Assembly (NCBI GenBank): GCA_023420435.1
Contig: JAEZWE010000084.1
Location: 1 to 38,022 of the forward strand
Source of the DNA: Bacteroidota bacterium
GTDB lineage: Bacteria; Bacteroidota; Bacteroidia; Flavobacteriales; Weeksellaceae
DNA length: 38,022 bases
Reading direction: 5' to 3'
Position numbers and translations under genes: made by a program. The notes beneath the pieces were generated by a model. That model did no database searches. It saw nothing but the letters and a program-made list of their open reading frames with translations, and was not told the origin of the DNA. Below, one piece after another: positions 1-38,022 of this stretch; positions within the stretch are counted from its first letter, which is position 1; each line of letters begins with the position of its first letter.

Positions 1-423
1 GGTTTAGGCGATATTTTCAGCGTAAGAATTGCCGGAAATTTCGTGAATCAGGATATTTTAGGTTCTATGGAATTCGGGTGTAAGGTTGCAGGATCTAAAC
101 TGATCGTGGTCATGGGACACAGCAAATGTGGCGCCTTAAAAGGAGGTTTGGATGCAGATAAAATTGAAAATTTAGGAATGGATAACCTAAACCATTTAAT
201 CTATCATTTCGACGACTGTATAAAAAGTATTATTAAAGAAGGAGAAGAAAGAACCTCTAAAAATGAAGATCTTTTGGAAAGACTGAATGAATGCAATATC
301 CGCAAAACAATTACAGACATCAGAAACCAAAGTTCTACCCTTAGAAATCTTGAAAAAGAAGGCAGCATCAAAATTGTAGGAGCCAATTATAATGTAGAAA
401 GTGGCGTTGTAACCTGGTTATAA
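1..423 (+). CDS. beta-class carbonic anhydrase, 5' end cut by window edge
   Basis: Frame 1 is open from nt 1 (GLGDIFSVRIAGNFVNQDILGS...). The motif VVMGHSKCGALKG carries the HxxC zinc ligands typical of beta-CA. Stop at 421-423. Confidence 0.8.
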   Translation, partial: GLGDIFSVRIAGNFVNQDILGSMEFGCKVAGSKLIVVMGHSKCGALKGGLDADKIENLGMDNLNHLIYHFDDCIKSIIKEGEERTSKNEDLLERLNECNIRKTITDIRNQSSTLRNLEKEGSIKIVGANYNVESGVVTWL

Positions 424-454
424 AATTTTTTCAAATTTCAAATTTAATTTCAAT

Positions 455-491
455 AAAAAAGGAACTGAGATATTTCTTGGTTCCTTTTTTT
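455..491 (+). terminator. rho-independent terminator after the carbonic anhydrase gene
   Basis: aaaaaaggaactgag / loop atattt / cttggttcctttttt: GC core ggaac/gttcc plus wobble pairs, followed by a T-run. It overlaps the TTG at 477, which argues against that start. Confidence 0.55.
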
Positions 492-506
492 CTAAAACAG
501 GATTTC

Positions 507-1166
507 ATGAAGAAGCTTTTTTTACTTTTTATTTTATTTTTTTTGAATCAAAATTTTTCTGCGCAAAAGAACGATTTGGGCAATTGGTTCATTTATTTTT
601 CCGACCATCCCATTAACGAAAAATGGAATTGGTGGACAGAAGCTCAGTTTCGTAATTATGACGTTGGAGACGTTCAACAAGTACTTTTAAGAACAGGAAT
701 TGGGATAAATTTATCTGAAAATAATGATAATCTTTTATTGGGCTACGGTTATATTTATTCTGAAAATTATATTTCTGATACCCAGCAAATCAATAATGTA
801 GAGCATCGAATTTATCAGCAGTACATTCACAAACATAACCTTGGAAAACTCTCTTTGCAACATCGTTTACGCTGGGAAGAAAGAATTATTGAAGATGATT
901 TTAAAATGCGTGGAAGATATTTTCTGAGTTTGAATTACCCTTTAAGCCAAAAAGCTTTTGCCCCGAAAACTTTTTATTTATCTGCTTATAATGAAATTTT
1001 CCTTGTTCCTTACGAAGAAATTTACGACCGAAACCGAATTTACGGTGCTTTAGGATTTGTCGCTGCAAAAAACTTAAAATTAGAATTGGGAATCATGAAC
1101 CAATCCACCAAAAATGCTTCCAGAAATCAATTGCAATTGGTGATTAATCATTCGTTGCCATTTTAG
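507..1166 (+). CDS. secreted/outer-membrane beta-rich protein (DUF2490-like)
   Basis: ATG at 507 gives MKKLFLLFILFFLNQNFSAQ, a signal peptide. The aromatic-rich alternating pattern and C-terminal ...NHSLPF suggest a beta-barrel. DUF2490 assignment is from memory. Confidence 0.6.
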   Translation: MKKLFLLFILFFLNQNFSAQKNDLGNWFIYFSDHPINEKWNWWTEAQFRNYDVGDVQQVLLRTGIGINLSENNDNLLLGYGYIYSENYISDTQQINNVEHRIYQQYIHKHNLGKLSLQHRLRWEERIIEDDFKMRGRYFLSLNYPLSQKAFAPKTFYLSAYNEIFLVPYEEIYDRNRIYGALGFVAAKNLKLELGIMNQSTKNASRNQLQLVINHSLPF

Positions 1167-1170
1167 AAAA

Positions 1171-1737
1171 CTATTTGCCGTTGAAAGCCGTCATTGTATT
1201 CTGAATTCCGGCAAAGACAAAGGAAAGACAAGCCCTGGAAAAAATTTCTATTCTTTCGGAAAGTTTTTCTTTTTCACCCTCATTCCAATTTCCCAAAACA
1301 TAATCCACTTGTTTTCCTTCAGAAAAATCTGCAGAAATCCCGAATCTTAATCTTGGATAATTTTGGGTTTGCAATTCGTTTTGAATGCTTTTCAAACCAT
1401 TGTGACCTGCATCTGAACCTTTCATTTTCATTCTTAAAGTTCCAAAAGGCAAAGCCAAATCATCGGTGATAATCAGTACATTTTCTAAGGGAATATTTTC
1501 TTTTTGAATCCAAAATTTCACTGCTTTTCCCGAGAGATTCATATAAGTATCCGGTTTTAGAATAAAAACTTTTCTGCCTTTATATTTTCCTTCTGCAAGC
1601 CATCCGAAATTGGATGACTGAAATGAAGTTTCCAAAGTTTCTGCCACTTTTTCTGCCACTTTGAAACCAATATTATGACGCGTATTTTCGTATTCTGAAC
1701 CTTTATTTCCTAAACCAACGATGAGGTATTTCATCAA
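1171..1737 (-). CDS. pth: peptidyl-tRNA hydrolase
   Basis: MMKYLIVGLGNKGSEYENTRHNIGF... and ...GSDAGHNGLKSI are the canonical Pth N-terminal and catalytic motifs. Length 188 aa. Confidence 0.95.
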   Translation of the reverse strand: MMKYLIVGLGNKGSEYENTRHNIGFKVAEKVAETLETSFQSSNFGWLAEGKYKGRKVFILKPDTYMNLSGKAVKFWIQKENIPLENVLIITDDLALPFGTLRMKMKGSDAGHNGLKSIQNELQTQNYPRLRFGISADFSEGKQVDYVLGNWNEGEKEKLSERIEIFSRACLSFVFAGIQNTMTAFNGK

Positions 1738-1748
1738 AAAGATTTTTG

Positions 1749-1756
1749 CAAAAATA
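1749..1756 (-). promoter_or_regulatory. Bacteroidota -7 box TATTTTTG for pth
   Basis: Reverse complement of caaaaata; 11 nt upstream of ATG 1737. Confidence 0.4.
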
Positions 1757-1783
1757 AAATTTTGAAATCAAATTTCAAGAGAT

Positions 1784-1818
1784 AAAAAAAAGAGAAACAC
1801 TTTAAGCATTTCTCTTTC
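1784..1818 (-). terminator. rho-independent terminator after lipoprotein gene 1839..2723
   Basis: Minus strand reads aaagagaaa-tgcttaaagtg-tttctcttt followed by ttttttt. Confidence 0.55.
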
Positions 1819-1838
1819 ATTCTTTATTTTAATTTTTT

Positions 1839-2723
1839 TTAGAAAGGTCTGTAATCATAATTGGTTCCAAATCCTGACAAAGGATAGGACTGCGGATCAT
1901 AAGTGTAAGTTGTAGAATATGTTATCGGAATTGGCAAACTAATATTTGACAAACTGATGTCTTTAGGATTATTTTTAGAAAACCAATAACTTCTTATAGG
2001 ATCTGTTAAGGTATTAGAAACAATGTATGAAAAAGGTAATAAATTAAAATATGGATTTTTCATCTGATCATAATTCGAAAAAGTATAGGTATCTTCCTGT
2101 ACAGAAGCTCCAGGAACTCCACCAACAACACCTCCGTAATCCTTAACCACTTTTGAAACATTTGCCTTAGCATCATAAGTAAAGGTTGCTTTCTCATAAG
2201 AAGTATATGCAAAGGTAGTAAGCGGAATTACTTGTCCCGTCATACCAATCACCGTTTCCAATTTATTTGTAGATGAACCGGCATAAGTTACATTATAAAT
2301 GGTTTTAAAAGTTTCAATTGGATCAGGAGTAGTGTTTAAGATATTGTCTTGCTCTGTACGATTTTCTGTAATGGTAACAATTTTTTTTCCTGTTTGATCG
2401 TAAGTAAATAATTGAGTGTATTTAATTTCTGTTCCACTTTCAATACCTACATAAGAAATTTTGTTGATCAATTCCCCACTATAAACAATAGTTGTAACAC
2501 CTTCAGGAGTTATAACGCCAACCAGTTTTCTTCCATTATATTGATATTGTGCTAAAGTGTCAATAGAACTTTCTTCTTGATAAAGAAAACGATCTCCGGT
2601 AATTCCTAATTGGTTAGCATCCAAATCATTCAGCAAATTTCCGTCATGATCTTCCATTCTATCGCAAGAATTAATGGCAAAAACCGTTAGAAGAACCGTA
2701 AACAGATATATTATTTTTTTCAT
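1839..2723 (-). CDS. lipoprotein with YD-repeat-like motifs (paralog 1 of 3)
   Basis: Signal peptide plus lipobox ...VFAINSC. Motifs FTYDQTGKKIV, FTYDAKANVSKV, YTYDPQSYPL and the shared motif NYDQMKNPY. 294 aa. Confidence 0.75.
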   Translation of the reverse strand: MKKIIYLFTVLLTVFAINSCDRMEDHDGNLLNDLDANQLGITGDRFLYQEESSIDTLAQYQYNGRKLVGVITPEGVTTIVYSGELINKISYVGIESGTEIKYTQLFTYDQTGKKIVTITENRTEQDNILNTTPDPIETFKTIYNVTYAGSSTNKLETVIGMTGQVIPLTTFAYTSYEKATFTYDAKANVSKVVKDYGGVVGGVPGASVQEDTYTFSNYDQMKNPYFNLLPFSYIVSNTLTDPIRSYWFSKNNPKDISLSNISLPIPITYSTTYTYDPQSYPLSGFGTNYDYRPF

Positions 2724-2747
2724 TTTAGACGAAATTTTAAATTTTTA

Positions 2748-2755
2748 CAAATATA
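2748..2755 (-). promoter_or_regulatory. -7 box TATATTTG for lipoprotein paralog 1
   Basis: Reverse complement of caaatata; 24 nt upstream of ATG 2723. Confidence 0.45.
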
Positions 2756-2787
2756 AATTTTTTTTTAACAATCTTTTTTTACTGTTT

Positions 2788-3648
2788 TTACTTAATTTCC
2801 TTATAAAGAAATCTTTGCGTTCCGTTGGTGATAACATATCCTTGCTGATCATAAGTGTAAGAATACATGGTTTCCTGTGGTGCCGGTAAAAATGCATTGG
2901 AAAATTTCATAGATTTTGGATTGTTTGGCGATAAACGCACTACTGCTTCCGGATGAAAAGTGGCATAAAGAATATTATAGTCTTTAGGAACCACCAAATA
3001 AGGGTTTAATTTTTCATCAAAAGTTGGAAATTCATAAACATCTGTATAAGTACTAATGACTTGGTTACTGGAATTATAATTTTTGGTGATATGACTCACT
3101 TTTGCAATATTACTTTCTCCGTTATAAACAATATTAGATTCTGTGCTTATGGTATAATTATAAACATTGGGTGTTGTTACTAGCGCTGTTTTTTCAAAAA
3201 TTTTGGTAATTCTTCCTGTTAAATCATAAGTAATTTCACCAAGTCCATGCAAATCGTGTTGTGTTCCTGTATAAGCGTCTTTAATGTAGCTTACCATTTT
3301 TCCTGAACCATCGTGTGTTGGAACGTATTTTATTTTTTTATTGGAGTCGCTAGAATCATCAAAATATTCCAAAGAAGAAATTTTACCTCCGGATTGTTCT
3401 ACCGTAAAACGATGATGTTCCGACATGATGGTTCCGTCATAATCATATTCATCTATTCTATTAATAACTACTGAATTTGCTGTATATTCTTCTTTTAACA
3501 AGAAATTATCTTCCATTTTAAACAAATATCTAGGTCCAGGAAAATCTTGGTAGGTAGAACCATAAACTTCTTCAGGATCTGATGTTGAACATGAATTTAT
3601 AACAAAAGAAACTACAACAACGGAAAGAAGATAGACGAATTTTTTCAT
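2788..3648 (-). CDS. lipoprotein with YD-repeat-like motifs (paralog 2 of 3)
   Basis: Start moved to ATG 3648 (MKKFVYLLSVVVVSFVINSC) because the TTG at 3669 lies inside the predicted -7 box. Motifs YDYDGTIMS, THDGSGKMVS, ITYDLTGRITK, YTYDQQGYVIT, FDEKLNPY. Confidence 0.75.
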   Translation of the reverse strand: MKKFVYLLSVVVVSFVINSCSTSDPEEVYGSTYQDFPGPRYLFKMEDNFLLKEEYTANSVVINRIDEYDYDGTIMSEHHRFTVEQSGGKISSLEYFDDSSDSNKKIKYVPTHDGSGKMVSYIKDAYTGTQHDLHGLGEITYDLTGRITKIFEKTALVTTPNVYNYTISTESNIVYNGESNIAKVSHITKNYNSSNQVISTYTDVYEFPTFDEKLNPYLVVPKDYNILYATFHPEAVVRLSPNNPKSMKFSNAFLPAPQETMYSYTYDQQGYVITNGTQRFLYKEIK

Positions 3649-3666
3649 TTTTTGAATAATTTGAAA

Positions 3667-3674
3667 CAAATTTA
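3667..3674 (-). promoter_or_regulatory. -7 box TAAATTTG for lipoprotein paralog 2
   Basis: Reverse complement of caaattta; 18 nt upstream of ATG 3648. Confidence 0.45.
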
Positions 3675-3705
3675 GTTAATTCTTATTAAAAAGGATTATC
3701 AATAA

Positions 3706-4602
3706 TTAAATTGGATCATAAATAAACTTGTAATAGTTCCCTTGAATCAGATAATTTTGTAAATCATAATTCATTACAAAATTTTGAGTATTTGAAACAG
3801 GAGATCCAGTCAAGTGATGGGTATTAACCATCGTTCCATGATTGTTTTGATTATTAACAATAAATCCAGCACCGCTTAAAATCCCTTGAAGAAAAGCAAA
3901 TTCTTTAGGAAATGTAGTATATGGGTTAATTTTATTATCAAAATTACTTAAATGTACTTCATTATATAATTGCGCATTGGCTACTAAATTTCCAGAAGAA
4001 TCAAGACTTCCTAATTTGGTAACGACATCCGAAATATTTTGTCCTGAATAAGTAAATTCGTCTTGAAAATAATTTGACATTTCATAATTTGAAGTCGTAG
4101 GGATTTGAACTCCAAATTTTTGCAATGCCTTAACCAAGTTTCCGGAAGCATCATAAGTATAGGAACCTAAATATTTTGTTCTCAACCCAAGTTGGCCAGA
4201 GATTATAGTTTCCATAATTCCAGTTGAAGAAATTACTTTTCCCGAGCCATCATAAGTTAAATTAACTGTAAAAATTAAGTTTTCAAATTGTGTTGTACTT
4301 GAAACAGGACTCGTTTCTAAAACCATTTTTGAAATCTTGTTATCACTGTTGTAGGTAATAGAAATATCTGTATTATTTAAAGCACCTTGTGCGTTATATT
4401 GGGTTTGATGTGATCCTGTTAATTTACTTCCAGTATGAAAAAAAGTAGCAATATTAACATCAGCACTATCAACTTTATATAAAATTCTGGGTCCTGTAAT
4501 ATTTTGACCAGTACCATAAACGGCGTTAGGATCCGGCGCAACACAAGAAAATAGAATTAAAACAACTGCGAAAAATGACAAAAAAGGTAAAAGTTTCTTC
4601 AT
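3706..4602 (-). CDS. lipoprotein with YD-repeat-like motifs (paralog 3 of 3)
   Basis: Start moved to ATG 4602 (MKKLLPFLSFFAVVLILFSC). Motifs LTYDGSGKVIS, YTYDASGNLVK, LDSSGNLVA, FDNKINPY, MNYDLQNYLI. Confidence 0.75.
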   Translation of the reverse strand: MKKLLPFLSFFAVVLILFSCVAPDPNAVYGTGQNITGPRILYKVDSADVNIATFFHTGSKLTGSHQTQYNAQGALNNTDISITYNSDNKISKMVLETSPVSSTTQFENLIFTVNLTYDGSGKVISSTGIMETIISGQLGLRTKYLGSYTYDASGNLVKALQKFGVQIPTTSNYEMSNYFQDEFTYSGQNISDVVTKLGSLDSSGNLVANAQLYNEVHLSNFDNKINPYTTFPKEFAFLQGILSGAGFIVNNQNNHGTMVNTHHLTGSPVSNTQNFVMNYDLQNYLIQGNYYKFIYDPI

Positions 4603-4619
4603 ATTATAAATTTTGCAGA

Positions 4620-4627
4620 CAAATCTA
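4620..4627 (-). promoter_or_regulatory. -7 box TAGATTTG for lipoprotein paralog 3
   Basis: Reverse complement of caaatcta; 17 nt upstream of ATG 4602. Confidence 0.45.
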
Positions 4628-4673
4628 ATTATTTTTTGCAATTAGAAAAGTATTTTTTCTAAATCTGATAAAA

Positions 4674-7600
4674 TTACTGCAAAATCATTTCTAAAACTTT
4701 AGAAACCTCATCTACGTTTTTCACATTTTCGATACGCAACATCAATTGGTTATTCTTTTCTTTCATTGTTGCCAAGGCCGGAAATTTCGTAAGGTATCCT
4801 ATAATATGTCTAAACTTTTCACTTTGATAAAATTTATCCTGAGGATTCCCCGGAAAATAGCCTAAGAAAACACCATTTTTCATCACAATTTTTTCAAAAC
4901 CGATGTCTTCTGCTAACCATTTCAACTCTACGGATTTTAGAAGATTTTGCGCTTCCTTAGGTAAATTTCCAAAACGGTCTGCCAATTCATTTTCAAATTT
5001 TTGCAAATGCGGTTTATCCTGAATTTCTGCCAGTTTTTGGTATAAAAGCAATCTTTCTTCGGTGGAATTAATATAGGAATCCGGCAACATCAGTTCAAAA
5101 TCCGTGTCAATATTAACGTCTTTTACGGATTTGAATAATTTCTTTCTATCCTCTTCATTTTCAAATAAATCTTCAAATTCTTCATCGTTTTGTAATTCTT
5201 CTAAAGCTTCCTGCATAATTTTTTGATAGGTTTCAAAGCCCATTTCGTTGATAAATCCGCTTTGTTCGGCGCCCAATAAATCTCCGGCTCCACGAATTTC
5301 CAAATCTTTCATCGCGATATGAAAACCGCTTCCCAAATCCGAAAACTGTTCCACTGCTTCCAAACGTTTTCGCGCGTCAGAAGTAATTAAATCATAACTT
5401 GGAGTTATCAAATAACAAAAAGCTTTTTTATTGCTTCGCCCAACTCTTCCGCGCATTTGGTGAAGATCAGCCATTCCGAATTTTTGAGCGTCGTTTATAA
5501 AAATGGTGTTAGCATTTGGAACATCAACTCCACTTTCTACAATCGTTGTGGAAACCAAAACATCGTATTTCCCTTCCATAAAATCCAAAACATTCTGCTC
5601 CAGTTGTTTTCCGTCCATTTGTCCATGTCCGGTAATTACTCTTGCATCAGGAACCAAACGTTGAATTAATCCGGCAATATCTTTCAAATTTTCGATACGG
5701 TTATTGATAAAATAAACCTGTCCATCTCTTTGAAGTTCATAAGAAACCGCATCCCTAATAATTTCTTCGTCAAAACTAATACTTTGTGTTTCCACAGGTT
5801 GTCGATTTGGTGGAGGCGTTTTGATGACCGATAAGTCTCTTGCCGCCATCAACGAAAATTGTAAAGTTCTCGGAATTGGCGTTGCAGTAAGAGTTAATGT
5901 ATCAATATTATTTTTCAGTGTTTTTAATTTGTCTTTTACATTAACGCCAAATTTGTGTTCTTCATCAATAATTAAAAGTCCCAAATCCTTGAATTCAATA
6001 TCTTTTCCTACCAATTGATGGGTTCCGATAACGATATCTATTTTTCCATTTTTAAGACCTTCTTTGGTTTCCGATTTTTGTTTTGCTGTTCTGAATCTGT
6101 TCAAATAAGAAATATTCACAGGGAAATCTTTCAAACGTTCTTTAAAGCTGCGGTAATGCTGAAAAGCCAAAATTGTTGTGGGAACCAAAACCGCCACTTG
6201 TTTTCCGTCTGTTGCTGCTTTAAAAGCGGCACGAATCGCAACTTCTGTTTTTCCGAAACCAACATCGCCACAAATTAAACGATCCATAATTCCGTCGTTT
6301 TCCATATCCTTTTTCACATCGGCAGTTGCTTTTTCCTGATCTGGAGTGTCTTCATAAATAAAACTGGCCTCCAATTCATTTTGCAAATAAGAATCCGGGG
6401 AAAAAGCGAATCCTTTTGCAGATTTTCTTTGTGAATAAAGCTTTATCAAATCAAATGCGATTTGTTTTACTTTCGCTTTTGTTTTTTGTTTTAAAGATTT
6501 CCAGGCCGGTGAACCTAATTTATTTAGCTGAATTTCTCTTCCTTCCGGACCGGAATATTTTGAAATTTTGTGAAGCGCATGAATGGAAACATACAGCAAA
6601 TCTCCATTTTTATAAGTCAGCTTAAAACTTTCCTGAACAATACCATTGTTGTTAAGTTTTACCAAGCCCATAAATTTTCCGATACCGTGATCAACATGCG
6701 TGATGAAATCGCCAATTTTCAATGACATTAAGTCTTTCAAGGTCAATTGTTCCGATTTTGCGAAGGAATTTTTTGCCTTGAATCTTTGATATCGGTCGAA
6801 AATCTGATGATCAGTATAAACTGCAATTTTATTTTCTGCATCCACAAAACCTTCATGAAGTTCGGATTGGAAAGATTTGAAAAGAATTTTCTGTTGATCC
6901 GATTTCAAATGCTCCAGTTCTGCAAAAATACTTTCGAGTCTTTCTTTTTGTTTTTCTGAGGAGAAGGAAATCCACATTTCAAAATTTTCGGCAGATTTTT
7001 GTTCTAAGTCTTCCAAAAGCATTTCAAAATTTTTGTGAAAGGAAGGCTGAGAAGTTTGATTAAGCTGGACTATTTCTGAATTTTTCAAAGGTTGCAAAGT
7101 AAAATCCAGTATTTTGAAATGTCTAAGATTTTCTATAAATATTTTATCGGAAATAAAAAGTTCCTCCGGTTTTCTGTGCTTGATGTCTTTGCTTAAAGTT
7201 CCATATTTTTCTTCCGCTTTTTCATAAAAATTTTTGAGTTTCTTTTCAGTAAGAAAAGCATTTTCAAAAATCACCAACGTATCTTTGGATAAGATTTCGA
7301 AAAAAGAAACTTTACTTCCCGTTACAGAAAAATTCATATTGGATACCAACTCGAACTGTTCTACTTTTTTAATGGAAAGCTGGGTTTCTATATCAAATTC
7401 TTTGATACTTTCCACTTCATTTCCAAAAAAAGTAATTCGGTAAGGTTTTTCGTTGGAATATGAAAAAACATCCACAATTCCTCCACGAACCGAAAATTCT
7501 CCGGGTTCTGAAACAAAATCTGTAAAATTGAAATTGAATTGGTTCAAAAGCTCTTCTGTAAAATCGAAATCCATTTGATCTCCCGTTTTTATTAAATGAG

Positions 7601-8030
7601 AAATCGCCTTGAAATCTTCTTTTTTCAAAACTTTTTCACTTAATGCCGCTGCATTGCCAACAATAATTTTAGGTTTTTTTTCGTGGTTGAGTTTGTTGAG
7701 AACTTCCGTTCTTAAAACAATATTGGCATTTTGCGTTTTTTCGGTTTGATAGGGTTCCAAATGCGTTTCCGGAAAATAAAAAACATTTTCTTCTCCGATC
7801 ATTTCTTCCAATTCTGAAGTTAAATAATGTGCCGATTCTTTATCTTCTGTAATAAAAAGAAGGTTTTTTTTTTGTGCCAAAAACAATTCTGCCACAAAAA
7901 CTGAAGGCATAGAACCCGCAAATCCCTTTACCGAAACTGAGGGATGTATTTCTAATTTTTTAAAAATTTCTTCTCCAAAATTTCTTTTCAAAAGTTCGGG
8001 AAGTAAGGTTTGGTGAATGTTTTTAAGCAT
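4674..8030 (-). CDS. mfd: transcription-repair coupling factor
   Basis: 1118 aa. Walker A GDVGFGKTEVA, DEEHKFGV box, TATPIPRTL, HQMRGRVGRS, and an upstream CarD/KOW-like segment (GDFITHVDHGIGKF). Confidence 0.97.
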   Translation of the reverse strand: MLKNIHQTLLPELLKRNFGEEIFKKLEIHPSVSVKGFAGSMPSVFVAELFLAQKKNLLFITEDKESAHYLTSELEEMIGEENVFYFPETHLEPYQTEKTQNANIVLRTEVLNKLNHEKKPKIIVGNAAALSEKVLKKEDFKAISHLIKTGDQMDFDFTEELLNQFNFNFTDFVSEPGEFSVRGGIVDVFSYSNEKPYRITFFGNEVESIKEFDIETQLSIKKVEQFELVSNMNFSVTGSKVSFFEILSKDTLVIFENAFLTEKKLKNFYEKAEEKYGTLSKDIKHRKPEELFISDKIFIENLRHFKILDFTLQPLKNSEIVQLNQTSQPSFHKNFEMLLEDLEQKSAENFEMWISFSSEKQKERLESIFAELEHLKSDQQKILFKSFQSELHEGFVDAENKIAVYTDHQIFDRYQRFKAKNSFAKSEQLTLKDLMSLKIGDFITHVDHGIGKFMGLVKLNNNGIVQESFKLTYKNGDLLYVSIHALHKISKYSGPEGREIQLNKLGSPAWKSLKQKTKAKVKQIAFDLIKLYSQRKSAKGFAFSPDSYLQNELEASFIYEDTPDQEKATADVKKDMENDGIMDRLICGDVGFGKTEVAIRAAFKAATDGKQVAVLVPTTILAFQHYRSFKERLKDFPVNISYLNRFRTAKQKSETKEGLKNGKIDIVIGTHQLVGKDIEFKDLGLLIIDEEHKFGVNVKDKLKTLKNNIDTLTLTATPIPRTLQFSLMAARDLSVIKTPPPNRQPVETQSISFDEEIIRDAVSYELQRDGQVYFINNRIENLKDIAGLIQRLVPDARVITGHGQMDGKQLEQNVLDFMEGKYDVLVSTTIVESGVDVPNANTIFINDAQKFGMADLHQMRGRVGRSNKKAFCYLITPSYDLITSDARKRLEAVEQFSDLGSGFHIAMKDLEIRGAGDLLGAEQSGFINEMGFETYQKIMQEALEELQNDEEFEDLFENEEDRKKLFKSVKDVNIDTDFELMLPDSYINSTEERLLLYQKLAEIQDKPHLQKFENELADRFGNLPKEAQNLLKSVELKWLAEDIGFEKIVMKNGVFLGYFPGNPQDKFYQSEKFRHIIGYLTKFPALATMKEKNNQLMLRIENVKNVDEVSKVLEMILQ

Positions 8031-8111
8031 TTTCTCTAAAAATAAATTTTATAATCTCAATATGCCAGAAACGGCAAAAGCGATTCCGGGATTTCCGAAA
8101 TCGTGAGGTTG

Positions 8112-8119
8112 CAAAGATA
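8112..8119 (-). promoter_or_regulatory. candidate -7 box TATCTTTG for mfd
   Basis: Reverse complement of caaagata; 81 nt upstream of ATG 8030. It is the only exact TAnnTTTG in the right orientation in the 195-nt divergent spacer. Confidence 0.3.
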
Positions 8120-8225
8120 GACAAAAGGATTTTCAAAATATTAATGAAGATTTATATGATTCCAATTTTGGCATTAAAGTGCCCCATTTTTGTAAATACT
8201 CACGGAAAATTAAAAAATTTACTTT

Positions 8226-8618
8226 ATGAAAAATTTACTTAAAATCTTAGGATTAGTGTTGATCTCGTTTTCACTTTTAACATTTACTTCTTGTAGTAAA
8301 GACGATGATCCTGCAGACAACGATTTCTTCGTTGGAACGTACAATGGTTCCGTTGGTTATACCGATGGTGGTTCAAACAACATTAGCGATGCCAATGGAA
8401 AAGTGACCGTTACCAAAATTGCAAGCGGAACAAAATACAATTTCAGCTTCTCTAACGGTATTCCTGATTTGAACGGAATTGAATTCGAAAAAACAGGAGA
8501 CAATTCCATGATTAATATTGGATCTGGTGCTAATGCTATTATTACCATTGATAATAATGATCTTGATATCTTTTATACCGATAACGGAAAAGTTTGGACA
8601 GCAAACTGTACAAGATAA
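8226..8618 (+). CDS. small lipoprotein, probably surface-exposed
   Basis: MKNLLKILGLVLISFSLLTFTSC lipobox followed by SKDDD, an acidic patch like the Bacteroidota lipoprotein export signal. 130 aa, beta-rich. Confidence 0.7.
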   Translation: MKNLLKILGLVLISFSLLTFTSCSKDDDPADNDFFVGTYNGSVGYTDGGSNNISDANGKVTVTKIASGTKYNFSFSNGIPDLNGIEFEKTGDNSMINIGSGANAIITIDNNDLDIFYTDNGKVWTANCTR

Positions 8619-8641
8619 TTGCTGAATTTTTTCAGAAAAAC

Positions 8642-8677
8642 AGAACTGTAACTTTTAATAGTTGCAGTTCTTTTTTT
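8642..8677 (+). terminator. rho-independent terminator
   Basis: agaactgtaact / tttaat / agttgcagttct (12-bp stem, one G-U pair) followed by T7. Confidence 0.7.
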
Positions 8678-8678
8678 A

Positions 8679-8686
8679 TACTTTTG
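8679..8686 (+). promoter_or_regulatory. -7 box TACTTTTG, 4 nt before the GH3-family ATG
   Basis: tacttttg-tttt-ATG(8691); it directly abuts the upstream terminator. Confidence 0.5.
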
Positions 8687-8690
8687 TTTT

Positions 8691-10190
8691 ATGCTAAAAT
8701 TCCTTAAGAAAAAAGCCGCTTTGCTTTGGGCAAAAAAACATGTAAAAGATACTGAAAATTTTAAAAAAAACTCAGTTGCATTGCAGGAAAAACTACTTCT
8801 TGATTTAGTAAAATCTGCAGAAAAAACACTTTTCGGTTTGCATCATGGTTTTTCAGAAATAAAATCGGTAAAAGATTTTCAGGAAAAAGTGAAAATTTCA
8901 GATTACGAAGATTTAAAACCCTACATTGAAAAAATAAAACATGGGGACCGAAATATTCTTTGGGAAGGAAATCCGGAATATTTTGCAAAGACTTCGGGAA
9001 CAACCAGCGGCACAAAGTACATCCCCATTTCAAAAGAAGGAATGCCTTTTCAAATTGCAGGAGCACAATCTGCTTTATTTCATTACATCGCTCAAAAAGG
9101 AAATGCCGATTTTGTAAACGGAAAAATGATTTTTTTGCAGGGAAGTCCGGAATTGGAAGAAGTAAATGGTGTGAAAACAGGTCGTCTTTCCGGAATTGTT
9201 GCTCATCATATCCCAAATTATCTTCAAAAAAACAGACTTCCAAGCTTGGAAACCAACATGATGGAAGATTGGGAAGCCAAAGTGGATGAAATTGTAAAAG
9301 AAACCGAAAAAGAAAACATGACTTTAATTTCCGGAATTCCACCGTGGTTAATCATGTATTTCGAGAAATTAATCGCCAGAAATGGCAAAAAAATAAAAGA
9401 ACTTTTCCCAAATCTTCAACTTATTGTAACAGGTGGTGTAAACTACGAACCGTATCGCGAAAAAATGAAAGAACTTCTAGGTGGAAAAGTAGATATCGTC
9501 CAAACATTTCCGGCAAGTGAAGGGTTTTTTGCATTTCAAGATGATTTTAACAAAGAAGGCTTGCTTTTGCAAACCAATCATGGAATTTTTTATGAATTCG
9601 TTCCACTAGAATTGTACGGAAAACCTGAAGCTCCAAGATTAACGCTAAAAGAAGTCGAACTTCACAAAGATTATGCTTTAATTTTAACCACCAATTCAGG
9701 ACTTTGGGCTTATTCTATTGGAGATGTAGTTAGATTTATTTCCAAAAATCCTTACAGAATTTTGGTTTCCGGAAGAACCAAGCATTACACTTCTGCTTTT
9801 GGAGAACATGTTATTGCTTTTGAAGTGGAAGAAGCGATGAAAGAAACGGTTGAAAATTTTCCTGCACAAATTACAGAATTTCATTTAGCTCCCAATGTAA
9901 ATCCTGAAGAAGGATTGCCTTTCCACGAATGGTTTATTGAATTTGAAAAAGAACCGGAAAATTTGGAGGAATTCAGAAAAAAACTGGACGAGGAAATGCG
10001 AAAAAGAAACAGTTATTATGATGATTTAATTACTGGTAACATTTTGCGACCGCTGATCATTTCAAAACTTCAAAAAAATGCGTTTCAGGAATTTGCAAAA
10101 TCTGAGGGAAAATTGGGTGGTCAAAATAAAATTCCAAGATTGGCTAATGACAGAAAAATTGCAGATTTTTTGGAAAAACTTAAAATATAA
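8691..10190 (+). CDS. GH3-family (acyl-adenylate-forming amido synthetase-like) protein
   Basis: 499 aa. Motif AKTSGTTSGTKYIPIS and the overall layout are typical of bacterial 'GH3 auxin-responsive promoter' family proteins. Confidence 0.85.
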   Translation: MLKFLKKKAALLWAKKHVKDTENFKKNSVALQEKLLLDLVKSAEKTLFGLHHGFSEIKSVKDFQEKVKISDYEDLKPYIEKIKHGDRNILWEGNPEYFAKTSGTTSGTKYIPISKEGMPFQIAGAQSALFHYIAQKGNADFVNGKMIFLQGSPELEEVNGVKTGRLSGIVAHHIPNYLQKNRLPSLETNMMEDWEAKVDEIVKETEKENMTLISGIPPWLIMYFEKLIARNGKKIKELFPNLQLIVTGGVNYEPYREKMKELLGGKVDIVQTFPASEGFFAFQDDFNKEGLLLQTNHGIFYEFVPLELYGKPEAPRLTLKEVELHKDYALILTTNSGLWAYSIGDVVRFISKNPYRILVSGRTKHYTSAFGEHVIAFEVEEAMKETVENFPAQITEFHLAPNVNPEEGLPFHEWFIEFEKEPENLEEFRKKLDEEMRKRNSYYDDLITGNILRPLIISKLQKNAFQEFAKSEGKLGGQNKIPRLANDRKIADFLEKLKI

Positions 10191-10222
10191 TACGATAAAC
10201 CATGATGATAAAAAATTTTTTA

Positions 10223-10230
10223 TAATTTTG
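10223..10230 (+). promoter_or_regulatory. -7 box TAATTTTG
   Basis: 16 nt upstream of ATG 10247. Confidence 0.45.
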
Positions 10231-10246
10231 AGAAAATTAAAATTAA

Positions 10247-10615
10247 ATGAAAATTTCTCTATCTGTTAAGTCTGCTCTTTTAGCATTGGTATTTATTGTA
10301 TCTTCATGTGCTACCACAAAATATTCAGATGATACTTCGATGAATAATTATTCCAACCTTAGAACAGGAAGACCTTATTCTTTGAAACTGAAAGACAGCA
10401 ACAAACGTCAGAAATTATATTTTTCCCATGCTACCAGTGAAGAAATTGTTGGTTTTGCAGGAAAAAAAGATTCTACGATTATCTCGGTTTCCAAATCGAA
10501 TGTAAAAGAAGCTAAAGATTTAAGAAAATCGGGTTTAACCACTGCAGCAATTGGTATTGGAGCAGCAGGAGCAGCCGCAATAATTTTGAGTTCTACAAGA
10601 GCAACCTCCAATTAA
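10247..10615 (+). CDS. small lipoprotein with C-terminal Gly/Ala-rich hydrophobic helix
   Basis: MKISLSVKSALLALVFIVSSC lipobox. C-terminus ...GLTTAAIGIGAAGAAAIILSSTRATSN. Confidence 0.6.
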   Translation: MKISLSVKSALLALVFIVSSCATTKYSDDTSMNNYSNLRTGRPYSLKLKDSNKRQKLYFSHATSEEIVGFAGKKDSTIISVSKSNVKEAKDLRKSGLTTAAIGIGAAGAAAIILSSTRATSN

Positions 10616-10947
10616 TGGCTTACAAATTTTAATCCGACAATTGAAGCTACTAAAGTTGTGGCGAAGAAAATTCGCCAAAAAGTGGCGGGTTCATTAAAAA
10701 AGAAAATCCCCATCAATACGCTTCCAACAGCGCCAATTCCTGTCCAAACTGCGTAAGCAGTTCCTATAGGAATCGCCTGGTTTCCAGAAATTGATTTGTA
10801 CATCAAAAACATTGAAATAAAAAGGCAAATGCCAAAACCAAACCACCAGAGAAGGTTTTCTTTTCCGGTGGTTTGTTGCGCTTTACCCAAACAAAATGCA
10901 AATCCGGTTTCAAAAAAGCCCGCAATAATTAGTATGATCCAGTTCAT
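10612..10947 (-). CDS. sugE: SMR-family small multidrug/guanidinium exporter (SugE/Gdx-type)
   Basis: 111 aa with four TM segments. MNWIILIIAGFFETGFAFCLGKA carries the conserved membrane Glu. GTAYAVWTGIGAVG motif. Confidence 0.85.
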   Translation of the reverse strand: MNWIILIIAGFFETGFAFCLGKAQQTTGKENLLWWFGFGICLFISMFLMYKSISGNQAIPIGTAYAVWTGIGAVGSVLMGIFFFNEPATFWRIFFATTLVASIVGLKFVSH

Positions 10948-10951
10948 TTTT

Positions 10952-10959
10952 CAAAGATA
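10952..10959 (-). promoter_or_regulatory. -7 box TATCTTTG, 4 nt before the sugE ATG
   Basis: Minus strand reads tatctttg-aaaa-ATG(10947). Confidence 0.5.
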
Positions 10960-10980
10960 TTTTAAAAATCTTATTTTCTA

Positions 10981-10988
10981 TAAATTTG
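10981..10988 (+). promoter_or_regulatory. -7 box TAAATTTG, 4 nt before the MFS ATG
   Basis: taaatttg-ccac-ATG(10993). Confidence 0.5.
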
Positions 10989-10992
10989 CCAC

Positions 10993-12231
10993 ATGATTTC
11001 CTTAGAACCTATTAAAACTCTGAAAATTTCAGAATTTCGAAATTTGATGACCGGACGTTTTTTTCTGGTGCTTTCTTTTAGAATGTTGGCGACTTTATTA
11101 GGTTGGTGGATTTATGAATTAACCAAAGATCCTTTTGCTATTGGTTTAATAGGACTTTCTGAAGTGGTACCTGCGCTAAGTTCTGCGCAGTATGCAGGAC
11201 ACGTTATTGATAATTCTGAGAAAAAAAAATTGCTTTTAATTTGCATTTACGCTTATGTGGTTTTGATTGGTTTTTTATGCTTTATTGCGTATGAAGGGCA
11301 AATTGAACATCTTTTTTCATCAAAAACCACCACTTACTTTATCTACGGAACTATTATTTTTACCGGAATTTGCCGGGCTTTTATTGGGCCTATCATTCCA
11401 TCGATGATTCCAAAAATTGTAGGAAGAGAAAGGCTTGCCAATGCTATTACGATAAATCAGGCTACTTTTCTCACTGCTTCGGTTGCAGGTCATGCTTTAG
11501 GTGGATTTTTCATTCATTGGTTTGATATTTTCGGAACCTTGTTAATTGTTGTTGGGTTAATGATGTTTTCATCCATTTTTTTCTGGTTCATTAAAAAACA
11601 TCACTCTGAAAATAAAGGTTTGGAACTGAAAGTAATGCAAAGCATGAAAGAAGGTATTGATTATATTTTTAAAACCAGAGAAATTCTTGGCGCACTGCTT
11701 TTGGATATGTTTGCAGTACTTTTTGGTGGTGCTGTAGCGATGATTCCTGTTTTTGCAAGTGATATTTTAAAAGTGGGTTCGCAAGGTTTTGGTTTACTAA
11801 ATGCCGCTTCTGATATTGGATCGATGCTGATTATTATTGTGCTTTCATTCGTACCTTTACGGAAAAATCAAGGAAAAATTCTGTTGGTTGCAGTAGCTGG
11901 TTTTGGAATTTGCATCATTGGTTTTGGACTTTCCAAACTGTATTGGCTTTCTTTTATTTTCTTAGTTCTCAGTGGAATTTTAGACGGAATTTCAGTAGTT
12001 ATAAGAGGAACTATTGTTCAATTGAAAACTCCAGAAAATATTCGTGGAAGAGTTTTGAGCGTAAATTCTATTTTCATTATGTCCAGTAATGAATTGGGCC
12101 AATTTGAAAGCGGCGTTGCGGCAAAATTATTAGGCGTTGTAAGATCTGTCGTTTTTGGAGGTTCTATGACTTTACTGATTGCTTTAACGGTAGCCAAGAA
12201 ATTTCCGCGCTTGCGAAACATGCATTATTAA
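10993..12231 (+). CDS. MFS transporter (MFS_3 / secretion-effector-like subfamily)
   Basis: 412 aa, about 12 TM segments; N-terminal FRNLMTGRFFLVLSFRM... pattern. Confidence 0.85.
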   Translation: MISLEPIKTLKISEFRNLMTGRFFLVLSFRMLATLLGWWIYELTKDPFAIGLIGLSEVVPALSSAQYAGHVIDNSEKKKLLLICIYAYVVLIGFLCFIAYEGQIEHLFSSKTTTYFIYGTIIFTGICRAFIGPIIPSMIPKIVGRERLANAITINQATFLTASVAGHALGGFFIHWFDIFGTLLIVVGLMMFSSIFFWFIKKHHSENKGLELKVMQSMKEGIDYIFKTREILGALLLDMFAVLFGGAVAMIPVFASDILKVGSQGFGLLNAASDIGSMLIIIVLSFVPLRKNQGKILLVAVAGFGICIIGFGLSKLYWLSFIFLVLSGILDGISVVIRGTIVQLKTPENIRGRVLSVNSIFIMSSNELGQFESGVAAKLLGVVRSVVFGGSMTLLIALTVAKKFPRLRNMHY

Positions 12232-12312
12232 AAAAAGTGCAACTTTTCTGTTAGGTTTGCATCTTAAAAGCAAATAACCTTAAAATTTTTAGTTGAGTTT
12301 TTTATTAATCGT

Positions 12313-12320
12313 TACATTTG
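12313..12320 (+). promoter_or_regulatory. -7 box TACATTTG with upstream TTG (12293-12295)
   Basis: 18 nt upstream of ATG 12339. A TTG lies 17 nt upstream of the box. The box overlaps the ORF-track TTG start at 12318, which favours ATG 12339. Confidence 0.5.
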
Positions 12321-12338
12321 TTTACTATTTATCTTATT

Positions 12339-12962
12339 ATGAAAAAACTTTTTTTTACGCTCTGCGTTCTGTTCTTAGGCTTTTATACTTTTGCACAAAG
12401 TGCATTAGAGAAGAGTTTAACCCCGTTAATTACCGAGTTTAATAATGCAAAAAACCGGGAAGATTTCAAACTGGTAAAAGAAAAATTCCAATCCCAAATT
12501 TCTGAAAATTCGGATTGGCATTATGCTTATTATGCTGCTTTAGCTAATTTGAAAGAAGCGGAAACGCTTAGAAGAGATAAAAAACTCTCGGAAATTGATG
12601 TTTTAACGGATAATGCTTTAATCTCGTTAAATTCACTTTCAAAATTAGAATCTTCAAATTCTGAAATCAGAGCTTTAAGGGCTTATCTTCATGTTTTAAG
12701 ATTGTCGGTAAATCCCACAGAAAGATTTTCAACAGAAGGTAAAAAAGCGAGTGAACTTTTATATTTAGCTCAAAATATTGATCAAAAAAATCCGAGATTT
12801 GATTTGATTCGTGCCCAATTAGAATATTTCAATAACGGAAAAAGTGTAAAATCTCTTTTCCAGGGAGCCCTTTCAAAATTAAAATCAACTTCTCCAAAAT
12901 CTAAAATTGATCCAAATTGGGGATTGAATGATGCGGAATATTATGTTTCAATTTTAAAATAA
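12339..12962 (+). CDS. secreted all-alpha (TPR-like?) hypothetical protein
   Basis: MKKLFFTLCVLFLGFYTFAQS signal peptide, then helix-prone sequence. Ends 26 nt upstream of the T9SS cargo gene. Confidence 0.6.
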   Translation: MKKLFFTLCVLFLGFYTFAQSALEKSLTPLITEFNNAKNREDFKLVKEKFQSQISENSDWHYAYYAALANLKEAETLRRDKKLSEIDVLTDNALISLNSLSKLESSNSEIRALRAYLHVLRLSVNPTERFSTEGKKASELLYLAQNIDQKNPRFDLIRAQLEYFNNGKSVKSLFQGALSKLKSTSPKSKIDPNWGLNDAEYYVSILK

Positions 12963-12988
12963 CTATTAACCAAAATAATTTAAACAGT

Positions 12989-15316
12989 ATGAAAAAATTT
13001 CTATTTATACTTTCGATATTCATTGCCAATTTTGGTTTTTCACAATCCGATTGTATTTCTGCCTTACCTGTTTGTGGTAACTCCAATATTTCTTATAATC
13101 CTCAAAATGCAGGAAATATTGCAGAACAAACCAGTGCAAGTTGCTTAGCATTAGAACATTATTCAGTTTGGTACACGTTTTCAATAGCTACCAGTGGTAC
13201 CTTAGAATTTACCATTGCTCCTGATGTTAATTCAGACGACTACGATTTTGCATTGTATGGACCCAACATCAACTGTGCAACCCATGATTTTGGAAATGCA
13301 ATCCGTTGTAACTTTTCTGGTGCTGATGGACCAACAGGGATTGGAACGCCACCTGCAGGAGCCAGTGCAGGAGCTTGGGATACCGCTTTGAATGTTACGG
13401 CAGGACAAGTATATTACCTTTTGATTGATAACTATGTTCCACAAAATGGATTGAACGGTTTTAATTTATCTTGGGGTGGAACTGCAGCATTAACTTCTCC
13501 TTTTAATACAACCATTCAGCCCAATCCTTTTATAGCACCGGGCGTTAATCAAAGTGGTCAAATTTTGATTTGTACTGATCCTCAAATGTTTGATTTTTCT
13601 ACTTTGTCCTCAGGAATTTTAAATGGAAATGCTAATTTCAGTATCAGTTATTACATGAATAGTAATAATGCTTTAACTGGAACAAGCCCTATTACTACCC
13701 CAATAAATGTAAATACTACCAATATTTACTATTATGCCATTTCATATACCGATCCTACAAATCCTAACAATCCTGCAAACGTTTGTAAGGAATACGGGGA
13801 AATAACTTTTCAGTCCGGAGCTATTGTCGTAAATGATCAAACTGTAATGGGCTGTAATAACAATAATACCGGAATTGGCGTTTTCGATATTACAACAGCA
13901 ACACCCAATGTTTATAATGATCCAACAGCGGTAGTTCAATATTATCCAACAGTAGCAGATGCTAATGCTGGAACTAATGAAATAACTACAAACCTTACCA
14001 ACTATGTAACTACACCAAAACAAATTTTTGCAAAAGTTACTACCACCCAAGGTTGTACCAATATTGCCACTATCACTTTAAGTTTACTTCCTTTATTACC
14101 TGTTAACGATGTTACAATTAACGCATGTAATAATAATAATTTTGGTATTGGTAGTTTTAATTTAACTCTAGCGAATGTTTATCCAACAGATCCAGCTGCG
14201 CCAAAGAAATATTTCCCGACAGTGAATGATTTATTGAACAACACCAACGAAATTACAAACCCTACCATTTACTCAAGTGCGGAAGGACAGGTTTATGTTG
14301 AGGTTACAGGGGCGCAAGGTTGTAAAAATTACGCAGCCATTAATTTAGCATTCTATCCGGTTGTTGTTACCCAAAATGCAACCATTTCCTCCTGTTTTAT
14401 TGAAGGAAATCCAAATACTGCGGAATTTGATTTGGGTAGTGCGGTAGTTTCTACACAGTTTGGAACTACAAATACTTATTACCCGTCTCTTCAGGATGCC
14501 ATTAACCAAAACAATCAAATTCAGAATCCTAATGGGTATGTTTCAACTTCAACATCAATTTATGTTAGAGTTACGGACTCCAATTTATGTTGGGGAACTG
14601 CTAAAATTAATTTGGAGGTAATTCCACCTGTTTATTCTACTGTTTTGAAAGATAAAATAATCTGTATTGAAGATACCACTACTTTAGATGCAGGTTCTGG
14701 TTTTGAATCTTATTTATGGAGTACAGGAGCAACAACCCAATCTATTACAAACGTTTCTGTTGGGGAATATTGGGTAATTTTAACCACTGAAGGTTGTCCA
14801 ACTTTACAAAAAGTGAAAGTAATAAAGTCGCCTTCTCCAGTTATTACCAATATTGAAATTACTAATAACAGTGCTACTGTTGCGGTAAGTGGTGGAACAC
14901 AGCCTTATCAATATTCATTGGATGGAACAACCTGGCAAGATTCTAATATTTTTAATGAATTACCTCGTGGACAAAACTTTGTTTATGTAAAAGACAGTTA
15001 TGATTGTGATCCAATTATGGTAGAAATTACCGTTCCAAATTTGGTAAATGCAATTACACCTAACAGTGACGGCGTTAATGATTATGTAGATTATACTGCT
15101 TTAAGCTATAAAAAAGATCTTATTCTTAACGTATATGACCGATATGGAAATAAAATGTTCCAAGCTGATAAATCAAACGGTTACAAATGGGATGGAAGAT
15201 CTAGCGGCAAAAAAGTGACAACAGGAACTTATTGGTACAGTATTACCTGGGTAGAACCAAACACCAACGTACCTGTAAAATACACCGGTTGGGTTTTGGT
15301 GAAAAACAGAGAATAA
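12989..15316 (+). CDS. T9SS type-B C-terminal sorting-domain cargo protein (large repetitive adhesin-like protein)
   Basis: 775 aa with a signal peptide. Four Cys-pair repeats of about 90 aa and a SprB-type repeat (GGTQPYQYSLDGTTWQ). The C-terminus NAITPNSDGVNDY...YDRYGNKMF...WDG...GTYWY...GWVLVKNRE matches the gliding-motility-associated C-terminal domain. Confidence 0.85.
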   Translation: MKKFLFILSIFIANFGFSQSDCISALPVCGNSNISYNPQNAGNIAEQTSASCLALEHYSVWYTFSIATSGTLEFTIAPDVNSDDYDFALYGPNINCATHDFGNAIRCNFSGADGPTGIGTPPAGASAGAWDTALNVTAGQVYYLLIDNYVPQNGLNGFNLSWGGTAALTSPFNTTIQPNPFIAPGVNQSGQILICTDPQMFDFSTLSSGILNGNANFSISYYMNSNNALTGTSPITTPINVNTTNIYYYAISYTDPTNPNNPANVCKEYGEITFQSGAIVVNDQTVMGCNNNNTGIGVFDITTATPNVYNDPTAVVQYYPTVADANAGTNEITTNLTNYVTTPKQIFAKVTTTQGCTNIATITLSLLPLLPVNDVTINACNNNNFGIGSFNLTLANVYPTDPAAPKKYFPTVNDLLNNTNEITNPTIYSSAEGQVYVEVTGAQGCKNYAAINLAFYPVVVTQNATISSCFIEGNPNTAEFDLGSAVVSTQFGTTNTYYPSLQDAINQNNQIQNPNGYVSTSTSIYVRVTDSNLCWGTAKINLEVIPPVYSTVLKDKIICIEDTTTLDAGSGFESYLWSTGATTQSITNVSVGEYWVILTTEGCPTLQKVKVIKSPSPVITNIEITNNSATVAVSGGTQPYQYSLDGTTWQDSNIFNELPRGQNFVYVKDSYDCDPIMVEITVPNLVNAITPNSDGVNDYVDYTALSYKKDLILNVYDRYGNKMFQADKSNGYKWDGRSSGKKVTTGTYWYSITWVEPNTNVPVKYTGWVLVKNRE
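13541..14629 (+). repeat. four tandem protein-level repeats of about 90 aa inside the T9SS cargo gene
   Basis: Repeats at aa 185-279, 280-369, 370-458 and 459-547. Recurring C-NNNN-GIG-F(D/N)... YYP(T/S)(V/L)xDAxxxxNxI...(I/V)(F/Y)(A/V)xVT...GC...I(T/N)L pattern. Confidence 0.7.
15047..15313 (+). other. T9SS type-B (CHU_C / gliding-motility-associated) C-terminal sorting domain
   Basis: NAITPNSDGVNDYVDY...LNVYDRYGNKMFQ...GYKWDGRSSGKKVTTGTYWYSI...YTGWVLVKNRE. Confidence 0.8.
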
Positions 15317-15338
15317 TAATTTTAAAATATTTAATAAT

Positions 15339-15371
15339 AAAAAATCACTCCTGAGAATGGAGTGATTTTTT
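15339..15371 (+). terminator. rho-independent terminator
   Basis: aaaaaatcactcc / tgagaat / ggagtgatttttt. Confidence 0.75.
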
Positions 15372-15463
15372 ATTAACACAATATCCATCTAATTTTCAGA
15401 ATTTTATAAAGTTTTGCTTAATTATTGTTAGTTAAAATATTAGAAGAAAAAATCCAAAAAACC

Positions 15464-15471
15464 TATATTTG
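15464..15471 (+). promoter_or_regulatory. -7 box TATATTTG, 4 nt before the dnaB ATG
   Basis: tatatttg-tccc-ATG(15476). Confidence 0.45.
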
Positions 15472-15475
15472 TCCC

Positions 15476-17074
15476 ATGCCACAAAAGGAAACACTTTCAT
15501 CTTTAATTCAGGGAAATTTCGCTAAGGAACTCTCCATTTCTGATGGAAAGATGCCGCCAAATGCGGTGGATTTTGAAAAATTAGTGATTGGTACTTTTTT
15601 AATTGATAAGAAAGGACTGGATTATTCTATTGATTTACTGACTCCAGATGTTTTTTATGATCCTCGTCATCAAACTATTTTTACAGCCATCTTAAAATTG
15701 TATCAGGAAAACCATCCTGTAGATATGATGACCGTAATAAATGAACTAAAAAGAGAGTCAAAACTTTCTCTTGCCGGTGGAGATCATTATATTATTGATC
15801 TCACGATGGGCGTTTCTTCCAGTGCCCATATCGAGTATCATGTTCGTGTCATTCTTGAAAAATTTATTTTAAGAAGTTTAATAAATGTTTCAGCAAACGT
15901 TATCGACAGTTCATACAAAGAATCAACCGATGTTTTCGAACTTTTGGACAAAGCTGAACAAAGTTTTTTTGAAATTACCAACGGTACCATCAAAAAAGGT
16001 TTCGATACCGCAAATTCTTTAGTGAAACAAGCTATCGATACGATAAAATCTTTAAAAGATAAAGAAGGCTTATCCGGTATTCCTTCTGGTTTTAAAGCAT
16101 TAGATAAAGAAACCGGAGGTTGGCAAAATTCAGATTTAATCATTATTGCGGCACGTCCTGCAATGGGTAAAACTGCTTTTCTTCTTTCGATGGCAAGAAA
16201 TATTGCGGTGGAACATAAAATTCCTTTAGCATTATTCTCACTCGAAATGGCTTCTGTGCAATTAATCACCAGAATGATTGCTTCCGAAACCCTAATTTCT
16301 TCTGAAAAATTAAGAAAAGGAACTTTAGAAGATACCGAATGGAACCGGCTTTTCCATAATGTTTCCGAACTGGAAAACGCTCCTCTTTATATTGATGAAA
16401 CACCTTCACTTTCCGTTTTCGATTTTCGGGCCAAATGCAGAAGATTGGTGATGCAACACGGTGTAAAAGTAATTATGGTGGATTATCTTCAGTTAATGAC
16501 CGCAAACAGCGCTGGAAAAGGTGGCGGAAATCGCGAACAGGAAATTGCTACCATTTCCCGATCTTTGAAAGCCATTGCAAAAGAACTCAATGTACCAGTT
16601 ATTGCCTTGTCTCAGCTTTCCAGAAGTGTTGAAAACAGACCAGGAAAAAGACCCCAACTTTCTGATTTAAGAGAATCTGGTGCTATTGAACAGGATGCCG
16701 ATATTGTTTCTTTTATTTTCCGTCCCGAATATTATAAAATTGCACTATGGGACAACGATCCTGAAGATGCACAAACCAGCACAGAAAACCAAGCTGAGCT
16801 TATTATTGCAAAACACCGAAATGGTGCCACTGCAGACGTAAGACTTTCTTTTCATAAAAATATTGCCAAGTTTACAGACCTCGATTTATTTGGTGGAGCT
16901 TATGGTTACCAACCTTCAGGATTTGGACAACAAGATGAACCCAGCGGTTTTGAAAAAATAAAAACTACTATTGATCCTGGAGTAGCTTTCGAAAAACCCG
17001 ATAATTCAACTTTTTCTGGTCTTTCCGGATCTTCGATGAATGATTTGGATGATGATGATGATTTCGATTACTAA
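15476..17074 (+). CDS. dnaB: replicative DNA helicase
   Basis: Start set at ATG 15476 (MPQKETLSS...GKMPPNAVDFEKLVIGTFLIDKKG, the typical DnaB N-terminus). Walker A ARPAMGKTAF, VDYLQLM, ALSQLSRSVE, ESGAIEQDAD. About 60 aa of extra acidic C-terminal tail. Confidence 0.95.
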   Translation: MPQKETLSSLIQGNFAKELSISDGKMPPNAVDFEKLVIGTFLIDKKGLDYSIDLLTPDVFYDPRHQTIFTAILKLYQENHPVDMMTVINELKRESKLSLAGGDHYIIDLTMGVSSSAHIEYHVRVILEKFILRSLINVSANVIDSSYKESTDVFELLDKAEQSFFEITNGTIKKGFDTANSLVKQAIDTIKSLKDKEGLSGIPSGFKALDKETGGWQNSDLIIIAARPAMGKTAFLLSMARNIAVEHKIPLALFSLEMASVQLITRMIASETLISSEKLRKGTLEDTEWNRLFHNVSELENAPLYIDETPSLSVFDFRAKCRRLVMQHGVKVIMVDYLQLMTANSAGKGGGNREQEIATISRSLKAIAKELNVPVIALSQLSRSVENRPGKRPQLSDLRESGAIEQDADIVSFIFRPEYYKIALWDNDPEDAQTSTENQAELIIAKHRNGATADVRLSFHKNIAKFTDLDLFGGAYGYQPSGFGQQDEPSGFEKIKTTIDPGVAFEKPDNSTFSGLSGSSMNDLDDDDDFDY

Positions 17075-17085
17075 ATTTTAAAATT

Positions 17086-17568
17086 TTGGGCTTAAAAATT
17101 GAAATTTTTACAGACGGTGCCTGTAGCGGAAATCCCGGAAAAGGCGGTTATGGCATTTTGATGCGTGTTCCTGAAAAAAATTATCAAAAAACATTTTCCC
17201 AAGGTTTTAGAAAAACCACCAACAACCGTATGGAACTTCTTGCGGTAATTGTGGCATTAGAAAAGCTGAAATCTGCTGAAAACGATATTCATGTTTACAC
17301 CGATTCAAAATACGTTTCTGATGCCATCAACCAAAAATGGATTTTTGGCTGGGTGAAAAAAGGGTTTACCAAAGTTAAAAATCCTGATTTATGGAAACGC
17401 TTTTACCCACTTTACCAACTGTATCATCCAACTTTTCACTGGATTAAAGGACATGCCGGACATCCGGAAAATGAAATTTGCGACCAACTTGCCGTAAAAG
17501 CATCACAATCCGAAAATTTAAAAATTGATGATTTTTTTGAAAATTCTCAAGAAATAGGGTTATTCTAA
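17086..17568 (+). CDS. rnhA: ribonuclease HI
   Basis: (M)GLKIEIFTDGACSGNPGKGGYG, TNNRMEL, YTDSKYV, WIKGHAGHPENEICDQLA. TTG start 11 nt after the dnaB stop. No in-frame ATG precedes the conserved EIFTDG. Confidence 0.9.
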   Translation: MGLKIEIFTDGACSGNPGKGGYGILMRVPEKNYQKTFSQGFRKTTNNRMELLAVIVALEKLKSAENDIHVYTDSKYVSDAINQKWIFGWVKKGFTKVKNPDLWKRFYPLYQLYHPTFHWIKGHAGHPENEICDQLAVKASQSENLKIDDFFENSQEIGLF

Positions 17569-17608
17569 AAACTTCCCAATTCCAACTTCCCACTTCCTGC
17601 CTTTTTTT

Positions 17609-17616
17609 TATCTTTG
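17609..17616 (+). promoter_or_regulatory. -7 box TATCTTTG, 4 nt before the nitroreductase ATG
   Basis: tatctttg-atat-ATG(17621). Confidence 0.5.
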
Positions 17617-17620
17617 ATAT

Positions 17621-18250
17621 ATGAATTATGTTGAAGCACTTAAAAAAAGATATTCTGTAAAAAAATTCGATCAAGACAAAAAAATCAATCAAAATATCTT
17701 GAAAAACATTTTGGAAGCGGGGAAACTTTCTGCCAGTTCTTTAGGCTTACAGCCTTATAAGGTTTTGGTGATCCAAAATCCCGAAGTTTTGCAGAAACTA
17801 CAACCTGCATTTTATAATCCATCTCAAATTTCGACCTGTTCTCATCTTTTGGTGATTGTAACCAGAAAAAAAATAGAAGACGAATATATTAATAAATACT
17901 TTGGGCATATTGCGGATACCAGAGAAATTCCTGTTGAAAATCTGCAACCGTTCAGAAAAAGTGTTGATTATTACATGGATCTTCATGATGAAAATGAAAT
18001 GCTGAACTGGAACGAAAGACAAGGCTACCTTTTATTGGGAACCTTGATGTTTGCTGCTGCACTGGAACAAGTTGATAGTTGTCCAATGGAAGGTTTTAAA
18101 CCTGAAATTCTTTCAGAAATTTTAGAAATAAATCCCGAAACCGAAAAAGCATCTGTAACTTTAGCTTTAGGATATCGTTCTCAGGAAGATCCCTTTCAAA
18201 GTCTTAAAAAAGTACGAAAACCAGACGATTTACTTTTTAAATTTTTATAA
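17621..18250 (+). CDS. nitroreductase-family NAD(P)H-dependent oxidoreductase
   Basis: 209 aa. N-terminal LKKRYSVKKFD..., SASSLGLQPYKV and a C-terminal ...CPMEGF segment are typical of the NfsB/nitroreductase fold. Confidence 0.8.
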   Translation: MNYVEALKKRYSVKKFDQDKKINQNILKNILEAGKLSASSLGLQPYKVLVIQNPEVLQKLQPAFYNPSQISTCSHLLVIVTRKKIEDEYINKYFGHIADTREIPVENLQPFRKSVDYYMDLHDENEMLNWNERQGYLLLGTLMFAAALEQVDSCPMEGFKPEILSEILEINPETEKASVTLALGYRSQEDPFQSLKKVRKPDDLLFKFL

Positions 18251-18279
18251 AAAGTTAACCCAAAAAATCAATAGATAAA

Positions 18280-19878
18280 ATGATAAAAGCAGATGTTTTG
18301 GTTATTGGTTCCGGAATTTCAGGGCTTTCCTATGCCATCAAAATTTCCGAAAAAATGCCTGATGCAAAAATCATCATCGTTACAAAATCCAATGAAGATG
18401 AAAGCAACACCAAATATGCGCAAGGTGGTTTAGCCGTGGTTACCGATTTTGATAACGATAATTTTCAAAAACATATCGATGATACCATGCGTGCTGGTGA
18501 TGGCGAAAACAAGTTGGATATTGTTGAAATGGTCATTAAAGAAGGACCGGCAAGATTTCAGGAATTGATAGATTGGGGAACAAGATTCGATAAAGAAAAA
18601 GACGGAGATTTTAAACTCGGAAGAGAAGGTGGACACACCGAAAACCGAATTGTTCATCATAAAGATATTACCGGCGCTGAAATCGAAAGAGCACTTTTGG
18701 CAACGGTGAAAAAATCGTCCAATATCGAAATGCTGGATCATCATTATGTTATTGATTTAATTACCCAACATCATGTTCCGGGAAAAGAATGGAATTTTGA
18801 TGATATCCATTGTTACGGAGCCTATATTTTGGATGAAAAAACAAAAAAAATTAAAAAAATTACGGCAAAAATTACTCTTGTCGCAACTGGTGGAGCTGGA
18901 CATGTTTATAAAAATACGACCAATCCTATTATTGCAACCGGAGATGGAATTGCTTTTGTGCATCGTGCACGAGGAAAAGTTTCCAACATGCAGTATTACC
19001 AATTTCATCCAACCGCTTTATTTTCAAAAAGAGATGGAATGCTGTTTTTAATTTCCGAAGCTGTTCGTGGAGACGGCGCAAAACTTCGTTTGAAAAACGG
19101 TGAAAAATTTATGCATAAATATGATGAGCGCGAAGAGTTAGCTTCCCGTGATATTGTCGCAAGAGCCATTGATAACGAACTGAAAATCAGCGGAGACGAT
19201 TATGTGGGATTGGATTGCAGAGCTATGGATCAGCAAAAATTTAAAGAACATTTTCCAAATATTTATCAAAAATGCTTGGATGAAGGTATTGATCCTTTTA
19301 AACAACTGATTCCTGTCGTTCCTGCTTGTCATTATTTAATGGGGGGAATTGAAACCGATAAAGAAGGACAAAGCTCCATCAAAAATCTTTTTGCTGTGGG
19401 AGAATGTACCAATTCCGGACTTCATGGCGCAAACAGATTGGCTTCAAATTCCTTATTGGAAGGTTTGGTTTTTGGGCACAATGCAGCGATGAAAACCGTG
19501 GAACTTTTGAAAATTAATGATTTTAATTTTGAAGATTTAAAAACCGTTCCTGAATGGAACGAAGAAGGCATGAAAATGATGGATGAAATGGTGATGGTTT
19601 CCTATCTCAGAAGACAATTACAAGAAATGATGAGTGATTTAGTGGCCATTGTAAGAAGCAATTCGCGTTTAGAGCTTGCCAAAAAGAAACAGCAGGAAAT
19701 TTTTGAAGCCGTAACAGAATTGTATAACTACTCTATTCTTTCTCCACAACTTTCAGAATTAAGAAATTTGGTGAATATTTCTTACTTAATTATCAAACAT
19801 TCTCTTCAAATGAAGGAAAATAAAGGAAGTTTTTATAATAAGGATTTGGCACAAAAACCGTTGACTATTCAAGATTAA
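18280..19878 (+). CDS. nadB: L-aspartate oxidase
   Basis: DVLVIGSGISGLS FAD motif, YAQGGLA, HPTAL, GGI.TD, GANRLASNSLLEGLVFG. 532 aa. Confidence 0.95.
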   Translation: MIKADVLVIGSGISGLSYAIKISEKMPDAKIIIVTKSNEDESNTKYAQGGLAVVTDFDNDNFQKHIDDTMRAGDGENKLDIVEMVIKEGPARFQELIDWGTRFDKEKDGDFKLGREGGHTENRIVHHKDITGAEIERALLATVKKSSNIEMLDHHYVIDLITQHHVPGKEWNFDDIHCYGAYILDEKTKKIKKITAKITLVATGGAGHVYKNTTNPIIATGDGIAFVHRARGKVSNMQYYQFHPTALFSKRDGMLFLISEAVRGDGAKLRLKNGEKFMHKYDEREELASRDIVARAIDNELKISGDDYVGLDCRAMDQQKFKEHFPNIYQKCLDEGIDPFKQLIPVVPACHYLMGGIETDKEGQSSIKNLFAVGECTNSGLHGANRLASNSLLEGLVFGHNAAMKTVELLKINDFNFEDLKTVPEWNEEGMKMMDEMVMVSYLRRQLQEMMSDLVAIVRSNSRLELAKKKQQEIFEAVTELYNYSILSPQLSELRNLVNISYLIIKHSLQMKENKGSFYNKDLAQKPLTIQD

Positions 19879-19897
19879 AAATTTTAAAAAATCAAAA

Positions 19898-20758
19898 ATG
19901 AAAAGACCACCATACATTACCGATAAAGCCCTAAAAGAATTTATAAAAACCGCACTTGAAGAAGATATCCGTGATGGAGATCATTCCACACTTTCTACCA
20001 TTCCTAAAGATTTAGAGCAGAAAGCCAAATGCATCATCAAACAGGATTGTATTGTTGCGGGAGTTGAATTAGCGGAATTTATTTTTAAAACTTTTGATAA
20101 AAATATGTCTGTTGAAGTTTTTATCAAAGATGGTGAAACTGCAAAAGTGGGCGATATCGCATTCATTGTCAGCGGAAAAGCGCAATCCATTCTTCAAACT
20201 GAAAGGCTGGTTTTGAATTGTATGCAAAGAATGAGCGGAATAGCTACTTTAACGCACGATTGGGATTCAAGATTGGTTGGAACCAAAACCAAACTTTTAG
20301 ATACCCGAAAAACAACCCCTAATTTTAGAATTTGTGAAAAATGGGCAGTTGCTATTGGTGGTGGAACGAATCATCGTTACGGTTTGTATGATATGATAAT
20401 GCTGAAAGACAACCATATTGATTATAACGGAAGTATTACCAATGCGGTAAAAATGGCAAAAGATTACCTCAAAAAAAATAAACTGAAACTAAAAATCGAG
20501 GTGGAAACCCGAAATTTAGAAGAAGTTCATGAAGCCATAAAAGCTAAAGCAGACCGAATTATGCTCGATAACATGGATGTTCCAACCATGAAAAAAGCAG
20601 TACAATTAATCGACGGAAGAATTGAAAGCGAAGCTTCAGGGGGAATTACAAGAGATGTGCTGAAAGAAGTGGCCTCAACAGGAGTAACTTACATTTCTGC
20701 AGGTGCATTAACTCATTCAGCAGAAAATATAGATATTAGCTTAAAAGCGGCAAAATAA
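19898..20758 (+). CDS. nadC: nicotinate-nucleotide diphosphorylase (carboxylating)
   Basis: LDTRKTTPNFR, GGGTNHRYGLYD, MLKDNHI, LDNM, ASGGIT motifs. 286 aa. 19 nt downstream of nadB. Confidence 0.95.
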   Translation: MKRPPYITDKALKEFIKTALEEDIRDGDHSTLSTIPKDLEQKAKCIIKQDCIVAGVELAEFIFKTFDKNMSVEVFIKDGETAKVGDIAFIVSGKAQSILQTERLVLNCMQRMSGIATLTHDWDSRLVGTKTKLLDTRKTTPNFRICEKWAVAIGGGTNHRYGLYDMIMLKDNHIDYNGSITNAVKMAKDYLKKNKLKLKIEVETRNLEEVHEAIKAKADRIMLDNMDVPTMKKAVQLIDGRIESEASGGITRDVLKEVASTGVTYISAGALTHSAENIDISLKAAK

Positions 20759-20966
20759 CATTATTGATAATTCAAAAAAATATATACTATTTTGTCAAAT
20801 TTACATCAGAGTATTTGATATTAATTCCGCATCTCGCAATATAAAACCCTAATAATCAACACAAAAAATAAAATTTAAACAAATATTTAAAATTTAACAC
20901 TTTGTTAATGATTTTTACATTTTTTTAACCGAAATTTGCGGCGAATTTAAAAAATAGTAAAAATTT

Positions 20967-23648
20967 ATGACAAGTAATTTACTTAGGAAGTCACTTTTCT
21001 CCACTGTAATTACACTTTCGACGGCGAGTATTTATTTTGCTCAAACGAATGATTCAATTCAAAGAGAAAAAGACATTGAAGCGGTTGTTTTAACTGGTGT
21101 AGCAGATATTGCTAAAGACAGAAAAACGCCGGTTGCTGTTTCTACCATTAAAGAAGCACAGATTGTTGAAAAATTAGGAAACCAAGAATTTCCCGAAATT
21201 TTGAAAAGTACACCTTCAATCTATACTACTAAAGGTGGTGGTGGTTTTGGAGACGGACGTATGAATGTTCGTGGCTTTGATACCAACAATTCTGCAGTAA
21301 TGATCAATGGTGTTCCTGTAAACGGAATGGAAGATGGTGCTGTTTATTGGAGTAACTGGTCTGGACTTTCTGATGTAACTTCTGCGATGCAGATCCAAAG
21401 AGGTTTAGGTTCTTCAAAATTAGCGATTGCCTCTGTTGGTGGAACAGTAAATATTATCACCAGAGCTGCAGACAAAAAAAGAGAAGGAAATGCAACTGTA
21501 AGTGTTGGTAACGATGGTTATTTGAAAACTTTGTTTTCTTACAACACAGGAAAATCTGCAAAAGGTTGGGCTACTTCATTTTTAATGTCAAGAACAGTTG
21601 GAAGTACTTATATTGATGCTTCTGAATTTGAAGTTTATAACTATTACCTTGCTGTGGGATATCAAAAAGAAAAACATGATTTTCAGTTTACTTTTACGGG
21701 AGCTCCACAATGGCACATGCAAAACTTCCAAAGTTCAATTGCCAATTTCATTAAATACGGAAACGGTGTAGATACACCAAACAGAAGATATAACTCAAAC
21801 TGGGGTTATCTTAATGGTGAAGTAATGTCTCAATCAATTAACTTCTATCACAAACCAGTAATGTCTTTCAACTGGGATTGGAAAATTTCTGAAAAATCTA
21901 AATTATCTACGGTTGGTTATGCTTCTTGGGGAAGAGGTGGAGGAACTGGTGTTATTGGTTCAGTAAACGGAACTAACATCAATTCTTTACCAAAAACTAC
22001 AGACGGACTTTTAAGATTTGATGATATTGTAGCTTGGAACCAAGGACAAAATGTTATTTGGAATCCAAATGTTGCTAACAACACAGGAATCAACAAAGTA
22101 AATGCAAATCCAGGAGTTGTAACAAGAACTAATGGTTTGGCTAGAAGAGCAAGTATCAATTCACACGACTGGTACGGAATTTTATCCAACTTCCAACATA
22201 AAATTAATGAAAATTGGAATTACTCTGCCGGTGTTGACATGAGATATTATTATGGATTTCACCCAGGTGTTATCACCGATCTTTGGGGAAATACAAAGTA
22301 TATCGAAATGGATAACAAAAACATTCCTGCAGGATATGACGTAACTTTAGTTCAAGCGCCTAGACCTTCTGCAAATCCTTTCGCTAAAGCTTTGAAAGAT
22401 GAATCTCAGGTAGCTTACAGAAATTATGACGGTGAAGTTCTTTGGGGTGGTTTATTCGGACAATTGGAATATTCTAAAGATAAATTATCTGCATTTATCC
22501 AAGGTTCCATTTCAGAACAAGGATATAAAAGAATTGACAACTGGTTGGTTGATGGAACAATTCAACAAGGAAAAATTGTAAACAAAGAAACGAGCACAAA
22601 ATTCCTTTTCGGATATAATGCAAAAGCCGGAGCTAACTATAACATCGACGAAAAACACAATGTTTTTGCTAATGTTGGTTACTATGAAAAACAACCTTTG
22701 TTCAACTCTGTATACAACTCTCCTTTAACAGATGGTAGAGCTACAGGAAGTCAACAAGTTGTAAATCCATTATTAACGAACGAAAAAATTGCTTCTGCAG
22801 AATTAGGTTATGGTTTCAGAAGTGGAATTTTCATTGCGAATGTTAACTTGTATTACACATCTTGGAAAGACAGATATAACAGATTTACTGGACTTACCGT
22901 TCCGAATCCTGCAACACCAGGACAAAATTATAACAGACCTTACGCTAACTTAACAGGAATTCACGAAATCCACATGGGAGTTGAATTTGAAGGAACTTTG
23001 AAGGCTACAGATTATTTGTCATTCAACGGAATGTTTTCACTTGGTGATTGGAAATATAAAGGAAATGCACAAGGTAACCTTTATGACGAAAACGGAACGC
23101 CAATTATGTTGAACGGAAATTCTAGTGTTGAATTCGCTTTAGATGATGTAAAAGTTTCTGATGCTGCACAAACAACAGCTGGTTTAGGATTTACTTTAAA
23201 ACCTGTTAAGGATTTAAGTATTTTCGGAAACTGGAACTATTACGACAACTATTATGGTTTAATTAATTTCAGTGATATCGCAATGACAAATGCAGATGGA
23301 TCTATTAAGAATAATGGTAGAAAAGGTGCTTTAGAATATCCTAGCTACAATTTATTTGATGCTGGTTTGTCATACGGAATTAACCTTAACAACGGACACA
23401 AAGTTGTTCTTACAGGAAATGTATATAACTTGTTTGATACTACTTATATTTCTGATGCAAGAACTTCAAATCACGTTAAAGATGTTTCAGATTTCAAAAC
23501 ATCGAGTAATACTGATGCACAAGCTCAGGCATTGTATGATACCTACATCAATAATCCATTAAATTTCTACAAAGGAATTGACACAAGTAACACGGTTTAC
23601 TTTGGTTTTGGAAGAACTTGGTCTGCATCAATCTCTTACAAATTCTAA
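20967..23648 (+). CDS. TonB-dependent outer-membrane transporter
   Basis: 893 aa. Signal peptide, plug motifs (MNVRGFDTNNSAVMINGVPVN, NWSGLSDV, IQRGLGSS), a long beta-barrel, and terminal ...SISYKF. Confidence 0.9.
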   Translation: MTSNLLRKSLFSTVITLSTASIYFAQTNDSIQREKDIEAVVLTGVADIAKDRKTPVAVSTIKEAQIVEKLGNQEFPEILKSTPSIYTTKGGGGFGDGRMNVRGFDTNNSAVMINGVPVNGMEDGAVYWSNWSGLSDVTSAMQIQRGLGSSKLAIASVGGTVNIITRAADKKREGNATVSVGNDGYLKTLFSYNTGKSAKGWATSFLMSRTVGSTYIDASEFEVYNYYLAVGYQKEKHDFQFTFTGAPQWHMQNFQSSIANFIKYGNGVDTPNRRYNSNWGYLNGEVMSQSINFYHKPVMSFNWDWKISEKSKLSTVGYASWGRGGGTGVIGSVNGTNINSLPKTTDGLLRFDDIVAWNQGQNVIWNPNVANNTGINKVNANPGVVTRTNGLARRASINSHDWYGILSNFQHKINENWNYSAGVDMRYYYGFHPGVITDLWGNTKYIEMDNKNIPAGYDVTLVQAPRPSANPFAKALKDESQVAYRNYDGEVLWGGLFGQLEYSKDKLSAFIQGSISEQGYKRIDNWLVDGTIQQGKIVNKETSTKFLFGYNAKAGANYNIDEKHNVFANVGYYEKQPLFNSVYNSPLTDGRATGSQQVVNPLLTNEKIASAELGYGFRSGIFIANVNLYYTSWKDRYNRFTGLTVPNPATPGQNYNRPYANLTGIHEIHMGVEFEGTLKATDYLSFNGMFSLGDWKYKGNAQGNLYDENGTPIMLNGNSSVEFALDDVKVSDAAQTTAGLGFTLKPVKDLSIFGNWNYYDNYYGLINFSDIAMTNADGSIKNNGRKGALEYPSYNLFDAGLSYGINLNNGHKVVLTGNVYNLFDTTYISDARTSNHVKDVSDFKTSSNTDAQAQALYDTYINNPLNFYKGIDTSNTVYFGFGRTWSASISYKF

Positions 23649-23673
23649 AAAATTAAAAATTTAGAAATAACAG

Positions 23674-23701
23674 AATCCCGGCTTTCGTCGGGATTTTTTT
23701 A
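23674..23701 (+). terminator. rho-independent terminator
   Basis: aatcccg / gctttcgt / cgggatt followed by a T-run. Confidence 0.75.
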
Positions 23702-23707
23702 TCTTTG
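23700..23707 (+). promoter_or_regulatory. -7 box TATCTTTG
   Basis: 21 nt upstream of ATG 23729; it abuts the preceding terminator T-run. Confidence 0.45.
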
Positions 23708-23728
23708 TGCAACAAAAAAAAATAAAAT

Positions 23729-24163
23729 ATGGATTACAGTTTAATGCTTAACGCACACCGTGGATTTGCTTACTTAATTTTATTAGCTTCCGCATTATTC
23801 ATTATTGCATTATTGGCTACAATGTTTGGTTATTCAGGAAAAATTTCAAAATTTTTGAGAAAATCAACACTTTTTACAATGATTCTCTTTCATACCCAAG
23901 CTTTGATTGGTTTAATTATGTTATTTTTCTTTTCTCCAGGCTTTAAAGCTGCCAAAGAAGCAGGAACTTTGATGAGTGATTCAGTTTCAAGAAACACTTA
24001 TGTTGAACATCCAACTGCCATGATTATTGCAGCAGTTTTAATGACGATTTTGAATAAAAAATTCAAAACCAACGATAAATTGCAAATGACTTGGGTAATA
24101 ATGGGAGTTATTGCACTTGCATTAATGCTTTGGGCTTTCCAGTGGAACAGACTTTTTGCATAA
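23729..24163 (+). CDS. integral membrane protein of unknown function (4 TM)
   Basis: 144 aa with four hydrophobic segments. No recognisable motif. Confidence 0.6.
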   Translation: MDYSLMLNAHRGFAYLILLASALFIIALLATMFGYSGKISKFLRKSTLFTMILFHTQALIGLIMLFFFSPGFKAAKEAGTLMSDSVSRNTYVEHPTAMIIAAVLMTILNKKFKTNDKLQMTWVIMGVIALALMLWAFQWNRLFA

Positions 24164-24184
24164 TTTTTTTAATTTTTCTTTTAA

Positions 24185-25177
24185 ATGAAAGTAGCAGTTG
24201 TTGGTGCAACCGGAATGGTGGGACAAGTGATGTTAAAAGTTTTGGAAGAAAGAAATTTTCCAATTTCAGAACTAATTCCTGTAGCATCAGAAAGATCCGT
24301 AGGAAATAAGATCTCTTACAAAGGAAATGATTTTGAAATTGTTTCGATGCAATCTGCAGTAGAAATGAAACCCGAAATTGCCATTTTTTCTGCAGGAGGT
24401 GGAACATCTTTAGATTGGGCGCCAAAATTCGCAGCAGTTGGAACAACCGTTATTGACAATTCTTCCGCTTGGAGAATGGATCCTACAAAAAAATTAGTAG
24501 TTCCGGAAATCAATGCCAATGTTTTAACAATAGATGATAAAATTATCGCAAATCCCAATTGTTCCACGATACAATTGGTGATGATTCTGCATCCTCTAAA
24601 CAAAAAATATGATGTCAAAAGAGTGGTGATTTCTACTTATCAATCGGTAACAGGAACCGGAAAAGCCGCTGTAGATCAATTGAATGGCGAAATTTCCGGC
24701 GATGATTCTGTTGCAAAAGTTTATCCTTACGAAATTTTTAAAAATGCTTTGCCACAGTGCGACGTTTTTGACGAAGGAGATTACACCAAAGAGGAACTGA
24801 AACTGATGCGAGAACCGAAAAAAATTATGGGTGATGATTCCTTGAATTTAACAGCAACTGCTGTTAGAGTTCCGGTTCAAGGTGGACATTCCGAATCGGT
24901 GAATATCGAATTTGAAAACGATTTCGAGATTGAAGAAATTAAAAAAATTCTTTCAGAAACATCTGGAGTAAAAGTTTTGGACGATGTTGCCAATAAAATT
25001 TATCCTATGCCTTTATATTCTGAAGGAAAAGACGAGGTTTTTGTGGGAAGAATCCGAAGAGATCCTTCACAACCGAAAACTTTAAACCTTTGGATTGTGG
25101 CAGACAATCTCCGAAAAGGAGCCGCAACCAATGCGGTTCAAATCGCAGAATATCTGGTTGAAAACAAATTAGTATAA
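24185..25177 (+). CDS. asd: aspartate-semialdehyde dehydrogenase
   Basis: MKVAVVGATGMVGQ Rossmann motif, active-site NPNCSTIQ, SGTGK, VPVQGGHS, DNLRKGAA. 330 aa. Confidence 0.95.
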   Translation: MKVAVVGATGMVGQVMLKVLEERNFPISELIPVASERSVGNKISYKGNDFEIVSMQSAVEMKPEIAIFSAGGGTSLDWAPKFAAVGTTVIDNSSAWRMDPTKKLVVPEINANVLTIDDKIIANPNCSTIQLVMILHPLNKKYDVKRVVISTYQSVTGTGKAAVDQLNGEISGDDSVAKVYPYEIFKNALPQCDVFDEGDYTKEELKLMREPKKIMGDDSLNLTATAVRVPVQGGHSESVNIEFENDFEIEEIKKILSETSGVKVLDDVANKIYPMPLYSEGKDEVFVGRIRRDPSQPKTLNLWIVADNLRKGAATNAVQIAEYLVENKLV

Positions 25178-25205
25178 AAAAAATCCCGCTTCATGCGGGA
25201 TTTTT
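25178..25205 (+). terminator. rho-independent terminator
   Basis: aaaaaatcccgc / ttcat / gcgggattttt. Confidence 0.8.
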
Positions 25206-25237
25206 ATTAGAACCATCAAACTTTGAAAATTTCATTC

Positions 25238-26248
25238 ATGGAAGTTCAAAAAAACACCGAAAGAAACAAATTCAAATTCCAAAGAAATGTTGCCATTGTT
25301 GGAATCATCCTTTTCATTGCAAAAATTTTGGCTTGGAACATCACCAATTCTGATGCGGTTTTTTCTGATGCCATGGAAAGCATTGTCAATATTATTGCCG
25401 CTTTTTTAGGACTTTATTCTCTTTATTTGGCTGCAAAACCAAAGGATTTGGATCATCCTTATGGACATGGAAAAGCCGAATTTATAACTTCCGGTGTTGA
25501 AGGAGCATTGATCATTTTTGCAGGAATTATGATCATTATTGAAGCTTCAGATTCGCTTCTTCACGGAAATCAGTTAAAAGAACTTGATTACGGTATTTTG
25601 ATTGTGGCTATAACTGCTATTATTAATTTTTATCTTGGTTTCATATCCGTAAAAAAAGGAAAAAAAGAAAACTCTGCGGTTCTAATTTCTTCAGGAAAAC
25701 ATTTACAAAGTGATACCATTACCACAGCAGGCGTTGTTTTGAGTTTGATTTTGGTTTATTTCACTAAAATTTATTGGATCGATTCCTTTGTAGCCTTAGG
25801 TTTTGGCGGTTATATTATGTTTGTCGGTTACAAAATAATACGCAGTTCTTTAAGCGGAATTATGGACGAAGCCGATTTAGAAATGCTTTCCCGACTTGCA
25901 AAATTTCTAAATGAAAACCGAAAACCGGAATGGATTGATCTTCACAATACAAGAATTCAGCAGCATGGAAGCCGACTTCACATCGATGCACATCTCACTT
26001 TGCCTTGGTATTTTGAACTTCGAGAAGCCCATGAGCAAATGGAAGAAATGATAAAACTTATTGCAAAAAATACAGACAGAAAAGTGGAGTTCAACTTTCA
26101 TATGGACGATTGTAAACCTTTTTCTTGCGAAATTTGTCAAATTTCAGATTGTAAAGTGCGACAAAACTTATTTGTAAAAAAAATCAACTGGAACGTGAAA
26201 AACATTGCCCAAATTGACAAACATAATGTATCAACAAAAGATAATTAA
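25238..26248 (+). CDS. cation diffusion facilitator (CDF) metal efflux transporter
   Basis: Start at ATG 25238. TM region with SDAMESIVN...DHPYGHGKAEF. Cytoplasmic domain, then an extra Cys-rich tail. Confidence 0.9.
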   Translation: MEVQKNTERNKFKFQRNVAIVGIILFIAKILAWNITNSDAVFSDAMESIVNIIAAFLGLYSLYLAAKPKDLDHPYGHGKAEFITSGVEGALIIFAGIMIIIEASDSLLHGNQLKELDYGILIVAITAIINFYLGFISVKKGKKENSAVLISSGKHLQSDTITTAGVVLSLILVYFTKIYWIDSFVALGFGGYIMFVGYKIIRSSLSGIMDEADLEMLSRLAKFLNENRKPEWIDLHNTRIQQHGSRLHIDAHLTLPWYFELREAHEQMEEMIKLIAKNTDRKVEFNFHMDDCKPFSCEICQISDCKVRQNLFVKKINWNVKNIAQIDKHNVSTKDN

Positions 26249-26682
26249 ATCTTTTCATATTGCTTTGCCATAGCTCTTCTATAGTAAAACAGTGGAATAA
26301 TCAGCAATAAAATCAAAGGTTGAATGACAAATCTTCTGATATAAAATGAAAAAAGATAACCAATTTCAAATTGGGTAGAAACGCAATAAAAATAAATGGG
26401 AAAAGTAATTAGGAATACAATTCCAATTAAAACGACAGCTTGTACTGTCCATTTCTTATTTAAAAATAGCGCTTGAACAATAACTGCTGAGAAAAAAAGA
26501 TTCAGAAAAAATCTAAAAAAATGGCTTAAAATCAATTTTCCCCATTCAAAATCCGGAAAAACAGCTCCTTTACTTGCCTGATGAAAAAAATCAATAAAAG
26601 GATCATAAAAAGCTTGCTCTTCAACGACTCTTACACCAATTAATCCGCAGATTCCGAAAAGAAACAAAAACCATCTAAGCAT
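26245..26682 (-). CDS. exosortase F system-associated membrane protein (putative)
   Basis: 145 aa multi-TM protein. Its start overlaps the xrtF-like stop by 8 nt (ATGCTTAG). FYDPF motif near the N-terminus. Family assignment comes from context and memory. Confidence 0.6.
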   Translation of the reverse strand: MLRWFLFLFGICGLIGVRVVEEQAFYDPFIDFFHQASKGAVFPDFEWGKLILSHFFRFFLNLFFSAVIVQALFLNKKWTVQAVVLIGIVFLITFPIYFYCVSTQFEIGYLFSFYIRRFVIQPLILLLIIPLFYYRRAMAKQYEKI

Positions 26683-27208
26683 TTTTACTTTTCTTTAAAG
26701 CAAAATAATTAATCCAAACCAACCACAAAACGACGACGCTTCCATAAATTATTGCCGGGAAAATATAATCGTGAAACATTTTTCCTTCCGGTGGATAAAA
26801 GTAAAGCACCCAATTTAATCCAGCAATGCGTAAAACATTCATTATGTGAAGTAAAACCAGTCCAGCAATAGCAAATACAAAAGTTTTTAAACCTTTATAA
26901 AAAGCAAAAATAAAAGCCAGAAAAAGAATCATCACCGAAATTGCGTTGCAACCTTCCACCATTCTGGAAACATATTTGTCAATAACGATGAACCTTGCAG
27001 CTTGTTGATTTTCCAAAATTTCAATTTTAGAAGAAATTCCAAAAAAATTTTGAACTGCAGTTACTTGTTCCCCAACAAAAACCGAAAAAGGATCCAGAGA
27101 AATTCTTCCAGTTCTATCCAAATAAACCTGATACAGAAAAACCATCACAAGATAAATGATGACAAACCTCAAAAGTATTTTCAGAATAGGTTTAAAGTCG
27201 TTGAACAT
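26675..27208 (-). CDS. xrtF: exosortase family protein XrtF (putative)
   Basis: Start set at ATG 27208 (MFNDFKPILKILLRFVIIYLV...). Polytopic membrane protein with the exosortase-type residues MVEGCNAIS (Cys), NVLRIAGL (Arg) and MFHDYIFP (His). Confidence 0.75.
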   Translation of the reverse strand: MFNDFKPILKILLRFVIIYLVMVFLYQVYLDRTGRISLDPFSVFVGEQVTAVQNFFGISSKIEILENQQAARFIVIDKYVSRMVEGCNAISVMILFLAFIFAFYKGLKTFVFAIAGLVLLHIMNVLRIAGLNWVLYFYPPEGKMFHDYIFPAIIYGSVVVLWLVWINYFALKKSKNA

Positions 27209-27212
27209 AGCG

Positions 27213-27220
27213 CAAATATA
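27213..27220 (-). promoter_or_regulatory. -7 box TATATTTG, 4 nt before the xrtF ATG
   Basis: Minus strand reads tatatttg-cgct-ATG(27208). Confidence 0.5.
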
Positions 27221-27240
27221 GTAATTAACACTTAAATTGC

Positions 27241-27248
27241 TATATTTG
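27241..27248 (+). promoter_or_regulatory. -7 box TATATTTG for the amgK-like operon
   Basis: 16 nt upstream of TTG 27265. It forms a mirror image of the box at 27213-27220. Confidence 0.5.
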
Positions 27249-27264
27249 TAAAACACTCTTACCA

Positions 27265-28278
27265 TTGGAAAAAGCACAATTTTTTTTTGAAAATTATATA
27301 CAGGAAAAAGCAGAATCTTTTACTGCTTTACCTCAAAGTGGATCTGCAAGAATTAATTATATAGCAGAAACCTCCAAAGGAAAATTTGTAATCACCCAAA
27401 ATGAAAACATTCGGGAAAATGAAGCATTTTTTTATTTCTCTGAAGTTTTTTCTTCCTTAAATCTTAATACTCCAAAAATTTTTAAAATTTCTGAAGATCG
27501 TAAAACCTATATTCAGGAACATTTGGGTGAAAAAACTTTTTCAGAAATTATCGCTGAAGAAGGATTAAACAGCCGAACTGAAAATCTGGTAAAACAAACA
27601 TTAGATCAGCTTTATAACCTTCAAAAAGAAACCGAAGGTAAAATAGATTATTCCAAAACCTTTGAATATGAAAGTTATGATGAACTACCTATTTTAAACG
27701 ATCTTTTTTATTTTAAAAAAATGTTTGTCGACATTTTGGAAATTGAGTATCACAAATCTTCATTGCTTCAGGAATTCAAAAAAATTGTTGAAAAAATTGA
27801 AAATCTAGAACCTAAAGGTTTAATGATTCGGGATTTTCAATCCAGAAATATTCTTGTGAACAGAGAGGATAAGGTATTTTTCATCGATTATCAGAGCGCG
27901 ATGAAAGGACCTTTAATGTATGATGTCATTTCATTTTTACATCAGGCTAAAGCCAATTTTCCAAAATTTTTCAAAGATGAAATGACGCAGTATTATCTTT
28001 CAAAACATTCTGAAGAAAACCAAATTCAACTAAAAAACTCGGTGGAAATTCTTCAGCTTATTCGTTATCTTCAAGTTCTTGGAGCGTATGGTTTTAGGGG
28101 GTTAATTCAGCGTAAACCACATTTTATTTCCAGCATTCAGCAAGGCATGGAAAATCTCATTGAATTTTCAAAAAATTGGGACGAAATGCAAAAATATTCT
28201 GAGCTTCAGAAAATAATCAACGTTCTAGGAAAGGAGGAAACCAAAATAAAAATTCAACAAATTTTAAATACAAAATAA
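27265..28278 (+). CDS. APH-fold sugar kinase, AmgK-like (anomeric MurNAc/GlcNAc kinase candidate)
   Basis: 337 aa. LPQSGSARINYIA, IRDFQSRNILV (Brenner-type catalytic loop) and IDYQSAMKGPLMYDVISFL correspond to the AmgK-family HRDxHSRNL / DFQDA..GP..YDL.SLL motifs. TTG start is forced: the next in-frame ATG is about 150 codons in. Confidence 0.7.
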   Translation: MEKAQFFFENYIQEKAESFTALPQSGSARINYIAETSKGKFVITQNENIRENEAFFYFSEVFSSLNLNTPKIFKISEDRKTYIQEHLGEKTFSEIIAEEGLNSRTENLVKQTLDQLYNLQKETEGKIDYSKTFEYESYDELPILNDLFYFKKMFVDILEIEYHKSSLLQEFKKIVEKIENLEPKGLMIRDFQSRNILVNREDKVFFIDYQSAMKGPLMYDVISFLHQAKANFPKFFKDEMTQYYLSKHSEENQIQLKNSVEILQLIRYLQVLGAYGFRGLIQRKPHFISSIQQGMENLIEFSKNWDEMQKYSELQKIINVLGKEETKIKIQQILNTK

Positions 28279-28287
28279 ATTTTCGAA

Positions 28288-28689
28288 ATGTTATACATTG
28301 AAATTCATAGTTTCTCGTACAAAAAGGGAGGTATTCCAAAAGATAATTCCGGAAACGGAGGTGGGTTTGCTTTCGATTGTCGCGGAATTTTAAACCCGGG
28401 AAGAATTGATGAGTATAAAGCACAAACCGGAAAAGATCAACCTGTACAAGAATTTTTGGAAAACAATACGGAAATGCCGAGATTTCTTGATCTTATAAAA
28501 AATTTGGTTTCTATTACGATCGATGATTATTTAGCCCGCAATTTCGAAAATCTACAAATCAATTTCGGTTGTACCGGCGGACAACATCGCTCTGTTTATT
28601 CTGCCGAAAAAATAGCAGAATTTATCCGCGAAAAATATCCTCAAACAAAAGTGACGGTAAACCATGACGAACAGCCCCAACTAAATTAA
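28288..28689 (+). CDS. stand-alone RapZ C-terminal-domain protein (no P-loop N-domain)
   Basis: 133 aa. HSFSYKKGGIP, FDCRGILNPGR, TGKDQPVQEFLENNTEMPRFL and NFGCTGGQHRSVYSAEKIAEFI match the C-terminal half of RapZ/YhbJ as I recall it (GCTGGKHRSV core). Confidence 0.75.
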   Translation: MLYIEIHSFSYKKGGIPKDNSGNGGGFAFDCRGILNPGRIDEYKAQTGKDQPVQEFLENNTEMPRFLDLIKNLVSITIDDYLARNFENLQINFGCTGGQHRSVYSAEKIAEFIREKYPQTKVTVNHDEQPQLN

Positions 28690-28703
28690 AAATTTTCAAA
28701 AAA

Positions 28704-29417
28704 ATGAAGGCTCTTATTTTTGCAGCAGGAAAAGGAACCCGCTTAAAACCTTTTACCGATCATCATCCAAAAGCTTTGGCTCCGGTAAATGGAATTCCGC
28801 TGCTTCAAAGAAATATTGAATATTTAAAATCTTACGGAATTTCTGATTTTGTGATCAACATCCATCATTTTGGAGATCAAATTGTAGATTTCCTGAAGAA
28901 AAATGAAAATTTCGGATGCAAAATCGAGATTTCTGATGAAAAAAAAGAACTCTTGGAAACGGGTGGTGGTTTGGTTTTTGCAAAAAAATTTTTAGAAAAA
29001 GAAGATGATTTCCTCATTATGAATGCCGATATTTTAACCGACTTGAACATTCATGATTTTGTAGAATTTCATAAAACCAAAGAAGATATCGTCACTTTAG
29101 CTGTTTCTGACCGTAAAAGTTCAAGAAAACTTCTTTTTAATGAAGAAATGATTCTAAGAGGATGGCTGAATGTAGAAACTGGAGAACAAAGATTAGCGGA
29201 ATTTAATAAAGGTTTTAATGCTTTAGCTTTTAGCGGAATACACTGTATTAATTCTTCCATATTCAAAAAAATTAAAAGAACAGGCAAGTTTTCCATTATG
29301 GAAGAGTATTTAGATTTAATGCATTCCGAAAAAATTCACGGTTATAAACACCAAGCCCATTTAATAGATGTGGGCAAACCGGAATCTGTAAAGAAAGCTG
29401 AAGAATATTTTAAATAA
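28704..29417 (+). CDS. sugar-1-phosphate nucleotidylyltransferase, MurU-like
   Basis: MKALIFAAGKGTRLKPFTDHHPKALAPVNG (G-x-G-T-R-x signature), ETGGG, NADILTD. 237 aa. Resembles MurNAc-alpha-1-P uridylyltransferase. Confidence 0.75.
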   Translation: MKALIFAAGKGTRLKPFTDHHPKALAPVNGIPLLQRNIEYLKSYGISDFVINIHHFGDQIVDFLKKNENFGCKIEISDEKKELLETGGGLVFAKKFLEKEDDFLIMNADILTDLNIHDFVEFHKTKEDIVTLAVSDRKSSRKLLFNEEMILRGWLNVETGEQRLAEFNKGFNALAFSGIHCINSSIFKKIKRTGKFSIMEEYLDLMHSEKIHGYKHQAHLIDVGKPESVKKAEEYFK

Positions 29418-29425
29418 AAAAAACA

Positions 29426-30184
29426 ATGAGTAAAATAAAACGTGGAAAAGGCCTCACCAAAGTAATTGCTGGAAACGAATTTGAAATTGACCAAAAAATT
29501 CAAAGTCATTTTGCTGAAAAAACCTGGGACGAAACGATTACCAAAGACAGCTGGATGGTTTTCAAAATTATGGCGGAACTGGTGGATGGTTACGAAAAAA
29601 TGGCGAAAATTGGTCCTTGTGTTTCGATTTTTGGATCTGCAAGACTGAAAGAAGATGATAAATATTACAAAATGGCTGTAGAAATTGCGGAAAAAATTAC
29701 AGAAATTGGTTTCGGAATTATCACCGGTGGTGGTCCCGGAATTATGGAAGCCGGAAACAGAGGCGCAAGAAATGCCGGTGGAAAATCAATCGGTTTGAAT
29801 ATTGAACTGCCTTTTGAGCAACATTTTAATCCGTATATCGACAAGAATTTTTCTCTGGATTTTAATTACTTTTTTGTAAGGAAAGTAATGTTTGTAAAAT
29901 ATTCGCAAGGTTTTATTGTAATGCCTGGTGGTTTTGGAACTTTAGATGAACTTTCTGAAGCGATCACTTTAATACAAACCCAAAAAATTGCCCGATTTCC
30001 TATTGTTTTGGTAGGTTCAGAATTTTGGTCTGGATTAATTGATTGGTTTAAAAATACGTTATTAAAGAATGGAATGATCTCCGAAGAAGATTTGAATCTT
30101 TACCGTATCGTAGATACCGCAGATGAAGCTGCAGCGCATATTAAGGCGTTTTATGATAAATACTCCATCAACGTCAATTTCTAG
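29426..30184 (+). CDS. LOG-family (TIGR00730) nucleotide 5'-monophosphate phosphoribohydrolase
   Basis: GGGPGIMEAGNRGA and PGGFGTLDEL signature motifs. 252 aa. Confidence 0.9.
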   Translation: MSKIKRGKGLTKVIAGNEFEIDQKIQSHFAEKTWDETITKDSWMVFKIMAELVDGYEKMAKIGPCVSIFGSARLKEDDKYYKMAVEIAEKITEIGFGIITGGGPGIMEAGNRGARNAGGKSIGLNIELPFEQHFNPYIDKNFSLDFNYFFVRKVMFVKYSQGFIVMPGGFGTLDELSEAITLIQTQKIARFPIVLVGSEFWSGLIDWFKNTLLKNGMISEEDLNLYRIVDTADEAAAHIKAFYDKYSINVNF

Positions 30185-30214
30185 CTTGGCATATAATTTG
30201 AGATTACTAATTCG

Positions 30215-30222
30215 TATATTTG
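30215..30222 (+). promoter_or_regulatory. -7 box TATATTTG
   Basis: 21 nt upstream of ATG 30244. Confidence 0.45.
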
Positions 30223-30243
30223 ATTTAATATATTATAAACAAG

Positions 30244-30714
30244 ATGAAAAATTTTTTAAAAATATTCGGGATTTTAACAGTTTTTGTGATGATGAGCTTT
30301 GTTGGAGCGGATTTTTATTCGTCGATGACTAAAGTAGATTATATAGAAGGAAGTAAAACTCTTAAATTCACCACCAAAATGAACACAGATCATATTTCTG
30401 ATGCCATAAAAATTAATCCCAACACTGCAGCTTTTGAAGCTGAAGTAAAGAAATATGTTAATAATAATTTTGATGTTTACATTAACGGAAGCTCAAAAAC
30501 GCTAACATTTACAGGAAGCCAAGTAAAAGGAGAAACGGTTTGGGTTTATTTTGAAGCTAATGGGATTTCAGATATAAATTCTATAAAAATTAAAAACACT
30601 ATTCTTTTAAGCGCTTTTCCAAAACAATTTAATTTGGTAAATATCGCCTACAAAGGACAACAAAAAACAATGAATTTCCAAAGAGGAAAAGAAGTGAATG
30701 AAGTGAGTTTTTAA
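30244..30714 (+). CDS. small secreted hypothetical protein (DUF6702-like?)
   Basis: Signal peptide MKNFLKIFGILTVFVMMSFVGA. 156 aa. Family assignment is tentative and from memory. Confidence 0.5.
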   Translation: MKNFLKIFGILTVFVMMSFVGADFYSSMTKVDYIEGSKTLKFTTKMNTDHISDAIKINPNTAAFEAEVKKYVNNNFDVYINGSSKTLTFTGSQVKGETVWVYFEANGISDINSIKIKNTILLSAFPKQFNLVNIAYKGQQKTMNFQRGKEVNEVSF

Positions 30715-30730
30715 TTTCATTTAAAAATTT

Positions 30731-30763
30731 AAAAAAAAGCAACAGAAATTCTGTTGCTTTTTT
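30731..30763 (+). terminator. rho-independent terminator
   Basis: aaaaaaaagcaacag / aaatt / ctgttgctttttt. Confidence 0.75.
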
Positions 30764-30776
30764 AGTAACCAATAAA

Positions 30777-30805
30777 GAAAGACCGTCATTACTGACGGTC
30801 TTTTC
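30777..30805 (-). terminator. rho-independent terminator for the minus-strand TBDT-lipoprotein operon
   Basis: aaagaccgtca / ttac / tgacggtcttt; on the minus strand it is followed by tttctttatt. Confidence 0.65.
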
Positions 30806-30825
30806 ATTTTATCATTAAAGCAATA

Positions 30826-32940
30826 TTAATTACTTCCTTTTACTTTTACATTATCAATTTCCCATGTTGTAGCCGCTGATGAAGTAGAAGTATATTTGAA
30901 CGCAATTCTGATGGATTTATTTACAAAAGCATTCAAACTTAAATTTCCGGAATTTGTCCATGAATTGAACGCATTAAGATTGGTATCCAACGTTGGTGTT
31001 AACTGTACCCAAGTTGTTGTAGCTGCAGAACCTGTATAGTTTTCTGTAACATACACTTCTAAAGCATTACCGTTATATCTTCCATCAGAATCAAAACTCA
31101 TACTTGCTGAAGAAAGTCCATTCAAATTAATCGGTTTTGAAACCAACCAGTCTTCATTCACATTATTTCCTCCTTGATATCCGTTCATTACCGCACATGG
31201 GGCAGGATTTCCAAAATTTTGAATATTCCAAACTTGTGTTCCTGTAACATTTTCTGCAGTCCAATTATCGGTTAAACTTCCTGAGAAAGTTTCTGTAAAA
31301 ATAGTTGCCGGAGGAATCGTTCCATCACATCTTGCATTATCGAAATCGGCATGAATTTGTTTAGGAATCCAAAGTTGATATGTTCCGTTGAAAATACTCA
31401 AAATTGCATAAACATCACCTTTTCCACCATCAACTTCACTTCCGGCAAATGTGGCAAAATTGCTTGTTCTAAGGATAATGGTATTTCCGTTACAGTCTTT
31501 TAAAGTTCTGTTGGTTGCGGCAGTTCCTGCGTATGGTTTTCCTAAATCTGCATCAATAAATTCAACATTTTTGATTTTGATCCATCTTCCTACATCTCCT
31601 GCCGTAAGTTGAGTAATGGTTCTTTCGGTAGGAACAACTGCTGTTGCCGGCATATTGCTATCGAAGAAATGTTTGTAAACATCACCTTCCACAACTTGTC
31701 CGATATTTCCATTAAAAGGTTGTCCCAATTGAGTTTCTCCGCCTGAATTTCCTACAGAAAGACCTTTAAGTTTGATATAAACTTCTTTTCCTACTTTAAA
31801 TCTGCTGTCAAGATATAAGTTAAGTTTATTAACATTCACACGAATACCGCCTGTAGCATCTTCCACATAAACATATTTGTAAAGATTTCCGGTTTCATCA
31901 TTGGCTGTTACTTTGGCTTTCAAAAGGAAATCTCCTTGAATAAGATTTGTAGTAGTACCAGGTGTAAACGAAGAAGGATTATAAAGGGCTTTTACGTCTG
32001 CAACGGTTTTCACGGTAAGTGAAGTTGGATCTAAAGTACAAGGATTTGTAGTAAGACCATCCAATCTTGGGAAAGTATTCATATCAAGATCTGAAAGTCT
32101 GTTGATATACATTTGGTAAGTACTATTGAATTTACTGAAAATTCCCACAAATTTTCCATTTCCAGAAGGTAAAATTTGGTTAGCAAAAGAAGCAAAACCA
32201 CTGTTTCTTACCACCGCAGTTCTTGTATAATTTCCTGTTGTAGTATTGTAACCTTCTGCCCCAATTTGTCTGTCCACCGAAGTTCCATCCGGAGCATATG
32301 TATTACAAAGCGCAAGTTTGGTAAATTCAACATTATCAACCTGGATTAAAGCTCCCAAAAGATTTTGATTGGCCGCAAATTCTGAAATCTTCAAAACTTT
32401 AGGTACCATTTGTACTTTTTCGGAACATGATCTAATAATATGTTTTGAAACCATATTTTCAGGAATACGAGAAACCGCATCTGCTCCAGTTGCAGCTCCA
32501 TCTTTAATACCTAATTGCACTAAACCACCATAAGTTCCAATAGCAAGATCATTTAATTTGATATAAATTTTCTTTCCTTGAGGAAAGGTTGTATAAGTAC
32601 TAACTGCATCAATACTGATGGTAAAACCATGTGTTGGATTTGTTGGACTGTCCTGAATATAAATGGTTTTATAAATATTTCCTGTTTCATCAGAAGAGGA
32701 AACATAACCTTCTAAAATTTTCTCAGAAGTGGGATCATTAGGATCAACAGATGGGAAAATATAAGTGGTGGAACCATGTAAAGCCTTTACTTGTGCAATG
32801 GTCATATTGGCTGTAAGATCCTGGCACTCATAATTTGCCAAATTGGGTTCTTCGTACTTGTCATCATGAACGCAACCTACTACCAATAATGCAGCAAAAA
32901 AAGCGTATAATAAATTAATAAATGAATTGTATTTTTTCAT
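30826..32940 (-). CDS. large surface lipoprotein with an internally duplicated module and a C-terminal beta-sandwich domain (DUF5689-like x2 + choice-of-anchor-J-like)
   Basis: 704 aa. Lipobox LLVVGC (Cys23) followed by VHDD. Two homologous modules (aa 39-287 and 301-534). C-terminal domain FTETFSG..NWT..WLVSKPINL...WEIDNVKV. Domain names are from memory. Confidence 0.7.
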   Translation of the reverse strand: MKKYNSFINLLYAFFAALLVVGCVHDDKYEEPNLANYECQDLTANMTIAQVKALHGSTTYIFPSVDPNDPTSEKILEGYVSSSDETGNIYKTIYIQDSPTNPTHGFTISIDAVSTYTTFPQGKKIYIKLNDLAIGTYGGLVQLGIKDGAATGADAVSRIPENMVSKHIIRSCSEKVQMVPKVLKISEFAANQNLLGALIQVDNVEFTKLALCNTYAPDGTSVDRQIGAEGYNTTTGNYTRTAVVRNSGFASFANQILPSGNGKFVGIFSKFNSTYQMYINRLSDLDMNTFPRLDGLTTNPCTLDPTSLTVKTVADVKALYNPSSFTPGTTTNLIQGDFLLKAKVTANDETGNLYKYVYVEDATGGIRVNVNKLNLYLDSRFKVGKEVYIKLKGLSVGNSGGETQLGQPFNGNIGQVVEGDVYKHFFDSNMPATAVVPTERTITQLTAGDVGRWIKIKNVEFIDADLGKPYAGTAATNRTLKDCNGNTIILRTSNFATFAGSEVDGGKGDVYAILSIFNGTYQLWIPKQIHADFDNARCDGTIPPATIFTETFSGSLTDNWTAENVTGTQVWNIQNFGNPAPCAVMNGYQGGNNVNEDWLVSKPINLNGLSSASMSFDSDGRYNGNALEVYVTENYTGSAATTTWVQLTPTLDTNLNAFNSWTNSGNLSLNAFVNKSIRIAFKYTSTSSAATTWEIDNVKVKGSN
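31339..32826 (-). repeat. protein-level tandem duplication (two modules of about 240 aa) within the lipoprotein gene
   Basis: Matched strings: TIAQVKALH/TVADVKALY; ILEGYVSSSDETGNIYKTIYIQD/LLKAKVTANDETGNLYKYVYVED; GKKIYIKLNDLAIGTYGGLVQLG/GKEVYIKLKGLSVGNSGGETQLG; IQVDNVEF/IKIKNVEF; VVRNSGFASFA...FVGIFSKFNSTYQMYI/ILRTSNFATFA...VYAILSIFNGTYQLWI. Confidence 0.8.
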
Positions 32941-32959
32941 TTTTTGAAATTTTTTCTAA

Positions 32960-35746
32960 TTAAAATCTTAAATAAACATTAGCGAAGAAAGTTCTACCTC
33001 TATCATACCAAAGTTTTGGTCCGAAATAAGGGTATTTTCTGTTAGCATCCATAATAGCTTCAGGGAAGTTGGCATTTCTACCTTGTTCAAAACCACCGGT
33101 AACATAATCTCTGTTATTCAGGATATTGTTTACACTAAAGCTAATTCCTGCTCTGTATTTTCCGAAAAGGAAAGATTTTCCGACATTGGCATTCAACATA
33201 AACTGGTCTTCAAATTTTTGTTGAGCGGTTAATCTTTCAATATCTTCAGCGGTTACTCCAGGATAATTATCTCCTGTTGTTGGATCTGTATATAACGCTG
33301 CTGTTTTATTAAGCGCAGAAAAGTCCAAATATTGATCTTGAAGATAATTAGCAGAAGCACCAATCCACCAATATTTTGGAGAATTGTATCTTAAACCTGC
33401 AGAATACGCTTTTTGAGGAGTTCCTGCAATTTTATATCCTTTAATGTTGGCTTTACCCCATTCATTAGAACTACGATAACCGAAATCGTCATCAAAAGTG
33501 CTTACATTTGGGGTATTGGTAATTTTATAATCACCAATACTTGCTACTGCATTTGCGGTAAGAGTTGGTGTAATTTTTACTTCTGTTCCTAATTCTATCC
33601 CTTTATATTCTTTATCTACACCGCTTAAAATTTCTGCAATTAAAGCATTTCCGCCACTGTCTGTTCCGGAAGTTATATCAGCATAATATCTGCTAACTTC
33701 TGTTGCATTATTAATGGTGGTATAATAAGCTCCCAATCTGATTTTCAAAATCTGACCTCTCAAAATATAACTTAAATCGTTAGAATTGATGATCTGGTTC
33801 TGAACACTTGGCGTAATCATATTGGTTACTCTTGGGCTGATGAAAATTTCATTCAAAGTTGGCGCAAGACTGAAAAACGCTCCGTTGTATACGATAAAGT
33901 TTTTACCGTTGATTTTATAGGTAATTCTTCCTTTCAACCCAGCATCAAAAGCGTCAAAAAGTTCACTTTTACCTTTAGAATTATAAATTGCATGGTTGAA
34001 TTTTCCTTCTCTTTGAGATTCTGAATAAGAAGAAAAAACAGACGCCATGAAATTCCATTTTGGAAGATCAACTTCCGAAGAAACATTCATTGAATACATA
34101 TTTCTTAGTAAGTCGTAAGAATATTGTGTTCTGTCTCCAACTTGCAGTTTTCTGTTAGGATTGTCGATATCATTAGGTGCATCATAATTAAATGCATTAA
34201 GATCATTGGCATAATCCGCTCCTAAAAGATCTACGATTTCACGGAAATTATCCGATTTCAAATTTTGAAAATTGAAATTCAAGTTCAACTTCCAGTTACT
34301 TGCTAATTTGGTATCGAAATGAGAAGCAAAATTTAAAGTTTTATCTTTATTAACGTCTGCAACTACAGTATAACGAGCACCTATTTCTTTATTTTGATAG
34401 TTGGCGTCGTAAAGTGACATCCAATTGATTTGACTGGTATTAGGATCAGTTCTCCATTGGTTTACATAAGCGTCGTACTGAGCTTGTTCAGCATCAGTAA
34501 TAGTTGCTCCTCCATCAGATGTGGTATCCAAAAAGTCATTATATAAATAACCTGGCATTTTTCTGTAATAGGTTGGTTTTGGATCTGCGGCATGAAACCA
34601 ATCCAATCTGCTTCTACTGTCTTTTCCAACTTGGTAAGATAAAGTATTGGTCCAGTTAGAGGTTTTTCCTAATTTCAAATAATCGGTGATCATGAAAATC
34701 GGTTCAAAAACTTTTCTAATTCTTGAATTCCTTTTTTCACCATCTTGCCAACCCCAATATTCGTTGTAGTTTTTACCCATTAAATCAAAAGTTTCCTGAG
34801 TATTTGGAGAATTACCTGCTCTGTAAGTTGGGGCTCCAAAAGCAGTAAGGTTTATGGCATGTCTGTCGCTAAATTGCTTTTCAATAGCACCAAAATAAGC
34901 GTAAGAATCTTGATAAGTACCATCAATTACACCATCATCGGCCCATCTTCTGCTTCCAGAAAATGTGAAAGCCCAACCATTTTTCGTTAAACCGGAAGAA
35001 TACGTTGCCATTGCTCTATGGAAATAACTTCTGTTTGTAAAAGAATATGCAAGAGAAGTCTGTTTTCTGTAGCTGGAAGCTCTTGTGTTATAATAAACTA
35101 CACCTCCCAAATTTCCAAAAGTGTATTCTGAAGGAGTAATATTATCGACATTTTCATAAGGATATCTGGTAACATCATTCAAACCTCCCCAGTTACTAAA
35201 ATCGACCTTTCCGTCATCGTTTTTAGACATAGGAACTCCATTAAAAAGAATATCTTCAAATCTGTTTTCTACCCCTCTTGGACGGAACCAATAAGCCCCA
35301 AGCTCAAAAGCAGAAACATTTTGAAAAACATCTCTTCCAGAACTTAATAAACCTACTGTAGGCTGCATTGCAGATCCTCCTTCGTCAATATCTCCTGCAG
35401 AATCGTCAATCACAATAACGCCGGCATCAGAAATGGCCACACCCAACTGAATAATTCCTAAGTCCTTTCTTTTTTCACCTTCCAAAACATCAAATTCCAC
35501 CGTTTTAGATTCGAAATTTGGCTTTGCAATAGTAATTTGATAATGTCCTGGCATTAAATCGACAAATTGAAAATATCCAATTTTGTCCGCAGTAACATCC
35601 TTAACCGATTGTGCTAAATCTACTTCAGCACTTTCAACCGGTTTCCCTTGTAAATCTTGAACATACGCATACACTGTTGTCTGAGCATAATAAAACGATG
35701 CTGGCAACAAAGTAAATAACGAGATGAGAGATAGTTTTCTTATCAT
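32960..35746 (-). CDS. TonB-dependent transporter with N-terminal carboxypeptidase-regulatory-like domain
   Basis: 928 aa. Signal peptide; CarboxypepD_reg-like YAYVQDLQGKPVESAEVDL...GYFQFVDLMPGHYQITIAKPNF; plug (NWGGLNDV); long barrel; terminal ...NVYLRF. The lipoprotein gene follows after 19 nt. Confidence 0.9.
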   Translation of the reverse strand: MIRKLSLISLFTLLPASFYYAQTTVYAYVQDLQGKPVESAEVDLAQSVKDVTADKIGYFQFVDLMPGHYQITIAKPNFESKTVEFDVLEGEKRKDLGIIQLGVAISDAGVIVIDDSAGDIDEGGSAMQPTVGLLSSGRDVFQNVSAFELGAYWFRPRGVENRFEDILFNGVPMSKNDDGKVDFSNWGGLNDVTRYPYENVDNITPSEYTFGNLGGVVYYNTRASSYRKQTSLAYSFTNRSYFHRAMATYSSGLTKNGWAFTFSGSRRWADDGVIDGTYQDSYAYFGAIEKQFSDRHAINLTAFGAPTYRAGNSPNTQETFDLMGKNYNEYWGWQDGEKRNSRIRKVFEPIFMITDYLKLGKTSNWTNTLSYQVGKDSRSRLDWFHAADPKPTYYRKMPGYLYNDFLDTTSDGGATITDAEQAQYDAYVNQWRTDPNTSQINWMSLYDANYQNKEIGARYTVVADVNKDKTLNFASHFDTKLASNWKLNLNFNFQNLKSDNFREIVDLLGADYANDLNAFNYDAPNDIDNPNRKLQVGDRTQYSYDLLRNMYSMNVSSEVDLPKWNFMASVFSSYSESQREGKFNHAIYNSKGKSELFDAFDAGLKGRITYKINGKNFIVYNGAFFSLAPTLNEIFISPRVTNMITPSVQNQIINSNDLSYILRGQILKIRLGAYYTTINNATEVSRYYADITSGTDSGGNALIAEILSGVDKEYKGIELGTEVKITPTLTANAVASIGDYKITNTPNVSTFDDDFGYRSSNEWGKANIKGYKIAGTPQKAYSAGLRYNSPKYWWIGASANYLQDQYLDFSALNKTAALYTDPTTGDNYPGVTAEDIERLTAQQKFEDQFMLNANVGKSFLFGKYRAGISFSVNNILNNRDYVTGGFEQGRNANFPEAIMDANRKYPYFGPKLWYDRGRTFFANVYLRF

Positions 35747-35788
35747 AACTTAAAATTTTTCCCTTTTTTATGAAAATATTTGGGGCGA

Positions 35789-35796
35789 CAAATTTA
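35789..35796 (-). promoter_or_regulatory. candidate -7 box TAAATTTG for the TBDT operon (second copy at 35800-35807)
   Basis: Reverse complement of caaattta; 42 nt upstream of ATG 35746. Two copies lie 11 nt apart. Confidence 0.3.
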
Positions 35797-35910
35797 AGTC
35801 AAATTTATGATAACTTAAACATTTTTAACAATTTAAAAATATAATTTTTGTCATTAAATTTTATTAACATTCAAAATAAATAATTAATAAAACATTTTTT
35901 CTTTTTTGGC

Positions 35911-35918
35911 ATATTTTT
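35911..35918 (+). promoter_or_regulatory. candidate -7 box TATTTTTG for the EEP gene
   Basis: 74 nt upstream of ATG 35993. Confidence 0.3.
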
Positions 35919-35992
35919 GATGAAAATAAGTATTAACAAAAAAAATCAGAAATTTGATTAATTTAGCAAACTCAAATCTTGAATATAAAACA

Positions 35993-37189
35993 ATGAAAAA
36001 AATTGTAATTCTTTCTTTTTTAATGATAATAAGCTGGACAACAGCACAGAAAACACAAGTTCGCCGCGCAACGGTCGCTTTTTTAAATGTTGAAAACCTT
36101 TGGGACACCATTCCTTCCGCGGATTATATTGATGGTACAAAAGATATCCATAACCCCGCTTATCACAGAAGTATCCCTTTAGACTCCGTAAAATATTTGG
36201 AAACTACTGAAGATTATAAAGGACCTTGGAGCGATGAACTTCTTACGGGTAAAAAAGTGATAAGATATCAAATTTTATCTGATGATTTCACCACCAAAAG
36301 TGTGAAAAATTGGAATACTCCAAAATATAAAATTAAATTGGCCAATGAAGCAAAAGTGATTTCTGAGCTTGGTCGACAATATACTAATGATAACCCTGCT
36401 ATCGTAGGTCTTATTGAGGTTGAAAACAGACAAGTAATCGAAGATCTTATTAAAGAACCCGTGCTTGCAAAAAGCAACTATGGAATTGTTCATTATAATT
36501 CTTTTGATGCCAGAGGAATTGACGTAGCCATTATTTACCAAAAAGGGCGTTTTTCACTAATTAATTCCTATAAAAAAGAAGTTAAAATTTTTGATGATGA
36601 AGGAAAAAGATCTTACACCAGAGATATTTTAGTAGCTATTGGTTACTTAGATGGTGAAAAAACCGCTATTTTTATGAATCACTGGCCATCCAGAAGTGGC
36701 GGTGAAGCGCGTTCTTTACCAAGACGTATTGCTGCAGCTACCGTTCTTAAAAATGAAATGGACAATATTTCTAAGGAAAATCCGGGAATAAAAATATTTT
36801 CAATGGGTGATTACAATGATGATCCGGTGAGCCCAAGTTTAAAAAAACATTTAGGCGCTGTAGAAAATCCATCAGATTTAAGTGATTCCTCACCTTATTA
36901 CAATTTGATGTGGAAACATTACAAAGCTGGAGTTGCTTCCTTAGCTTACAGAGATGCACCGAATCTTTTCGACCAAATTATTGTTTCGAAAAATTTATAT
37001 TCTTCAGAAAAACTTACCCCAACTTATACAGTTTATAAAACTGAAATTTATGCCCCTGAATATTTGAAAAATTCACAAGGACAATGGAAAGGCTATCCTT
37101 TGCGTTCTTGGGACGGAGATCGGTTTACCGGTGGTTACAGTGATCACTTTCCTGCGTTTTCGGTCGTTCAGAAAGTGTACACTAAATAA
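35993..37189 (+). CDS. secreted endonuclease/exonuclease/phosphatase (EEP)-fold hydrolase
   Basis: Start at ATG 35993 (MKKIVILSFLMIISWTTAQ signal peptide). EEP motifs VAFLNVENLWD (N-x-E), GLIEVEN, NHWPSRSGG, MGDYND, YSDHFP (catalytic His). Confidence 0.85.
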   Translation: MKKIVILSFLMIISWTTAQKTQVRRATVAFLNVENLWDTIPSADYIDGTKDIHNPAYHRSIPLDSVKYLETTEDYKGPWSDELLTGKKVIRYQILSDDFTTKSVKNWNTPKYKIKLANEAKVISELGRQYTNDNPAIVGLIEVENRQVIEDLIKEPVLAKSNYGIVHYNSFDARGIDVAIIYQKGRFSLINSYKKEVKIFDDEGKRSYTRDILVAIGYLDGEKTAIFMNHWPSRSGGEARSLPRRIAAATVLKNEMDNISKENPGIKIFSMGDYNDDPVSPSLKKHLGAVENPSDLSDSSPYYNLMWKHYKAGVASLAYRDAPNLFDQIIVSKNLYSSEKLTPTYTVYKTEIYAPEYLKNSQGQWKGYPLRSWDGDRFTGGYSDHFPAFSVVQKVYTK

Positions 37190-37190
37190 T

Positions 37191-37227
37191 AAAAAAAGGG
37201 TTCAGAAAATTTCTGAACCCTTTTTTT
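37191..37227. terminator. bidirectional rho-independent terminator between the convergent EEP and sodA genes
   Basis: aaaaaaagggttcaga / aaatt / tctgaacccttttttt: A-run and T-run on both sides. Confidence 0.8.
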
Positions 37228-37242
37228 ATTTTTCTTCTCGTA

Positions 37243-37839
37243 TTATTTGTTGAAAAGTTCTTCTACTTTATCCCAGTTAATCACCTCAAAAAAAGCAGTA
37301 ACATAATCCGGTCTTCTGTTTTGGTAATTTAGATAATAGGCATGTTCCCAAACATCTAAGCCTAAAACTGGGATTCCCTTACAATCAGAAACCGGCATTA
37401 AAGGATTATCTTGATTGGGCGTTGAACAAACCGCTACTGAACCATCTTCTTTTTTACATAACCAAGCCCAACCTGAACCAAATCTAGTTTTGGCTGCTTC
37501 TGCAAAATCATTCTTGAATTTCTCCATTCCTCCAAAAGCTTCAATTGCCGCTTTTACATTTCCTACAGGTGCTTTGCTTCCACCTGGAGTTAAAATTTCC
37601 CAGAAAAGTGAGTGATTGAAATGTCCTCCGCCATTATTTCTTACTGCAGGTTTGTCGGTTCCTGTTTTACAAATTTCTTCAATCGTTTTTCCTTCCAGGT
37701 CAGTTCCTTCTATTGCTTTGTTTAAATTGTCGATATATGCTTGGTGATGTTTTGAATGGTGAATTTCCATTGTTTTTGCATCAATTGTCGGTTCCAACGC
37801 ATCGTAAGCGTAGCCTAATTTTGGTAACTCAAATGCCAT
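37243..37839 (-). CDS. sodA: superoxide dismutase, Mn-type
   Basis: [27 protein letters not shown] (Gly at the Fe-type Gln position), STPNQDNP (Mn-type Gln), DVWEHAYYL. 198 aa. Confidence 0.95.
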
Positions 37840-37874
37840 AATTTAGATTTTTTAAATTTTTGATTTTTGTATTC

Positions 37875-37882
37875 CAAAGATA
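37875..37882 (-). promoter_or_regulatory. -7 box TATCTTTG for sodA
   Basis: Reverse complement of caaagata; 35 nt upstream of ATG 37839. Confidence 0.4.
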
Positions 37883-37950
37883 GTATTTCTTAAAAAATAA
37901 TGGATTACAATTTTTTTTAATTTTATTATAAAAAAGATAGACAAAAACAA

Positions 37951-37985
37951 AAAAACCGTACAAAAAGCACGGTTTTTAAATCTAT
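37951..37985 (-). terminator. hairpin plus T-run, probable terminator of a minus-strand gene beyond the right edge
   Basis: aaaaaccgt / acaaaaagc / acggttttt; on the minus strand it is followed by tttttttgtttttg. Confidence 0.45.
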
Positions 37986-38022
37986 TTTTTTAATTCTATC
38001 GATTCATGGACATCAAAAATTC

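What the first reader, a model, noticed from the sequence alone, without database searches (positions are those of the whole stretch)
27265..30184. Tight four-gene operon: AmgK-like kinase, RapZ-CTD, MurU-like uridylyltransferase and LOG-family protein
Seen in sequence: four same-strand genes are separated by 9, 14 and 8 nt, with one upstream -7 box (27241-27248) and no internal terminators.

Established knowledge: AmgK (an APH-fold anomeric MurNAc/GlcNAc kinase) and MurU (MurNAc-1-P uridylyltransferase) form a peptidoglycan-recycling bypass to UDP-MurNAc, described in Pseudomonas and in Tannerella.

Here the pair is split by a RapZ C-terminal-domain gene and followed by a LOG-family phosphoribohydrolase. 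Neither protein belongs to the described two-enzyme pathway, which suggests additional steps or regulation in cell-wall amino-sugar salvage.
Basis: partly seen in the sequence, partly recalled or inferred. Interest (0 to 1): 0.65.

Follow-up and report, generated by a model that had tools for sequence, protein, structure and literature searches.

The report
Split sugar kinase with RapZ-type domain
The small "RapZ C-terminal domain" gene between a cell-wall-sugar kinase gene and its partner transferase gene is the kinase's own sugar-phosphate-binding domain, split off as a separate gene in this bacterial family; it is fused to the kinase across most other Bacteroidota, whereas the fourth (LOG) gene is only a local neighbour.

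Summary
In detail: four same-strand genes lie at 27265-30184 with 9, 14 and 8 nt spacers. They encode an APH-fold kinase, a RapZ_C domain, a MurU-like nucleotidyltransferase and a LOG protein. A Bacteroidetes-type -7 box lies upstream.

RapZ_C is not an inserted extra. Among 150 diverse relatives, about three quarters are kinase-RapZ_C fusions, three are kinase-RapZ_C-transferase fusions and three are RapZ_C-transferase fusions. The domain order is never reversed. In 160 loci from other lineages (Chitinophagales, Bacteroidales, Cytophagales, Ignavibacteriales and others), 147 have the fusion. The transferase follows directly in about 68% of decidable cases.

The window (Weeksellaceae) shows a gene fission at the interdomain linker; here the split is an in-frame TAA plus 9 nt. 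RapZ_C is the most conserved part and keeps the GCTGGxHRS phosphate loop of E. coli RapZ, which binds GlcN6P.

LOG is adjacent only within the Weeksellaceae synteny block (4 of 160 loci, each also with DUF6702).

The kinase and transferase are closest to AmgK and MurU but score far below the equivalog cut-offs. The role of RapZ_C (ligand sensing or hand-over, or catalysis) is inferred, not shown.

The parts
27241..27248 (+). Bacteroidetes-type -7 promoter box (TATATTTG), 16 nt upstream of the kinase TTG start
   Evidence: A TAnnTTTG box is positionally conserved upstream of the kinase gene in Chryseobacterium (L001) and Kaistella (L002). The motif count in the window equals chance, so the support comes from position and conservation only.
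27265..28278 (+). APH-fold small-molecule kinase of an AmgK-like clade (337 aa). It corresponds to the kinase domain of the ~480-aa kinase-RapZ_C fusion proteins found in other Bacteroidota.
   Evidence: PF01636, 34.6 bits. Best NCBIfam hit is AmgK NF045759, 54.6 bits against a cut-off of 550. Best PDB hit is 3CSV. The catalytic RDFQSRN and IDYQ motifs are conserved. It aligns colinearly with the fusion proteins.
28276..28287 (+). Fission junction: an in-frame TAA stop plus a 9-nt spacer, at the position of the interdomain linker of the fused relatives
   Evidence: (28288-27265) mod 3 = 0. In the alignment the gene boundary falls exactly in the linker.
28288..28689 (+). Stand-alone RapZ C-terminal-domain protein (133 aa), the putative sugar-phosphate-binding subunit of the kinase
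   Evidence: PF22740, 110 bits. E. coli RapZ-CTD 5O5S, E = 8e-15. AF2 model pLDDT 83; only RapZ structures match, TM 0.7-0.8. 52-61% identical to the CTD of fused relatives in other classes and phyla.
28348..28365 (+). Clade-specific Gly-rich loop SGNGGG (residues 21-26). The insertion is absent from E. coli RapZ.
   Evidence: Invariant GGG in alignments A1, A3 and A4. Seen as an insertion relative to E. coli. pLDDT is below 50 in the isolated-domain model and about 80 or higher in the fused model.
28567..28593 (+). Phosphate-binding loop GCTGGQHRS (residues 94-102), equivalent to E. coli RapZ G246-S254 (pocket residues T248, G249, H252, R253, with C247 beside it)
   Evidence: Alignment. Invariant in all family alignments. 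Pocket residues and the C247 phenotype are from PMC5737377 and PMC9841335.
28704..29417 (+). MurU-like sugar-1-phosphate nucleotidyltransferase (237 aa)
   Evidence: PF00483. Best NCBIfam hit is MurU NF045761, 150.4 bits against a cut-off of 250. Best PDB hits are MurU structures 4Y7T and 8HHD. An ortholog lies directly downstream of the kinase-RapZ_C gene in 49/77 genome loci and 52/71 metagenome loci.
29426..30184 (+). LOG/TIGR00730-family protein (252 aa). Tightly spaced here, but a lineage-specific neighbour and not part of the conserved module.
   Evidence: TIGR00730, 149 bits against a cut-off of 96. Adjacent in Chryseobacterium and Kaistella with 5- and 4-nt gaps. Absent from 80/80 genome loci; in the metagenome set it is present only in the 4 loci with Weeksellaceae-type synteny.
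30244..30714 (+). DUF6702 gene, the next same-strand gene. It may belong to the same transcription unit and has its own TATATTTG box at 30215-30222.
   Evidence: There is no terminator between 30184 and 30244.
30777..30804 (.). Bidirectional intrinsic-terminator hairpin (12-bp stem), the first strong terminator downstream of the kinase promoter
   Evidence: RNA fold -17.1 kcal/mol, z = -6.3.

Best explanation
The conserved unit is a three-part amino-sugar salvage module found across Bacteroidota and Ignavibacteriota:
- an AmgK-like anomeric sugar kinase;
- a RapZ_C domain, normally fused to the kinase's C-terminus;
- usually, a MurU-like sugar-1-phosphate uridylyltransferase encoded immediately downstream.

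In Weeksellaceae, including this window, the kinase-RapZ_C gene has undergone fission at the interdomain linker, so RapZ_C is made as a 133-aa subunit.

Shown here: the architecture, its phylogenetic spread, the domain order, the fission, the relative conservation of the parts, and retention of the RapZ phosphate-binding loop.

Inferred:
- The kinase makes a sugar-1-phosphate, most likely MurNAc- or GlcNAc-alpha-1-P, and the transferase converts it to the UDP-sugar.
- RapZ_C binds a phosphorylated amino sugar in its CTGGQHRS / GGG / NPGR pocket and acts as a ligand-binding subunit of the kinase. It either senses a pathway metabolite to gate salvage, or holds the sugar-1-P product for hand-over to the transferase.
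- LOG and DUF6702 are probably co-transcribed passengers specific to this family, not pathway members.

The confidence given is for the whole statement. For the architectural and evolutionary part alone it is about 0.9; for the specific role of RapZ_C it is about 0.45.
For: Fusions in the same order as the window's genes: of 150 diverse 50%-identity representatives, about 111 are KIN-RAPZC, 3 KIN-RAPZC-NTP, 3 RAPZC-NTP and about 8 stand-alone. The order is never reversed in a full-length protein.

Genome scan: 80/80 loci are fused, across at least six orders and a second phylum. The transferase lies directly downstream in 49/77 decidable loci.

Metagenome scan: 67 loci fused, about 8 split.

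No other neighbour family occurs in more than 11% of loci.

The window's kinase plus RapZ_C align colinearly with the fusions, with the gene boundary in the linker and both ORFs in the same frame.

RapZ_C is the most conserved part: 52-61% identity, against 35-40% for the kinase and 45-57% for the transferase.

The loop GCTGGQHRS, together with D30, R32 and K12 (E. coli D182, R184, K170), is conserved with E. coli RapZ.

E. coli RapZ-CTD alone binds GlcN6P with KD about 10 nM, and the pocket is conserved beyond the RNA-binding lineages (PMC7073468).

AmgK and MurU are the nearest named families and solved structures.

Tannerella AmgK/MurU orthologs convert MurNAc to UDP-MurNAc in E. coli (PMC10941766). 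Every Bacteroidales locus in the sample was of this fused type.
Against: No biochemical data exist for any member of this clade that I could verify. I could not confirm that the characterised Tannerella AmgK carries the RapZ_C domain, because the relevant papers are not held.

The kinase and transferase score far below the AmgK and MurU equivalog cut-offs, so the substrate could differ.

The pocket is not identical to that of E. coli RapZ: H190 is Gly, K251 is Gln, and there is an extra Gly-rich loop. The ligand is therefore unknown.

About 30% of loci have the kinase-RapZ_C gene with no adjacent transferase, which weakens the hand-over version.

The fused model has pTM 0.77, which does not prove a fixed interface between the domains. 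No coordinates were available to check whether the pocket faces the kinase active site.

Co-transcription is untested.
Confidence: 0.55

Rival explanations
1. RapZ_C is catalytic. It would be a Cys-dependent sugar-phosphate-transforming domain, for example a MurNAc-6-P phosphatase or phosphomutase replacing the HAD phosphatase MupP of Pseudomonas. The three parts would then convert MurNAc-6-P to UDP-MurNAc on their own.
For: Cys95 is invariant within the CX5R(S) loop GCTGGQHRS in all alignments. In E. coli RapZ, C247A and even C247S abolish activity. The authors suggest a 'specialised catalytic function' and report pocket density that looks like a 'chemically transformed product' of GlcN6P (PMC9841335). 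RapZ_C is the most conserved part. The described Pseudomonas route needs a MurNAc-6-P phosphatase.
Against: Foldseek finds no phosphatase, EIIB or ArsC-like fold; only RapZ matches, followed by insignificant PFK hits. No enzymatic activity has been shown for any RapZ_C. Organisms that import free MurNAc, such as Tannerella (PMC7670621), would not need a 6-phosphatase. I did not test whether the module co-occurs with AnmK or with an absence of MupP.
Confidence: 0.12
2. RapZ_C is only a structural oligomerisation or scaffold domain. It would dimerise the kinase or tether it to the transferase and bind no ligand.
For: E. coli RapZ-CTD forms dimers, and D182, which is needed for self-association, is conserved here as D30. 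In every fusion the domain sits between the kinase and the transferase.
Against: The most strictly invariant residues are those of the phosphate pocket (GCTGGQHRS, GGG, NPGR), not a surface patch. A pure scaffold rarely evolves more slowly than the enzymes it links. About 30% of loci have no adjacent transferase.
Confidence: 0.12
3. The module is not MurNAc-specific. The kinase and transferase would salvage a different sugar, for example GlcNAc or GalNAc only, or another hexose, into a nucleotide sugar for surface glycans. The resemblance to AmgK/MurU would be only at family level.
For: Scores lie far below the equivalog cut-offs for the whole clade: AmgK 50-64 bits against 500-550, MurU 95-150 bits against 250. 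No peptidoglycan-recycling gene recurs next to the module, and none is present elsewhere in the window.
Against: AmgK and MurU are clearly the top named hits over all other kinase and nucleotidyltransferase families. MurU structures are the best PDB matches. Tannerella, in the order Bacteroidales, has functional AmgK/MurU orthologs, and this clade is what the sampled Bacteroidales carry. The RapZ_C link points to amino-sugar phosphates.
Confidence: 0.2
4. One reading: all four genes, including LOG, form one functional amino-sugar salvage pathway.
For: The NTP-LOG spacers are very short in the window (8 nt), Chryseobacterium (5 nt) and Kaistella (4 nt), and no terminator separates the genes.
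Against: LOG is absent from 80/80 genome loci. In the 80 metagenome loci it appears in only 4, each with the Weeksellaceae block that also contains DUF6702. Within that family the whole region from asd to DUF6702 is syntenic, so adjacency there carries little functional information. Other split-gene lineages lack LOG (L088, L089, L140, L150). No chemistry connects a nucleotide phosphoribohydrolase with UDP-MurNAc formation (inference).
Confidence: 0.06
5. RapZ_C acts as it does in E. coli RapZ: as an RNA-binding adaptor that controls an mRNA or sRNA, for example one governing glmS.
For: The same pocket residues contact the GlmZ backbone in E. coli (PMC9841335). K12 and R32, equivalent to K170 and R184, are conserved.
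Against: The basic C-terminal tail needed for RNA binding in E. coli is absent; the tail here reads ...NHDEQPQLN. That RNA-binding region is reported to be restricted to Enterobacteriaceae. There is no P-loop NTD for tetramer formation or RNase E contact. The domain is covalently fused to metabolic enzymes. There are no Rfam hits in the window.
Confidence: 0.04

Closest known systems
AmgK-MurU anabolic peptidoglycan-recycling bypass (Pseudomonas putida/aeruginosa; also Caulobacter, Legionella, Tannerella). Pathway as summarised in PMC13041923, PMC13046382 and PMC8054146; the original description by Gisin et al. 2013 is recalled from my own knowledge.
   Same: An APH-fold kinase gene is followed by a ~230-aa NTP_transferase gene. 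AmgK and MurU are the top-scoring named families. MurU structures 4Y7T and 8HHD are the best PDB matches for the transferase, and 3CSV, an alphaproteobacterial APH, is the best for the kinase. The catalytic motifs are intact.
   Different: Scores are far below the equivalog cut-offs, so this is a separate clade. The kinase carries, or here partners with, a RapZ_C domain that the ~330-340-aa proteobacterial-type kinases lack (3CSV is 333 aa). In about 30% of loci the transferase is not adjacent. Substrates are untested.
RapZ (YhbJ) of E. coli and YvcJ of B. subtilis: a P-loop kinase-like NTD plus a CTD. It senses GlcN6P and acts as an RNase E adaptor.
   Same: The CTD fold is the same (TM 0.7-0.8; PF22740, 110 bits). 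The GCTGGxHRS phosphate loop and the equivalents of D182, R184 and K170 are conserved. In both cases the domain sits C-terminal to a kinase-type domain, and both are linked to amino-sugar metabolism.
   Different: There is no P-loop NTD (NF003828 matched only at positions 160-277, 92 bits against 244). The partner is an APH-fold kinase instead. H190 is Gly, K251 is Gln, and there is an extra SGNGG loop. The basic RNA-binding tail is missing. The domain is fused to metabolic enzymes rather than acting on sRNAs.
6-phosphofructokinase, fructose-6-phosphate-binding subdomain
   Same: The literature reports distant fold similarity between RapZ-CTD and the sugar-phosphate-binding subdomain of PFK, which works together with an ATP-binding domain (PMC5737377). 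A sugar-phosphate-binding module paired with a kinase is the same logic as proposed here.
   Different: Here the PFK hits are insignificant (E > 2). [quoted passage not shown] This is an analogy, not membership.
Fused sugar-1-kinase / nucleotidyltransferase salvage enzymes, such as Bacteroides Fkp (L-fucokinase / GDP-fucose pyrophosphorylase). Recalled from my own knowledge.
   Same: One polypeptide, or one tight operon, converts a free sugar to its nucleotide sugar through a sugar-1-phosphate. The 714-768-aa triple fusions in this clade do the same.
   Different: The kinase fold differs (GHMP in Fkp, APH here), and Fkp has no RapZ_C-type middle domain. I did not test this comparison.
LOG / TIGR00730 family (cytokinin riboside 5'-monophosphate phosphoribohydrolase, PpnN-like nucleosidases)
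   Same: Gene 4 passes the TIGR00730 cut-off (149 bits against 96) and has the PGGFGTLDE and GGGPGIME motifs.
   Different: It is below the cut-off for the cytokinin-LOG equivalog (54 bits against 300) and for PpnN (36 bits against 450). It has a ~65-aa N-terminal extension. It is not linked to the module outside Weeksellaceae.

Membership tests
AmgK (N-acetylmuramate/N-acetylglucosamine 1-kinase) | Scores at or above the curated equivalog cut-off of NCBIfam NF045759 or NF045698 | tested here: not met
   54.6 bits against 550, and 33.7 bits against 500. The fused relatives score 51-64 bits.
AmgK (N-acetylmuramate/N-acetylglucosamine 1-kinase) | APH/eukaryotic-like kinase fold with an intact catalytic loop (xRDxxxxN) and a metal-binding Asp (IDxQ) | tested here: met
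   PF01636. RDFQSRN and IDYQ are conserved. 3CSV is the best structural match.
AmgK (N-acetylmuramate/N-acetylglucosamine 1-kinase) | Phosphorylates MurNAc or GlcNAc at the anomeric C1 | not testable with these tools
   Needs an enzyme assay.
AmgK (N-acetylmuramate/N-acetylglucosamine 1-kinase) | Encoded next to a MurU-type uridylyltransferase | tested here: met
   True in the window, in 49/77 genome loci and in 52/71 metagenome loci.
MurU (MurNAc-alpha-1-P uridylyltransferase) | Scores at or above the NCBIfam NF045761 cut-off | tested here: not met
   150.4 bits against 250; NF045697 gives 95.8 bits against 370. MurU is still the top-ranked family.
MurU (MurNAc-alpha-1-P uridylyltransferase) | Nucleotidyltransferase fold with the N-terminal GxGTRLxPxTxxxPK motif; closest solved relatives are MurU | tested here: met
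   AAGKGTRLKPFTDHHPK. PF00483. 4Y7T E = 4.6e-26 and 8HHD E = 1.1e-23 are the best PDB hits.
MurU (MurNAc-alpha-1-P uridylyltransferase) | Uses MurNAc-alpha-1-P plus UTP | not testable with these tools
   Needs an enzyme assay.
RapZ C-terminal domain (Pfam PF22740) | Scores above the Pfam gathering threshold over the whole domain | tested here: met
   110 bits against 27, profile positions 2-119 of 121.
RapZ C-terminal domain (Pfam PF22740) | Same fold as the solved E. coli RapZ-CTD | tested here: met
   AF2 model with pLDDT 83. Matches to 5O5S, 5O5O, 5O5Q and 8B0I with TM 0.70-0.78 and probability 1.00; nothing else is significant.
RapZ C-terminal domain (Pfam PF22740) | Ligand pocket residues H190, T248, G249, H252, R253, plus C247 | tested here: inconclusive
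   C95, T96, G97, H100 and R101 are conserved. H190 is replaced by G38, followed by an invariant R39. K251 is replaced by Q99. The pocket is retained but remodelled.
Full-length RapZ (RNase adapter, NCBIfam NF003828) | N-terminal P-loop (Walker A/B) kinase-like domain, and a score at or above 244 bits | tested here: not met
   92.4 bits, covering model positions 160-277 only. The protein is 133 aa with no NTD. Database names such as 'RNase adapter RapZ' for this clade are over-annotations.
Full-length RapZ (RNase adapter, NCBIfam NF003828) | Basic C-terminal RNA-binding tail (K270, K281, R282, K283 in E. coli) | tested here: not met
   The tail reads ...EKYPQTKVTVNHDEQPQLN and has no basic cluster. 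The feature is as defined in PMC5737377.
LOG / TIGR00730 family | Scores above the TIGR00730 cut-off and has the PGGxGTxxE motif | tested here: met
   149.1 bits against 96.35. PGGFGTLDE is present.
LOG / TIGR00730 family | Cytokinin riboside 5'-monophosphate phosphoribohydrolase equivalog (NF058542) | tested here: not met
   54.4 bits against 300.
Operon (single transcription unit) | Same strand, short spacers, an upstream promoter, no internal terminator | tested here: met
   The 3' end is more likely at 30804, after DUF6702.
Operon (single transcription unit) | One RNA spans the gene junctions | tested here: inconclusive
   The two runs labelled RNA-Seq (X10, X11) show flat depth of about 6.8 over both strands and the intergenic DNA, like the DNA control. 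They therefore behave as DNA.

The most novel reading that the evidence does not exclude
The RapZ C-terminal domain is ancestrally an enzymatic or substrate-presenting module of amino-sugar-phosphate metabolism. In this very widespread Bacteroidota kinase clade it would still do that job: for example, Cys-dependent conversion or dephosphorylation of MurNAc-6-P, or capture of MurNAc-1-P for the uridylyltransferase. The enterobacterial RNA-adaptor role of RapZ would then be a later repurposing. This would explain the unexplained C247 dependence and the 'chemically transformed' ligand density reported for E. coli RapZ.
Probability: 0.15. Interest if true: 0.85.

Novelty: new variant of a known kind. 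Interest (0 to 1): 0.6.

Why it matters
- **RapZ biology.** RapZ is studied almost only as an sRNA adaptor and GlcN6P sensor in enterobacteria. What its conserved CTD pocket and essential Cys do elsewhere is an open question (PMC7073468, PMC9841335). Finding the same domain fused to a real amino-sugar kinase, and sometimes to the next enzyme, in thousands of Bacteroidota and Ignavibacteriota protein clusters gives a natural, assayable setting for its primary function. It also supports the proposal that RapZ was built from metabolic-enzyme parts.
- **Peptidoglycan salvage.** The AmgK/MurU-type route of Bacteroidota appears to have a third component that the two-enzyme model omits. This bears on fosfomycin tolerance, on MurNAc auxotrophy in oral Bacteroidota, and on the MurNAc-probe labelling tools that use Tannerella enzymes.
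- **Experimental handle.** The split-gene form in Weeksellaceae is a ready-made system: the domain can be added or left out as a separate protein.
- **Annotation.** Current database names for this clade ('RNase adapter RapZ', 'aminoglycoside phosphotransferase') are misleading.

Tried and rejected
1. **Co-transcription from public data.** Two runs labelled RNA-Seq hold the region, but depth is flat across both strands and the intergenic DNA, as in the DNA control. Uninformative.
2. **Domain architecture of the characterised Tannerella AmgK.** The key papers are not held. The papers that are held give no gene IDs or protein lengths, and no supplement is held. A human-oral-metagenome locus (L139) has about 34% GC, so it is not Tannerella. 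Left open.
3. **A phosphatase-like fold.** The GCTGGQHRS loop has a CX5R(S) pattern, which suggested a PTP, LMW-PTP or EIIB-like fold. Foldseek returned only RapZ and insignificant PFK hits. The idea is kept only as a low-probability rival, on the strength of the E. coli C247 data.
4. **LOG as a pathway member.** Rejected on conservation.
5. **Further conserved neighbours** (transporter, NagZ, AnmK, MurQ and so on). Clustering 942 neighbour ORFs found nothing present in more than 18 of 164 loci. The top clusters are an M1 peptidase, an IcmF-like mutase, a response regulator and a lipid A acyltransferase, which reflect lineage synteny.
6. **Statistical enrichment of the -7 motif.** None. Only positional conservation supports the promoter.
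7. **A clean -33 TTTG element** at the expected spacing upstream of the -7 box. Not seen by eye.
8. **Rfam and tRNA scans of the window.** Nothing found.
9. **The fused-protein model.** It gave pTM 0.77, but no coordinates are exposed, so the position of the pocket relative to the kinase active site could not be measured.

Full report
**1. Observation**

One search confirms four + strand ORFs at 27265-28278 (337 aa, TTG start), 28288-28689 (133 aa), 28704-29417 (237 aa) and 29426-30184 (252 aa), with spacers of 9, 14 and 8 nt.

Pfam and NCBIfam give:
- APH (PF01636) for gene 1. The best named family is AmgK, at 54.6 bits against a cut-off of 550.
- RapZ_C (PF22740, 110 bits against 27) for gene 2.
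- NTP_transferase for gene 3. The best named family is MurU, at 150.4 bits against 250.
- TIGR00730/LOG (149 bits against 96) for gene 4.

The sequence at 27241-27248 is TATATTTG, which matches the Bacteroidetes -7 consensus TAnnTTTG. The motif is no more frequent in the window than in shuffles (58 against 59.7). However, a box at the same position precedes the kinase gene in Chryseobacterium and Kaistella.

No credible terminator lies inside the cluster. None lies between LOG and the following DUF6702 gene either. The first strong hairpin is at 30777-30804, so the transcription unit may contain five genes.

Upstream and divergent lies the exosortase gene xrtF with its partner membrane protein.

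**2. Organism and local synteny**

Close homologs come from Chryseobacterium, Kaistella, Cruoricaptor and Bergeyella, all Weeksellaceae. Near-identical DNA occurs in water, wastewater and soil metagenomes.

In Chryseobacterium indoltheticum and Kaistella antarctica the whole stretch is syntenic with the window: asd, CDF, xrtF-associated gene, xrtF, then kinase, RapZ_C, NTP, LOG and DUF6702. Conservation within the family therefore says little about function. In those genera the kinase-RapZ_C spacing is also not tight: 155 nt in Chryseobacterium, and two small ORFs are inserted in Kaistella.

**3. The key result: RapZ_C belongs to the kinase**

An exhaustive search of 50%-identity representatives with the 133-aa protein returned mostly ~470-490-aa proteins, with the match at residues ~345-475. 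Pfam scans and a classification of all 150 representatives show:
- about 111 kinase-RapZ_C fusions;
- 3 kinase-RapZ_C-NTP_transferase triple fusions (714-768 aa);
- 3 RapZ_C-NTP_transferase fusions (372-387 aa);
- about 8 stand-alone proteins.

No full-length protein has the domains in reversed order.

A profile of the fusions hit the limit of 8000 scored candidates (90%-identity clusters), all with E <= 1e-10. Named members come from Chitinophagaceae, Cytophagaceae, Ferruginibacter and Ignavibacteriaceae.

All 80 loci kept have the fusion. They span Chitinophagales, Sphingobacteriales, Saprospirales, Cytophagales, many Bacteroidales (Bacteroides, Phocaeicola, Alloprevotella, Prevotellaceae, Muribaculaceae, Paludibacteraceae, Prolixibacteraceae), Ignavibacteriales/Melioribacteraceae and a Delongbacteria MAG.

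The MurU-like gene follows directly on the same strand in 49 of 77 decidable genome loci and 52 of 71 decidable metagenome loci.

The window's kinase and RapZ_C, placed end to end, align colinearly with the fusions, and the gene boundary falls in the interdomain linker. The two ORFs are in the same frame, separated by TAA and 9 nt. The Weeksellaceae arrangement is therefore a gene fission. At least one other lineage has split independently (L088, L089, L140, L150).

**4. LOG is a passenger**

No LOG or DUF6702 homolog lies within 5 kb in any of the 80 genome loci. In the 80 metagenome loci LOG appears four times, each time as RapZ_C-NTP-LOG-DUF6702, which is the Weeksellaceae block. The independent split-gene lineages lack it.

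Clustering 942 neighbouring ORFs from 164 loci found no family in more than 18 loci. The top clusters are unrelated housekeeping genes. The conserved unit is [kinase + RapZ_C], with or without the transferase.

**5. What RapZ_C looks like**

It is the slowest-evolving part: 52-61% identity to relatives in other classes and phyla, against 35-40% for the kinase and 45-57% for the transferase.

Compared with E. coli RapZ:
- It keeps G246-S254 as GCTGGQHRS, which includes pocket residues T248, G249, H252 and R253 and the adjacent C247.
- It keeps D182 (CTD dimerisation), R184 and K170.
- It replaces H190 with Gly, followed by an invariant Arg, and K251 with Gln.
- It has an extra invariant Gly-rich loop (SGNGGG).
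- It lacks the basic C-terminal tail required for sRNA binding.

The AF2 model (pLDDT 83) matches only RapZ structures (TM 0.70-0.78). PFK hits are insignificant and no phosphatase-type fold appears.

A fused relative models with pLDDT 91 and pTM 0.77. The Gly-rich loop is disordered in the isolated domain and more ordered in the fused model. This is weak evidence that the loop packs against the kinase.

No solved structure combines an APH fold with RapZ_C.

**6. What is known about the domain**

- The isolated E. coli CTD binds GlcN6P with KD about 10 nM. The pocket is conserved widely, while the RNA-binding region is confined to Enterobacteriaceae (PMC7073468).
- The pocket binds sulfate or malonate and probably a phosphate group (PMC5737377).
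- C247A and C247S abolish function. The authors suggest a catalytic thiol and report density resembling a chemically transformed GlcN6P (PMC9841335).
- The same authors propose that RapZ arose by repurposing parts of metabolic enzymes.

No paper in the searchable library mentions RapZ together with AmgK, or RapZ together with Bacteroidetes and phosphotransferase.

**7. Function of the kinase and transferase**

Across the whole clade, AmgK and MurU are the best named families but fall far below the equivalog thresholds. The catalytic motifs are intact. MurU structures are the best PDB matches for the transferase.

Tannerella AmgK/MurU orthologs convert MurNAc to UDP-MurNAc in E. coli (PMC10941766). 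Every Bacteroidales locus in the sample is of the fused type. It is therefore likely, but unverified, that the Tannerella enzyme belongs to this clade.

No other peptidoglycan-recycling gene is present in the window.

**8. Mechanism**

Shown: the architecture, its spread, the domain order, the fission, the relative conservation and the retained phosphate loop.

Inferred, as the best-supported reading:
- The kinase makes MurNAc- or GlcNAc-alpha-1-P.
- The transferase makes the UDP-sugar.
- RapZ_C is a sugar-phosphate-binding subunit of the kinase. It either senses a pathway metabolite or holds the product for the transferase.

Rivals:
- a catalytic RapZ_C acting as a MupP-like phosphatase or mutase;
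- a pure scaffold;
- a different sugar substrate;
- a true four-gene pathway that includes LOG;
- an RNA adaptor as in E. coli.

Each is listed with its evidence and the result that would refute it.

**9. Verdict**

The result is a new variant of a known kind: an AmgK/MurU-like module with an obligatory RapZ-type domain, seen here in its rare split-gene form.

It is of real interest to both the RapZ and peptidoglycan-recycling fields because it is directly testable. The mechanism, the substrate and the link to the characterised Tannerella enzyme remain unproven.

Noticed in passing
window 26245-27277 (- strand): Divergent from the kinase gene lie the exosortase gene xrtF (TIGR04128, 192 bits) and its 'exosortase F system-associated membrane protein' (TIGR04127). 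The mechanical ORF start (GTG at 27277) overlaps the kinase gene, but the family match begins at residue 24, so the real start is probably the ATG at 27208. That leaves a 56-nt intergenic region with two back-to-back TATATTTG boxes: 27213-27220 on the - strand and 27241-27248 on the + strand. The - strand box ends only 4 nt from the ATG, which would imply a near-leaderless xrtF mRNA or a start further downstream.
   Followed up: partly
window 8691-10190 (+): A bacterial GH3-family protein (PF03321, PF23571, PF23572), homologous to plant auxin-amido synthetases. It lies in the same 38-kb window as a LOG-family gene, whose family includes cytokinin-activating enzymes. The co-location is probably coincidental.
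   Followed up: no
L002 5545-5954 and L003 36-445 (Kaistella antarctica): Two small ORFs (49 aa, and 72 aa with PDDEXK_3) are inserted between the kinase gene and the RapZ_C gene. The split genes can therefore be separated by about 500 nt, and RapZ_C-NTP-LOG may have their own promoter in that genus.
   Followed up: no
P0298 (718 aa, representative protein); L006 8481-11342: One representative carries a DNA_pol_A_exo1 3'-5' exonuclease domain N-terminal to APH + RapZ_C. In locus L006 the module lies next to polA. This may be a mis-called ORF that joins neighbouring genes, or a real fusion.
   Followed up: no
runs X10 and X11 laid on window 24000-33000: Two public runs labelled 'METAGENOMIC RNA-Seq' give identical contig sets. 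Depth is flat (~6.8) across genes on both strands and across intergenic DNA. They behave as DNA libraries and appear to be duplicates of each other.
   Followed up: yes
window 30826-35746 (- strand): A DUF5689 protein with a DUF5017-like C-terminus (704 aa) lies downstream of a 928-aa CarboxypepD_reg-domain outer-membrane protein. The pair resembles a SusC/SusD-style surface system of unknown substrate. It is convergent with the operon and shares the terminator at 30777-30804.
   Followed up: no
L117 (metagenome locus) 1-5009: This is a Weeksellaceae-type block (RapZ_C-NTP-LOG-DUF6702) with no kinase homolog in the 5 kb upstream. Either the kinase has been displaced by a larger insertion or it has been lost in that organism.
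   Followed up: no
L100 5410-5916, L111 879-1589, L113 3-149, L129 1770-2522: In a few fused-type loci the MurU-like gene is close by but on the opposite strand. The kinase-transferase linkage can therefore survive local inversion.
   Followed up: no
(names given by sources): Public annotations name members of this clade 'RNase adapter RapZ', 'UPF0042 nucleotide-binding protein', 'ATP-binding protein' or 'aminoglycoside phosphotransferase'. None is named AmgK. The RapZ and ATP-binding names are over-annotations, because the P-loop domain is absent.
   Followed up: partly

Follow-up and report, generated by a model that had tools for sequence, protein, structure and literature searches.

The window analysed here, a stretch of 38,022 nucleotides from a Weeksellaceae bacterium (contig JAEZWE010000084.1), contains a group of three genes (Table 1) that encode a surface lipoprotein, a TonB-dependent transporter (TBDT) and an enzyme of the EEP fold. 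The TBDT and lipoprotein genes are separated by 19 nt, and no terminator-like site was found between the two, which argues for a single operon; a terminator-like hairpin lies 23 nt past the lipoprotein stop. The EEP gene is transcribed divergently across a spacer of 246 nt with a GC content of 16.7%. The gene coordinates and both spacer lengths given in the earlier note were re-derived unchanged. The mechanically called open reading frame of the EEP gene begins at TTG 35954; the public gene call and the MKK/MRK N-termini of seven aligned homologues agree on the ATG at 35993. No Rfam element was found in the divergent spacer. It carries TATTTTTG 74 nt ahead of the EEP ATG and, on the minus strand, TAAATTTG 43 and 54 nt ahead of the TBDT ATG, and these TAnnTTTG motifs may act as promoters in both directions. 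The neighbours of the trio in the window are sodA, rho and genes for a DUF6702 protein, a LOG-family protein and MurU, with no further nuclease or lipoprotein gene among them.

Table 1. Genes, domains and predicted signals of the three-gene locus (positions are those of the window)
Feature	Positions	Strand	Details
Terminator-like hairpin closing the TBDT-lipoprotein operon	30778..30803	-	11-pair stem, 5 GC pairs, T-rich tail
Surface lipoprotein, 704 aa	30826..32940	-	SPII signal, two DUF5689 modules, choice-of-anchor J
Choice-of-anchor J / DUF5017 jelly-roll	30841..31299	-	aa 548-700; NF038128 E 1.1e-17
DUF5689 module 2, paralogue of module 1	31321..32040	-	aa ~301-540; Pfam 309-525
DUF5689 module 1, two consecutive OB-like barrels (predicted)	32056..32820	-	aa ~41-295
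Signal peptide with lipobox LVVG-C23	32872..32940	-	N-terminus MKKYNSFINLLYAFFAALLVVGC23-VHDD
Divergent TBDT, 928 aa	32960..35746	-	DdbC / RA0C_RS04915 type
Candidate TonB box A-G-V-I-V-I-D-D	35402..35425	-	aa 108-115, between N-domain and plug
CarboxypepD_reg domain (PF13620), TBDT N-terminus	35471..35674	-	aa 25-92; E 7.9e-11
Divergent AT-rich control region	35747..35992	.	TAnnTTTG motifs (Bacteroidota-type) facing both ways
EEP-fold enzyme (PF19580), 398 aa	35993..37189	+	SPI signal; likely periplasmic DdbB-like nuclease
Bidirectional terminator-like hairpin common to the EEP gene and sodA	37188..37230	.	

The lipoprotein has a predicted SPII signal, and the four codons after C23, which encode the V-H-D-D acidic patch pointed out in the earlier note, fit the lipoprotein export signal (C-x(1,2)-(D/E)(D/E), as quoted in PMC12478041) in its C-xx-(D/E)(D/E) form, indicating probable export to the surface. 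The pattern C-V-[HQ]-D-[DE] is kept in 73 of the 80 orthologues from the best 80 Weeksellaceae loci, and more distant homologues show CVQDDE, CKKEDFDE, CVDRDFDE or CVKTEFDE at the lipidation site. Pfam detects two DUF5689 stretches (E 4.8e-126); they share 32% identity across 251 aa (E 1e-31), far beyond chance, which bears out the earlier description of two homologous modules of about 240 aa. The AF2 model of the lipoprotein is confident (mean pLDDT 91, pTM 0.78), and the strand order that DSSP assigns in the first half of module 1 (beta1-3, short helix, beta4-5) is of the OB type, supporting the OB-like fold suggested previously for the modules. Module 2 also weakly matches the OB-fold family PF01336 (E 0.12), and Foldseek aligns the model to the tandem-OB ssDNA binder Teb1 AB with an E of 5.4e-5 at a TM of just 0.31. 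JGI names one relative 'YdeI (BOF family)'.

The C-terminal domain, previously described as beta-sandwich-like, is a choice-of-anchor J jelly-roll. Both searches that had been proposed for the lipoprotein, with DUF5689 and with NF038128, scored above their cutoffs (64.8 bits against 30 for NF038128), and the domain matches PDB 8jiy at the profile level (E 7e-14). Foldseek relates it to gingipain adhesin, Eph LBD, MAM and CBM4 folds, and it also resembles CBM16. Across the family, it is DUF5689 rather than the jelly-roll that makes up the conserved core, and variants of about 520 aa appear to have no jelly-roll. The model NF052645 ('M949_1556 family lipoprotein'), which is named after a Riemerella gene, describes a one-module architecture of 457 positions, whereas the window lipoprotein has two modules; its best stretch, aa 311-701, scores 435.6 bits, under the curated cutoff of 475, so that the protein, with its one extra module, is not a member of NF052645. 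None of 30 one-module sequences reached this cutoff.

The TBDT has the carboxypeptidase-regulatory-like N-terminal domain that the earlier note described and is a divergent yet genuine member of its class: an hhalign comparison with the canonical Plug+barrel TBDT of the window gives a probability of 98.9% (E 1.1e-17, 623 columns), relatives of the barrel hit PF07715 and PF00593, and the best 50 Foldseek matches are all TBDTs, from a poor model (pLDDT ~22 in the plug region). The putative TonB box is well conserved among 31 TBDT orthologues, with G109, D114 and D115 invariant and A108, V110, V112 and I113 nearly so.

The EEP enzyme belongs, by its profile score, to PF19580 (Exo_endo_phos_3; 317.7 bits against a gathering threshold of 27) and so to the EEP superfamily. 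The motifs that had been reported as intact are all present (N32-V-E34, GDYND at 272-276 and SDH at 383-385), and N32/E34, D273/N275/D276 and D384/H385 are invariant in homologues at 37-69% identity. The enzyme had been labelled a secreted hydrolase. It has a plain SPI signal, which ends in TTA before QK, and a search for a lipobox or a T9SS C-terminal domain found neither, suggesting that a periplasmic location, like that of DdbB (see below), is more likely than secretion; hydrolysis would then follow import rather than precede it. The similarity to the ExeM/NucH DNases (NF033681) is weak but specific (20.3 bits, E 2e-4) and, with a cutoff of 300, does not support membership: the enzyme shares the EEP catalytic core and aligns weakly to the catalytic part of these proteins but lacks their extra domains and anchor.

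We examined whether the trio holds together beyond its immediate surroundings in the best 80 Weeksellaceae loci of a genome scan (Riemerella is not among these). Wherever the contig allows, the trio is complete: the lipoprotein gene lies beside the TBDT gene in 79 of the 80 loci and the EEP gene in 77, each absence being a contig end, and in all 77 loci with room the EEP gene is adjacent and divergent, so the EEP association proposed earlier is conserved. The gap between the TBDT and DUF5689 genes has a median of 13 nt. The flanks vary, with the downstream flank lost in 23 of 75 loci and the sodA adjacency in 31 of 73. Among the listed relatives, the lipoproteins are 57-92% and the TBDTs 70-94% identical to those of the window, and most of the named ones are Chryseobacterium or Kaistella. 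In seven distant contexts, a DUF5689 gene is always directly downstream of the barrel gene, and five, including Saprospiraceae and Chitinophagales MAGs, contain the full trio with unrelated flanks (L086, L088, L089, L092 and L094), with TBDT identity down to 31% and two classes spanned; in the other two (L084/L085 and L093), the EEP gene is absent from beside the pair. The retention of the trio while its flanks rearrange supports a functional unit. Two genes away from the trio, a gene for a LOG/PpnN-like nucleotide nucleosidase is found in 53 of the 80 Weeksellaceae loci; in L088, ppk/ppx are located near the trio.

The earlier note knew of no experimental description of such a system, but three studies contradict this. 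In Riemerella anatipestifer, RA0C_RS04915 and RA0C_RS04920 are essential for natural transformation, which is abolished by markerless deletion of either gene (PMC8459023, 2021). In Bacteroides thetaiotaomicron, ddbB, ddbC and ddbD are part of the characterised DNA-utilization locus ddbABCDEF (PMC12478041, PNAS 2025), and BT3560-BT3563 of strain VPI-5482 had been studied earlier (PMC8851478). The Riemerella pair is the closest match, from the same family, with the same gene order and operon structure: RA0C_RS04920 has DUF5689, DUF5017 and choice-of-anchor J domains, as does the window lipoprotein, and in RA0C_RS04915, as in the window barrel, only CarboxypepD_reg was detected (PMC8459023). The Chryseobacterium homologues are 43% identical to RS04920 and 65.9% to RS04915 (PMC8459023). 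The Riemerella locus (NC_017045:1014432..1020133) has a ddbB-like neighbour (PMC12478041) and lacks surface nucleases; its 5,702-bp interval would fit a three-gene locus of the kind seen in the window. Mutation of tonBA inhibited transformation in Riemerella, and iron acquisition was lowered by mutation of tonBB, not of tonBA.

The Bacteroides locus likewise combines, with a PUL-like logic, a TBDT (DdbC), a DUF5689 protein (DdbD) and a nuclease with an SPI signal (DdbB, WP_008767132.1) that degrades DNA in vitro (PMC12478041). DdbC and DdbD are stated to be homologous to RS04915 and RS04920, and DdbD is modelled as a HIN/OB-like binder of dsDNA, similar to the HIN domain of p202 (PMC12478041). 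However, this locus, from a host that we place in another class (Bacteroidia) than the organism of the window, has six genes, including those for the lipoprotein nucleases DdbA and DdbF and for DdbE, and serves the catabolism of DNA to uracil and xanthine. Counterparts of DdbA, DdbF and DdbE are absent among the neighbours of the window trio, so the six-gene form does not apply, and the lack of SPII surface nucleases places the locus nearer to the Riemerella transformation form than to the Bacteroides feeding form. The DdbC types of B. thetaiotaomicron and Phocaeicola vulgatus are themselves only ~25% identical (PMC12478041), so low identity between the window and Bacteroides proteins is to be expected. 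We consider the window proteins to be probable homologues of the characterised ones on the basis of shared families, published identities and taxonomy rather than alignment; for the EEP enzyme, it is gene position that points to DdbB and RA0C_RS04910.

Two better known arrangements share less with the trio. As in SusC/SusD loci, a TonB barrel with an N-terminal CarboxypepD_reg domain is followed by a surface-exposed, presumably polymer-binding lipoprotein, in line with the layout recognised earlier, in which the partner was held not to be SusD-like. However, Pfam and NCBIfam yield no match to the SusD or SusC/RagA families, which rejects a SusC/SusD locus; the partner has OB-like barrels instead of a TPR-type fold, and the enzyme is of a nuclease family rather than a glycoside hydrolase. 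DNA uptake by type IV pili and ComEA in competent Gram-negative bacteria serves the same purpose, in that DNA from outside the cell crosses the outer membrane and reaches ComEC, but its parts are unrelated: the window system has no pilus, secretin or ComEA, and the energy would come from TonB instead of pilus retraction.

Collectively, these observations make it highly probable that the three genes form a module for DNA uptake across the outer membrane, of the RA0C_RS04915/RS04920-plus-nuclease and DdbB/C/D kind. We thus read the locus as a copy, in the Chryseobacterium group, of a Bacteroidota system that has been described before, and not as a new one. Its barrel carries the N-terminal CarboxypepD_reg domain and is followed directly, in the same operon, by the DUF5689 protein. 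The lipoprotein, once exported to the cell surface as its lipobox and CVHDD signal suggest, would hold extracellular DNA with the four predicted OB-like barrels of its two modules, as would fit the likeness to the p202 HIN domain that has been published for DdbD, and would sit on the TonB barrel encoded 19 nt upstream. TonB energy would open the barrel, letting DNA or its fragments reach the periplasm, a step with genetic support in Riemerella only, and there the EEP enzyme would cut the DNA, nuclease activity being demonstrated only for DdbB. The products may be salvaged as nucleotides or, in a cell with ComEC/DprA/ComF, used for natural transformation. The binding, hydrolysis and import of nucleic acid or phosphoesters that had been proposed thus gain support, with DNA as the substrate, although the SPI signal of a probably periplasmic enzyme would put hydrolysis after import. 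The NF052645 alignment counts for a Riemerella-type reading and its sub-cutoff score against it, and neither the 38 kb of the window nor its extension contains a competence gene, which counts against the DNA-uptake reading.

A variant of this explanation, which differs in physiological role only, is that imported DNA or oligonucleotides are digested by the periplasmic EEP enzyme for phosphorus, nitrogen or nucleobases, with no role in gene transfer. We regard this as a serious possibility, somewhat short of probable. To deplete DNA and produce nucleobases, B. thetaiotaomicron requires the ddbABCDEF genes, and results on DNA uptake in gut Bacteroidales are inconsistent (PMC12478041); the nuclease gene stays beside the pair in most lineages, and the LOG/PpnN-like gene and, in L088, ppk/ppx fit the same role. 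Furthermore, PMC7965970 reports Flavobacterium johnsoniae as not naturally competent under conditions that transform R. columbina, which favours feeding and weighs against transformation. Conversely, the closest characterised relative, within Weeksellaceae, is a transformation system (PMC8459023), and the window locus lacks the surface nucleases DdbA and DdbF that pre-digest DNA in Bacteroides. It is improbable that the EEP gene is a mere neighbour of a two-gene unit, its product having an unrelated periplasmic role. The gene is a separate transcription unit and is missing beside the pair in L084/L085 and L093; in Riemerella, RS04910 was not recovered in a transformation screen, which was non-saturating, and its transcription was unaltered by a Tn insertion in RS04915 (PMC8459023). 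Both absences, in L084 and L093 and from the screen, count against the three-gene reading, but adjacency in all 77 Weeksellaceae loci with room (of the best 80) with both flanks rearranging, retention in five of seven distant contexts, and linkage of a ddbB homologue in Bacteroides and Riemerella too (PMC12478041) argue for inclusion of the enzyme.

Extracellular DNA is the most likely substrate. The C-terminal domain is similar to CBM4/CBM16, gingipain adhesin and MAM folds, EEP families include phosphatases, and a Riemerella mutant in M949_1556, which is listed as an O-antigen gene, loses reactivity with anti-LPS antibody. It could therefore be imagined that a glycan or some other polymer of the surface is the ligand of the CBM-like jelly-roll, with an effect on a surface antigen or LPS, and that the enzyme is a phosphatase or phosphodiesterase acting on a phosphoester other than nucleic acid. 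We consider this very unlikely: the conserved core is DUF5689 and not the jelly-roll, the predicted OB-type topology and the Teb1 match point to nucleic acid, the enzyme shows the specific similarity to ExeM/NucH DNases, the LPS phenotype of a transposon mutant could be indirect, and there are direct genetic ties to DNA uptake (PMC8459023) and DNA depletion (PMC12478041).

Within the preferred DNA-uptake reading, a bolder and rather doubtful proposal is that, in the Chryseobacterium group and many environmental Bacteroidota, the trio is a pilus-independent, TonB-powered importer of long dsDNA for transformation, whose parts are the lipoprotein with its four OB-like barrels, the transporter barrel and a nuclease confined to the periplasm, with no surface nucleases. 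If so, the PF19580 enzyme would be the sought periplasmic nuclease that turns duplex DNA into the single strand fed to ComEC, and how long a DNA is captured, or with what affinity, would depend on the number of DUF5689 modules (1-3).

The surface lipoprotein, the barrel protein of the TonB-dependent transporter (TBDT) type and the divergently encoded EEP-fold enzyme most likely constitute a system of the same kind as the DNA uptake systems of Riemerella anatipestifer and Bacteroides thetaiotaomicron. In Riemerella, one operon comprises RA0C_RS04915, for which CarboxypepD_reg protein is the sole annotation, and RA0C_RS04920, which contains DUF5689, DUF5017 and choice-of-anchor J domains, and natural transformation is lost when either of the two is removed by markerless deletion; in the model put forward by the authors, dsDNA is bound by RS04920 and carried over the outer membrane by RS04915, and they reported Chryseobacterium homologues of RS04920 and RS04915 with 43% and 65.9% identity, respectively (PMC8459023, 2021). 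Transformation is inhibited by mutation of tonBA, and iron acquisition is reduced by mutation of tonBB but not of tonBA (PMC8383284). In Bacteroides thetaiotaomicron, the ddbABCDEF locus has been defined (PMC12478041, PNAS 2025) in a region, BT3560-3563, that was covered by an earlier study (PMC8851478). The TBDT DdbC and the DUF5689 protein DdbD, stated to be homologues of RS04915 and RS04920, are predicted by AlphaFold3 to form a complex; DdbB, a nuclease with an SPI signal, has DNA-degrading activity in vitro, and a ddbB-like gene is a neighbor at the Riemerella locus; DNA depletion and the production of uracil and xanthine require the ddb locus (PMC12478041). The earlier note, made without tools, was largely right in proposing DNA binding, hydrolysis and import, but such systems are not uncharacterized, and the Riemerella and Bacteroides studies provide the experimental description of which the note knew none. 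The window locus shares domain content and order, as well as the bacterial family, with the Riemerella locus, a likeness drawn from family assignments and published descriptions, whereas the Bacteroides ddb locus includes surface nucleases that are missing here, so that the window locus resembles the Riemerella form.

The contig is a metagenomic one from Weeksellaceae, with exact copies in ENA and Logan assemblies and with Chryseobacterium, Kaistella and Marnyiella as the closest named relatives. The three open reading frames, the 19-nt gap between the barrel and lipoprotein genes and the 246-nt AT-rich divergent spacer (16.7% GC) are all as the earlier note had described them. For the enzyme, a mechanical ORF list starts at TTG 35954 and the public gene call at ATG 35993; seven aligned homologues have N-termini of the MKK/MRK type. 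Terminator-like hairpins follow both the lipoprotein gene and the enzyme gene, and the hairpin scan found none at the barrel-lipoprotein junction. The divergent spacer contains TAnnTTTG motifs of the Bacteroidota type that point toward both genes; a sigma-70 scan gave a result not above that for shuffled sequences, and an Rfam search of the locus identified no element.

Features of the window locus and identities of the homologous trios in distant contexts (enzyme/barrel protein/lipoprotein)
Feature	Position	Strand	Length	Remarks
Lipoprotein	30826..32940	-	704 aa	
Barrel protein	32960..35746	-	928 aa	
EEP enzyme	35993..37189	+	398 aa	
Terminator-like hairpin	30778..30803			3' of lipoprotein gene
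Terminator-like hairpin	37188..37230			3' of enzyme gene
L086 trio				identity 48/42/40%
L088 trio				identity 44/34/31%
L089 trio				identity 34/31/30%; GC 49%
L092 trio				Saprospiraceae MAG
L094 trio				Chitinophagales MAG

The three-gene arrangement is strongly conserved. In the best 80 loci from a barrel-anchored genome scan (all from Weeksellaceae, 60-82% identity, no Riemerella among them), the lipoprotein gene is located 3' of the barrel gene in 79 (median gap over the 80 loci, 13 nt) and the divergent EEP gene 5' of it in 77; each of the four absences (one lipoprotein, three EEP) falls at a contig end. By comparison, the downstream DUF6702/LOG flank is missing in 23 of the 75 loci with room for it, and direct adjacency to sodA is lost in 31 of 73, indicating that the trio outlasts local rearrangement. 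Beyond this set, the barrel and DUF5689 genes adjoin in all seven independent distant contexts examined, five of which also include the divergent PF19580 gene (it is missing in L084 and L093). The three-gene core is retained in at least two Bacteroidota classes besides the published cases.

Several neighboring genes deserve mention. In L088, genes for polyphosphate kinase and Ppx/GppA (L088:11329-14336) lie some 1.2 kb downstream of the trio, and in L089 an Endonuclease_NS gene (L089:686-1603) is located about 2.4 kb past the EEP gene, some 3.6 kb upstream of the gene for the barrel. Either may point to a role in phosphorus or DNA metabolism, or be a chance neighbor. In the window, a LOG/TIGR00730-family gene (29426-30184), two genes away from the locus and syntenic in 53 of the 80 Weeksellaceae loci, encodes a protein with weak similarity to PpnN-like nucleotide nucleosidases and is possibly linked to nucleotide salvage. 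A 133-aa ORF (28288-28689) whose sole match is to the C-terminal portion of RapZ, the RNase adapter (PF22740, PapZ_C), lies between AmgK-like kinase and MurU-like genes and is conserved in 52 of the 80 loci.

The N-terminus of the lipoprotein (MKKYNSFINLLYAFFAALLVVGC23-VHDD) matches the C-x(1,2)-(D/E)(D/E) signal for lipoprotein export given in PMC12478041, in agreement with the earlier reading of the residues after Cys23, and C-V-[HQ]-D-[DE] is present in 73 of the 80 lipoproteins. The internal duplication is also genuine: the two modules of about 240 aa share 32% identity across 251 aa (E 1e-31), are recognized as two copies of DUF5689 (E 4.8e-126) and occur together in 78 of the 80 loci. 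They are followed by a C-terminal choice-of-anchor J/DUF5017 domain (NF038128, 64.8 bits). The NCBIfam model for the M949_1556 family lipoprotein (NF052645) scores 435.6 bits over aa 311-701, under its cutoff of 475, because this model has one module; in a search for a lipoprotein of the Riemerella type, none of 30 other proteins scored (29 representatives and the lipoprotein of locus L082) reached 475 bits. The family is large (4,704 representative clusters match at E <= 0.001) and modular: its members carry from one to three DUF5689 modules and up to two jelly-roll (choice-of-anchor J) domains, the lipoproteins of the window, L082, L084, L086 and L089 being examples. In distant one-module proteins, the start resembles the first half-module of the window lipoprotein and the remainder its last half-module (73.9 vs 42.7 bits and 67.8 vs 55.5 bits in L086). 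The pattern of a collapsed a1-b2 chimera fits L086 and L084 and is ambiguous in L082; either repeat collapse or slower change of the outer halves after duplication would explain it equally well.

A confident AlphaFold2 model of the lipoprotein (44-sequence alignment, mean pLDDT 91, pTM 0.78) predicts each DUF5689 module to consist of two small beta-barrels in succession, the first with the strand order of an OB fold (beta1-3, short helix, beta4-5). In a Foldseek search with the whole lipoprotein, matches to the C-terminal jelly-roll dominate (gingipain adhesin, Eph ligand-binding domain, MAM, CBM4), and Teb1 AB, a tandem-OB ssDNA binder, is matched as well (E 5.4e-5, 244 columns, TM 0.31). This single whole-protein model and low-TM match hint that the modules are OB-like; a PF01336 OB-fold match (E 0.12) and the JGI label 'YdeI (BOF family)' on one relative are mere hints. 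Sequence and profile searches of the PDB detected a solved relative for the jelly-roll (8jiy, E 7e-14) and none for the DUF5689 modules, the barrel protein or the PF19580 enzyme.

Two further sets of proteins touch on these domains or on lipoproteins. In L090 (3597-9017), a protein of 1,806 aa that ends in a T9SS Por_Secre_tail shows 41% identity to the window lipoprotein in five stretches (E 9.5e-111), the best of them on the C-terminal jelly-roll. Its gene is not part of a TBDT context, an arrangement suggesting that these domains are also used on their own in secreted form. In the window, three tandem paralogous genes (1839-4641, minus strand) encode lipoproteins of 294, 293 and 311 aa with mutual identity of 24-27%, each with a lipobox and without a Pfam family.

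In Pfam, the N-terminal CarboxypepD_reg domain remains the sole match of the barrel protein when the limit is relaxed to E <= 10. A profile of 31 orthologues aligns with the canonical Plug+barrel TBDT of the window (98.9% probability, 623 columns), starting in the region of the RG motif of the plug, and relatives from other lineages have precomputed PF07715 and PF00593 matches. The AlphaFold2 model from 31 close orthologues is poor (mean pLDDT 54, about 22 in the plug region) and was not used to judge the plug; we cite it only for its Foldseek matches, of which the top 50 of 50 are TBDTs. The conserved AGVIVIDD (aa 108-115), positioned where SusC-like proteins carry the TonB box, is a candidate TonB box. 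The canonical TBDT (893 aa, 20967-23648) is the closest relative of the DNA-uptake barrel in the window (hhalign E 1.1e-17), and its gene is followed by a 144-aa ORF without a family match (23729-24163).

The enzyme belongs to PF19580 (Exo_endo_phos_3, 317.7 bits), and the residues of the N-x-E, GDYND and SDH motifs (N32/E34, D273/N275/D276, D384/H385) are invariant among homologues of 37-69% identity; its similarity to the ExeM/NucH DNases is weak (20.3 bits). The earlier note described it as secreted, but it carries an SPI signal (..WTTA|QK) and no lipobox, and its sequence stops directly past the SDH motif and thus has no T9SS tail, a combination that in Bacteroidota points to the periplasm rather than to secretion; the enzyme is therefore probably periplasmic. 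Right behind the N-x-E motif, the enzymes of Weeksellaceae and L086 have about 50 inserted residues (DYIDGT...KKVIR, aa ~48-97), which the L088 and L089 homologues lack. Elsewhere in the window, we identified an exosortase XrtF with its associated membrane protein (TIGR04128, TIGR04127; 26245-27277, minus strand) and a 775-aa protein (12989-15316) whose only recognized domain is a type IX secretion tail of the CHU_C type.

Considering the families, fold prediction, operon structure and conservation found here, together with the genetic requirement and the DdbB nuclease activity established for the published systems, the lipoprotein would be exposed at the surface and capture extracellular DNA on its OB-like barrels, a TonB-energized 22-strand barrel would let the DNA into the periplasm, and the EEP enzyme would process it there. 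In this scheme, the DUF5689 modules would bind DNA, the barrel protein would depend on TonB and the enzyme would be the equivalent of DdbB. A substrate other than DNA could be suggested by the CBM-like jelly-roll seen with Foldseek and by the loss of anti-LPS antibody reactivity in the Riemerella mutant of M949_1556, the gene after which the NCBIfam family is named and for which effects on LPS antigenicity and virulence have been reported; with deletion of either RA0C_RS04915 or RA0C_RS04920 abolishing transformation, such a substrate appears unlikely. For the DNA uptake system proposed here, the use in the window organism may be either transformation or feeding; the competence genes comEC, dprA, comF and recA were not found in the window or its extension.

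Such systems are already known experimentally, and the window contributes no new principle; the points of interest are the two-module form, the role of the PF19580 enzyme and DUF5689 as a domain without a solved structure. The family represents a widespread, pilus-free route for DNA over the outer membrane, which is relevant to the way resistance genes move horizontally in Weeksellaceae and to the use of extracellular DNA as a source of phosphorus and nitrogen in soil, water and the gut.
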